Assembly (NCBI GenBank): GCA_002269645.1
Contig: NIVC01001711.1
Location: 148,028 to 212,027 of the forward strand
Reading direction: 5' to 3'
Length of the DNA stretch: 64,000 bases
DNA from: Macrostomum lignano
Lineage: Eukaryota
The notes beneath the pieces are model-generated. The model ran no database searches. It was not told the DNA's origin and worked only from the letters and a program-made list of their open reading frames with translations. Below are positions 1 to 64,000 of this stretch, piece by piece (the stretch's first letter is position 1; each line of letters begins with the position of its first letter). A program made the position numbers and the translations under genes.

Positions 1-900
1 AGCCAGGGTCAGCGGGAGGGAAGCCAGGGTCAGGGGAGAGAAGCTAGCGTCAGGGGGAGGGAAGCGAGGGTCAGGGGAGGGAAGCCAGGGTCTGGGGAGG
101 GAAGCCAGGGTCAGGAGAGGGAAGCCAGGGTCTGGGGAGGGAAGCCAGGGTCTGGGGAGGGAAGCCAGCGTCCTGGGGAGGGAAACCAGGGTCAGGGGGA
201 GGGAAGCTAGCGTCAGGGGGAGGGAAGCCAGGGTCTGGGAAGGGAAGCCAGGGTCTGGGGAGGGAAGCCAGGGTCTGGGGAGGGAAGCCAAGGTCCGGGG
301 AGGGAAGCCAGGGTCAGGGGAGGGAAGCCACGGTCTAGGGAGGGAAGCCAGGATCAGGGGAGGGAAGCCAAGGTCTGGGGAGGGAAGCCAGGGTCAGGGG
401 GAGGGAAGCCAGGGTCAGGGGAGGGAAGCCAGGGTCTGGGGAGGGAAGCCAGGGTCAGGGGAGGGAAGCCAGGGTCAGGGGAGGGAAGCCAGGGTCAGGG
501 GAGGGAAGCCAGGGTCAGGGGGAGAGAAGCTAGCGTCAGGGGGAGGGAAGCCAGGGTCAGGGGGAGAGAAGCTAGCATCAGGGGGAGGGAAGCCAGGGTC
601 AGGGGAGGGAAGCCAGGGTCAGGGGAGGGAAGCCAGGGTCAGGGGGAGAGAAGCCAGGGTCAGGGGAGGGAAGCCAGCGTCAGGGGGAGGGAAGCCAGGG
701 TCAGGGGGAGGGAAGCCAGGGTCAGGGGGAGGGAAGCCAGGGTCAGGGGGAGGGAAGCCAGGGTCAGGGGAGGGAAGCCAGGGTCAGGGGGAGAGAAGCC
801 AGGGTCAGGGGGAGGGAAGCCAGGGTCTGGGGAGGGAAGCCAGGGTCAGGGGAGGGAAGCCAGGGTCAGGGGAGAGAGAAGCTAGGGTTAGAGGGCGGAA
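1..900. repeat. G-rich minisatellite, ~21-22-bp unit (GGGGAGGGAAGCCAGGGTCA-like)
   Basis: Dozens of tandem copies are directly visible; the array runs off the window start. Confidence 0.95.
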
Positions 901-1810
901 ATCCAAGGTTAGGGGAGAGGGGAACTAAGAAAAAGAAAATAAGTCAAGGATTAAGTATTTTATAAAATACTGTAGGCTTAGTTTTATAGTTTGTTATTTA
1001 GTCTAGGCCTAATGGTATACATAAAGTAGATAGATAGAAAAAACAAAAATTTTAAGGCTCTTTTCTAGTAAGTTAGCTAAATCTATTCATTAAGACCAAG
1101 TCAATTAGCTAGGCTTAGTGCTCAATCAATAGGCTTTCCTACATACATAGGGCTATTGCTAAATAATAGAATTTAATTGAATTGAAGCCTTTTTATAATT
1201 GAATAAAAGCAGCTTATAAGTTACTTCTCATAATATTAGACCTACAATCTACATTTATATTTCAAATGCCTGTATTATTAATTAACTGAAACGTGACAGG
1301 CTTTAAACTATAGAACAAAATTACTTAAGCAATCACATAATAATGCACAAGAAATTTAAGAAAAGCTCCTTTCATTTATCTTGTACACGAAGCCTTCACT
1401 TGTTTAGTCTAGTGCATAGGCCAGCACAGCAATTCACAGTAGCACAATAAATATGCCTTAGAAGCTTTTGTTGAACGTTGAACACAGGAACCCTTATTCC
1501 TGTAAATTTTGTTTTCAAATTACATGCAAGCGAATTAATATTAACAAACGTCGATTTTTCTACTGCAAATTGTTATTAAACACCCGTAAAAGCTTTCAAT
1601 TGATACACTCCCATTTGATTGTATGGGAGCGCGCTTTCGGCCCGTCTAGCCGGGAGAAGCGAGAGCTCGAGAGCGCGCTTTCCTGCCGGTTAGCCCGATG
1701 ATTTTGTAAGCTTTTGGCCCGGCTAGCCGGTTGTCGTCGGGTGCCGGCGATGAGACTCATTTTGATCCGTTGCGCAGCTGAATCAAAATTCTCGCCCTTG
1801 AGCTAATATC

Positions 1811-2980
1811 GCAGAAATTGCACAGAAATGTAGATTTCTTTTGTTACTTTTGATTTTCACTTCAACTCCAAATTATTTTTCAGTTTTGAGTGAAGCCCAG
1901 ATTTTTAAACTTTTGGTTTCATACTGTAAATGCACTAAAATGTATGCATTTAAACGTCTATTTCAAACTAGAGGTCAATAACTCCGAGTTGGATGCACAA
2001 ATCTTGCAGAAATTGCACAGAAATGTAGATTTCTTTTGTTATTTTTGATTTTCACTTCAACTCCAAATTAGTTTTCAGTTTTGAGTTCATTCCAGATTTT
2101 CAAACTTTTGGTTTCATACTGTAAATGCACTAAAATGTATGCATTTAAACGTCTATTTCAAACTAGAGGTCAATAACTCCGAGCTGGATGCATGAATCTT
2201 GCAGAAATTGCACAGAAATGTAGATTTCTTTTGTTATTTTTGATTTTCACTTCAACTCCAAATTAGTTTTCAGTTTTGAGTGCAGCCCAGATTTTTAAAC
2301 TTTTGGTTTCATACTGTAAATGCACTAAAATGTATGCATTTAAACGTCTATTTCAAACTAGAGGTCAATAACTCCGAGCTGGATGCATGAATCTTGCAGA
2401 AATTGCACAGAAATGTAGATTTCTTTTGTTATTTTTGATTTTCACTTCAACTCCAAATTAGTTTTCAGTTTTGAGTTCATTCCAGATTTTCAAACTTTTG
2501 GTTTCATACTGTAAATGCACTAAAATGTATGCATTTAAACGTCTATTTCAAACTAGAGGTCAATAACTCCGAGCTGGATGCATGAATCTTGCAGAAATTG
2601 CACAGAAATGTAGATTTCTTTTGTTATTTTTGATTTTCACTTCAACTCCAAATTAGTTTTCAGTTTTGAGTGCAGCCCAGATTTTTAAACTTTTGGTTTC
2701 ATACTGTAAATGCACTAAAATGTATGCATTTAAACGTCTATTTCAAACTAGAGGTCAATAACTCCGAGCTGGATGCATGAATCTTGCAGAAATTGCACAG
2801 AAATGTAGATTTCTTTTGTTATTTTTGATTTTCACTTCAACTCCAAATTAGTTTTCAGTTTTGAGTGAAGACCAGGTCTTCAAACATTTTAATAGAGTCT
2901 GTAAATGTACGGAAATTGTTGAATTTATATCGTCTATTTTAAACTGAAGATCAATAGCGACAAGATGAATAAAAGTCACA
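1811..2980. repeat. 195-bp tandem satellite, 6 copies
   Basis: GCAGAAATTGCACAG recurs at 1811, 2006, 2201, 2396, 2591 and 2786 (period 195); the last copy is diverged. Confidence 0.95.
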
Positions 2981-3133
2981 AAAGTGTAGAAAACAGTTGT
3001 TATTTTTTTTTTTATCATCTGATTATCCCAGTTTTAGACATACGGTTAGCTTCTTAAGGATTTGAAAATTTGTTTATCTTTTCACGAATTTGAAGTTGGA
3101 GTTGGAGTTGGAGTTCGAATGCACCCGTGTCAC

Positions 3134-3708
3134 TTAAGCGTCAATGTTTTTGAGATTATGCAAGCGTTCAAGACGACTGATTCTTCTCAACGATTTCTGC
3201 CATTCGGTAAAAATTAAATCTAAAAAGACTTTAATTGCATCAATTCTTTCTTTGATTCGATCATGCAACGCTGTTGACTGAGTCATGAACTCTTCTAAAT
3301 TACTCACTTTAACTGTGTTTGTGAAAACTCCTTCTTCAAGAATACGCATCCGTCTATCAGTGGAATTTCTCAGAAGATTAATTGTCGATGTTAAATTTGT
3401 TCTTAAGCCGTTGATTTGCGAGACTACCGAAGTTGTTTCTGACCTAAAGTTCATTAGTTGCGTGTACAACCTGTACATAAAGCTTATCACTTTCAAACTT
3501 TTGCCTGGCCACTTTTATGCGGAGATCTTCTATGTTTATCTGTAGCTGGTGCATGGAGCGCTCTAATTGTTTCAGTCTGTTTTTATTCAGTTTGATCTCT
3601 GGGATCTCTTCATCGCTGTTGATATATCGCCTGTCTAGGATGGATATCTGAGCTAGCTGATGTAAGAGCGTTGTTGCCAGAAATGGATTCACCTGCAAAA
3701 ATAGACAT
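3134..3708 (-). pseudogene. Frameshifted coiled-coil/fibre-like gene of viral element 2 (left arm)
   Basis: ATG at 3708 (MSIFAGESISGNN...). Coding-like sequence continues through ORFs 3444-3782 and 3134-3496 in other frames, with heptad-like leucine periodicity; it lies directly downstream of the ATPase gene. Confidence 0.5.
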
Positions 3709-3724
3709 CTTTTAATAGCAAATT

Positions 3725-4526
3725 TTAAATTACAGTTCTTTTTTCCTTGTTGATTAGGACAAACTGATAGGGTTGGTTCCACTTTTCGCAGCAGAGGTTA
3801 ACAGATTCCTCTTGTGAAATCTTTCTGCTTGAGTTTTTTTGTTGGATTTATAAAATAGGCAAGCGCAATGACCTCACTGTAAAATCTTTTTAGCCTGTCC
3901 TGTGGAATGGTTGAAAACAGGAGAATCAGATTGCAGTTCCCACGAATTGTTTTGTTCGGGAGCTCGAACCAGTTCTGTGCAATGTAAATTACATTACAAT
4001 TGTTATGTCGCCCTCTTGTAAAATAGTTTTCTATCTGCTTCTGTGGGCCAGTCATACAATCATCAAAGACGATCTAATGCTTTCTCCCTTTTTCTAGCTC
4101 ATCTGGTTGGGGTAGAAGTTTAGTCTTTGGATCAGCCTGTGGATCTCCATAGGTGAACACTTTAATGTTCTGCCATTTTTCATTGTCTTTGAGGTGCTTT
4201 GCATATTCAGCAGCTACAATTTCTGGGTTACTGTGAAGGTTTTGTTGGTTATTAAAATATTGAATAATGTCCTCTTTTTTCAGTTTGTTTTGCAATCCAG
4301 AAATCAACATTTTATACTCATCTTGATACAGTGTGGGAGAGTAGATGTGCAGAGTGTCATAGTCGATAAAGCCAGGTCTAAGAAGCATGTTAAAGACTCT
4401 GAATGTTTTACCTGAGCCCGATGAACCAACAACAATGCATCTGAAGTGACTCGGGATTGACTCGTGATGAGAAAACTTAATCTGATTACGCGTCCAGTGA
4501 GGATTGAAGTCGTTTGAAAAGTCCAT
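3725..4526 (-). pseudogene. A32/FtsK-like DNA packaging ATPase of viral element 2, disrupted
   Basis: Walker A (CIVVGSSGSGKT). An in-frame TAG at 4074-4076 precedes Walker B (IVFDDC), followed by YFTRGRHNNCNVIYIAQNWFELP..TIRGNCN. A frameshift near 3815 leads into the C-terminal LCCEKWNQPYQFVLIN; stop at 3725-3727. Confidence 0.85.
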
Positions 4527-4789
4527 TTTTTCTATGATGAAAAAAATTTGTATTGTCCTTTATTGTTCATGCGTATCCATGGTTATTTTGTCGCGGCGAG
4601 GCTAGTTTCTGTAATTTCAAATGGAGAATGTCTGATGCCGTAAGCTGCCGAAATAGGACGCAAAAAGGCCGAATTTGAACGCAAAAGTTGCCCAGTGTCT
4701 ATGGCTCAGTTGTTTGGACTGCACACTAGCGCTCGCGCCGAAATTGAACGCAAAAACGACGAAATTGACTGCAAAAAGGTATAATAAAT

Positions 4790-4945
4790 CATTTAGAAGA
4801 TGTGTCATTTTGGGACTTTGATGTGTCATTTTGGGACTTGGATGTGTCATTTCGGGACTTAGATGTGTCATTTCGGGACTTAAATGTGTCATTTCTGGAC
4901 TTAAATCTGTCATTTCCTGACTTAAATGTGTCATTTCGGGACTTG
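4790..4945. repeat. 21-bp minisatellite (GATGTGTCATTTCGGGACTTA-like), ~7 copies
   Basis: Tandem copies are visible between the viral ORFs; they produce the MTHLSPE and SRNDTSK repeat ORFs. Confidence 0.9.
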
Positions 4946-4969
4946 TCTTGTACCCTCGAAAAGTACCCT

Positions 4970-5899
4970 TTAGTCAAATTTGAAACCAATTCCTTTTTTA
5001 ATGCTAGCTCTCATCTTCTCATAGACTGCAGGGTCCACACTGTCTGGATTTGGGGCCAGCGGAGCCAGCGGGGCCAGCGGCTGAATCTCTTGTTTAGGTG
5101 TTACAGTATCCTTTATCTTTTTGGCTGCTGTGGCTACACTGCCAGCCGCTTCGGCAACGTTCTTGATGTTCTCTTTGTTCTCTCCAATGACCTTACAAAT
5201 CTTGGCCCCCTGAGCGATCAAATCGGCAAGGCCATTCCCAGAGCGTTCTTTTCTTGGATAGTGGCCTGCAGGGAAAAGTCCAGATCCGCGTTTAATGAGA
5301 TTAAGTTCCTCTTTGTCATAGTATTTGTCAATGTCTTTTTCGAAAATAAGAGGCATTTTTACTTGAAATAATTTTTTTTTGTTGAACCGCGAAAGCAGAA
5401 GCTCTCTCGCCCTCTTATCGATGAATTTTCTCTCAAGCATTTTATCCAGGATGTTGACAAATTCTTTTCTATTCTCGTCTTTCATTCCGGTCTTTGCCGC
5501 TCCTAGAAGAACCACTACTCGCTTGTAGATTTCAACTATTCCTTTTCCAGATTTGGGCGGTTGGTCTTGGGGTTGTGGAGTTGGTTGGGTTTGAAGCTGC
5601 TGGGGAGGTGATGTAAAAGACCGCTCACTTTCAGAGATGGAACTGTCATGTGGTGCCTGTCTTTGTTGAGGTGTGAAAACTCTTTGATTGATTCTATTCC
5701 TTCGATCTGGAGAGTGTTGTTCTAAGCGTTGCCAGGCATCTGGGTGATTATTTTTATATTTAGCTACTTGAGTCGGATCTGCATTTTCCAGTTGCCTGAG
5801 TACTTCTGTAAAATGTTGTTGCTGTGGTTGTGGTTGTTGTTGTTGCTGTTGTTGTTGTTGTTGTTGTTGCTGTTGTTGTTGTTGTTCTAGATATTTCAT
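4970..5899 (-). CDS. Poly-Q protein with a core-protein-like C-terminal half (viral element 2)
   Basis: Open ORF of about 310 aa. GKGIV..RVVVLLGAAKTG...EFVNILDKML and GSG/GNG motifs (KRGSGLF, RSGNGLADLIAQG) resemble small structural genes of polinton-like viruses. It may be two genes read as one (second ATG at MPLIFEK). Confidence 0.55.
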   Translation of the reverse strand: MKYLEQQQQQQQQQQQQQQQQQPQPQQQHFTEVLRQLENADPTQVAKYKNNHPDAWQRLEQHSPDRRNRINQRVFTPQQRQAPHDSSISESERSFTSPPQQLQTQPTPQPQDQPPKSGKGIVEIYKRVVVLLGAAKTGMKDENRKEFVNILDKMLERKFIDKRARELLLSRFNKKKLFQVKMPLIFEKDIDKYYDKEELNLIKRGSGLFPAGHYPRKERSGNGLADLIAQGAKICKVIGENKENIKNVAEAAGSVATAAKKIKDTVTPKQEIQPLAPLAPLAPNPDSVDPAVYEKMRASIKKGIGFKFD

Positions 5900-5929
5900 G
5901 ACTTCCCCCTGATCTGGCAAACCAAACCA

Positions 5930-6632
5930 TTGTTTAAAGCTAGTGCTTGTACTTTTTGAATTTAGTCAGGTTGACACCGCCATCGTAAATGTGTTTCAGA
6001 ACTTATGGGACCTTTAGTATTTCTATATCTCTAGCAAGAGAAAAAGTCACTAGATCTCTGTAGTTCTTTAGCTGCTTGTCCGAGATTCTCTCTTGGTTCT
6101 TGGTCATAAAAGTCAGTAAGCGTCTGTGATAGGAATTCTCATAGTTTCTGAGCCTTTGACAACAGAAATATTTTCCTTATTTATGTTGATATAATATTCC
6201 AATGGTTCATTATAAATGTTTTTTTCTCCACATACTTATTCCAAATAGATATTTCCCATCATGTTCTACACGCTCTACTGGTCCAAAAATGTTATCTGTC
6301 ACTTTTAGTTGTGATTGATGTGGTTGTGGTTGTTGTGGTTGCGGCTGTATCTGTGGTTGTGGTTGTTGTGGTTGCGGTTGTATCTGTGGTGCTTCTGGAA
6401 TTTTGCCCAAAACCTTTTGCACCTGGGTTTGCTGCTGTATGTCGTCGATAGTTTCTTTGACCTGATCAATATTTTTCTTAGCTTCTCCATACCCAGGTTT
6501 ATGAAACTCTGTGGCTGCTTGGACAAACTCATTGTAGGATTGTTGCTCCTTATTTATTAGCCCGGTAACTCGTTTCTATGCTTGTGCTAGCTTCTCCAAT
6601 TCAGATATCTGCTGTGTACTTTTTCGCTTCAT
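5930..6632 (-). pseudogene. Disrupted conserved hypothetical gene of viral element 2
   Basis: ATG at 6632 (MKRKSTQQISELEKLAQA*KRVTGL...EFHKPGYG...) with a nonsense codon, a QP-rich insert, then DNIFGPV..HDGKYLFG and, in another frame, MTKNQERISDKQLKNYRDLV. Confidence 0.5.
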
Positions 6633-6809
6633 TTCTTATTTTATTTTATTTTTAGTTAAAAACTAGCAATCTTCGCCCCCCTATGGGGGACATCTGGATA
6701 GAATCTCTGTTCTGTACACGTATCAAAAAGACAGCCAAATAAAGCCTTCACAAAGACAATAGACAAACTGCTCAAATGAAGAGCAATGCGAAAAGAAAAC
6801 ATCCCAAGA

Positions 6810-7750
6810 CAGCATGCAAGCATCCCCCCCCCCAGATAGCAAGCATCCCCCCCAGATAGCAAGCACCCCCAGATAGCAAGCATCCACCTAATAGCAAGTA
6901 TCGATCCTTATAGCAAGCATCCACCAGACAATAAGTAGCTAGTGCAACAATTTCCTTAGCTTTATAGTGGCTCCTTTATGATTGGCATGACGCTTCTTTT
7001 TACGTTTGAAATGGTGTCTCTTATGTTTGCCATGGTGGCTCATTTGTGCTTGACATGGTGGCTCTTTAATGTTTGCGATGGTGGCTCCTAAATGTTTGAC
7101 ATGGTGGCTTTTTTATGTCCTACACGGTGGCTCTTCTATGTTTGACGTGGTGGCTCTTTAATGTTTGACATGGTGGATCTTTAATGTTAGGCATGGTGGC
7201 TCTTTAATGTTAGGCATGGTGGCTCTTTAATGTTTGAAATGGTGGCTCTTTTATGTTTGACATGGTGGCTCCTAAATATTTGCCATGGTGGCTATTTTAT
7301 GATAGGCATGGAGTCACATATATGTTTCTCAATAGAATCTCTGTTCTCTACAAGCAACAAAAAGACTGCCAAATAGAGCTTTCACAAAGACAACAGAAAA
7401 ACTGCTCAAATGAAGTGCAATGCAAAAAGAAAACATCCCAAGACAGCAAGCATTGCCCCCCCCCAGGGGATAGCATGAAAAGCACCCCCCCCAGATAGCA
7501 AGCACCTCCCAGATAGCAAGCACCTCCAGATAGCCAGAACCCCCAAGATAGCAAGCATCCCCCAGATAGCAAGCACCCCCAGATAGCCAGAACCCCCAAG
7601 ATAGCAAGCATCCCCCAGATAGCAAGCACCCCCAGATAGCAAGCACCCACAGATAGCCAGAACCCCTAAGATAGCAAGCACCCCCAGATAGCAAGCATCC
7701 AATTGATAGCAAGTATCTATCCTTAAATAGCAAACATCCACCAGACAATA
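6810..7750. repeat. ~19-bp CAGATAGCAAGCATCCCCC minisatellite blocks within the Helitron unit (also 10560-10780 and 24760-24970)
   Basis: Tandem copies are directly visible at the same position in each large unit. Confidence 0.9.
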
Positions 7751-7799
7751 AGTATCTAGTGCAACAATTTCCTTAGCTTTATGGTGGCTTCTTTATGAT

Positions 7800-9830
7800 T
7801 GACATGACGCTTCTTTTTACGTTTGTAATTGTCTCTTTTATGCTTGACATGGTGGCTCTTTAATTTTCGACATGGTGGCTCTTTTATGTTCGACATGATG
7901 GCTCTTTAATGTTTGACATGGTGGCTCTTTTATGTTTTACATGGTGGGTCTTTAATGTTCAACAGAATGGCTCTTTAATGTCTGACATGGTGGCTCTTTA
8001 ATGTTTGACATGATGGCTCTTTAATGTCTGACATGGAGTCATATATATGTTAGACATGGTGGCTCTTTAATGTTGGACATGGTGGCTCTTTAATGTTAGA
8101 CATGGTGGCTCTTCAATGTTAGACATGGTGGCTCTTTAATGTTCGACATGATGGCTCTTTAATGTTAGACATGGTGGCTCTTTAATGTTCGACATGGTGG
8201 CTCTTTAATGTTCGACATGGTGGCTCTTTAATGTTCGACATGGTGGCCCTTTAATGTTTTACATGGTGGCTCTTTTATGTTCGACATGGTGGCTTTTTTA
8301 CGTTCGACATGGTGGCTCTTTAATGTTAGACATGGTGGCTCTTTAATGTTCGACATGGTGGCACTTTAATGTCTGAAATGGAGTCATGTATACACTTGAC
8401 ATGGTGACTCGTTAATGTTTGACATGTTGGCTCTTTATTGTTCGACATGGTGGCTCTTTAATGTTTGACATTGTGGCTCTTTAATGTTTGACATGGTGGC
8501 TCTTTTATGTTCAACATGGTGGTTCTTTTATGTTCGACATGGTGGCTCTTTAATATTTGACATGGTGGCTCTTTAATGTTCGACATGGTGGCTCTATAAT
8601 GTTCGACATGGTGGCTCTTTAATGTTCGACGTGGTGGCTCTTTAATGTTAGACATGGTAGCTTTTTAATGTTTGACATGGTGGCTTTTTAATGTTTGACA
8701 TGGTGCCTCTTTAATGTTTGACATGGTGGCTCTTTTATGTTCGACATGGTGGCTCTTTAATATTTGACATGGTGGCTCTTTAATGTTTGACATGGTGGCT
8801 CTTTAATGTTCGACATGGTGGCTCTATAATGTTCGACATGGTGGCTCTTTAATGTTTGACATGGTGGCTTTTTAATGTTTGACATGGTGGCTCTTTAATG
8901 TTCGATATGGTGGCTCTTTAATGTTAGACATGGTGGCTGGTAATTTTTGACATGGTGCCTCTTTAATGTTTGACATGGTGGTCCTTTTATGTTTGACATG
9001 GTGGCTCTTTAATGTTCGACATGAAGTCACATATATGTTGGACATGGTGGCTCTTTAATGTTAGACATGGTGGCTCTTTAATGTTCGACATGGTGGCTCT
9101 TTAATGTTAGACATGGTGGCTCTTTAATGTTAGACATGGTGGCTCTTTAATGTTCGACATGGTGGCTCTTTAATGTTCGACGTGGTGGCTCTTTAATGTT
9201 AGACATGGTAGCTTTTTAATGTTTGACATGGTGGCTTTTTAATGTTTGACATGGTGCCTCTTTAATGTTTGACATGGTGGCTCTTTTATGTTCGACATGG
9301 TGGCTCTTTAATATTTGACATGGTGGCTCTTTAATGTTTGACATGGTGGCTCTTTAATGTTCGACATGGTGGCTCTATAATGTTCGACATGGTGGCTCTT
9401 TAATGTTTGACATGGTGGCTTTTTAATGTTTGACATGGTGGCTCTTTAATGTTCGATATGGTGGCTCTTTAATGTTAGACATGGTGGCTGGTAATTTTTG
9501 ACATGGTGCCTCTTTAATGTTTGACATGGTGGTCCTTTTATGTTTGACATGGTGGCTCTTTAATGTTCGACATGAAGTCACATATATGTTGGACATGGTG
9601 GCTCTTTAATGTTAGACATGGTGGCTCTTTAATGTTAGACATGGTGGCTCTTTAATGTTCGACATGGTGGCTCTTTAATGTTAGACATGGTGGCTCTTTA
9701 ATGTTAGACATGGTGGCTCTTTAATGTTCGACATGGTGGCTCTTTAATGTTAGACATGGTGGCTCTTTAATGTTCGACATAATGGTTCTTTAATGTTTGA
9801 CATGGTGGCTCTTTAATGTTTGAAATTGTG
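7800..9830. repeat. 22-bp satellite GACATGGTGGCTCTTTAATGTT(C/T/A)
   Basis: About 90 tandem copies with recurring variant monomers such as GACATGAAGTCACATATATGTT. Confidence 0.97.
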
Positions 9831-9896
9831 CTTTTTTGTGTTTAGCATTTTGCGTTTTTAAGGTTTTTGAATAAAAAATCTTTTTAAAAAATCTAA

Positions 9897-9958
9897 GATT
9901 CGAACCCAGGTCGCTGCATTAGCAGTCCAGTCTGTTCGCATCTATGCTATCTCTTGTC
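9897..9958 (-). pseudogene. tRNA-Ser(GCT)-like relic / SINE-head-like sequence, copy 1
   Basis: Minus strand reads TAGCATAGATG (A-box-like)...TGGACTGCTAATGCAG (Ser-GCT anticodon arm-like)...GGGTTCGAATC (B box), then a T run. The long Ser variable arm is absent and the acceptor stem is poor. Confidence 0.6.
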
Positions 9959-10869
9959 AATTGGAGAACATGAATTGTGGCCCTTATAATTAAAGTCTTA
10001 TAGCAAATCGGTTAGAGTAAAAAGTTATGACATAATCAATTTCTCAGTCAGCCAGTATCAGTGTCAATTTAAGTTAGCAATATTGTTACGCAAGTTAAAT
10101 CAAGTTTTGTGTGCATTTCTTTGGCCCTGTTTTCAACTGGTTGTGATGTAATCCTTATCACAATTGGAATTCAGTCAGTTAGTTTTTTCTCTAGCATTCT
10201 TACAATGCATTTCAGGTCGAAAGAGCTGCTTGACCTTTGCAAAAAAGCATGTTTTTCGAATATTTAATCCCTTTAATATTGAGCGATTTCTTAGCCAAGA
10301 TGCTTGTACCGTCCCAGGAAAATTTCTGATCGAATGGTGCAAGTTTGAAGAAAATCGGTTGAGCCAATTTTTCTGAAATCAATCGCATACCCATATACAT
10401 ACAGACAACTCATTTTAATAAATAGTACTAGCAATCTTCGCCCCCGTTGGGGGACATCTGGATAGAATCTCTGTTCTCTACAAGTAACAAAAAGACAGCC
10501 AAATAAAGCCTTCACAAAGACAACAGACAAACTGCTCAAATAAAGTGTAATGCAAAAAGAAATCATCCCAAGACAGCAAGCATCCCCCAGATAGCAAGCA
10601 TCCCCCAGATTGCAAGCATCCCCCAGATAGCAAGCATCCCCCAGATAGCAAGCATCCTCCAAATAGCAAGCATCCCCCAGATAGCAAGCATCCCCAGATA
10701 GGAAGCATCTCCCCTCCCGGATAGCAAGCATCCCCCAGATAGCAAGCATCCCCAAATAGTAAGCATCCACCAGACAATAAGTAGCTAATGCAACAATTTC
10801 CTTAGCTCTATAGTGGCTCCTTTAAAATTGGCATGACGCTTAGTTTTACGTTTGAAATTGTGTATCTTT

Positions 10870-13700
10870 TATGTTTGACATGGTGGCTCTTTTATGTTCG
10901 ACATGATGGCTCTTTAATGTTTGACATGAAGTCATATATATGTTAGACATGGTGGCTCTTTAATGTTGGACATGGTGGCTCTTTAATGTTAGACATGGTG
11001 GCTCTTTAATGTTAGACATGGTGGCTCTTTAATGTTCGACATGATGGCTCTTTAATGTTAGACATGGTGGCTCTTTAATGTTAGACATGGTGGCTCTTTA
11101 ATGTTCGACATGGTGGCTCTTTAATGTTCGACATGGTGGCTCTAATGTTTTACATGGTGGCTCTTTAATGTTCGACATGGTGGCTCTTTAATGTTAGACA
11201 TGGTGGCTGTTTAATTTTTTACGATGGTGGCTCTTTAATGTTCGACATGGTGCCTCTTTAATGTTTGACATGGTGGTCCTTTTATGTTTGACGTGGTGGC
11301 TCTTTTATGTTTGACATGATGGTTCTTTAATGTTTGACATGGAGTCACATATACGTTGAACATGGTGGCTCCTTAATGTTCGACATGGTGGCTCTATAAT
11401 GTTCGACAAGGTGGCACTTTAATGTTCGACATGGTTCCTCTTTCAGGTTTGACATGGTGGTCCTTTTATGTTTTACATGGTGGCTCTTTTATGTTTGACA
11501 TGATGGCTCTTTAATGTTTGACATGGAGTCACATATATGTTGGACATGGTGGCTCTTTAATGTTCGACATGGTGGCTCTATAGTGTTCGACATGGTGGCT
11601 CTTTAATGTTCGACATGGTGGCTCTTTAATGTTAGACATGGTGGCTCTTTAATGTTCGACATGGTGGCTCTAATGTTTGACATTGTGGCTCTTTAATGTT
11701 TGACATGGTGGCTCTTTTATGTTTGACATGGTTGTACTTTTATGTTTGACATGGTGGCTCTTTTATGTTCGACATGATGGCTTTTTAATGTTTGACATGA
11801 AGTCACATATATGTTAGACATGGTGGCTCTTTAATGTTAGACATGGTGGCTCTTTAATGTTAGACATGGTGGCTCTTTAATGTTTGACATGGTGGCTCTT
11901 TAATGTTAGACATGGTGGCTCTTTAATGTTCGACATGGTGGCTCTTTATTGTTAGACATGGTGGCTCTTTAATGTTCGACATGGTGGCTCTAATGTTTGA
12001 CATTGTGGCTCTTTAATGTTTGACATGGTGGCTCTTTTATGTTTGACATGGTTGTACTTTTATGTTTGACATGGTGGCTCTTTTATGTTCGACATGATGG
12101 CTTTTTAATGTTTGACATGAAGTCACATATATGTTAGACATGGTGGCTCTTTAATGTTAGACATGGTGGCTCTTTAATGTTAGACATGGTGGCTCTTTAA
12201 TGTTTGACATGGTGGCTCTTTAATGTTAGACATGGTGGCTCTTTAATGTTCGACATGGTGGCTCTTTATTGTTAGACATGGTGGCTCTTTAATGTTCGAC
12301 ATGGTGGCTCTAATGTTTGACATTGTGGCTCTTTAATGTTTGACATCGTGGCTCTATAATGTTTGACCTGGTGGCACCTTAATGTCTGTAATGATTGCTT
12401 TTTAATGTTTGAAATGGTGGCCTTTAATATTTGACATGGTGGCTCTTTAATGCTTGACATAGTGGCTCTTTAATGTTCAACATGGTGGCTCTTTAATGTT
12501 CGACATGGTGGCTCTTTAATGTTCGACATGGTGGCTCTTTAATGTTTGACATTGTGGCTCTTTAATGTTTGACATGGTGGCTCTTTTATGTTCGACATGG
12601 TGGTGCTTTTATGTTCGACATGGTGGCTCTATAATGTTCGACATGGTGGCTCTTTAATGTTCGACATGGTTCCTCTTTAATGTTTGACATGGTGGTCCTT
12701 TTATGTTTTACATGGTGGCTCTTTTATGTTTGACATGATGGCTCTTTAATGTTTGAAATGGAGTCACATATATGTTGGACATGGTGGCTCTTTAATGTTC
12801 GACATGGTGGCTCTTTAATGTTCGACATGGTGGCTCTTTAATGTTAGACATGGTGGCTGTTTAATTTTTGACATGGTGGCTCTTTAATGTTTGACATGGT
12901 GGCTCTTTTATGTTCGACATGGTGGCTTTTTAACGTTCGACATGGTGGCTCTTTAATGTTAGACATGGTGGCTCTTTAATGTTCGACATGGTGGCACTTT
13001 AATGTCTGAAATGGAGTCATGTATACACTTGACATGGTGACTCGTTAATGTTTGACATGTTGGCTCTTTATTGTTCGACATGGTGGCTCTTTAATGTTTG
13101 ACATTGTGGCTCTTTAATGTTTGACATGGTGGCTCTTTTATGTTCGACATGGTGGTTCTTTTATGTTCGACATGGTGGTTCTTTAATATTTGACATAGTG
13201 GCTCTTTAATGTTTGACATGGTGGCTCTTTAATGTTCGACATGGTGGCTCTTTAATATTTGACATGGTGGCTCTTTAATGTTTGACATGGTGGCTCTTTA
13301 ATGTTCGACATGGTGGCTCTATAATGTTCGACATGGTGGCTCTTTAATGTTTGACATGGTGGTCCTTTTATGTTTGACATGGTGGCTCTTTAATGTTCGA
13401 CATGAAGTCACATATATGTTGGACATGGTGGCTCTTTAATGTTAGACATGGTGGCTCTTTAATGTTCGACATGGTGGCTCTTTAATGTTAGACATGGTGG
13501 CTCTTTAATGTTCGACATGGTGGCTCTTTAATGTTAGACATGGTGGCTCTTTAATGTTCGACATGGTGGCTCTTTAATGTTAGACATGGTGGCTCTTCAA
13601 TGTTCGACATGGTGGCTCTTTAATGTTAGACATGGTGGCTCTTTAATGTTCGACATAATGGTTCTTTAATGTTTGACATGGTGGCTCTTTAATGTTTGAA
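10870..13700. repeat. 22-bp satellite GACATGGTGGCTCTTTAATGTT
   Basis: More than 120 tandem copies, with internal block duplications (for example ~300-bp blocks at about 11690 and 11990). Confidence 0.97.
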
Positions 13701-13770
13701 ATTGTGCTTTTTTGTGTTTAGCATTTTGCGTTTTTAAGGTTTTTGAATAAAAAATCTTTTTAAAAAATCT

Positions 13771-13832
13771 AAGATTCGAACCCAGGTCGCTGCATTAGCA
13801 GTCCAGTCTGTTCGCATCTATGCTATCTCTTG
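13771..13832 (-). pseudogene. tRNA-Ser(GCT)-like relic, copy 2
   Basis: Same sequence as 9897-9958; its 5' end lies about 42 bp from the Maverick insertion site. Confidence 0.6.
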
Positions 13833-13873
13833 TCAATTGGAGAACATGAATTGTGGCCCTTATAATTAAAGTC

Positions 13874-14223
13874 ACTACTAAGGACTGGCAGATCCGGGCG
13901 TTTTGCGAAGGTCCGTCGGGCTGATGTCGGCCTCTAGCACCGCGGCAAGATGCTCCCTCGGGGTGTACACCCGGGGTGTACCTCCAGCGGGGTGGGCGTC
14001 CAGCGAGTGTACCTCCAGCGGGGTGGGCGTCCAGCGAGTGTACCTCCAGCGGGGTGGGCCTCCCTCGGGGTGTACATCCGGCGGGGGGATTCCCACTCGT
14101 GTGCACGCGGTTAGTGTTGGGGGAACCCCGATGCTGACGCAGCCCTGTACAGTGAGCATGCAGCCCTGTAGCTGGGGACAGAGAGCAGCCCCTGTAGCAG
14201 GAGGGGTAGTGCGTGGAGAGCCG
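13874..14223 (+). repeat. Left terminal inverted repeat (350 bp) with internal 31-bp tandem repeats
   Basis: Reverse complement of 23791-24177 apart from repeat copy number and a 6-nt indel; unit GTGTACCTCCAGCGGGGTGGGCGTCCAGCGA at 13976, 14007 and 14038. Confidence 0.95.
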
Positions 14224-14445
14224 TACAGAGGATAGAGAGCCCCGCCCCAGTTGCAGGGGACAGAGAGGCAGTGGGTGCGGAGGGACAGAGAGCAGCCCAG
14301 GCAGGAGGCGCGGGACAGAGAGGCGGTGAATCACACCCCCAGGAGAGAGCCGTACAGTGAGCTTCCCCAGGCCCGGGGGAGAGGGACGGACGGGCAACGT
14401 GTAATTTCAAACCCATAAATAGAAGCAGTGTACAAAACCCTCTGT

Positions 14446-15225
14446 ATGGAGAACATGGAGGCGGGTATAACTGATAACCCCTATTTCAGCAACGAGAGCG
14501 TGTGCGCCAGAATACCCCTCATTGAAAGATTGTTATCAGACACTAGGAAAAGAATCGCGGGATTGTCCACAAAGGAGCGCTTAGAATTCACGTATCTAGC
14601 CAGGCTGGCATTCGTAACAGAAGTAAACATTGAGGAGAGAGAGGTGGCGTTGACTTGGGAGGAAGCAGAAGAAGCGATAAAAACCCGGTCCTGTATGGTC
14701 ACAGCCAATCTATGGAGTGCGGCAATACACCTCAATGACACGAGGGGGTTAATTGACACAGAGTTTGTTAGGCAAGTTCACACACGCGTGTGCAGAGGAC
14801 TGCTCCCGAATGCGGGATCGTATAGAATTAAGCACGCCAAGCCAGCAGGCGCGAGTATGTATTACAGCGCCCCAGAAAATATCGAACGGCAGCTGGTAAA
14901 ATTAACTAGAGACATAAAAGAGCCACAAATCTTGCGTAATGCAGTAGTGACAGGAGCATATTTCCTAGAAAAGTTTCTCACCATACACCCCTTTAGCGAC
15001 GGCAATGGTAGAACTGCTAGGTTGTTATTATCAAAGTTGCTCAACCGGATTCTGCCAGAACCCGTATCATTTGCGTATGCAAATAGAGACACATATCTCA
15101 ACTGTCTTTACGAAGCGCGCAGCAGCAACCGGGGGCTCCTAGCGGCGTATTTACTTTTATCAATTGAGAGAACCGTTCTACAGTGGAGGGAATGGTTGGA
15201 AATCTGTTCAGACGGCAGCCTATAA
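14446..15225 (+). CDS. Fic/Doc-domain protein (putative AMP transferase)
   Basis: Canonical catalytic motif HPFSDGNGRTAR. N-terminal FVTEVNIEE..VALTWEE aligns by eye with the inhibitory-helix region of class II Fic proteins. Intact ORF. Confidence 0.9.
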   Translation: MENMEAGITDNPYFSNESVCARIPLIERLLSDTRKRIAGLSTKERLEFTYLARLAFVTEVNIEEREVALTWEEAEEAIKTRSCMVTANLWSAAIHLNDTRGLIDTEFVRQVHTRVCRGLLPNAGSYRIKHAKPAGASMYYSAPENIERQLVKLTRDIKEPQILRNAVVTGAYFLEKFLTIHPFSDGNGRTARLLLSKLLNRILPEPVSFAYANRDTYLNCLYEARSSNRGLLAAYLLLSIERTVLQWREWLEICSDGSL

Positions 15226-15228
15226 ATA
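15221..15228 (+). promoter_or_regulatory. TATAAATA box (also at 17312, 18344, 19532, 20697, 21062; CATAAATA at 14414; TATATAAG plus GC box at 16152-16171)
   Basis: The exact 8-mer recurs about 25-60 bp upstream of element ATGs (further for the integrase) and often overlaps the upstream stop codon and an AATAAA. Confidence 0.7.
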
Positions 15229-15260
15229 AATAAAATTTGGTATTTCTCAACAATATCGAA

Positions 15261-15614
15261 ATGTACTGGCAATCGGAAATAGTGTACACCCACGTTGACA
15301 ACGCAGTGCTGGAAGTGGGATATTGGGACCCAAACAAGCCGCGTTTCCGCATCCACTGTCAAAACTGTAGCTGTCCAGGAGCCGTGTTTAGTCGAGCACA
15401 ATGGCATCGAATGAAATTTCTGGGCACTAGCTGCACAGATTACGATCTCGGAGGCGGCGCATCTATCAAAGTTATCGACGGGAAGCGCCTGTACGTAAAA
15501 GGAGACTGCGAATTTCACCTGTCAGACAAAATACTTTGTGCAGTTGAAAAGAATAGAGTCGACAATTTCTTCCACTATTTCTTTCTCGACGAATCTGACG
15601 AGTCAGAGGAATGA
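15261..15614 (+). CDS. Hypothetical protein with acidic tail
   Basis: ATG 40 bp after a TATAAATA box; its stop overlaps the next start (ATGA at 15611-15614). Confidence 0.7.
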   Translation: MYWQSEIVYTHVDNAVLEVGYWDPNKPRFRIHCQNCSCPGAVFSRAQWHRMKFLGTSCTDYDLGGGASIKVIDGKRLYVKGDCEFHLSDKILCAVEKNRVDNFFHYFFLDESDESEE

Positions 15615-16126
15615 GCTGGATTTCTCGAGACTACCCGCTTTTATCGAGCAAAGAAAGGGCAGAGTACGAGACCCTGAAAAAGTCCACAGACTGGTTATGC
15701 ATTTGTCACGGCAAACCAATTCCCGAACGATTAGTCACCTTTAATGTCGAGGTAGACGAAATTGGGCAAGGGCCTTACAACACCCAAGAATATACAGATG
15801 CCCGAATTGACTACTACTTTAGAGACAAGATGCATTTCAAAGCAAATCTTCAAAGAATGGAGCAGATAATTGCCCCAATATTACAAGAGGATCATCGTGA
15901 GAAAATACGGTACCGGAATCACCAGCCGATTGCTCCCTCGTGGACGGAACACCAAAGGATTTGGCGACCTAAACACAGTAGACCAGTGCTAGCGAAGTTG
16001 ACTATCAACCTTCACTGCAGCTGCATTAACGACACGCCTCAAACCCCTCGACCAGAAGATCGAAACAAAAGGTTTATTTTTTCCGGATTTCCAACACCGG
16101 AAAGTGTCGTTAAAGAAGCACTATAA
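15611..16126 (+). CDS. Hypothetical protein (171 aa)
   Basis: Intact ORF with an ATGA overlap with the upstream gene, typical of compact viral genomes; no family recognised. Confidence 0.7.
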   Translation: MSWISRDYPLLSSKERAEYETLKKSTDWLCICHGKPIPERLVTFNVEVDEIGQGPYNTQEYTDARIDYYFRDKMHFKANLQRMEQIIAPILQEDHREKIRYRNHQPIAPSWTEHQRIWRPKHSRPVLAKLTINLHCSCINDTPQTPRPEDRNKRFIFSGFPTPESVVKEAL

Positions 16127-16218
16127 CAAAAACGCCCAGCCACCCCACCCTCCGCCCCAAGGGTATATAAGGAGGCGCTCAGGGTGTGAGACCCACTCTC
16201 AGCAACAGCAGCAGCAAC

Positions 16219-16899
16219 ATGGATACCGTTCAAGACTACAATAGTGTTAGGATCGACCTATTCTCTCTCAAGTCGAGAGGTCCAAGCTACAACGGAACCG
16301 AGACGTACGACATTGAGTACGACGAACAGGGCCCTCTCTATCTTGCCAATGCGACGCCCGTACTGATTGTCAAGGGTGTGAGAACCGACAATGAAGGCCG
16401 CGAATTCATCATTCTTTCCCAAAAGCACTTGGAGAGCTGCATACCAGAAGCGTTTAATTCCGTGTGTCACCAGCTCTCTATCCAAGGAATGGCGCTATTG
16501 GGGTACAACCCCACTTTTGGCTGCGACAGCGCTGCATTCGGATTGGCTCACGACTTTAAAATGTACGACAAGAGCGGCAAGTTGTGCACCGACTACAAGA
16601 ACAAGACGGGCTACTATAGATTACTGTTCGCCCTAGACACGGCGGTGATTCACGACTCGGTTCTAACCGCGGTACCAAAAATTCAACAACTGCAATTCAT
16701 AGAAGCTCCCAAGCAGGCGTTTGACCGCTGCTACTGGATTCCACCGTTAAAAATCAAGGTAGGACGCAAGCGCGGAGCTGGTGGAGCTGAGCGGAAACAA
16801 AAGCAACCGAAAAAACCGCTTGCAGAACGTCGTGTGCGTAAACAGGGTGTTTTGCGCAAGGTGGAACAGCCTACCGAACTTGGACTGGGCGCGCGCTAG
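16219..16899 (+). CDS. Possible OB-fold single-stranded DNA-binding protein with basic (NLS-like) tail
   Basis: Has its own GC box and TATATAA upstream. The pattern YDIEYDEQGPLYL...YRLLFALDTAVI...PKIQQLQFIEAPKQAFDRC resembles viral gp2.5-like SSBs by eye; K/R-rich C-terminus. Confidence 0.45.
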   Translation: MDTVQDYNSVRIDLFSLKSRGPSYNGTETYDIEYDEQGPLYLANATPVLIVKGVRTDNEGREFIILSQKHLESCIPEAFNSVCHQLSIQGMALLGYNPTFGCDSAAFGLAHDFKMYDKSGKLCTDYKNKTGYYRLLFALDTAVIHDSVLTAVPKIQQLQFIEAPKQAFDRCYWIPPLKIKVGRKRGAGGAERKQKQPKKPLAERRVRKQGVLRKVEQPTELGLGAR

Positions 16900-17299
16900 A
16901 ACGTTTCATAGACCCCGGGCATTGTACAACCTGAGGATCGGAAAGTGTACAATAAACTTTTTCAAACGTTCATTATCTGCCATTGTTTTTGGTTGCCAAT
17001 CAACCAACGATGTGCTGCGTCTTTTTGCTCAATGTAAACCAAACTCTGTTGTTATCACTACCGGTACCTATCGTGCAGAAGTTATTGTTAAGCCAAACTT
17101 TTTCCGCCTTGCCAACTCGAGCTCGCGCTGGGTTGAGTGGGAGAGTGAGGTATTCAATGGGCTTGTAATAAAGTCCCCATTCCGCAAGGCCAAGTGTCTG
17201 CTGTGCGGAAAGAATGGTCGGTTAGTGTTCCTAGGAATACGAAACTATGACGAACTGTGTAAAATGTACGACCACGTGACTGCTATTCTGCAACTCTAA
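16781..17299 (+). CDS. Divergent TATA-box-binding-protein (TBP)-like protein; no in-frame ATG
   Basis: WESEVFNGLVIKSPFRKAKCLLCGKNGRLVFLGIRNYDELCKMYDHVTAIL aligns without gaps in its core to TBP repeat 2 ([50 protein letters not shown]). The upstream LRIGKCTINFFKRSLSAIVFGCQS resembles repeat 1. It overlaps the tail of the SSB-like ORF in the +1 frame. Confidence 0.7.
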   Translation: MELSGNKSNRKNRLQNVVCVNRVFCARWNSLPNLDWARARTFHRPRALYNLRIGKCTINFFKRSLSAIVFGCQSTNDVLRLFAQCKPNSVVITTGTYRAEVIVKPNFFRLANSSSRWVEWESEVFNGLVIKSPFRKAKCLLCGKNGRLVFLGIRNYDELCKMYDHVTAILQL

Positions 17300-17337
17300 T
17301 TATGCTTTGCTTATAAATAAACAAAATATGCACATGT

Positions 17338-17727
17338 ATGCACGCAATGCTTACCACCTTAATAATGACAAACGGAATTTCTCGTCTTTGTTCTTGCCGT
17401 CGCGAGCTAGAGGAGCTCGGTGACGCGCGACCACATCGAAGGAGGGCCATTATTAGGGGAGCCGATAATGAGTTGATGCAGTGTCTGTGCGAGTTAAGTC
17501 ACAATGTACTCAAGGGCAATATCGATCTATCCCCTAGACAGTTTGCAAGGTTGAAACGTTATAGAGAAGCCCTGCATGACATGGCCGACAAAAAACTGTC
17601 TATAAATAGGAAGAAGAATATGATACTATCGGACCCTCAAGTTGGAGGATTCCTACCAATTCTCGCCAAGATTGCTGCACCGTTAATCACTGGACTGTTT
17701 GGTGGTCTGCTAGGACAACGACGTTGA
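17338..17727 (+). CDS. Conserved Maverick small basic/core protein with a pX-like hydrophobic C-terminus
   Basis: LMQCLCELSHNVLKGNIDLS...LKRYREALHDMA...QVGGFLPILAKIAAPLITGLFGG pattern is typical of Maverick genes near the integrase. Confidence 0.75.
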   Translation: MHAMLTTLIMTNGISRLCSCRRELEELGDARPHRRRAIIRGADNELMQCLCELSHNVLKGNIDLSPRQFARLKRYREALHDMADKKLSINRKKNMILSDPQVGGFLPILAKIAAPLITGLFGGLLGQRR

Positions 17728-17729
17728 AA

Positions 17730-18311
17730 ATGGACAAGTACGTTGTGGTCCCCGAGGAGGAATTCAATCAGCTTAGACAGGGTACTCCGCGAGAAATTGC
17801 CCCAAAATCGGAGTACGAAAAACTTGTAGAGTACAATGCAAAGCTACAGACCCAATTGGCTAAAGTAAAACCCCAACAGACGACAAAGCAGCTATTTTCT
17901 GATAGGCAACAACGTATATGGAATATACTAACAGAAAAGCACCCCAGCCTAAATTACAACCAATCGTGGGAAGTCGTTTTTGATGGTGAAACTTGGGGTG
18001 GTAGCAACGTTTTTGATCTTCTACAAGCCGTCACCACCAACACTAATAATCACCCGAAATATTCGACCGCTTTCTGGGCTCTACTAGACAAGGCCCGTAT
18101 ACCAATGTCTATGCTCGGTCGGAAACAGCTCCCTGTGGAGGAAAAGAAGGTTGACCATATGGTTGGTACCGATGATTACCGCGATGAATATGAGCACACA
18201 ATTGCGACAGACACCCGCGATTTAACGACCACGCGCAACAAAGGTGTAAATGCTATGCCCAACTTGTGGATCAAGGTGCCGGGATGGGTAAATATCACGA
18301 TTACCAACTAA
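17730..18311 (+). CDS. Conserved Maverick hypothetical protein
   Basis: MDKYVVVP start and LNYNQSWEVVFDGETWGGSNVFDLL motif; intact ORF abutting the upstream gene. Confidence 0.65.
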   Translation: MDKYVVVPEEEFNQLRQGTPREIAPKSEYEKLVEYNAKLQTQLAKVKPQQTTKQLFSDRQQRIWNILTEKHPSLNYNQSWEVVFDGETWGGSNVFDLLQAVTTNTNNHPKYSTAFWALLDKARIPMSMLGRKQLPVEEKKVDHMVGTDDYRDEYEHTIATDTRDLTTTRNKGVNAMPNLWIKVPGWVNITITN

Positions 18312-18482
18312 GACCGCCCCGGAACCGAAAATACGATACTCTTTATAAATAGAACCCTAATCCATACATAACCGCGCCCGGCGGTCATGGGCGCAGCAGC
18401 CGCGCGTCAAAGCTTTGTGTAGACAACTCCCCAGCCGACATTACGTGCAACTATTCATGCTGTGCATCCACACTTGTTGTCA

Positions 18483-19562
18483 ATGAGGGCTCTAACCGCT
18501 CTTCGTCGAGTTTACGAACAAGGAGCCGCCGCTTTTTCAAATGCTGCCCGTGTCTATCAGGAGGCCAAACGTCTGGCGCCAAACCTGACAAGACGCCAAA
18601 CCAGGGAATGGCTAGAAACCCAACCGAGTTACACCCGTCACCGGAGAGTCAACAGGACATTTAAAACGGGAAAAGTAATGTCGGGAGGATTCATGGAAAC
18701 TCTACAAGCCGATTTGATGGACATGTCGCGATACAAACGTTGGAATGACGGACATAAATATATACTAGTTATTATTGATGTGCTTAGTAAGCAGGCTTTT
18801 TGTAGGGCAATTAAACTAAAGAGTGATACCCCCGCAGCGTTTGAGTCAATGTTGGCGAATGATTTCCCTGCCCGCCCCCTTTACCTTCACGTGGATCGGG
18901 GTACCGAGTTTTATAATCAGCGAATGCGCCGCATACTAAAAGACAATAATGTTAAAATGTACAGCACCAACTCTGTGTACAAGGCAAACATGGCCGAGAG
19001 GCTGATTAGAACTCTTCGAAAGCGTCTGGCTCGCTACTTTGAGCACAACAACACGTGGCGTTGGGTTGACTACTTACCTAATTTGGTAGGCAATTACAAC
19101 AACACGACGCATTCTACTATTGAGATGAAACCGTCAAGTGTAGGGTTCCACAATCAGAAGCGTGTGTGGGAAAAGCTCTACCCGGATCAGCAAAAAGACG
19201 ACCCCGTATATAAAAAGGGGGATTTTGTGAGAATTTCGAAATCTCGCAGGGCATTCGACAAGGAGGCGTACGACATGTATAGTGAGGAGGTGTACATTAT
19301 ATCCAAAGTTTGTCCTGGACCCCCACATTTTTATCGTATTTCTGATTTGTCTGGTGAAGTGATTGAGGGACGGTTTTACTACAATGAACTGTCCAAATCT
19401 ACCCGACCCGAGCGTTTTGTAATCAATAAAGTTTTGCGTAGAAACGTGTTAATAAATGGTGTTGCGCACCATTACGTTAGCTGGCGCGGTTATCCCGACA
19501 CTTTTAATTCATTTGTACCTGTAAATGAAGTTATAAATATACGTCAACGTAATAATAACTAA
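18483..19562 (+). CDS. Retroviral-like (rve) DDE integrase with C-terminal chromodomain
   Basis: LQADLMD (D), LHVDRGTEFYN (D), KANMAERLIRTL (E); GDFVRISK...EEVYII...YRISDLSGEVIEGRFY region; chromodomain-like HYVSWRGYPDTFNSFV. Intact. Confidence 0.95.
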   Translation: MRALTALRRVYEQGAAAFSNAARVYQEAKRLAPNLTRRQTREWLETQPSYTRHRRVNRTFKTGKVMSGGFMETLQADLMDMSRYKRWNDGHKYILVIIDVLSKQAFCRAIKLKSDTPAAFESMLANDFPARPLYLHVDRGTEFYNQRMRRILKDNNVKMYSTNSVYKANMAERLIRTLRKRLARYFEHNNTWRWVDYLPNLVGNYNNTTHSTIEMKPSSVGFHNQKRVWEKLYPDQQKDDPVYKKGDFVRISKSRRAFDKEAYDMYSEEVYIISKVCPGPPHFYRISDLSGEVIEGRFYYNELSKSTRPERFVINKVLRRNVLINGVAHHYVSWRGYPDTFNSFVPVNEVINIRQRNNN

Positions 19563-19565
19563 TGC

Positions 19566-20701
19566 ATGGCTACCATGCATCTCTTTCTGCCTAGCAATGC
19601 GTGCCCCGAGCACTATCCCGAAAATAATCCGGCTCATTATTTTATTAATTTACCGGATACTCTCCACTTTCCGAATCATGAGGTTTGCCTCGAACGGATC
19701 TACTTTACCAAAGAATTTGAATCTTTCAAAAAATCTATACCGATCACCATTCGCGAACAGGAGGGCCTCTTGACGGCTTCGTCGTTTGCAAAGATTTGTC
19801 TCGCAGCGGGTCTGAAAACCCCTGAAGAATGTATTTCCGGCTTTCTAAACGGTATCCGATACGTTGAAGGGGATAATAAGAAAATTGTCTTTTTAAGAAC
19901 ATCCCCAACCGCCTTTATGATTGTGAATACTTCAAAATCCACCGTCGGCATCAAATTCCCGGATACCTACCCAAGGTGTTTAAACTAGTCGCCGGCTTCG
20001 AGTCTAATGAGGATCTACCTACTGAACTCGTATTACACGCGGGGTGTGCAGCCTCCATCACCGCAGTTGTTGAGGAACCGACTGTACAGTCAATGGACCA
20101 TGCTCCAATAATAAGACAAGTTACTAGCGCAGCGTCTGATCAAATCTTTTTTATGCGGGGAGGATACTATAGTACACCTAAAAGATTGGTGGAGGAACTC
20201 AACGATATAATTTGGAAACATATCAAAGATCTCATAGCGGCTCCAGCACCTAGAACGGACTTTTTCAGATACAGCGAAGTTACGAATAGGTGTTATTACA
20301 TTGGCTCGACGGATTACATGTTTGGCTGGGGCGCTTGACCAGCGTGCTTGGTTTCCCAGAGCATGATTATACAACCCCATTTTTCGGTATATCGGAATTC
20401 TACGCAAACGCATCAATGGAATTAACCGGTGGAATACAAACAATGTACATCTATTCGAGCATAGTCGATTCTGTTATTGTAGGAGACGTTAAAGTTCCTC
20501 TGTTGGGAGCTATACCGATGGATCCCAAAGTTCAGGGCGGTCGCGAGTACTACGAGTTTGTCAATCCGGCATATCTACCACTGGTTAAGCACCCATTCAA
20601 AACTATTGAAGTACAAATTAACGATGATATGGGCAGGGATATGACAAAAGTAATGAGGGAAGACCGTCTTGAGCGTTAACATCCGCGAAAAGAAGCTATA
20701 A
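19566..20701 (+). pseudogene. Minor capsid (penton, single jelly-roll) gene with three frameshifts
   Basis: N-terminal HLFLPSNACPEHYPENNPAHYFINLP and C-terminal MYIYSSIVDSVIVGDVKVPLLGAI...YYEFVNPAYLPL...IEVQINDD. Frame breaks near 19970, 20330 (GGGG run) and about 20650, after which GKTVLSVNIREKKL* ends at 20701. Confidence 0.85.
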
Positions 20702-20744
20702 ATAAACAACACAGCCTCAGTAAACTATATCCTAGTGCTTAATC

Positions 20745-21089
20745 ATGCCTTCTATTCTGATTGGTGGAGCTTTGCCTGTTTTCGCAGGCGCCCAGAGGGG
20801 CAACGGTTTGTTTGGAAGCATTGCCCGCTTCGCGCTGCCAATTCTAAAGAGTTTTGGTAAAAACATTCTCCGTCATGGTACTAGAGCCCTAGCAACTACG
20901 GTTAACGATAGCCTCGAGCAAGGAGGCAATTTGAAAGAGTCTGTCCTGCGCAATTCTGTTCAGGCTTCCAAGGACGCCTTTAAAGACACGGTTACCCAAA
21001 GGGATAGCGGACGAAGAAGAAAAAAGGCTCCGAAGCGTCTCAATTCAGACATTTTCAGCACTATAAATAAAAAGCCCCGCTTCAATTAG
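20745..21089 (+). CDS. Core protein (pVII-like) with QRGNG motif
   Basis: FAGAQRGNGLFGSIARFALPILKSFGK amphipathic segment and basic tail RRRKKAPKR; it lies just upstream of the MCP, as in Mavericks. Confidence 0.75.
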   Translation: MPSILIGGALPVFAGAQRGNGLFGSIARFALPILKSFGKNILRHGTRALATTVNDSLEQGGNLKESVLRNSVQASKDAFKDTVTQRDSGRRRKKAPKRLNSDIFSTINKKPRFN

Positions 21090-21118
21090 ATTCGCCGAAT
21101 CGAGTCTGTCTACTAAAC

Positions 21119-22401
21119 ATGTCCGAGTGTCTGTGTACAAAGTCCGAGTTTGAGCTCTTTGCCCCTCGAGCCCACCAGATTGCCGCTGTAGGTTCAACTA
21201 CTGAAGAAATCCACCCGGTTGCCAGCGTCGAAAATGCGAGTGTGGTCGAGTTTAGAATTGTGGGCGGCGAGACGTTTGTCGATCTTAATGACATTGATCT
21301 CGAGATTAAAGGTTGTATTAAGAGAGCTAATGGAGCCGATTTGGCGGCGGATTCAAACGTGGCGCCAATCAATTACCTCTTGGAGACCATGTTCAAAAAC
21401 GTGTCTCTTTCCATAAATGGTACACATATCGAGTCTAGCAACAACAACCACGCCTACAAGGCGTACATTCGTACATGCTTGAGTTATGGGTCTGATTCAA
21501 AGTCTAACCAACTGCGGATGATGGGCTACGCTAAAGACGCTGGGGGTCAAATGGCTGCGGTTGGAAATCCTGGCTTTGTAACTCGCAAGGCGATGGCTGC
21601 CGGTTCTCGAACATTTCATCTGTATGGCCCTCTTAGTCTCGACTTTTTTGTCACCAACGATCGTATGCTGCTACCCTACACTGATATGGTGGTTACGCTC
21701 ACTCTGCAAAATTCTGGATTCGTTGTGGAGAATCACGCCGAAGGGGTTGATGCAAAGTTGGTTCTTCAAAGTGCAAAATTACACGTTCGTCGGGTAAAGG
21801 CTAACCCCCAACTGGCCTTGGAGATTGAAGAACAGCTGTCAACTCAGAATGCAGTCTACCCCATCGAGCGCCTCGTTGTACACAACACCTCTGTCGCTGT
21901 AGGAGTTCGCGACGTGTCAATCAATAATATTTTCCCGGAGCAGAAGCCCAAACTTGTCATTATGGGGATGGTAAATAGTGCCGCATATAACGGGGTGGCC
22001 ACCCATAATCCGTTCAATTTCGAGCCATTTGGGGCGGACAGTGTGGCCCTGTACAAGGACGGGTCAGCCTGTGCGGTCAACCATTCACTCCAAGGTTCGC
22101 TGCCCAAAACTATGCTCGCGAATACGCCATGCTGTTTAAGAGCCTAGGGAAAATGAATCGTGATTTGGACATTGACCTGTCATATTCGGATTATCGCGCT
22201 GGTTACTGTTTATTTGCGTGGAATCTAATGCCCGACATGGAACTGGGTGGACATAGCATGCCTCGCGAGAGAGGGAATCTTACCCTACAGATAAAGTTTT
22301 CTGCAGCCCTACCTGCCGGGATTAACGCTTTGGTGTTTGGTTACTTTGACAACGCGGTGCAAATCACTAGAGGCCGCCAGCCCATTCTGGACTACGTATG
22401 A
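21119..22401 (+). pseudogene. Major capsid protein (double jelly-roll, Maverick PY type) with one frameshift
   Basis: CLCTKSEFELF...IHPVAS..VVEFRI..FVDLNDI start, AYKAYIRTCLSY and HNPFNFEPF. A 1-nt loss at about 22074 shifts into GQPFTPRFAAQNYAREYAMLFKSLG...YRAGYCLFAWNLMPD...GNLTLQIKFSAALP. Confidence 0.9.
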
Positions 22402-22835
22402 ACACGTTGGAAATTTTGGAACGTTTAAAACTACCTGTGGAAGTGCGCGTTTGCCCTCTTGACAGAATTCCTGCACCTGTTTACCCTGCTGCATATGTAA
22501 TTAATTTTGACACGGGTAATCTGCCGGGCACCCACTGGGGACTGATTTGCCTACACGATGATAAGAGTGTGACATTTTTTGACCCCCTGTGTATTGAACC
22601 CGTGCCGGAATTGCTCTCGGCTTGGATCTCGAAGCATGTACATTCACCTGTTGCTATGAATCGCCACCCTGTTCAACACCCTCTAAGTGTAGCGTGTGGG
22701 CCGCATGTGATTTTTGTGGCCGAAAAGCACTTTTTAGAGGGGTTGTCGATTGAAAAGATTTTAAGGGAATGTTACTCTACCAATCTGCTTGAAAATTATT
22801 TGATGGTTCGAAAACATGTTCTACGAATAAAATAG
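22398..22835 (+). CDS. Adenain-like cysteine maturation protease
   Basis: GTHWGLI (His), TFFDPL (Asp), QHPLSVACGPHVI (Gln/Cys); ATGA overlap with the MCP stop. Confidence 0.9.
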   Translation: MNTLEILERLKLPVEVRVCPLDRIPAPVYPAAYVINFDTGNLPGTHWGLICLHDDKSVTFFDPLCIEPVPELLSAWISKHVHSPVAMNRHPVQHPLSVACGPHVIFVAEKHFLEGLSIEKILRECYSTNLLENYLMVRKHVLRIK

Positions 22836-22869
22836 TTTTTAATATTTGGAGTGTCAACTCGCCCTGAAA

Positions 22870-23499
22870 ATGTACCAAACAATTGATCCTGACGCTCTAC
22901 AGTTTGCTCCAAATACTTCGGCGATTTTTGCTGGTGTTAACCAGAGCGGAAAAACAACTCTTGTTAAAGAATTGCTGCGAAACGAGTTTTTTCAGGACCC
23001 TAAGCCTGTTCGCATTGATTGGTTTGGGCACTATCCAGACCCGGAACTGTTTGAATTACCGTACCCTGTCAATTTTCGCTCGTCTACATTTAACCCTGAA
23101 ACCTATGTTCCCGCTCCGAATATTCTACTCGTTGTCGATGATCAAATGCACGCCATGGAAAAAAACGCTGCTTTTACCGCATTTTTCACTCGCAAAGTCA
23201 GCCATGTGGGATTCCGGCTTTGGTACCTTGTACAAAACCTGTTTGCCAAGGGCAAGGAGCACCGCACTCAATCCCTTAACGCAAACTACCTTGTATTGTT
23301 CCGCAATGTACGGGACGTTAGTACAGTCGCCCATATTGCAAAGCAGCTTGTCCCCGCTAACCCAAAAAGTTTTGTTCAAATGTACGAAGACGCCACTAGG
23401 GAGCCCTACTCCTACCTGATTGTTAATTGCTTGCAGAACGCATCTGTTCGCTACTATGCTAATGTGTTGGGGCGCTACCCCGTAGTTTATGCTAAATAA
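22870..23499 (+). CDS. A32/FtsK-like packaging ATPase
   Basis: Walker A GVNQSGKTT, Walker B LLVVDD, and WYLVQNLF...RTQSLNANYLVLFRNVRD...EDATREPYSYLIV. Intact; AATAAA at the stop. Confidence 0.95.
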   Translation: MYQTIDPDALQFAPNTSAIFAGVNQSGKTTLVKELLRNEFFQDPKPVRIDWFGHYPDPELFELPYPVNFRSSTFNPETYVPAPNILLVVDDQMHAMEKNAAFTAFFTRKVSHVGFRLWYLVQNLFAKGKEHRTQSLNANYLVLFRNVRDVSTVAHIAKQLVPANPKSFVQMYEDATREPYSYLIVNCLQNASVRYYANVLGRYPVVYAK

Positions 23500-23790
23500 A
23501 ACACTGTTGGAGAGCTTTGCTCTGTTTGCCGGATGGCCTGAACCTGAAACAACTGAATTACGTGTTTTTTCTTTTCAATTCCTCTGCAGCCTGGGGGCTC
23601 TCTATCACTCACCGCCGGTCTGTCCCTCTACCACCCCGGCCTGGGGAAGCTCTCTGTCCCTCCGTGTGACTCAGGCGGCGCAGGGTGCCTCCACGCACTC
23701 TCTGTCCCAGCACCCCGTGTCTCTCTGTACCCCGCCTCATACTGCTACAGGGGGCCGCCTGTTATCTGTCCCCTGCTACAGGGGGGATGG

Positions 23791-24177
23791 CGGCTCTCCA
23801 CGCACTACCCCTCCTGCTACAGGGGCTGCTCTCTGTCCCCAGCTACAGGGCTGCATGCTCACTGTACAGGGCTGCGTCAGCATCGGGGTTCCCCCAACAC
23901 TAACCGCGTGCACACGAGTGGGAATCCCCCCGCCGGATGTACACCCCGAGGGAGGCCCACCCCGCTGGAGGTACACTCGCTGGACGCCCACCCTGCCGGA
24001 TGTACACTCGCGGGAGGCCCACCCCGCTGGAGGTACACTCGCTGGACGCCCACCCCGCTGGAGGTACACCCCGGGGGAGGTGGTACACCCCGAGGGAGCA
24101 TCTTGCCGCGGTGCTAGAGGCCGACATCAGCCCGACGGACCTTCGCAAAACGCCCGGATCTGCCAGTCCTTAGTAGT
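23791..24177 (-). repeat. Right terminal inverted repeat (387 bp)
   Basis: Inverse of 13874-14223 with one extra 31-bp unit and a 6-nt insertion. Confidence 0.95.
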
Positions 24178-25059
24178 AAATAAAGTCTTATAGCAAATCG
24201 GTTAGAGTAAAAAGTTATGACATAATCAATTTCTCAGTCAGCCAGTATCAGTGTCAATTTAAGTTAGCAATATTGTTACGCAAGTTAAATCAAGTTTTGT
24301 GTGCATTTCTTTGGCACTGTTTTCAACTGGTTGTGATGTAATCCTTATCACAATTGGAATTCAGTCAGTTAGTTTTTTCTCTAGCATTCTTACAATGCAT
24401 TTCAGGTCGAAAGAGCTGCTTGACCTTTGCAAAAAAGCATGTTTTTCGAATATTTAATCCCTTTAATATTGAGCGATTTCTTAGCCAAGATGCTTGTACC
24501 GTCCCAGGAAAATTTCTGATCGAATGGTGCAAGTTTGAAGAAAATCGGTTGAGCCAATTTTTCTGAAATCAATCGCATACCCATATACATACAGACAACT
24601 CATTTTAATAAATAGTACTAGCAATCTTCGCCCCCCGTTGGGGGACATCTGGATAGAATCTCTGTTCTCTACAAGTAACAAAAAGACAGCCAAATAAAGC
24701 CTTCACAAAGACAACAGACAAACTGCTCAAATAAAGTGTAATGCAAAAAGAAATCATCCCAAGACAGCAAGCATCCCCCAGATAGCAAGCATCCCCCAGA
24801 TTGCAAGCATCCCCCAGATAGCAAGCATCCCCCAGATAGCAAGCATCCTCCAAATAGCAAGCATCCCCAGATAGCAAGCATCCCCCAGATAGGAAGCATC
24901 TCCCCTCCCGGATAGCAAGCATCCCCCAGATAGCAAGCATCCCCAAATAGTAAGCATCCACCAGACAATAAGTAGCTAATGCAACAATTTCCTTAGCTCT
25001 ATAGTGGCTCCTTTAAAATTGGCATGACGCTTAGTTTTACGTTTGAAATTGTGTATCTT

Positions 25060-26500
25060 TTATGTTTGACATGGTGGCTCTTTTATGTTCGACATGATGG
25101 CTCTTTAATGTTTGACATGAAGTCATATATATGTTAGACATGGTGGCTCTTTAATGTTGGACATGGTGGCTCTTTAATGTTAGACATGGTGGCTCTTTAA
25201 TGTTAGACATGGTGGCTCTTTAATGTTCGACATGATGGCTCTTTAATGTTAGACATGGTGGCTCTTTAATGTTAGACATGGTGGCTCTTTAATGTTCGAC
25301 ATGGTGGCTCTTTAATGTTCGACATGGTGGCTCTAATGTTTTACATGGTGGCTCTTTAATGTTCGACATGGTGGCTCTTTAATGTTAGACATGGTGGCTG
25401 TTTAATTTTTTACGATGGTGGCTCTTTAATGTTCGACATGGTGCCTCTTTAATGTTTGACATGGTGGTCCTTTTATGTTTGACGTGGTGGCTCTTTTATG
25501 TTTGACATGATGGTTCTTTAATGTTTGACATGGAGTCACATATACGTTGAACATGGTGGCTCCTTAATGTTCGACATGGTGGCTCTATAATGTTCGACAA
25601 GGTGGCACTTTAATGTTCGACATGGTTCCTCTTTCAGGTTTGACATGGTGGTCCTTTTATGTTTTACATGGTGGCTCTTTTATGTTTGACATGATGGCTC
25701 TTTAATGTTTGACATGGAGTCACATATATGTTGGACATGGTGGCTCTTTAATGTTCGACATGGTGGCTCTATAGTGTTCGACATGGTGGCTCTTTAATGT
25801 TCGACATGGTGGCTCTTTAATGTTAGACATGGTGGCTCTTTAATGTTCGACATGGTGGCTCTAATGTTTGACATTGTGGCTCTTTAATGTTTGACATGGT
25901 GGCTCTTTTATGTTTGACATGGTTGTACTTTTATGTTTGACATGGTGGCTCTTTTATGTTCGACATGATGGCTTTTTAATGTTTGACATGAAGTCACATA
26001 TATGTTAGACATGGTGGCTCTTTAATGTTAGACATGGTGGCTCTTTAATGTTAGACATGGTGGCTCTTTAATGTTAGACATGGTGGCTCTTTAATGTTCG
26101 ACATGGTGGCTCTTTAATGTTCGACATGGTGGCTCTTTAATGTTCGACATGGTGGCTCTTTATTGTTAGACATGGTGGCTCTTTAATGTTCGACATGGTG
26201 GCTCTAATGTTTGACATTGTGGCTCTTTAATGTTTGACATGGTGGCTCTTTTATGTTTGACATGGTGCTCCTTTTATGTTAGACATGGTGGCTCTTTAAT
26301 GTTCGACATGGTGGCACTTTAATGTTAGACATGGTGGCTCTTTAATGTTCGACATGGTGGCTCTTTAATGTTCGACATGGTGGCTCTTTAATGTTAGACA
26401 TGGTGGCTCTTTAATGTTAGTTATGGTGGCTCTTTAATGTTCGACATGGTGGCTCTTTAATGTTTGACATGGTGGCTCTTTAATGTTTGACATTGTGCTT
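25060..26500. repeat. 22-bp satellite GACATGGTGGCTCTTTAATGTT
   Basis: Tandem copies; 24181 to about 26050 is nearly identical to 9991 to about 11860. Confidence 0.97.
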
Positions 26501-26565
26501 TTTTGTGTTTAGCATTTTCTGTTTTTAAGCTTTTTGAATAAAAAAATCTTCTTCTTGCACTACTA

Positions 26566-26627
26566 AGATTCGAACCCAGGTCGCTGCATTAGCAGTCCAG
26601 TCTGTTTGCATCTATGCCCAATTGTCA
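26566..26627 (-). pseudogene. tRNA-Ser(GCT)-like relic, copy 3 (diverged)
   Basis: AAGATTCGAACCCAGGTCGCTGCATTAGCAGTCCAG on plus, as in copies 1 and 2. Confidence 0.55.
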
Positions 26628-27639
26628 ATTGGAGAACATGAATTGTGGCCCTAATAATTAAATTCTTATAGCAAATCGGTTGGAGTAAAAAGTTATGACA
26701 TAATCAATTTCTCAATCAGCCAGTATCAGTGTCAATTTAAGTTAGCAATATTGTTACGCAATCTAAATCAAGTTTTGTGTGCATTTCTTTGGCACTGTTT
26801 TCAACTGGTTGTGATGTAATCCTTATCACTATTGGAATTCAGTCAGTCAGTTTTTTCTCTAGCATTCTTACAATGCATTTCAGGTCGAAAGATCTGCTTG
26901 ACCTTTGCAAAAAAAGCATGTTTTTCGAATATTTAATCCCTTTAACATTGAGCAATTTCTTAGCCAAGATGCATGTACCGTCCCAGGAAAATTTCTGATC
27001 GAATGGTGCAAGTTTGAAGAAAATCGGTTGAGCCAATTTTTCTGAAATCAATCGCATACCCATATACATACAGACAACTCATTTTTAGTATATAGGACTA
27101 GCCATTTAGCCCCCCGCTGGGGGGCCTAATGTGACGACAACGATTGGTTTTTATTTTGGCCCAAGAGTAACCATTAATTTCCATTTCCATTAATCAAAAA
27201 ATACGTTTTCTGATTTTGGCAAAAATAAATTGCCATGAATCAAAACTTTTACCAGTCAAAAATGTTTCCTTCAGCCCAAAACCCTATTTCAATCAGCAAA
27301 TAGTGCTTATCCTTTCAAGGACAAACTCTTAGTGAATATCGTCATTGGCGTGGGCATGTTCTGGTCCGCAGCAGGAGCTCAATACGCCAATCCCTGACGG
27401 CCTTAGACCCATCTTTATTAGCCTAAGTCAAAGAACCATCAACCATTAACCTTCAATAAATACGCCGGTGTTTCCTATATTTCCTATTAGCAGAAATCAG
27501 CATCACTTGCGTGTACTATTTCAATATCTAAATTAAATGAGCTACTTGAGCCGTACTACTTGACAATCTGACAATCGCTCAACAATCTAACTCCCTACCC
27601 CCAACAATTCAGCCATCCCCCGAGCAGCAGTTATACTTA

Positions 27640-29420
27640 ACCCTTGATATCTCAGCAGTTCCCCCAGTAAGCCTTGGCATCTCAAAAACTTCCTGAGTAG
27701 GCCTTAACATCTCAGCAATTTCCCCATTAAGCCTTGGCATCTAAAAAATTTCCTCAGTAAGCCTTGGCATCTAATAAGCCTTGAAATCTGAGGAATTCCC
27801 CTAGTAAGCCTTGAAATCTAAGCATTCCCCCAGTAAGCCTTGAAATCTCAGCATTCCCCCAGTAAGCCTTGAAATCTCAGCATTCCCCCAGTAAGCCTTG
27901 AAATCTAAGCATTCCTCCAGTAAGCCTTGAAATCTAAGCATTCCCCAAGAAAGCCTTCACATCTTAGCAATTCCCAGTAAGACTTGACAACTCATCAATT
28001 CCCCCGGAAAGCCTTAACATCTCAGCAGTTCCCCCATTTAGCATCGACATCGCAGCAATTAAACTCGAGCCTTGACATCTACGCTCTGATTAAGCCTTGA
28101 CATCCCAACAACCCAACTCCCCTCCCCCAAGAATTCAGCTATCCCCTTATGAGGCTTGAAATCTCAGCAATTTCTTCATGAGCCTTGTCAACTCAGCGAT
28201 TCCATCCATGAGCTTTGATATCTTAGCAACTCCCATCTTAGCAAGTCTTTAGTTGATGGCAAGTCCTTCGTTGATGGTTAACAGAGTGGTTATTCTATGA
28301 TTGAACCAAAACTGACCCTAAGCCCCTAACCCTAACTCATAAGTGAGTCTTATCGTGTTAGCATCCCCCATGTGCCTTGAGCCTCGGATTTAAAATAACT
28401 TCCTTATCAGCTTTGAAATCAAAATTTCACCGAAAGCCTTGAACTGTCAGCAATTCCCGAAGAGCCAAAGCATATAACTAATTCGCCCCTTTAATCCTAG
28501 CAATTCCTTGATGAATCATTGATGATTGACACGACGATCGCTCTATAATTGAACTCAAACCCTAACCCTTAACCTGCAGCCGAGTCACAGCATTTCAGCA
28601 ACTCCTTCTCAGCTTAAGAATTTCAGCAATTCCCCAATGAGCTTTTGAAATCTTAGCAATTTCCCCATGAGCATGAAAATTTAGCGACTAACCTTTTGAT
28701 ATCCTGGCACTTTCACATGAGTCTTATGGTTGAAAACTAACCCTGCAAGTCACAGCATTTCAGCAATTCCCACTGTAAACCAAAGCATTTCAACAAATAC
28801 CCAATGAACCTTGACATTTCGTGAATTTCAGCTATTCGCTTTAGGAGCCTTTGAAATCTCACTCATTCCCCTGTGAACCTTAGCATCTCAGCAATACCCA
28901 AGAGTCACAGCCTACAGCATTACAGGGATCCCCCGTGAGCTTTGAAATCTCAGCTAGTCCCCAATGAGCCTTGATATCTCAGCAACTCCTATTTGAGCCA
29001 CAAAATTTCGGCAAAATGAGCAATTGCAATCACAACAATCCCCCTGGGCATTGAGCCACATTATAATTCGGATTTCTCCCCATGAGCCTTGACAACTTAG
29101 CAATTCCCCAATGAGTATTTAATGTTAGACAGGCCTATTCATTTATATGGTTTAGGTCTTAATCTTACCCTAATAATGTCGGCAATTCCCCCAACAGCCA
29201 CAGCATTCCAGAAATTATCTCCATGAGCCTTGACAGCAAATAATTTTAATGAGCCTTGATACCTCAGCAATTTCTCAAATGAACTTTGAAATCAAAGCAA
29301 TTCTGCCCAGAATCACATCAGTATAGGAATTACCGCTGAGCCATGAGATCTTAGAAATTCTCCCATGAGTCTTGATATCACAGACATTTCCCATACCATC
29401 CCTGACATCTTAGCAATTCA
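27640..29420. repeat. Degenerate minisatellite (CAGCATTCCCCCAGTAAGCCTTGAAATCT-like, ~29-bp core)
   Basis: Near-perfect copies at about 27780-27960 that decay outward. Confidence 0.75.
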
Positions 29421-29519
29421 CATTGAGTGTTTTATTCTCGATAGACCGCTTCTTTTATGGTTGACATGGTGATTCTTTTGTCGCTTTTTCTTGTGTTGAG
29501 TTTTCTTCTGTTTAAAGTA

Positions 29520-30330
29520 GCATTTATTTAAAACTTACAGTGGTTCACCATCACTTTAGCAATGGTTCACCATCACTTTAGCAATGGTTTGCCATCACTT
29601 TAGCAATAGTTTACCATCACTTTAGCATCTCTTTAGCACTGGTTCACCAGCAGTTTAGCAATGCTTCACCAGCAGTTTAGCAATGCTTCACCAGCAGTTT
29701 AGCAATGCTTCACCAGCAGTTTAGCAATGCTTCACCAGCAGTTTAGCAATGCTTCACCAGCAGTTTAGCAATGCTTCACCAGCAGTTTAACAATGCTTCA
29801 CCAGCAGTTTAGCAATGCTTCACCAGCAGTTTAGCAATGCTTCACCAGCAGTTTAGCAATGCTTCACCAGCAGTTTAGCAATGCTTCACCAGCAGTTTAG
29901 CAATGCTTCACCAGCAGTTTAGCAATGCTTCACCAGCAGTTTAGCAATGCTTCACCAGCAGTTTAGCAATGCTTCACCAGCAGTTTAACAATGCTTCACC
30001 AGCAGTTTAGCAATGCTTCACCAGCAGTTTAGCAATGCTTCACCAGCAGTTTAGCAATGCTTCACCAGCAGTTTAGCAATGCTTCACCAGCAGTTTAGCA
30101 ATGCTTCACCATCACTTTAGCAATGGTTTGCCATCACTTTAGCAATAGTTTACCATCACTTTAGCAATAGTTTACCATCACTTTAGCAATGGTTTACCAT
30201 CACTTTAGCAATGCTTCACCAGCAGTTTAACAATGCTTCACCAGCAGTTTAACAATGGTTCACCAGCAGTTTAGCAATGCTTCACCAGCAGTTTAGCAAT
30301 GCTTCACCAGTAGTTTAGCAATGCTTCACC
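29520..30330. repeat. 22-bp satellite TTCACCAGCAGTTTAGCAATGC
   Basis: About 35 tandem, mostly perfect copies. Confidence 0.97.
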
Positions 30331-32638
30331 GGCACTGTTCCGCAAAATCTGGGAGCAGATGGCCACTGATCTCCATATGCTTCTCAATAATCGAAACCAT
30401 TTGAAATGTTTGCAACTTGCAGTTTAAAATTGATTTGCAATCCTCTTGCATATTTATTACTTCATTGTACGTCAGATTAGCACTGCTTACCCAGATTAGT
30501 AATACCCTTTGCAAATTAGCACTTACAGCAGATTAGCACTGCTCTAGAAGACTAACGCAGCCCCCCCCAGCAAAAGTATCTTTAAATTTAAGTGTTTAAC
30601 ATCTCCATGAATCTGCATAGGATACAATCATTATTGTCACAGGCCACAAAGATAAATTCGCTGCTTCAATGCAGGCTCGAACTGCTGACATCAAAGCATT
30701 CTGTTTGCTTCTGCTTGATACTGCCTGCCTACTGCGGCTATTGTGCCTATTGACATGTGGTCGAAAAAATCTAGTTTAGCAACTTCAGCCGTTTGAAGTT
30801 AACCCCCAGAAATCGGCATTTCTCCCCACAACAACCTGAAATTATCCTTGCATCTGATCCCGCAAAAAGACTGCAGTTATTTCTTAGCAGCCGGAATTTA
30901 TCATCCACTTTGCATTCTACAACTTTTATTAAAATGAAGCGTGTATACCCTCAGCTCATAGAATTGTCCCCTTAGCAAAAAATATTTCACTTAGCAGCCC
31001 GCAATAATCCCCTCAACAACTTGTACTTAATCTTTCACAGTTAATGTCCACTCAAAACTCAATAGTTAGTTATTACCTTCAGAAGTCTGCCATTATCCTC
31101 TAATTAGTCCGCAGTTTTCCCTCTCAGCAGTCTGCAGCTATACGCTCATACGTCTGGAGGAACTACCTCAGCAGTTTGCAGTTGCTTCCCTTTTGCAATC
31201 AGCAATGATCCCTTCGACAATCTGCAGTTCACAAGTGTTCAATTAACAATTTTAATTTATCCTCTCAGCAGCCTGCAGTTCTTCTCTCAGCCGGCACCTC
31301 AGCTCATCAGGAAACTGCAATTTGCTCAGCATTTTACGGCTCACTAATCAATTTTCGATACATATCGGCAGTCTTGAAAAGCTCTGCATTTAGCAATACT
31401 TTTAAGCATTGTCTGCAGTTTAGTCATTTCGTACTTTTATGGAGCTAGACAATACCCATTGATGGGATCAGTTATACTCAAAGCAGTTTTTACAAATGAA
31501 ATTTGATTAGTGGCTTGTGCCGGGTAGCAAAAAATGAATAGCTAATTAATAAAAAAATGTTTCAATTGAAATTAATCAAAAAATGTTTTAATTAGTCGAG
31601 GCACAAGCTGTAAATTATTGAATTATTTTTATTTTAATTATCCGCCGGGGAGGCAGAATCGAACCTTGGACCTTACGCCTAGCCTAAACCTAGTCCTAGT
31701 GCCTACAGTGCGGCTACTCCGCCTATTGATGGGAGGACAACAAAATCAGCAATTTATGCTTCAGAACTTCACTTAAAATACATAGCAGTGATAGGCTGCT
31801 CAGTGTGTAGGCGTGCAGGAGTGAAATCTATAAATAGCAATTTTCTATGCAGCCCGCCAGTCAGAGCCAGAGTCAGAATGTACACACGCAGCCACTGAGC
31901 ATTTTTTCTCCTTGCACACTGCAGCCAGTATTGAAGCTTACACACTGGAGAGAGAAAAGTTATGGCGCAATCACAATTGGAATTGGAATTCAGCCTGTCA
32001 AGAATTCAACCTAGTTTGCCCTCTCATTAAAAGCATTGGGAAAACTCGTTTTTCGAATATTTAATACCGTTAGCATTAAAGCCGATTAAAGAAATTTTAA
32101 CTGTCTTCTTTCTAGATAATTACAAATCTTTTGGGGAAAATGCAATTAAAATTGGTCAATCGGTTCGATCTCTAAGACGTTACACGAATACTAACACAAA
32201 TTCTCTTCGAGTGAAAGTCACACGAAGCAGCTATGACATAATCAAATACTCAGGCAGTCAGCATCAGTCTCAATTAAAGTTAGCAATATGGTTACGCCAT
32301 TTCTGTCTTTCAACTTGGCACAGTGTTTTCAACTTGTTGTGATGCAATCTATTTTAGAGTTAGAATTCAGTCAGTCAGTTTTTTCTCTAGCATTTTTACA
32401 GCGCATTTCAAGTCGAAAGAGCTGCTTAACCTTTGAAAAAAGCATGTTTTTCGAATATTTAATCCCTTTAGCATTGAAGCAGATACAAGAAATTTTAACC
32501 ATACAATCCCAGGCTGATTAGAAATCTTTTGGCGAAAACGCGATGAAAATCGGTGAAGAATTGCAATCTCTAGAGCGTTATGGACATTCATTCAAGCATA
32601 CAAACCTTAGAGATTTAGTATATTTAGAAGATAGAAGA

Positions 32639-34917
32639 CTAGCTAATTAGAGCTGGCTGCCAGCAGCCAGAATAATTTTTTTATTGCCCCCCTTTAAGTG
32701 GAGCGGAGTGAGTTTTCTTATCAGTTGGCTCTGGCGCAATCAATTAAAATTGACTGTGAAGTTTCTGGCTGATAAAATTTGCATTGAAAAAGCCCATTTA
32801 AAACAGTTTTTCGAATATTTAATCCCTTTAGCATTGGAGCAGATTAAAGAAATTTTAACCGTCTTCTTTCCAGACAATTTTGAATCTTTTGGCGAAAACG
32901 CGATCAAAATCGGTGAAGAATTGCTCGCTCTAGAGCGTTATGGACACTCAAGCATACAAACAAATATTAGAGATTTAGTATATTTAGACTAGCTAATTAG
33001 AGCTGGCTGCCAGCAGCCAGAATAATTTTTTATTGCCCCCCTTTAAGTGGGGTCCAGTGAGTTTTCTTATCAGTTGGCTCTGGCGCAATCAATTAAGATT
33101 GACTGTGAAGTTTCTCGCTGATAAAATTTGCATTGAATTCGCCCATTTAAAACTGTTTTTTCGAATATTTAATCCCCTTAGCATTGAAGCAGATACAAGA
33201 AATTTTAACCATACAATCCCAGGCTGATTACAAATCTTTTGACGAAAACGCGATGAAAATCGGTGAAGAATTGCAATCTGTAGAGCGTTATGGACAAGCA
33301 AGCAAGCATACAAATATTAGAGATTTAGTATATTTAGAAGATAGACTAGCTAATTAGAGCTGGCTGCCAGCAGCCAGAATAATTTTTTTATTGCCCCCCT
33401 TTAAGTGGAGCGGAGTGAGCTTTCTTATCAGTTGGCTCTGGCGCAATCAATTAAAATTGGCAGTGAAGTTTCTGGCTGATAAAATTTGCATTGAAAAAGG
33501 CCATTTAAAACAGTTTTTCGAATATTTAATCCCTTTAGCATTGAAGCAGATACAAGAAATTTTAACTGTCTTCTTTCCAGACAATTTTGAATCTTTTGGC
33601 GAAAACGCGATCGAAATCGGTGAAGAATTGCGGGCTCTAGAGCGTTATGGACAAGCATTCAAACATACAAACCTTAGAGATTTAGTATATTTAGAAGACT
33701 AGCTAATTAGAGCTGGCTGCCAGCAGCCAGAATAATTTTTTTATTGCCCCCCTTTAAGTGGAGCGGAGTGAGTTTTCTTATCAGTTGGCTCTGGCGCAAT
33801 CAATTAAAATTGGCAGTGAAGTTTCTGGCTGATAAAATTTGCATTTAAAAAGGGCATTTAAAACAGTTTTTCGAAAATTAATCCCTTTAGCATTCAATCA
33901 GATACAAGAAATTTTAACTGTATTCTTTCCAGACAATTTTGCATCTTTTGGCGAAAACGCGATCAAAATCGGTGAAGATAGCTAATTAGAGCTGGCTGCC
34001 AGCAGCCAGAATAATTTTTTTATTGCCCCCCTTTAAGTGGAGCGGAGTGAGTTTTCTTATCAGTTGGCTCTGGCGCAATCAATTAAGATTGACTGTGAAG
34101 TTTCTCGCTGATAAAATTTGCATTGAATTCGCCCATTTAAAACTGTTTTTCGAATATTTAATCCCTTTAGCATTGAAGCAGATCAAAGAAATTTTAACCG
34201 TCTTCTTTCCAGACAATTTTGAATCTTTTGGCGAAAACGCGATGAAAATCGGTGAAGAATTGCAGTCTCTAGAGCGTTATGGACATTCATTCATTCAAGC
34301 ATACAAACCTTAGAGATTTAGTATATTTAGAAGATTTAGTATATTTAGACTAGCTAATTAGAGCTGGCTGCCAGCAGCCAGAATAATTTTTTTATTGCCC
34401 CCCTTTATGTGGAGCGGAGTGAGTTTTCTTATCAGTTGGCTCTGGCGCAATCAATTAAAATTGACTGTGAAGTTTCTGGCTGATAAAATTTGCATTGAAA
34501 AAGGCCATTTAAAACAGTTTTTCGAATATTTAATCCCTTTAGCATTGAAGCAGATACAGGAAATTTTAACTGTCTTCTTTCCAGACAATTTTGAATCTTT
34601 TGGCGAAAACACGATCAAAATCGGTGAAGAATTGCAATCTCTAGAGCGTTATGGACAAGCAAGCATTCAAACATACAAAGCTTAGAGATTTAGTATATTT
34701 AGATTTTGGCGAAAACGCGATCAAAATCGGTCGAGAATTGCGATCTCTAGAGCGTTATGGACAAGCATACAAACAAACAAATATTAGAGATTTAGTATAT
34801 TTAGATTGCAATCTCTAGAGCGTTATGGACAAACATACAAACCTTAGAGATTTAGTATATTTAGAAGATATGGACATTCAAGCATACAAACCTTAGAGAT
34901 TTAGTATATTTAGAAGA
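32639..34917 (-). mobile_element. Six tandem ~350-bp Helitron-like minimal units
   Basis: Minus strand reads CTGGCTG-CTGG-CAGCCAG hairpin, CTCTAATTAG, CTAG, then TC(TTC)TAAATATACTAAATCTC at each junction. Confidence 0.8.
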
Positions 34918-34949
34918 TTAGATAGAAGATAGATGGAAGATATAGGAAA

Positions 34950-36245
34950 ATGAACGACCCACTGACACCAGTTTTCTATAAGATTAACAAACCCATTTTG
35001 AGTGATGACAGCACTATTAAAGCGACACAAGTTAGAGTTCCGAGTCACGAGAACCAGAATGAAACTAATTTGGGTCCAGGTCAAACGCTGACTTTCACAT
35101 ACAACGGTTGTTCGTCGTTGGTCAGTGTCCACAGTCTAAGGAGCGGCTTCTATATGACGTTTCAATTCAAAACTAAAGGAGGCGCAGACGCCGCTCATGC
35201 TAATGATGATCTACACAATGCAAATGTCGCACTAACCAGTAATTTCTGGGCTTATATGTTCAAAGAGTTTAATGTGTCCAATGGAAGTACAGAGTTGGAA
35301 AGAATAGCAAACTTTGGTGTGGTCTATGATACCCAGTGCTTGATTGAGAACCCGGATTTTATTCAGATGGGGAGCGGTGCTGGATTCATCCCCAATGAAC
35401 AGACAGGAGATGAGAATGACCCTGGTTACAAAAAGAGAAAGGAGAGATACAACTATGCTCTTGCTGGTGAGAACGATGCTGCTAAGAATCCGCTGTTTAG
35501 GTCTGTAGATATTTTTGTACCTTTGAGGTTTATGAGTGGTTTCTGTAATAGTTTCAATCGGTTGACAAGCAACTTTAGCTACACATTTAGACTGACTAGA
35601 GATGATCGGAACAGAGGAATTTGGTCGGGGGCCAATCATACATCGATGGAGATTAAGCTAACTAGCGTGGAGCTGTACTTAGAAATTATTGAGCCCAAGA
35701 CTGCACTCAAAGCTGAATACTTGAAGGCGATTGAGAAAGACATTGATGTTGCTTATACAGCTTATATGTGCAGAGATGAGCGGAATGACGCAAGACACAA
35801 TATTTGCATTAAAGAAGGCTCCTGTAGCAATCCAAGGTACATTATTGTCACTATGAGGAGTACGACTAATGTAGGTAGCTATCTACATGGAAACGTTCGA
35901 TCGATTCAACATGAGATCAGTGACAATTTATACCCTGCATTGCCACAAAATGGGAATTTCTCGGAGAACAAGATTAGTAAGTTTTACAATGAACTGTCGG
36001 ACCTGGCTGTCAAAGAGAATAACGGTATTGTTTTGACAACATTGCAGTATAAAAAACTATATCCAATATTTGGTGTTGATGTGACTGCTAGACAAATGCC
36101 TACAGACAATAGCCCTGTTAACATTGTGACTAATATCGAGCGGAAAGAATTTGGTGCCGCAACGGCTGTTGATCTGTTTATTATCTATGCATTTGAGAGG
36201 AAAATCAAGGTCAATATGATCAATAACTCGTCTAGTAAAGTTTGA
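34950..36245 (+). CDS. Major capsid protein (double jelly-roll-like, second lineage) of viral element 2
   Basis: Intact 431-aa beta-rich ORF (SDDSTIK...NLGPGQTLTFTY; FVPLRFMSGFC; NPRYIIVTMR; YKKLYPIFGVDVT; IIYAFERKIKV) followed directly by a penton-like gene. Not alignable by eye to the MCP at 21119. Confidence 0.75.
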   Translation: MNDPLTPVFYKINKPILSDDSTIKATQVRVPSHENQNETNLGPGQTLTFTYNGCSSLVSVHSLRSGFYMTFQFKTKGGADAAHANDDLHNANVALTSNFWAYMFKEFNVSNGSTELERIANFGVVYDTQCLIENPDFIQMGSGAGFIPNEQTGDENDPGYKKRKERYNYALAGENDAAKNPLFRSVDIFVPLRFMSGFCNSFNRLTSNFSYTFRLTRDDRNRGIWSGANHTSMEIKLTSVELYLEIIEPKTALKAEYLKAIEKDIDVAYTAYMCRDERNDARHNICIKEGSCSNPRYIIVTMRSTTNVGSYLHGNVRSIQHEISDNLYPALPQNGNFSENKISKFYNELSDLAVKENNGIVLTTLQYKKLYPIFGVDVTARQMPTDNSPVNIVTNIERKEFGAATAVDLFIIYAFERKIKVNMINNSSSKV

Positions 36246-36267
36246 ATAATTTTTTTCAATAAAATAA

Positions 36268-37125
36268 ATGGAAGCCATAGCCGAAAGACTGAACAACATT
36301 GTTTCACACTCTAAGGAGAGCATTCCAATCACTATAGCGGGTCGCATTACTGAGTCAAACGGAATCTTCATTCAAAAATTGGAGCAACCACTTCGTTTGG
36401 ATCCCGAGGCGAATTACCACGTCTATCTCAACGATTTCACTGGGTGGTCAAATGTTCCCAATGTGACAGCGGAAAATAACAAGTTTTATTAAAAATGGAA
36501 GCGTACTACAACAGAGGTTGTGATATTTCCTGTCAGCACACAGAGCGTGGATACTTATAATTACTTCTTGGAGAACGTCTTCACTAAACGAAAGCATTTT
36601 GAGATACCGGATGAAAGCAAACCAGAAAATAAACTGTTCCCTGTTAGATTAACTTATGATCTAACTGTCATGAGAGTTGTCTTGCAAGTTCATAAGGACG
36701 CAGAGGTAGAGTTTAAAGATGGCACTTGGTATCGCGAGTTGGGATTTGAAAAGAGAGTTTATGGTGGCGCCACAGACCAAAGCCCACCGCAGGCGCCTGG
36801 CACTGTTGCTGTGTCCCGGCTAATATCCGGTATGTACTTGGCGCCAAATATCGCTGACATTGTCAAAGGTTTGAATATATTAATTCGCAGCAATCTGAGC
36901 CATGATTGGATATTCAAGGGCAAACGAACCAACATACTTTTTAACATTTCAAACTCTGTTGCTAGTGGCAAAATGCTTGTGCAAAAGCCAAACCCCGTGA
37001 AAAGAGTGATTCTGAGTAATAGAGAGATACATGAAATCGTTCTGCAGTTTGAAACAGAGGATGGAGTTGGTGTCGATTTTAACGGGGAAGAGTTTGTGCT
37101 AACAATTATTTTTGAGAGAATGTGA
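36268..37125 (+). pseudogene. Minor capsid (penton-like) gene of viral element 2 with one nonsense codon
   Basis: FIQKLEQPLRLD...YLNDFTGWSNVPNVTAENNKFY*KWK continues in frame to LIRSNLS...LFNISNSVASG...IHEIVLQFETEDGVGVDFNGEEFVLTIIFERM; TAA at 36490-36492. Confidence 0.75.
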
Positions 37126-37186
37126 GTCGTCTTCAGACTTGTAAAATTACGATATAAGCCGCCAGGTACATCCTTGTAGTTGGCTA

Positions 37187-37426
37187 CTACAACTGCCTTA
37201 TAACTTCAGCAAAGTTATAGTAGCTGTCGTAATCTTTTACGTAGGTTACTCCATACTTAAGAAGCCAGTGTCTTTGGAGAGCTAGATTAATATTAGGGAC
37301 ATTGATATCAACGCTGGGCCAATATTTTCTCATGTACTCGCTGCATTCTAGTTTGCATTGGTACTTACTCTTGTAATTAGGCTCGTGTGCTTTGTAATAA
37401 GAACCTGGAGAGACAACTGGAAACAT
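37187..37426 (-). CDS. Small hypothetical protein (79 aa), convergent with the penton gene; frameshifted duplicate at about 37800-38050
   Basis: ATG in an A-rich context; a second copy with the same N-terminus lies about 620 bp downstream. Confidence 0.55.
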   Translation of the reverse strand: MFPVVSPGSYYKAHEPNYKSKYQCKLECSEYMRKYWPSVDINVPNINLALQRHWLLKYGVTYVKDYDSYYNFAEVIRQL

Positions 37427-38867
37427 TTTTTTATTGAAAATTAATTTCTTTTCAAAGGGTAAGGACCCAGCGCTGATAATTTAAAGTCTTTGGGATCTGG
37501 TAGCACGTTGCGGATTGAATGTGGGGAGAAGAATGCAGATTGTTTTCTGATTGTTTTAGAGATGCTATGGGTGGATGTCAGTCTCAGTGAGCATAACAGG
37601 TGTCAGTGGACACCTGTTAAGCTCTGATTCTGTCAGGGATAATATGGATGGATTTAATGGGATTATGGAAGAGGTGAAAAATTTTGTCCCAGAAGCCCCC
37701 TCATGCATTCTACTGACTAAAGATGGGGTAGGTGTTGATTTCAACGGTGAAGAGTTTGTATTGACGTTAATCATTGAGAGAATGTAAGAAATCACAATTG
37801 CTTAATGATTTCTGCAAAGTTATAATAGCTGTCGTAATCTTTTACGTAGGTTACTCCATACTTAAGAAGCCGGTGTCTTTGCATGGAGAGCTAGATTAAT
37901 ATTAGGGACATTGATATCAACGCCGGGCCAATATTTTCTCATGTATTCGCTGCATTTCTTCTTGCATCGGTACTTACTCTTGTAATTAGGCTCGTGCGCT
38001 TTGTAATAAGAACCTGGAGAGACAACTGGAAACATTTTTATTGAGAATTTAATTTTTTTCAAAGGGTAAGGACCCTGCGCTGATGATTTAAAGTCTTTGG
38101 GATCTGGTTTCGCGAATTGAATGTGGGGGAGAAGAATGCAGATTATTTTCTGATTGTTTCGAAGATGCTATGGGTGGATCTCAGTGGATTATGTAGGACA
38201 CCTGTTATGCTCTGATTCTGTCGGGGATAATATGGATGGATTTAGGAGCAAGTGCGACCCCCCTTTTTTCTGATTCTGTCGGGGATAATATGGATGGATT
38301 TAATGGGATTATGGAGGACGTGAAAAATTTTGTCCCAAAAGCCCCCTCATGCATTCTACTTAGTTCAGATTCAGCGCCAAATCAGGCCCAGTCCCACTCT
38401 TATATTGCCGACTGGGATCTATAGCGGGCGAGCCTATCTAACCATAATAAATAATCGATAACATAACAAATAAGTCTGAGTGCTACCGCTACAAAAACCG
38501 CCTCCGTTATTCGTCTTCGTCATTTGACCGTGTCGTCTTTAATCGTCACACAATGATCTGGTTGGAGTCAGAATATTCTGAACCATGCCGAGCAAGTGTA
38601 TTTGTAACTGATTTGAACTTTATCGATATTCTGACTCGAAATCTGATAGATATCAGTGAAACGCGCAGGTTAAGCCAGTTTATGGGGAAATAAAATATCA
38701 GCTCAATGTATAATGTATAAAAACTCAACACTGCAATTTCAGTACAACATTTCGAGCATCTTTCTGCATAGAATTTATCAGCGTTCTAGTTAGAAAATAT
38801 GCAATAAATTCACTCCGTGTTCGTTCCCTATCCGAATTTTTTTCGTTCCAACGTATTTCCCCGTCTC

Positions 38868-41800
38868 TCAGTTGGCTCTCTCCAAGCCCAGCTTCGTCCT
38901 GTTAGCCAGGTTTCTCTGCCGCTGGCTTTCCAAGCGCAGAGATGACGGCACTTTTTCAGGCCGTGGGTGATGCGGGTAAGTGCTGAGCAGGGTCAGCTTC
39001 TCCAGCAAAGAACCGATTCGAGTCAGCGCCTCTGACAGGTAGAGATCCAGGGGTGATAGCTGAGGCTGAGGTGGGGCGGCTTCCATGGACTGGTGTATCT
39101 GCAAGTTTTCAAAATGAATCAGACGAGTATATAGAGCGATCCAAATCTTTTTTTGCTTTCCATATGGTAATATATGTAAATATTCGAATCTTGTCGAGAT
39201 TTTCTGCATAAGAGCTTAAGAGCTGTGCAAAGAATGAAATTTCAACCCGGCACTCAGAGTTTAATAATATTTAAAAAATGAATAGAGAAGCAAAAATCAA
39301 CATTAAATTAATTTAACGACGCGTTTCGCCCGATACTGTGCATCTTCAGGATATTTTGAGCGAAAGAAACGAGTGAGATCGGAAGTAAATAAATACGAAG
39401 TTTTGGGGTGTAAATTTAATCAATATTTGACGTACATGTTTGTTGGTCCATAAGTCGAGAGGCAAAGTCCAGGGACGGATTGATAGCGATGTAGTTAAAA
39501 TTGCAAAATGTACAACCAGTGCCCCCTCCCTCAGAACACACGGGGAACATGGCCCGCGCCACTGTGTTGGATTTGAGTGTTGAGGTTGGGGGAATGCGCT
39601 TTAATGTACAGCGCTTCAAGTATCTGCAGTTTGGAGTCAAATGAGCATTGATCAATGACTTTGAAGCGCTTCTCGGGTTTGCAGTTAGAGCAACTATTAC
39701 ACTCCAAGAGACGGTTCCGGACAGCCGAAAGTTTCAGCCAGTGTTCCCTGATTCTAGTGTGCAGGTGCCTTTTTGTCTTCCCCACGTAGGAGACGCTCTG
39801 GTCATCAGAGCAGTTGAACTGATAAACGACACCAGCACCACAGCTGAAACCGTCGGCTATCCAAAACCATCTCCCAGAGTGCAATAGTTGCTCTAACTTG
39901 ACCCTAACCCTAACCCTAACCCTATTCATCTTACTTGCCAAGCGAGCAACTTTACCTAAGTATTCAAGAAATCTTAAAGCAGCGAAAAAGCGTACTGCCG
40001 AATTACCTTTGTCCCATTTGCAATTATTTATACTGGTTTTGAGTTATATGCAGTTAATGTACGAGTATAAGAGACAACATAGCTCGTATGCACAAAATAA
40101 TACGACTCAGAAATGACTCAAATGCAACTAATGAACCGCACCTTAATTCGAGCCCCAACGTTAATCTTGCAGCTGCGGCTGGCTGTGACGAATGATAAAT
40201 AAATACTATCCCTAGCAGCCAGTCGCAGGCCCACTGTCTTGTTCAGGGCCAGCGAGATCGGCTGGAAAGGCGGAGCGTGGATGTGTGGAGCTTGTGCTGC
40301 AGGCTGGCCCGTTGAATGCCAGTGCCAGTGCCGCTTCTTGCTCCCCTGCTGGTCCAAGTCAAGCCCGTTGAACCGATCATAGTTTATACTAAAACGTGGG
40401 ATTTTGTTAATTAACCTTATGAGCAGCTGCTTCTCAGCTTCTTTTCGTGCAATGTAAATGTCCTTTAAATGTAAGATTTTCTGACGAGGATTGTGGCCAG
40501 AAACTTTGTACGACGGATTTAATCTGCATAAAAATGCAGGTCTTAGAATAATGTGGTTATGACCCAACTATTGGGATATTCAAGGGGTCTTGCTGTTCGC
40601 GCCCTGCTCTAACTGTGACTTTACATGCGGGGTCGCGTATTTTGTTGTTGTTGTCGTTGTTGCTGTTAGTGTGTTGTTTGTATATGTGTGTGCGTGTGTG
40701 TGTGTTCTGAAAGTTTTGTTGTTGTGGATCCTTGAATTAAATCACAATGCTGTTGTAGTCCGCACCGAATTCCTCCGTCCCTGAAGTAGGCGGTGCCTCG
40801 GCCAATGTTGTCAAACACGCCCAGCAGACGGGCTCGACCTGGCGGCTTGTCGTCCAGCACGATGTGCAGCAGGTTGTTCGGGCGGTCCGCGGGACGAGAA
40901 ATTAGGATAGCGAGTCGGCCAGATGGGTAGAATACATTCCCTGTACGATCTGCAAACATGGTCACAAACTTCTTCCCGTTGGGGTAGAACTTCTCCAGGA
41001 GATCTGTCGGTGTGCCCTGCGTTGGCGAGTTGGAGTGTATAAAGTGAAGATATGGTTTTTGATAGTGCTGGACGTGCAGACATGGAACTACGTACATGTA
41101 ATATTGTTGAAGCCGTAAGAGCTTCTGCTTGGCCCAGTTAAGTTTTGCAAGCTTGGTCTAAGTATATCATGGCTAAAGGAATAGAAAGAATCGCTCATCT
41201 GAAAGCGAGTCTTTGGCCAAGACTTCGTAAAAATTGGGGTACGAGCGTATTCCCCCCATGAATTTCATTGGCTGCTGGAATTTAATAATAGTCCCCCTAA
41301 GAAGCTTGTACGCAAAGGAAATTCCAAAGTCACGATTAACGTAATATATATTTAACTGTTTTCTTTCTCTGGACCACCACGGCTTAAGGGACAGAAATTA
41401 GCATTCCAACGCGCAAGATTGGAGTAGGCTTGCAACGTCGAGTTGCCTCTGTGTACTGTTTCATTTACATGTTTGTTGCATGTCATATTTGCATGAACGT
41501 ACCATTCTCATAAAATATACAAAAATACACTATACTAATTAGGATTAAAACTCGAAGCTTGGTTTCATTGACAGCAATCAAACCCATGCTGTTGAATATG
41601 TTTGGAATACTGCAGCCAGCACATGACTCACTCTAGGAGTGATTCCCAGTCCAGCCGCCAGGTCTGTGATCTCGTCCATGTCAAAGTCGTAGATCTGCCA
41701 TTCGCTGACGCCATCTCCTAGTGGGCTGGGGGCCCGTAGCGTCCAGCCTTCTTCCAGACATCGCATTGAGGACAGTGAATAGTTTATAGTGCGCATCTGG

Positions 41801-44800
41801 CGGCCCACTAAAATTAAAATTTTGTTTTTCATACTTTTCATACTTACATTTTTTGAGAGCTTCATTCGACTAGTGTACGTAGTGCATTCATTCAGATTTT
41901 CATGTGCTGTCAGGGAGAAAAATCTTTATAAGTTTGTCCTGGCAATGGTCAGTTAATGATACATGCAAAAAAAATGTGTTGCATGTATATTAAATCAGGT
42001 GTCATTTGAGGATGGAGAATTCATTGATTGAGTCAACAATACATGTTCTATCTAGATAGAAATTTTTGCCTCTCATTAGACGGTTTAAAAATGGCTTTCC
42101 GAACAAGGCCTTCTCGAAAATCAGTTCAAATTAGTTCTTGCAAACTTACAGAGTTGAAAAGTTTCTATCAATATTTAGGCTCAAGCAGCGTTAGGGTGTT
42201 TGTTAAGAAACATAACTACAAAGGAGAGAAAATCGGGGGCTGCGAAGATACCAGGGTACCAGCATATACGGACAGGGGACAAATTTAATTTACATTTTTC
42301 GCACAGCGAACTCGCAGTCAGAACCAACTTGAAGTACATGCTGCATATATACTGGCGCATATAAGTCGCCACTCAATGCGCCAGTGAGCAATTTCCCCTG
42401 GACTATTCTGAAATAAAAGGTACAAGAAAACTGAGGAGTAGCTTTAATCCGTCCAACCCTCGCACACCGCTCTCCCCACTTCATTCCGCAACTCAAGCTG
42501 CCGTGGCGTTGCGTCACTCTAAAAAATTGAGAGACTTTACCTGCACTCTCAAAAGTTGCGACCACAGACGGAATTTTCTGTGATGGCGACTTTTCGATGT
42601 TGTTGAGTGTAACTATTGATATGGCGGAAAAATCTGTGGCCTCTTAGCACTGGTGAAAACTTAAGTTTGTCCCTTAAATTCTTAGTCCGTACAAAAATGA
42701 CGCTAATAATTTCCGTACGCCAAATTAAAGTATGGCTTTTCAAAATTGTATGAGCATCACTTGAGACAGAAGCAAAGGAGTAAAATTGGTGCAAAATTAT
42801 AGGTCCCAGCGCAGAAATATGCGATAATATATAATAAAATCCGCGCCTTAGAGCAGACTAGCAGCAGGCAGATTCTCACTATTAAGAACTCACCCACTGC
42901 CTCTGTGTCAGCAAAAGCTTCAGGTTCTTCTACTTAGTTGGCCATGGTGGCGACAGAATGGAAATAATAAACAGTGGGTAAAGCGGAGCGACGAACTGCA
43001 GTCAATCTGAAATAGAATGCCTGTACACTGCTCCAGTTTTAAATGCACCAGCAATCTCAAAGTTACACTGCAGAAGTTAGGTTATATACATGTATTTTCA
43101 AGAAGACGCGCTGGTTAAAATAAATTGAATCAAACACAATGATTTTGCACAAGCAATCGAGCCATTGATTGATCAAGCAGGGCAATCAAGCGATAGAAGC
43201 ACCTTAAGCGGAGTTTTAATATACAAAAAAGTAGTGTTTGTTTACAGTGTATTAGCCTAAGTAGACCACTCTCTACTTCACTCTGCCATCCCGTTACCCC
43301 TACGAGGGGCACTACGTACGAGACTTTGTTAGCGCGATCATTCTTGTTTAGAGCACAAAAATTCAACACAACTATTACGAGCAGAACCAGAGAAGAGAGA
43401 ATCAGTAAAGGAAATTGCAACAAAGGAAGATTTCTTACTATCGGCTTCCACAGAGACTTGCTCTCGCTTCCTGGCTGTTAGTTAAAGGTTACGAGTAAAA
43501 ATTTGCATAAACTGTTGTCAGGGTTAATAAGCTATTAAGCTAAAGTTGGGGAATAAATTATGCTACATATATCTTAATGTAATATTTACACTACATGTGA
43601 AAATATCATTTAAATATACAAGCTACAAGCAAGACAAAAGCAATGAAGACACCACATGATTCTTAGAATTTAATACTCCACGCTTTAATCAACGACTACT
43701 AGAAGTAACTGTGCTATACAACAGTAAAAAAGTACAACAGTAACTTCTATTTATCCTTGAAACCTTGACTTCAATGCTCCAGGATAAATCCAGCTCGATA
43801 GGGAGTAAATACACTAAATTTACGAAGTTAACGAGCTGCAGCTTTTGCAACTTATACAGCAGACTTAGATACCAAGCTACCGTTACTTGCTGGTTATTAA
43901 ATGTGTTTACAGTGCGCTAAAATTGTAGATTCATGCATGTAAATAGAAGCGCACAACATCAAAGCAAGCAAGCATACGAGCTAAAAGTACCAGGAGTCCG
44001 ATTTAAATGAGGTGAGAATAAAGTCTAGGCAACTTCTTTTGGTTCAATTAGATACTCACGATTGCTGATGACGGCAGCGGAAAGAGCGTCGAGGTTCTGG
44101 CGCATCTTTGCTGATGAGAACTCGCCTTTCCAAAGCGAAGAGAAAAAATAAATTCAGACTGTGCGAACAGCGAATTTGCACCTGAGATTTTCTTTTCACC
44201 TTACCGAAATGTTTAATATATAACGCTTGTCTTGTGCATCAGCTGATACTGGTGAAGCATTCATAAACGGATTTAAATCCCGAGTGCGAGTGGACTTCTG
44301 TATTCAGATTTTTGCAAGTCATTTCAACAGAATATTTTATTTCATAATACCCAAAAATGAACAGCACTACTGATAAATTAAGCCTACAGCTAGATTTCGC
44401 CTCAAAAGATCCGAAACAAATGAAAACGAGCTATCTCGGCTACTAAAATAAATTGAGTAACTAAAAGTATTTAATTATTTAATTTAATTTAATTCTCTGC
44501 AAACATGTCCGAAATTCTCACCTTGAGCCGTTGCCTGGGCGGCCTCCGCAGCTCTGCGCTGCCTCTCCTGCTGCAACAGTTTGCGCCTGAAATAAGATTA
44601 CTGCTGCCTTGCATTTACGCTCGTATGTGCCTTCTGCAGAACTGAATGCAGAACTGAACTGTCGACGATTCTAACCAATTTCAGAAGTGATACGCTCGTA
44701 AATATTTCTGTTTTGCAAGTCCGTTTTATAAAGGGAACCGTTTCCGTAAGTATGCTGCATACAATACAAGCTAAGCAATCGAAGAAGCACACTTAAGTAA

Positions 44801-47800
44801 AAGCACGGTCTTTCGTTATCGTGTTGCAACCCATTCAAGACGCTTGGTTTAATTCTTCTTTGCATTTTGCTAATTTCAATTTCAGTGGCTCAAAATCAGA
44901 GTTTCATATGAAAGTTTCTACCAGAAACGCCTTGCGTTACATATCTAGAGCCAATTGAGGGGTTAAAATAAGTTTAAAAGGCTCTGTCGATTGTTCAAAC
45001 CTTTTCTCCGCTTCCTCCCTCATACGCTCCCTCTCCTGCGCAGATTTTTTTCCTCGAGACCCGAAATGTGGGTGCGGCGCCACATCGATGAGCCCTGACT
45101 CTGTCTGCTGCTGCTGATGCAGAAGCCGAGTCTGCGGGCAGGAAGAGCGATGTGCTCATTGGAAACCAACTGCCATTTACTGACTTAAATTTACTCTTAA
45201 CTTTACAGATATCAGGCAGACAGACAGCAGACAGGTTAGACAGACACGATAGTTACAAAGCAGCACCTGGTACTGCAGAGCGAACTCCAGCAGCTTGCGA
45301 AACTCGGCACAACAATAGAGCTGCTCAGGGCTGCGGCTGGCCTGGTCCTCGCGGCTGGGCAGCGCCTGGATGGGCCGGCCGCAGAAGTCGCAGCTGTCGC
45401 CTTCCCTCATGCTTACGGCACCCAGATCCAAACTGAGGCCGGGAAACGCCTCTTCCACCGGGATCTGTGACTCACGCAGATACTGTATTTGGTTCGTATA
45501 TGGTAATAAATTAGCCTTTTGAAGTACAAGTTCAGCAATTACACGGTTTCTTTATTCGCAACAATACCTTTCCGGAGGGTGTTCACGCGCCCTCCTCGAG
45601 CGCTTACGTAGCTAGCTAGAGCGCAAAAAATGGTGTCAGAAGAGCCAAACTGAGTGTCAGGGAAGCCAAAATGAGTGTCAATAGAGGCAAAGTGAGTGCT
45701 TGTAGAGAGCCAGGTGGGTGTCTGTCATGGAAGACAAAGTAGCCCGCGAGAGCATATAGATATAGATATAGATATAGATATAGATATAGATATAGACATA
45801 GAGAAAAAGACGGCCACAAAATATTTTACCAACCTGAGAATTTCTAGATTAACCGACTAGTAAAGCCTAATTTTCCGAGCCAATTTAAAATGACCCCTAT
45901 CTACATTTTAGTGATGAAACCTGGAAATTAACTCAAAAAGGCCACGGTAAAACCAAAGCTACAATTACAGTAATAAAACCATTTGGTGTATAATTATAAT
46001 TCGGGTGCGCTTAACAATACGAACGAACAGTACGGCTGTAAGTAACAAGTAACAGAAAATTAGAAAGAAGTGCATTTAAATGTGACAGTGCGTCGCAAAA
46101 TAATAGAAAGGCAGACAGAGATAAGCAGGAGTCATGACCTGTGCCAACACGTCCTGTGTGCTTGCAGACGAAACAGCTGAGTGACTCAGAAGACGTCTTT
46201 ATGTGTATATAAAATTAATAGTCTGCAGAAATAAAGAAACTTTACGAATTCGCTACCTCAGCGCAGCTGTAGGCATCGCAAAGTAGTTCTCTGTTGTTTA
46301 GAATGTTTACGAGGAAGTGAAAGAAAACGAAAATGCTTAAGATTAACTAGCCTATTTCATTTCAGTAGTAAATATTAGGCAAACTGAAAAAAAAGAAATC
46401 AAAAAATTCTGAAACTCCAAGACAGGGTTTTGAAGGCAGTTGTGCATGTAGGACTTACACCCTGGAATAGTATTGAAGAAATTCTTGCTTTTCAGCTTAT
46501 GTAATTTAGGATATTATAAAAGATTTTTAATCAGAAGCAAAAGGGAGCGTGTGCACCCATAACGCACTTTAAGTGACATCGCCACACAACCTGTGAGAGA
46601 CTACTGCCCATTCCGCCGACTCCCGTGAGCAGGCGCGGATATGTACACAGTCATGCGCCCAGTTGCACACACCAAGGGCCAATGTATTCAATGTTATAAT
46701 AACAGGACGTAAAACTCAAAGATCGTGTAAATTTTAGGAGGTCGATTTCCTGGAAAAATACACCTGGATAAATTATTTTTTCAACACAAAATCAAAGATT
46801 GAATTTGGTCTGGGGGCATTGAAGAGTACCATTCCTTTAATTTAGCATAGAAAAACCGTTACTCTGATGTGTTTTACATAGGTTAGAAGTTTCATTTAAT
46901 ACTTTTTTAATTTCATAAGGCCAAGCCAAAGTTTTAAACTCAGAAGTTAAACTGTTGTTTCGTTGTTCCTTGAATCAAGTACATTTGTAACAAAATGGTC
47001 CATGCAGGTTCTCTTAGCCTTAAGAAAGGCCTTGGCAATTTCTTAAGACTAGGTCAACAACAATATGAAAAAAATTATTTTCTTAAACTTTAAATTACAT
47101 GTTATTATTTAAACAGGTCTAGGAATAGCTACTAGTATGCATTATTGGGAACTATAGCCACGATAATGGCTTAGAAACATGTATGCAACAATTTTATCAC
47201 AAATATACGACTCTATTCAATACGAATATACTTTATTCAAGAAGCACCAAAACAAACATTTCGCCGAGAGTGCCGCCCGAAACCACTAGGCTACCCCCCC
47301 CCTATTATAAAAGATAAAAAAACTACTGAAGGTAAATCAGGAATGACTGCGTTCTTTAATTTACCTATTACACTCAGTAGTCCAATGCAAGTACGCAGAT
47401 TATTAAATTCGAGAAAAAACAATGATTATATAAAATATTCACACAACTGTTGGGATTCGATCCTTGAACGCTTACCTGAAGAATCTGAGGTGGCCCCACA
47501 GAAGGAAGCAACCCATTATCAGCTGCCGGCTCTTCATCTGCCACTCCGACGGCCTCCGCTGTATCCACAGTTTCAAGGCCGGCATTTTTTGAGCTTCCAG
47601 AGTTTACTAAAGAGTCGCCTTTCACATTGGTGTCGGATAGCTGCAGAGGTGGTTGGGAGTGACTGTTGCCTTTCACATTGGTGTCGGATAGTTGCAGAGA
47701 TGGGTGGGACTGACAGTTGCCTTTCGCATTGGTTACTGCCCGCTAAAATTACGGAGCCTACTAAAAATTTTAATTGGTGAAAGTTGCTGAAAGATGCTGC

Positions 47801-50800
47801 ACCGCGCTTTCTCTGTCTCATTGTGGTCAAACAAATATAGTTTTTAGCGTGTTTGTGGGTGCGATCGACTTTGCTTAGCAAGTACTGTTGTCCGACTTAC
47901 ATCGGAGTCGTCGTCCTGCACCAGCAGAACGCCGAACTCATCATCAACACGCGGCTCCGGGTAGGCAGGGATGGTGAGGCCACCAGCCCTACTGCGTCCC
48001 AGACGGCCCGACTGCGAGCTTCCACCGCTGCGACCAGACCGCATAGAGCTACGCGAGCTGCGGGGCCCGCCACGCTTTCTCTGGCTGCTGCCACCTGCGC
48101 CACTCTGGACCTCTATGACGTCTGCCTCTGTGGGAACAGAGTTGAGCTCTATTTTGACAGATTTCCAATAGGCGGTCTTCCCTGGTTCTGTTTTAAATTT
48201 GACTACTTTATTAGTCCATGCAAAGAAATCCTTTCTTGATGCTTAATCTTACTCTCGCTCTAATTTTTACACCGATGTGCGTAAAATCAAGGGAAAATTG
48301 AAGGTCACAAATTTTTGGGATAAGAAAAATTAGCAAGCACAAACGAAAAACTAAACAGCGATAGCTTTTGAGAAATTCTGTGCACTTTTAAGGTCAGAAA
48401 AGACAGAGGCAGAGCAATATACGCTCGTATGTTTTTTCTTTTCTATAAATCATTTCATACAAATAGACAGCTTCGAACTGTGGAGCAAAAAGGGACACTG
48501 ATATGAAAACAGCAGAGGAATGCAAAGAGGGAGAAGCAGAGAACCGTTTTGTCTGTACATAGGTGGAATTTTTATATGTAGATTTTGTCTATCTACCGGC
48601 AGTAGGATGAGGTCGAAACCGATAAAGTTACTAAGGACGTTCTTTTACGAGCTATAATTCATTCTTTTTTCGTTTTATATGCCATACTCGTAGTTCGCCA
48701 TGTTTGCAAAGCAGAGAAAAAGACAAAAACAAAAAGACTCAGGCAGTCTATGCAGGGAGTGCGAACAAAAATATGTAAACGAAATCCACGCTTTTTTGTC
48801 AGATACATGTACCTGAGTTTGAGATTGCAGCAGCCTCGGTCTGACTATCAGCCGAGCTGGCTCGCACTGAGTCCTCTGGTGCCGTGTTTTCCATTTCATA
48901 TTTTGGAGCAGCTATCAATGCAACCAAAACAGTGGTTATTCATAAATTCGAACTATGGAAGTTAAACTAAATTGAGTAGCCAAAAATGTTGAAACAGATA
49001 TTTTGATCATAACTTGATGCTTCGTGAAAAAGAGGCTATCATAATTGTGTGAATTACATGTCATATACATGTATATATTTTTGGAGAACATAAAAAAATA
49101 AACCAGTGTACATGTAAGCATGTGCGCCCGGGATGTTAGCATCAATTAAGCAACCGAATGGAGCCCGAAGTCAGGCCTGGACCAAACCGATTATGTTGAA
49201 TTAGCTGACGTGTTGGGGGTTGTCGCTGACTATTGACTGGTTAACTAACTTAACTATTAAACTTTGACGACTCACTTTATGCCCTGCTGACCGTGCCAAG
49301 CGTGCACCCACTCATGCATGCATCAATGCGTACATAATGTACTTTCTACTTCAACTTTATCGATAAATCAAATATCGTTTCATACCACTTCGCATTTAAA
49401 TTATTTCATCTAGTTTTTCTTCGTTGTGATTTTCCTAATCAGCAAATATATCAATTCGCTGCATTATCGTTCTGACTAAAACAAGTCTTGTCTGCGTCAC
49501 TTCATTAACCATTAACTCGACTGATCAATCGACTAAAAATGAGTGACCCCCCATCGCAATTCCTATTTTTGAGATCTCAGGGTTTAATAGAATATGGATT
49601 TCATGTCCGCTTAAGGATCCGGCTACATTTATTGTATAATGGAAGCCGTTTTCAAATATCAGAAATCTATTTTCTGGATTTCTAAACGGTCATTTGGAGA
49701 CCCAAGAGAGGAATCATGGTGGGATGTCTCCGCGTCTTAGTCGGCTGGTCGGACGTTACATGCTCAAATAAATTCTACTTCAGTTGTCCATGATTAGTTA
49801 ATGTCGCTGGCTTGGTCAGACGCCCGACTGCACTATACGAGGAGGGGCGTACTGAAAGTTTCGAGATATGGTTGACTCATAAGTCACAACTGCACAAATT
49901 TTTATGTACATACTCTACCACCCTTAAGATGATTGGGTATAAATTTTCAGCCTTCGTGCTTTTGTCAATTTTTCACAATCACTCTTCAAAATCAATACCC
50001 CCTACCAAACTGTACTTGCTCCAATGGAGTTGACAAACCGCGACTTTCGTGCCATGATAGTTTACGACCAGCGAAAAGGTCTCACGCAGGAGCAGTGCAT
50101 TGAAAGTTTACGTGCTGCCTTTGGAGACCAAGCCCCTTCACGTGCCACAGTTTTTCGTTGGTACAGCGAGTGTAAGTGGGGCCGAAGCAGCCTTGATGAC
50201 GAGCCTCGGACGGGACGTCCAGCTTCCGCAGTCACGAATGAAAACATCGCTGCTGTCCGGAGAATGATTGACGAGGACCGGCGAGTGACCTGTGCCGAGA
50301 TCAGAGACGCCCTCGGCATTGGATCGGCAGCGGTTACGACCATCCTGCACGACAAGCTGGGAGCCTCCAAGCGGTGTGCCCGATGGGTGCCCCACAACCT
50401 GACGGAGGACCAGAAAGCGGAGAGGGTGCGTTGGTGCGAGTTTATGCTCGAAAGATTCGATTCTGGGGCCTCGAAGCGATGCTGGGAGATCATCACAGGC
50501 GATGAGACCTGGGTCTACCAGTACGACCCGGAAACCAAGCAGCAGTCGGCAGTTTGGCTCCTTCCGGACGATGCCACCCCAACGAAGGTCAAGCGGGCCC
50601 GCAGCGTCGGGAAGCAGATGGTGGCGACTTTCTTCAGCCAGGCTGGCCACCTGGCGACTGTAGCGCTCCAAGACAGGCGGACAGTCAATGCCGACTGGTA
50701 TATCAACCAGTGCCTGCCGCTCGTGCTCGATGCGTGGCGCAGACGCCGGCCGCGCACCGGACTTCGTGGTCTGCTGCTGCACCACGACAATGCCAGTGCG

Positions 50801-51515
50801 CACACAGCTGCTGCAACATTGGCATTTCTGGCTGAAAATGGAGTCCAGTTGGTGACGCATCCCGCATATTCCCCTGACCTGGCACCCTGCGACTTCTTTC
50901 TCTTCCCTTTGGTGAAGAACCAACTGCGTGGGACTCGGTTTGAGAGCCCTGAAGCAGCAAGATTCGAGTTCGAGCGGGTAGTGTCAGCAGTGCCAGAAGA
51001 ACAGTGGGCTGGAGCCTGGACGCAGTGGTTTCACCGGATGAAGAAATGCGTACAAGCGGGTGGCAACTACTTTGAAAAGTTGTGACAAAAATTTTGCTTC
51101 AGACATTTGTGGTTTCGGTGTATCTCAAAACTTTCAGTACGCCCCTCGTATTCCTGTGCATAAATTGATATGATATATCTCCATTTAGGGTAGATATATG
51201 GCTTTCTTGTTCGCATTGAAAATGCATGGAAGCGGGCGAATAAATTGACATTGTACGAGCGTATAAGCTCGAATTTGCAAATATTTCGTTCAAAATAAGC
51301 AAACATTTTCACTCACCTTTTCTCCCTGACTCAGCGTTTCCTGGTTCACTTTTGACTGACTGCTGATCAGACTGCTGTCGCAGCCGCATATCCTCTATCC
51401 AGCTCCACTCTGTCTGTGTCGCCAGGGACATGATACTCAGCTCCCTACCATCAAAGCCTTTCATCACGGCAGACACAGGGTCCGAAATGCCTTGGACGAG
51501 ACACTCCTGATCCAT
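38868..51515 (-). CDS. ERICH6: Spliced host gene, ERICH6/FAM194-like (gene span; individual exons given in evidence)
   Basis: Phase-compatible GT-AG exons 51515-51317, 48127-47901, 47742-47476 and 45482-45267 (CDFCGRP...LYCCAEFRKLL). Further exons at about 45150-45000, 44590-44520, 44130-44060, 41790-41630 (TINYSLSS..CLEEGWT), 41030-40790 (EKFYPNGKKF..FADRTGNVFYPSGRLAI, FAM194-like), 40390-40140 and 39110-38868. Boundaries of the later exons are approximate. Confidence 0.7.
39290..39893 (-). mobile_element. 5'-truncated Penelope-like retroelement (GIY-YIG endonuclease plus 3' tail) in an intron
   Basis: GVVYQFNC...YVGKTKRHLHTRIREH...FKVIDQ...LQILEALYIK...PNLNTQ matches the PLE GIY-YIG pattern; no RT is present. 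Confidence 0.85.
39311..39356 (-). ncRNA. Putative minimal hammerhead ribozyme of the Penelope element
   Basis: Minus strand reads CTGAAGA-TGCACAGTATCGGGC-GAAA-CGCGTC: conserved core boxes, palindromic ACGCGT helix III and a GUC site. Helix I pairing is weak. Confidence 0.55.
39902..39923. repeat. Interstitial telomeric repeat (CCCTAA)3+
   Basis: CCCTAACCCTAACCCTAACCCT adjacent to the 5' truncation point of the Penelope fragment. Confidence 0.8.
45755..45802. repeat. (ATATAG)n microsatellite
   Basis: About 7-8 tandem hexamers in an intron. Confidence 0.9.
49838..51148 (+). mobile_element. Full-length mariner transposon (1311 bp)
   Basis: TA on both sides (49836-49837 and 51149-51150); ~30-bp TIRs CGAG(GAG)GGGCGTACTGAAAGTTT.GAGATA. 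It lies in host intron 1, antisense to the host gene. Confidence 0.95.
50024..51085 (+). CDS. Mariner transposase (D,D34D), intact
   Basis: N-terminal HTH region, WVPHNL, ITGDETW, LHHDNASAH and YSPDLAPCDFFLF; 353 aa with no stops. Confidence 0.95.
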   Translation: MELTNRDFRAMIVYDQRKGLTQEQCIESLRAAFGDQAPSRATVFRWYSECKWGRSSLDDEPRTGRPASAVTNENIAAVRRMIDEDRRVTCAEIRDALGIGSAAVTTILHDKLGASKRCARWVPHNLTEDQKAERVRWCEFMLERFDSGASKRCWEIITGDETWVYQYDPETKQQSAVWLLPDDATPTKVKRARSVGKQMVATFFSQAGHLATVALQDRRTVNADWYINQCLPLVLDAWRRRRPRTGLRGLLLHHDNASAHTAAATLAFLAENGVQLVTHPAYSPDLAPCDFFLFPLVKNQLRGTRFESPEAARFEFERVVSAVPEEQWAGAWTQWFHRMKKCVQAGGNYFEKL

Positions 51516-52825
51516 TTGTTGATTTCTCTGTGATTTTAGATTGTACAGTTTTTTATTTTACTTACATGGCACAATTGTTAATAATGGAAGGCAATATTTC
51601 TTCAACTATTTGAGACAACATGATCGAATTAAATATTTTTATATCCACTGAGAAAATATATTATTTTATATTATTCTGCAGTATAAAGTCATAGATAAGC
51701 ATAATTTAACTTAAATAATTTTTAATGATGCAGTTTAATTTGGTTTCTCTCTACTAAATAACAACAGAAATAGATGTACCATACAGTAAAATACAGAGTC
51801 CATATTCTACAACACAATCCTTTGTCAATTAATTTGCTTTTATGCTTTCTTTGTTGTTATTGTATACTCATCAGTTTAATTTATGGTTTAGTTATTGTAA
51901 AAAATGAACTAGCATAATTTATAACGTAATGTTTAATATGAAAAAGTGAAAAAGTGAAGTAAAAATAAAGTACGAAATCAAACATCTAAACCTTTTTCAA
52001 ACAATAGAAAAGCCACTGTCAAGATAAAATGAAAGCCAAATAACAAATTATGAATTTGCGTATTTGCGGCTCGAAAACTGCACGTACCTGTCATCAACGT
52101 ATACTCAGCGACGCAAAATTAAACGTGTTCAAAACTACGTTGTAAACTATTTATTGGCTTGAAAAAGGTGAAAACCGGGGACGCAACAAACTTAAATATT
52201 TTCGTTGCTGTAAGCCTCAAAGCAATGTAGTTACAGAATTTAATTTAAATTGTAGAACCAAACAGCAAATAAAAACACACATACAACAAATAATTCATAG
52301 ACTAACTGTATTCCAAATGTTAATAAAATTGTCAGCTATTGTTTTAATGAAAAAATTAACGACCTTTAAAGAAAGTGAATAATCTACAGTTTATATTTAC
52401 TTATAGCTTGGAACTAAAATAAAAATAAGAATTTAACGCACAGCCTTTTGTGTATAATGGTGATGTTTCATTGTGCTAGCTAGCTGCACGAGTTTTTTAT
52501 GCCCAGCGCAGTATGCAACCGTATACCGTGATATATCTCGAGCCGAATGTTACGGACGGACAAGAATCTACTCTCAACTATTTTTGGTGAAAAATTCTAA
52601 ATGTCGCGGCGTGGATAAAAGACGCGGTGGCCAAAAATATAGAACACATGCACTTCTGAAAGTTAACCTCAATGTACATGTACTCCGACGTATTTTAGTA
52701 CATGTATATTGTATATATACGAGGTATATGTTTTAGTTATACGTATACGTATCTATCCGTATACTATATCCGTGCTTAGCATTTGTTCACTAATTCATTC
52801 TTAGCATCAAGGACGACTTAAGTAG

Positions 52826-53199
52826 GAGCCTCTTCATATCGCCGGTTCGAAAAATGGAACCGGTTCCGAAACCGCGGTTCGACGCTCTTACATATCGATG
52901 GTTCGAAAAACAGAATCAGTAACGGAACATGGTTCTGGTTCTAGAATATGGTTCGAGAAATTTTCTCGAACCGTTGTCATGTTTACACTTTAACATTAAA
53001 ATACATTTGAAATCGTCAATTTTTTATTATTTGTTAATAATTATTCCGTTTTTGTATCCGAAGTCAAAGAACGACAAAGTTAAATTGTAAAGACTATCAA
53101 AAATAAAAATGGGTTCGAAGCTCCTTATTTCACACTGGTTCTGTGGTTCTAGAACTCGAATTTATTCTGGTTCTAGAACCGATTGCCGTGAAGAGGCTC
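52826..53199. mobile_element. Putative MITE
   Basis: 11-bp inverted ends GAGCCTCTTCA/TGAAGAGGCTC flanked on both sides by TAG; the interior is rich in GGTTC/GAACC repeats. Confidence 0.45.
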
Positions 53200-53689
53200 T
53201 AGGAGGCTCTTCATATTGCTTGTTCTGGTTCTAGAACCAGAACCAATTTGTAAAGTATAACTTTTTGTCGCCTAAACTAGAGGGATATTACTGCTTTAAA
53301 ATTGTGATTATTGAATGGCAATAGCCAAGAAGAAAGTGAAAAATTGTGCAAAGTGAGGCTGTTAAGGCAGTCAAACATTCAACAAAGTTAAATAGTTATA
53401 CTGCTTTTTTCTTGGAAATCCGAACCGATTCTGGTTCTGGAATCGAAGCCTCATTTAAATCAAGTTGTGTGTGCATTTCTTTGGCATTGTTGTTGTTGGG
53501 CAATTTACCATCTGAAATCTGTGTTTATATAAAAAATCAGCTCCACAGACCTTACTGTTGCTTCAGTGCAGGTCTCCAATCTTGCATAGCGTGATGTTGA
53601 AACGTCAGAAACTGTACGATTTCGTAGCTACAATGGTTTGTAACTTTGAATTTGTAAAATAACCAGCTTGTACTCGTAGGTAGTTATAG

Positions 53690-54940
53690 AAGAACAGCAA
53701 CAAAAAATACGCAGTCGCCCCAGTAGTCAGTGGAGGGAGCGTCAGATGACATGTCGAAGCGCCAGCAGGCGAAGAATCAATTGTCCGGCCCATTAGTCGA
53801 CAGTGTCGGGCGCCCCAACGTTGCTCAGGATGCAGTCCACGTATCTCCGTGTCCTCGGTCGCTTGAGCCCGCCTGAACTGTTCCAGCAAAGTGAGCGGCA
53901 GGACGTCCTGGACAGGCTAGGGCAATAGCCCGGATCACGTAGCGCCTGTCAGTTGGAGTCGCCGTCTCGCTGCAGGATGGTACACCCTTGGACAGGACGC
54001 TTTTGTCAGCCTGAACGCATGGAGCAGCCCCGCGGGCCGAGTGATCCAATTGTTTAGCTGTTGCTCCAGCGTGGCCGTAACATCGGGACGCTAGAATTCG
54101 CGCGACTGGATTTCGCGCGATCTGGCATTCGAGCGACTGCATTTGCGCGACTGGATATCGCACGACCTGGAATTGAAGCGCGCGACTTCTTTCTAGCGAC
54201 TGGATTTCACACGACTGGATTTAAATCCAGTCAATCGAAATCCGGTTGCGCGAAATTCAGTCGCGCGAAATCCAGTCGCACGAAATTCTACGTCGCGCGA
54301 AATCTAGTCGCTTGAAGTAAGTCGCGAGAAATGATGCAGTCGAATTCAATTTCAAGTCGCCTAAAATCATCCGATTCGCGCAAAATCCTCGTGCGCAGAA
54401 GACAATTAGCGCAAAATCCAGTAGCGCGAATTCTAGCGTCCCTTGAACATCCACGTCTCTGCAGCGTTGTCGAGCAACACAGTCTCAACAGCCGAGCCCT
54501 CTGACGATCGGGCAGCGCTTTGGACTGAAGGATGACGCGAATCGACCGGTAGGCCGTCCAGGCAAGTCCTCTCGATCTAGATCTGCGTCGCCGAATTTCG
54601 TCCTCAACGTTGGGCATCAGACCGTCGAGGTGAACCGCTGACAGCGCGCGAGGTTGGTCGTCTGCCCGTCCGCGCCGCGGCATTACGCTGTGGTGACGGC
54701 AGACGGCTTGTCTGACCTGTCTGAAACTTCGTTTAGGAGTGCTACACAGAGCGACACATTCTAGCGCCGTTCCTCTTCGTGCTGCTCCTGGCATGGATTG
54801 TGCAGCTTAGGAACGGACCCCCTTCAGCAGGCGACGGCTTCCTGCTGCGCATGCAGACACATCGGTCGCCGCCACAACGAGAAGCGCCTGAGCGGTTCTG
54901 GTGGGCTACGCCGACGACCTCACACTCCTGTCCTCAACTG
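53690..54940 (-). pseudogene. Degenerate non-LTR retrotransposon (RT) fragment with an inverted 5' piece
   Basis: Minus strand gives EDEIRRR..GLAWTAYRSIRVILQSKALPDRQRARL; plus strand at about 54800-54940 gives GYADDLTLL. Confidence 0.7.
54085..54442. mobile_element. MITE inserted in the LINE fragment
   Basis: 19-bp TIRs GGGACGCTAGAATTCGCGC/GCGCGAATTCTAGCGTCCC; internal GCGCGA-rich repeats; imperfect flanking duplication (AACATC on both sides). Confidence 0.75.
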
Positions 54941-57900
54941 TAGATTAAGGTTGGTCGAGGTGGCATCAAAGCGTCGGCCTATTTGTCGACACGCTGAAAG
55001 ACCGAGGCGCTGGCATGACCATCTCAGCGAGCCGATATCCCAGCGGAGCTGACATATCACCATACAGCGATATGATGGCGTCAACTAGCTGCTGGGGACT
55101 CGACAGGTTTGTAGGACAAAAGGAAGTGTTACTCTAAGCACTGAATCAAATGCCATAATAATTAAAACCCCTAAAAAATGCTGAGTAAAGGCCGAGACCT
55201 TTCACAGAGTTGTAACTCCTTTAATTTCCTATTTTTCCGAGGTTCATTCTGGCGCGTACAGACTCAATTCATATGCAATTATTTCCAGCTTGTACATTGT
55301 TTCATTTTACGAAATTGTACCTTTAAATGCATAATCACATGCAAGGGCCCGCGTCACCATGCGGGACAGGGGCTGACATCGGGACAACTGTGCATACGTC
55401 CCCCCTGGCCTGAGTGAAAGCTATGAAAAAGCGAACAAAATGAGTGTCTGTGTGGCAATAAAATTGAGTGTTAAAAACACCGATACAAAAAATAATGTAG
55501 GAATTTCGTCACTAAGAATTCTTGACTTTGTCCCCCGCCATAAAATCCATAGCGACACGCTCACGCCCCTGATCACATGCATGTTAAGAATTACATCTAA
55601 TTGTGCAACATATTTACATGTTTAATATTTGATCAATTAGATTTGTAACGTCTGTAGAGAAATTACAATTAATCAATTCAAGGTGCACTATTGGATTAAT
55701 TTACATATTGACTGTATTGAGTTATTGATAAAATTTTTACGACAATTACATGTATTATTCTGGAGAAGTAACATCATAATCTTATAAATTACATGTATCC
55801 TTTCTTTTATTTTTATCTCAATATTTTTATTTCACATGTAATACTCAAAACCCATGTTTTATAAGGACCTTTAACTTTTAAGAATTTTTTGGCGTCAATT
55901 GAAACCATTATTTGAATTGCTATTAGTTAATTTATATTAATTTACCACAATATTTTTGAGTTCAAAGTAATTGTAGTTAACTTAATTGTAGTTAACTACT
56001 GTCTTTATCAAGTGTAAAAAGAACGGAATTTTTTTATAAATGTCTACTAGTTTCTTTGTTTATTCATTCTACATATTAGTTTTTATCATATTACGAAGAG
56101 CTCTTACTTCATATTGTTATCGTCACATTATCACATACAACGATAATGATAGATCGAGCTGCTCCTAGATCGAACCGTGGTTTTTTGAATATTCGCCTCT
56201 AAAATATTACTTATTTCTACCAAAAAATTTAAATAAAATGAGAAAACGTTTAAATAACATTGTATTTTATTATTTTTTGAAACATTATTGTCAACTTTAT
56301 TCTTAAAGCAGTAAACATTTGTTTTAATATGCGTTGTAACATATTCCGTTACGGCGGGATTTTAAAGTACGATTTGGGAACTGGAACTGAAAAACCGGTC
56401 ATCCGTGTTACAACGATAAAGCGGTAAACTACGTGCGCATCGTGGCTTACAAAGCTACAGCCTACGCGTATAGTCGTAGCTTTACGGGTAGTTTGCCGCT
56501 TTCAATGCGGAACATATACCTTTACTTTGTACTTTTACATAGGACGGGGAATAAGCGCTAATTTAAATGCGCATGATGACCCAGGATGGTAGTCAGCAGC
56601 GGTGCTGCGCTCAGGGTGCAATCATCTGATATACTAGGCCAGCAATTGTTGCCTTAGAGTTATAGTAGAAAGAAAGCCTTTTATCTGACCTTCATAGGTA
56701 ATATTGTACTGTAGTATTGATCGTCCTTTTTAGATTGTTGAATATTAATTGATTTAACAAGCATTGGTTATAGTTATAGCATTGCTCAATAAAATGTAAA
56801 TCTACTACAGCTACTTTCTAGGTCAATTAATTGGCTGGCTGACTAAGGATTCAAGAAGATTTTGCCTTTGGATTGTTGAGCATTATATATATAGGCCTAG
56901 ACACCTAGTTAATCTTTTGCAGTCAATTTGCTTAATAGAAGAGAAACCTTTATTTCTATAAGGGAGGGAATAATATGTGGCTCTAATTAAGATATAATTT
57001 ATTAATGAATTAGATATGGACAATGTCATAATTGCATATAGACCTAACATAGGCCTAGCACCTAGGCTATTGCTATTCTATATTGTCATCATAATGAATA
57101 TAGTAGGCCTAGGCCTAACACTAGGCATAGCAATTAATTTAGAAAAAATATTTTTGCTAGGCCTATATCAATATTCAGGCCTAATTGTAGTGCTTTCTAA
57201 TATTAATTATTTTTACAAATAAACAATATACCATTTTTATTTACCACTTATAAATAAAGAATTAGAATAGATAAGCCATCTAGGAGTAGCATGGGAGAGT
57301 AGGGCCTAGTCATTTTAGGCCCTAAACTTCATTTTGCTTATATTAGATCTATATATAATTAATAAAGCTTTGAATATAAACCATTTTCTTTTTATATCCT
57401 CATTCTTTTCTATTATTATTAGCATTTTTTATCCTAGCTTCCTTTCCTTTTTTTTCCTTTTATGCTATTCTAATAATATTCTTTTCCTTTATTCCTTTTT
57501 GTTATCCCTTCTCCCACCTTATTTATCATATGAATCCTTTTTCTATCCCTTTTGCCATGCTTCCCCTTATCTTCTATATCATCCCCTTTTTCCTATTCTA
57601 CCTAACTATTACCTATAATAACTTTTTATGATGTATACTATTCATTCCTTTTTATTCTTTTTCTTTGCCATATTGCCCTTTTTTATTATCATTTTTCTCT
57701 CTTACCTCTTTAACATTTTTACTTACCCCTAGACCTTGCCATTCCATTCTCCCATTCTTTTTGCTTACCCCCTACCCTTGACATTCTTCTCCTTGCCTAT
57801 GTTTGTTATTCTTCTACTTTCTTTTCATTCTTATATTTTTTCTTCTATATTCCTTGCTAAACTTCCCTTCTTCCCCTATCCTTGCCATTCCTGTCTTCTT

Positions 57901-57989
57901 TGCCATTCCTTTCCTCTTCTATCCTTGCTGCAATTCCCCTCCTCCCCCATCCTCTTTGCCATTCCTCTTTGCTTTGCTCTTTTTTCTCC

Positions 57990-58590
57990 CCTTTAAACCC
58001 CACCTTCTCCTCCCTTTCAGACCCCACCCTCTCCTTCCCTTTAGATCCAACTCTCTCTTCCCCTTCAGACCCCACCCTCTCCTCCCCTTCAAATTCCACC
58101 CTCTTGTCCCCTTCAGACCCAACTCTCTTCCCCTTCAGACCCCACCCTCTCCTCCTCTTCAGATTCCACCCTCTCCTCCCCTTCAGACCCAACCTTCTCT
58201 TCCCCTTCAGACCCCACCCTCTCCTCCCCTTCAGATCCTACCCTCTCCTCCCCTTCAGACCCCACCCTCTCCTCCCCTTCAGACCCCACCCTCTCCTTCC
58301 CTTCAAACCCTCTCCTCCCCTTCAGATCACACCCTCTCCTCCCCTTCAGACCCCACCCTCTCCTCCCCTTCAGACCCCACCCTCTCCTTCCCTTCAAACC
58401 CTCTTCTCCCCTTCAGATCACACCCTCTCCTCCCCTTCAGACCCCACCCTCTCCTCCCCTTCAGACCCCACCCTCTCCTTCCCTTCAAACCCTCTCCTCC
58501 CCTTCAGACCCCACCCTCTCCTCCCCTTCAGACCCCAGCCTCTTCTCCCCTTCAGACCCTACCCTTTTCTCCTTTCCAGCCTCACCTCGT
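57990..58590. repeat. C-rich minisatellite (~25-bp CTTCAGACCCCACCCTCTCCTCCCC) preceded by pyrimidine-rich low-complexity DNA
   Basis: Tandem copies are directly visible. Confidence 0.9.
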
Positions 58591-58639
58591 AGTTCTGCTA
58601 ATTAAACTTTAACTATACTTTTTAGAAGAAGTGAAGAAG

Positions 58640-59430
58640 AATTTCTCTTCTTCTTCTCTTTAGAATGTCCTCGCACCGGTCTTGTGGTCATTCTACGTGC
58701 CGTAGCGACTGGTCGCAGCAACCATAGCTCTCTACCAGGAGACCCTTGCCGCCGTAGTGGCACCTGACGTACTGTCCGACCTGTTCAACACGACCTCAGG
58801 GTGCTGCAAGGCGAGGCGACACGCGGCCTACCTTTTCGTGTTGGTGCTCGATGGGTGCTACGGAGGGCCCTGCCAACAGATGAGGACAGCTTCCTACTGT
58901 GCCTGCAAACAAACAGCCGCCATCTGGAGAAGCGGCTGTCGCTCCTGGGTTACGCCGACGGCCTGGCGCTGCTTGCCTCTACGGCTGAGGGAGCCCAGCG
59001 TATGCTAGACAGCCTTGTGGCAGCTGCGGCATCGGTCGGGCTAGCGGCGAACATCGAGAAGACGGAGGTGATGACTGTACCTGCTGAGCTGCCTATCAAA
59101 ATCACCTGCTGGGACGCCCGACGATCGTGCAGCGGCTCTACCTCGTTGCACGCGCTTCACGTACCTCGGCAGTCTTGTGCCCAGTGTCCAGGAGGACTTG
59201 GCGCGACGCAGGCCTGGCCTGGGTTGCCTTCCGCTCCATCCGAGTTGTCCTGCAGAACGCCGCGCTGCCAGACTGCTGCGACGACCTAGCGAGACCCTCC
59301 GCAGGCAGACTTCAACTGGCGGACCACACCATCCGGCGGAGGCTTACTGTTCTCAACCAGTGCAGGACGTCCTGCTACTCACGATGCAGGGCCCCTGGTC
59401 CCGAGGCTACGGCCGGGCGAGCCGGTGTCA
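58640..59430 (+). pseudogene. Degenerate non-LTR retrotransposon RT fragment
   Basis: Frameshifted GVLQG..AAYLFVLVLD.VLRRAL, then LLGYADGLALLAST...VGLAANIEKTEVM; appears to be the same family as 53690-54940. Confidence 0.8.
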
Positions 59431-60296
59431 ATGCTATTATTGCGTGTAATATTGTTCGCAAAATATTACGCGGCAGTAGCTAAATATTGGTTGTCAATAT
59501 TTAGCTACTGCCGCTGTTTTGCATTACAGCTATATAGTACTTCCGCATGTACTGACGTAACATTGCGCCAATAATTTTACATTGCGTGGCGCCGAAACCA
59601 ATCTGCTGCTGAATGCTACTAGCGTAATAGCCGTTTGAATCTCTTGAAATACATTGAAATGCCATGCTGTAGTATTGCTTTTGACAATCTAAACGAGACT
59701 AGCCAGACTCCTCACTGATCCATATGCTTCTCAAGCAAGGTATATATGGAAAGCAGATTGAGCAGCAAACTTAGTATTTGATCTTTGGATCACTCATACG
59801 AGCTAGAACCAAGGAATGTAGGTCTAAAATTTCAATAAAAGTTCTTGATATAATGGAATGCAATAAATGCCAACCGGGGTCATTTTTTCAACTTCCACTT
59901 TCCCCGAGTTTGACCACTTTCTCTGCTACAGGCTTAAGCTAAACCAACGCAAAATACTAGCCTGAATAAAAAACAACTCACTTCACAACATTCACCTTAA
60001 TCTTTCTTTCTGCCACTGCTTTTGCAATACTCATAAAAATCCTGTGACTTCGCTTCAGAAACATGCTTGAGAAACATATGGCGTCCCATTTGAATTGGCG
60101 CAAGTCTCTTACATCGTCAAAAGCAATACGTCTGGTGCCAATTATTTGTGCCGATCAAGCTTCCTAGAGAATGCTTTGTTGATAACTGCATGTCCCTGTC
60201 TTGAAGCTTGCACGCTGTGTTTAACCATTATTTTGTCGGTGTACAACGTGCACCCGATCAGACGAATAGGTGGTAAATTCCCTACAATCCTGATAG

Positions 60297-62170
60297 AGGC
60301 GGAGCTGTTGGGGAAAAGGCTGCAAGCAGCGGAACTGTTGGGGGGGAGAGGCGGTAGACAGCGGAGCTGTTGGGGGAGCCGCGGTGGGCAGCGGAGCTGT
60401 TGGGGGAGTGGCGTCATGCAGCGGAGCTGTTGGAGGAGTGGCGTCAAGCAGCGGAGCTGTTGGGGGAGTGGCGTCAAGCATTGGAGCTGTTGGGGGAGTG
60501 GCGTCATGCAGCGGAGCTGTTGGGGGAGTGGCGTCATGCAGCGGAGGTGTTGGGGGAGTGGCGTCAAGCATTGGAGCTGTTGGGGGAGTGGCGTCAAGCA
60601 GCGGAGCTGTTGGGGGAGCCGCGGTGGGCAGCGGAGCTGTTGGGAGAGCCGCGGTGGGCAGCGGAGCTGTTGGGGGAGCCGCGGTGGGCAGCGGAGCTGT
60701 TGGGGGAGTGGCGTCATGCAGCGGAGCTGTTGGGGGAGTGGCGTCAAGCAGCGGAGCTGTTGGGGGAGTGGCGTCAAGCAGCGGAACTGTTGGGGGAGCT
60801 GCGGTGGGCAGCGGAGCTGTTGGAGGAGTGGCGTCAAGCAGCGGAGCTGTTGGGGGAGTGGCGTCATGCAGCGGAACTGTTGGGGGAGTGGCGTCAAGCA
60901 GCGGAGCTGTTGGGGGAGTGGCGTCAAGCAGCGGAACTGTTGGGGGAGTGGCGTCAAGCAGCGGAGCTGTTGGGGGAGCCGCGGTGGGCAGCGGAGCTGT
61001 TGGGGGAGTGGCGTCATGCAGCGGAGCTGTTGGGGGAGTGGCGTCAAGCAGCGGAGCTGTTGGGGGAGCCGCGGTGGGCAGCGGAGCTGTTGGGGGAGTG
61101 GCGTCTTGCAGCGGAGCTGTTGGGGGAGTGGCGTCAAGCAGCGGAACTGTTGGGGGAGCCGCGGTGGGCAGCGGAGCTGTTGGGGGAGCCGCGGTGGGCA
61201 GCGGAGCTGTTTGGGGGAGCCGCGGTGGGCAGCGGAGCTGTTGGGGAGCCGCGGTGGGCAGCGGAGCTGTTGGGGGAGCCGCGGTGGGCAGCGGAGCTGT
61301 TGGGGAAGAGGCTGCAAGCAGCGGAACTGTTGGGGGGGGAGTGGCGTCATGCAGCGGAGCTGTTGGGGGAGTGGCGTCAAGCAGCGGAGCTGTTGGGGGA
61401 GTGGCGTCATGCAGCGGAACTGTTGGGGGAGTGGCGTCATGCAGCGGAACTGTTGGGGGAGCCGCGGTGGGCAGCGGAGCTGTTGGGGGAGCCGCGGTGG
61501 GCAGCGGAGCTGTTTGGGGGAGCCGCGGTGGGCAGCGGAGCTGTGGGGGGAGCCGCGGTGGGCAGCGGAGCTGTTGGGGGAGTGGCGTCATGCAGCGGTG
61601 TTGGGGGAGTGGCGTCATGCAGCGGTGTTGGGGGAGTGGCGTCATGCAGCGGAGCTTTTGGGGGAGTGGCGTCAAGCAGCGGAGCTGTTGGGGGAGCCGC
61701 GGTGGGCAGCGGAGCTGTTGGGGGAGCCGCGGTGGGCAGCGGAGCTGTTTGGGGGAGCCGCGGTGGGCAGCGGAGCTGTTGGGGGAGCCGCGGTGGGCAG
61801 CGGAGCTGTTGGGGGAGTGGCGTCAAGCAGCGGAACTGTTGGGGGAGCCGCGGTGGGCAGCGGAGCTGTTGGGGGAGTGGCGTCAAGCAGCGGAGCTGTT
61901 GGGGGAGTGGCGTCAAGCAGCGGAACTGTTGGGGGAGCCGCGGTGGGCAGCGGAGCTGTTGGGGGAGTGGCGTCATGCAGCGGAGCTGTTGGGGGAGTGG
62001 CGTCATGCAGCGGAGCTGTTGGGGGAGCCGCGGTGGGCAGCGGAGCTGTTGGGGGGAGTGATGTCAAGCAGCGGAACTGTTGGGGGAGCCGCGGTGGGCA
62101 GCGGAGCTGTTGGGGGAGCCGCGGAGGGCAGCGGAGCTGTTGGGGGAGCCGCGGTGGGCAGCGGAGCTGT
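60297..62170. repeat. 30-bp G-rich minisatellite with two interspersed variants (GCGGAGCTGTTGGGGGAG-TGGCGTCAAGCA / -CCGCGGTGGGCA)
   Basis: About 60 tandem units. Confidence 0.97.
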
Positions 62171-63074
62171 AATATCTGGGTTTAAGTATGTTATTCTAAT
62201 GTACCTGGTAATTCGCTGCCTGTCAGCCGCGATGGATCTACAGGGAGCGGAGATTATTTATCCACCGGAGATAAACTCGCGCTAAATACGAGTATATACT
62301 CGTATATTGCATTGCACTGATACCAAATAAAGGAGGCTGTTGTCTATGGTAGCGGATCGGAGATAAGCTACTGATAACCGCCGCAGGACATCTATAATTA
62401 GCCATTGCAATTATTATTTCTGCCGCCAGTATTATATTACACACTCAACAACATGTTAAAGTTTCCACCCTGAAACCACTGGTCAACAAATTGCAGCTTT
62501 AGTCCAACTCCTAGGCCATAAATCTCCACTCCCTCCTCACCAGCCTAAGCTGGGGCCTTTGTGACGCAAATTGCATCATCCACTGTTAAGAAGAGAACCG
62601 CGGGCGTGGTGTGAGTTGCGTCACCTTGAGCGAGATCTGAGAACAGTTGACCACTGGCTTCGGGGTGGAAACTTTAACATGTTGCTGAGTGTAGCTATTG
62701 CTAGTTATATACGAGTAGAACTCCTTGGTATAGACAGGCGAATAGGCAGAATGAATGAATGAATTTAACGATTCATGCCTTACTTCCTTGGCTATTTCTT
62801 TAACAGTGGAATGGCCAAAACTCACTAAAATGAGGCCTGATAATTCAAAACGAGACCTGGGGACCAGAGTAGAGCCACTCGTCAATTTTTTACTTGAAGC
62901 TGAAAATGAAAGACATCGCCCTTGGGCAGTCCAGCCCTTCAGATTTTTCAGATTTCCATCTGATTTTCAGATTTTCCAGCAGTCAAAGGTTGAAATTCAT
63001 GTCAAGGTTTTGATATCCACTTCTTCCATGTTGAAAATTGAATACTGAAGCACTCGACTCGCTCAGCAAATTCG

Positions 63075-64000
63075 GACGCCACTCGCCCAACAGCTCCGCT
63101 GCCCTCCGCGGCTCCCCCAACAGCTCCGCTGCTTGACGCCACTCGCCCAACAGCTCCGCTGCCCACCGCGGCTCCCCCAACAGTTCCGCTGCTTGACGCC
63201 ACTCCCCCAACAGCTCCGCTGCATGACGCAACTCCCCCAACAGCTCCGCTGCATGACACCACTTCCCCAACAGCTCCGCTGCTTGACGCCACTCCCCCAA
63301 CACCTCCGCTGCCCACCGCGGCTCCCCCAACAGCTCCGCTGCCCACCGCGGCTCCCCAACAGTTCCGCTGCGTGACGCCACTCCCCAACAGCTCCGATGC
63401 TTGACGCCACTCCCCAAACAGCTCCGCTGCCCACCGCGGTTTCCCCAACAGCTCCGCTGCCCACCGCGGCTCCCCCAACAGTTCCGCTGCTTGACGCCAC
63501 TCCCCAACAGCTCCGCTGCTTGACGCCACTCCCCTAACAGCTCCGCTGCCTACCGCGGCGCCCCCAACAGCTCCGCTGCTTGACGCCACTCCCCAACAGC
63601 TCCGCTGCACAGCTCCGCTGCATGACGCCACTCCCCCAACAGCTCCGCTGCATGACACCACTCCCCCAACAGCTCCGCTGCTTGACGCCACTCCCCCAAC
63701 AGCTCCGCTGCCCACCGCGGCTCCCCCAACAGCTCCGCTGCCCACCGCGGCTCCCCCAACAGTTCCGCTGCGTGACGCCACTCCCCAACCTCCGATGCTT
63801 GACGCCACTCCCCCAAACAGCTCCGCTGCCCACCGCGGTTTCCCCAACAGCTCCGCTGCCCACCGCGGCTCCCCAACAGTTCCGCTGCTTGACGCCACTC
63901 CCCAACAGCTCCGCTGCTTGACGCCACTCCCCTAACAGCTCCGCTGCCCACCGCGGCTCCCCCAACAGTTCGCTGCTTGACGCCACTCCCCCAACAGCTC
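63075..64000. repeat. Same 30-bp minisatellite in inverted orientation (runs off the window end)
   Basis: CCACTCCCCCAACAGCTCCGCTGC units are the reverse complement of 60297-62170. Confidence 0.97.

Follow-up and report, generated by a model that had tools for sequence, protein, structure and literature searches.

The question raised by this locus is why a flatworm genome holds an intact Fic-domain gene beside a terminal inverted repeat (TIR), what carries that gene, where it came from, and whether its product is still restrained. The window analyzed here is the whole stretch of 64,000 nt of Macrostomum lignano DNA (contig NIVC01001711.1, positions 148,028 to 212,027, forward strand; GCA_002269645.1). 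Our analysis best fits the view that the gene, likely an old capture from the host, codes for an intact Fic protein whose regulatory Glu is conserved, and that it is optional cargo on the integrase and capsid half of a likely two-part Maverick. We hold this combined reading with moderate confidence.

We found that the Fic gene lies in a 10.3-kb element (13874-24177) that begins ACTACT and terminates AGTAGT. The features, in window coordinates, are:

13868..13873, no strand: left copy of the target site duplication, AAAGTC; the right copy is at 24182-24187 after 4 extra bases, with joints as in the empty site
13874..14223, + strand: left TIR, starting ACTACT, with 31-bp subrepeats inside; its first ~27 nt are the variable tip
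14446..15225, + strand: Fic gene, 259 aa, intronless, the first gene after the left TIR
14569..14643, + strand: N-terminal regulatory helix of Fic (residues 42-66), with the conserved Glu64 at 14635-14637
14986..15021, + strand: catalytic motif of Fic, HPFSDGNGRTAR (residues 181-192)
15261..15614, + strand: ORF2, 117 aa, no family
15611..16899, + strand: ORF3 (171 aa) and ORF4 (226 aa), no family, common to the sister family
17338..18311, + strand: ORF5 (129 aa) and ORF6 (193 aa), no family, common to the sister family
18483..19562, + strand: rve integrase, 359 aa (PF00665, E 1.7e-9)
19566..20679, + strand: likely minor capsid gene, so named from position and size; three ORFs in the window copy
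20745..21089, + strand: 114-aa ORF, likely a core protein
21119..22401, + strand: likely major capsid gene, a putative assignment; a frameshift splits the window copy
22398..22835, + strand: cysteine-protease-like ORF, 145 aa (PF02902, weak, E 0.066)
22870..23499, + strand: P-loop ATPase, 209 aa, likely the packaging ATPase (weak AAA matches)
23791..24177, - strand: right TIR, ending AGTAGT

The element has the TIRs, 6-bp duplication and rve integrase of an autonomous Polinton/Maverick; it lacks the pPolB that such an element carries. Neither a pPolB nor a helicase was matched on it (ORFs, Pfam), and no pPolB lies between the TIRs of its full-length copies, whose alignments to the window element span it completely at 94-99%. 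Target duplications of 6 bp flank 14 of the 15 copies for which both flanks were read; 8/23 copies lack one end. Both capsid-like genes occur whole elsewhere, the minor one (376-379 aa) in 11/23 and the major one (427 aa) in 12/23 other copies. The capsid-like protein had no PDB match and no IMG/VR relative, and one of ten homologues gave a weak match to a double jelly-roll (DJR) family (PF21738, E 0.005). The capsid labels, taken from position, size and this one weak DJR match, are putative.

The element inserted into a small dispersed repeat, which is itself flanked by a 23-bp satellite array (6900-13706 and 25035-26497). Elsewhere in the window are a second, unrelated Polinton-type remnant (34950-37125), in which a likely minor capsid ORF comes after that of a DJR protein (PF21738, E 2e-8), and an intact mariner transposase ORF of 353 aa (50024-51085).

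An initial annotation of this DNA had reported an intact ORF with a full Fic motif adjoining the left TIR, and no obvious signal anchor or TPR region. Both points were upheld. The ORF list contains the frame, the motif is at residues 181-192, and Pfam assigns the ORF to Fic (PF02661, E 3.9e-14, 53.7 bits, cut-off 24). No second Pfam family, TPR included, was found in the 259-aa protein at E 0.1. The HPFx[DE]GNGRxxR motif and the Fic fold are both present: the AlphaFold2 model (pLDDT 95.9) aligns to FICD with Z 26.3 and an rmsd of 2.6 over 238 residues. Because this alignment is confined to FICD residues 187-441, the element's Fic has no anchor or TPR region. It thus has none of the marks of a FICD orthologue (anchor, TPR, and a place in the FICD clade). 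The top database match is a Macrostomum lignano protein, 96% identical, and the GC3 of the gene (0.51) is similar to that of neighboring genes. Contigs of four runs cover the element evenly, intergenic parts too, at a depth close to host intron cover, a pattern compatible with expression or with none. Database records hold no sequence containing this Fic as RNA.

We found that the putative regulatory glutamate is conserved. We aligned 128 relatives picked from homology matches, with short fragments mostly left out. Position 64 is Glu in 120 of them, position 56 is F or Y in 118, position 59 is E or D in 106, and position 63 is mostly G or S. Only 8 of the 120 relatives bearing Glu64 have the canonical (S/T)xxxE(G/N); the element's Fic, which reads VNIEER, does not, and the subfamily has [YF]xx[ED][VIC]xxxE instead. 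The segment EVNIEE is identical in 16/16 intact genomic copies. Since Glu64 is kept across relatives, EVNIEE is a subfamily motif and not a private decay. The initial annotation had recognized this segment, which is indeed present at residues 59-64, but its register (E59 for S/T, E63 for the Glu) is probably off by one, E64 being the conserved residue. If E64 is taken as the inhibitory Glu, F56 falls at -8 and N61 at -3, matching the canonical row FTYNTNAIE with one inserted residue required. Profile alignments with HMMER and hhalign instead put E64, with a gap, three residues before the canonical Glu. E66 is likewise invariant in the four nearest proteins. The Glu capping the active site may be E64.

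The predicted structure bears on the same point. The AlphaFold2 model has a helix at residues 42-63, N-terminal to the Fic core. Class I and III Fic structures align to the model only from about residue 65-83, and the range aligned to class II structures takes in the helix. Because the helix falls within the aligned range for class II structures alone, its position is that of class II. The helix had been called degenerate, a description that does not survive: E64 is found in 120/128 relatives, and the model places the helix as in class II Fic proteins and FICD. The inhibitory Glu of FICD restrains AMPylation and is required for deAMPylation, according to the available part of PMC8097203. Retention of a regulatory Glu would be unexpected in a constitutive toxin.

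We found that the nearest relative of the element's Fic is a host gene. FicA, a two-exon Macrostomum lignano paralogue, is 44-47% identical and matches the element's Fic over its full length, residues 17-76 in one exon (E 2.5e-8) and 84-256 in the other (53%). Its intron (phase 0, GT-AG, 5.6 kb) is absent from the element's Fic. NCBI models P0061, P0207 and P0208 join the exons. The FicA acceptor site is the start of contigs in 2/4 runs, with 262 unaligned letters, and depth there climbs from 7 or less to 33-86 in 3/4 runs. FicA (E 7e-42) and P0062 (1e-39) score well ahead of the next relative (2e-23). In the main tree (27 rows, LG+G4, with a partial FICD row), the element's Fic, FicA, P0062 and P0128 form one clade with support of 100/99, and a quick tree of 65 rows gave the same grouping. 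Union of the element's Fic with FICD was rejected by the AU test (lnL 93.8 lower, p-AU 5.9e-82). The phylogeny called for by the initial annotation therefore puts the protein in a clade of its own kin and not inside host FICD, which is a separate intron-bearing gene with a TPR-like region and SNAIEGN. Within the clade, the other three group together to the exclusion of the element's Fic (support 94/87). The capture is therefore old, and may have run in either direction. These comparisons make it likely that the element acquired an intron-free copy of a host Fic gene other than FICD in the distant past.

Relatives are found in other genomes. In viral and prokaryote scans, 6 of 159 Fic ORFs scored higher on the subfamily profile among the matches listed, five of them on contigs of large eukaryotic DNA viruses. 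The four-sequence clade gained no further member from a metagenome scan of 190 candidates. The same non-canonical Fic type is present in contigs of large eukaryotic DNA viruses (L113:7878-8657, L137:7401-8348, L101:7590-8513 and L109:7725-8444), next to genes for a TK-TMK fusion, a D5 primase, or Lon, FtsJ and ankyrin. The host has two further non-FICD paralogues, FicB, adjoining FicA, and FicC, with HPYKNGNGR (L071:4111-5097, L063:4815-5540). Four separate eukaryotic Fic groups are noted in the accessible portion of PMC4454073, and these may include the element's subfamily.

We found that the gene is maintained by selection. There are 16 full-length, stop-free Fic copies in the genome (window included), 96-100% identical, besides broken and older ones. 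Intact copies (16, in 10 haplotypes) differ by 16 synonymous and 16 non-synonymous variants (pN/pS 0.29, p 7e-4), with no variation in the catalytic motif or helix. Over 23 copies, pN/pS is 0.37 for Fic (p 1.3e-5), 0.12 for ORF2, 0.30 for ORF3 and 0.06-0.22 for core genes, a weaker constraint on Fic than on the core. Selection relaxed to neutrality and absence from other copies, which had been named as grounds for doubting the cargo reading, are thus not what we see. Older broken Fic relics, two of them with ORF2 as well, have 70-82% DNA identity and pN/pS of 0.36-0.48 (L074-L076). Fic and ORF2 are present together and absent together, and a sister family, its genes otherwise in the same order, lacks both in 6/6 copies read. 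Given the selection on Fic and ORF2 and their absence from the sister family, the two are a maintained, optional module. The sister family's common backbone also supports the view that Fic is cargo of a virus-like element, as first proposed. Fic is thus a genuine cargo gene under selection, its origin host-type and its regulatory helix altered in motif yet retained.

We found a candidate source of the polymerase that the Fic-bearing element lacks. One tip of the Fic family led to a second element of 8.7-9.1 kb with a pPolB gene (E 3e-17) and an ORF weakly resembling PC4. Integrase, capsid-like, protease and ATPase queries had no match in 18/18 such pPolB-only loci. Duplications of 6 bp flank 11/11 of those with both ends. 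The Fic element and the pPolB-only element have no DNA in common beyond ~32 nt (2 pPolB copies compared). Within that short stretch, 8 of the 14 tip types of the Fic family (nt 1-20) are also found among the 17 types on pPolB elements, and these shared types cover 22/33 Fic-family ends and 0/31 sister ends; the polymerase-type ends include L084 and L094/L062, loci without a demonstrated whole gene set.

Breaks split the pPolB frames of the copies read. They fall at the same places in both pPolB families, once within a DxxSLYP-type motif (L098:3875-7901, L318:2031-6159), and such fixed breaks are likely introns. Six of 18 polymerase-half loci have an extra 336-aa orphan ORF (L262:7992-8999, L094:3199-4209), with no Pfam family over cut-off and no PDB match. 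One copy of the polymerase half interrupts an unrelated Maverick in its capsid-like gene region (L098/L099, G000:C4072). Across 16 distinct tip variants, nucleotides 7-27 show a mean difference of 43%, whereas element bodies are 97-99% identical (L002-L070, L260-L279). The variants look modular, some being base complements (CCG/GGC), and the left and right tips of a copy sometimes differ (13874-13900, 24151-24177).

The sister family has a matching partner as well. Its ATPase and capsid-like proteins are 85-87% and 85-86% identical to those of the Fic family, and its ATPase differs from the Fic family's at pS 0.70. As predicted before looking, sister-type tips occur on a second pPolB family, which has 56-75% identity to the first: its 6 tips are separated from sister tips by 0-6 changes and from Fic-family tips by 11-14. 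Correspondingly, 16 Fic-family tips differ from the first polymerase family by 0-6 changes but from the other pair by 10-15. Elements of 7.5-8.6 kb with sister-type TIRs were considered as the polymerase partner and rejected, having no matching gene inside. The two families yielded at least 55 and at least 37 pPolB matches, none within 48 kb of the at least 27 and at least 27 ATPase matches; these genome counts are lower bounds in a fragmented assembly with duplicated haplotypes.

Because the Fic element has no DNA polymerase and its tips are common to a polymerase-only element, both are likely halves of one Maverick. The two parts have matching termini and complementary genes. The initial annotation had noted neither the missing polymerase nor the partner element. 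The carrier of Fic is thus probably one half of a bipartite Maverick, an arrangement seen twice in this genome. We also consider it reasonably likely that the segments are stably bipartite and mutually dependent, one with capsid and integrase and the other with the polymerase, matched by a fast-diversifying, swapped tip of ~27 nt, and that of two tip-matched, diverged pairs one has added a host-derived Fic of an undescribed subfamily.

Other accounts of the Fic gene were weighed against these results. The initial annotation had read it as a de-inhibited Fic of bacterial origin, and among ESM Atlas clusters of 50 or more members its neighbors are bacterial Fic clusters (0.96). However, the 100/99 branch divides it from host FICD and 10 canonical rows, only 1 of 80 prokaryote loci scored above on the subfamily profile, marginally, among the matches listed, GC3 resembles that of the neighbors, the Glu is conserved, and the nearest kin are the spliced host FicA with P0062 and P0128. 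Bacterial acquisition is very improbable and largely refuted. Transfer might instead have been reversed, with the subfamily traveling in eukaryotic DNA viruses and FicA a domesticated copy that gained its intron later. The subfamily members on contigs of such viruses (L101, L109, L113, L135/L137) and the branching of the element's Fic outside FicA, P0062 and P0128 fit this direction. We think it rather unlikely, given three such host paralogues (FicA, FicB, FicC), the splicing of FicA and its presence in likely RNA contigs of 3/4 runs, and the distance of the viral members. A different proposal concerns function: Fic would be a selfish toxin enforcing inheritance, with ORF2 or a polymerase-half gene as antidote, for which the nematode Maverick cargo msft-1 and yeast killer/helper plasmids are said to be models. 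Fic and ORF2 do come and go together, ORF2 is strongly conserved (pN/pS 0.12), their slot equals that of the wasp and krma cargo, and some polymerase-half copies have the extra orphan ORF. But Fic, in contrast to class I toxins, has its own N-terminal regulatory helix with a conserved Glu; the sister pair spreads in its absence, and it is broken in several genomic copies, so we regard a toxin as improbable.

The two-part arrangement also has a competing explanation, in which each element type arose separately by deletion and parasitizes a complete Maverick, missing from the assembly or arriving by infection, the two types not being mutual partners. Non-coding elements with the same tips, 7.5-8.6 kb or more, do exist (L084:1984-10000, L310-L313), so such tips do attract parasites; L084 itself combines TIR parts of the Fic family with others of the polymerase family. 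The genome also has complete-looking Mavericks, with pPolB close to an ATPase, and our searches yield lower bounds. Against this, the two types have no DNA in common beyond ~32 nt (2 pPolB copies) and therefore did not both arise by deletion from a single recent parent. Purifying selection acts on every capsid-half gene, the same split recurs in the second pair despite its pS of 0.70 in the ATPase, and the other Mavericks are only 30-46% identical when compared by ATPase. We consider parasitism of a complete element unlikely but a serious possibility, and prefer two mutually dependent halves.

If the halves are partners, the polymerase half would copy both elements by protein priming at the common tips of ~27 nt: since pPolB primes at termini, common tips would let one polymerase copy both. 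The integrase of the capsid half would insert both elements, leaving 6-bp duplications. These priming and integration steps draw on Polinton biology as given in the available parts of PMC11161782 and PMC4061559. Ends may be swapped while both elements replicate together; several exact tip variants are common to young, otherwise unrelated families, which requires ongoing end exchange. Fic, without ER anchor or TPRs, would act as an AMP-transferase under its own restraint, adding AMP or removing it. Its target would be a cytosolic or nuclear host protein, probably that of host FicA, and its action would favor the element during its active phase.

To our knowledge, the life cycle of Polintons in animals is still not demonstrated. 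Two complementary halves in a laboratory flatworm, if true, would be direct evidence of Polinton action in trans, and the shared tips would narrow the likely replication origin down to ~27 nt. Paired halves would also be a model for the origin of segmented DNA viruses such as bidnaviruses; usual annotation would file such halves as "incomplete". The common picture is one Fic per animal. Here, in contrast, is an animal with non-FICD Fic enzymes whose different regulatory motif is common to eukaryotic DNA viruses.

Our literature search (supplements, Repbase and subscription papers lay outside it) found no paper pairing a Fic domain with a Polinton and no relevant paper on Macrostomum or flatworm Polintons/Mavericks. 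By title or abstract start it found no split, segmented or helper-dependent Maverick, and the word "Fic" is absent from the adintovirus paper. The closest known systems are compared here as described in the available parts of the cited reports. Like FICD/HYPE and class II Fic proteins (PMC8097203), the element's Fic has the full catalytic motif, an N-terminal helix before the core and the same fold (Z 26.3); unlike FICD/HYPE, it has no transmembrane or TPR part, has another helix motif, and belongs to a separate clade. Nematode Mavericks place host-derived cargo in the slot matching Fic and ORF2, but the wasp and krma cargo keeps introns and the elements encode pPolB (bioRxiv 10.1101/2022.07.12.499685), whereas here the cargo is intronless and there is no pPolB. 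Polintons/Mavericks likewise have TIRs, 6-bp duplications, an rve integrase, an ATPase, and protease-like and capsid-like genes; by definition they have pPolB and integrase on one element (PMC5499653, PMC8502044, PMC11161782), whereas here these are on two and the set is complete only if summed. Tlr1 and Polinton-like viruses have capsid genes and, in Tlr1, an rve integrase without pPolB, as here, but carry their own helicase (PMC5499653); none was detected here, and a protease-like gene is present. Bidnaviruses have two segments with matching termini and a Polinton-derived pPolB, as here, but are ssDNA viruses with a parvovirus-type capsid and no integrase (PMC4061559, PMC8502044), whereas both parts here are integrated dsDNA elements. 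In yeast killer/helper linear plasmids a cargo-bearing element relies on a helper, as here; those plasmids are cytoplasmic and form no particles (PMC13348850), whereas the dependence here would be mutual.
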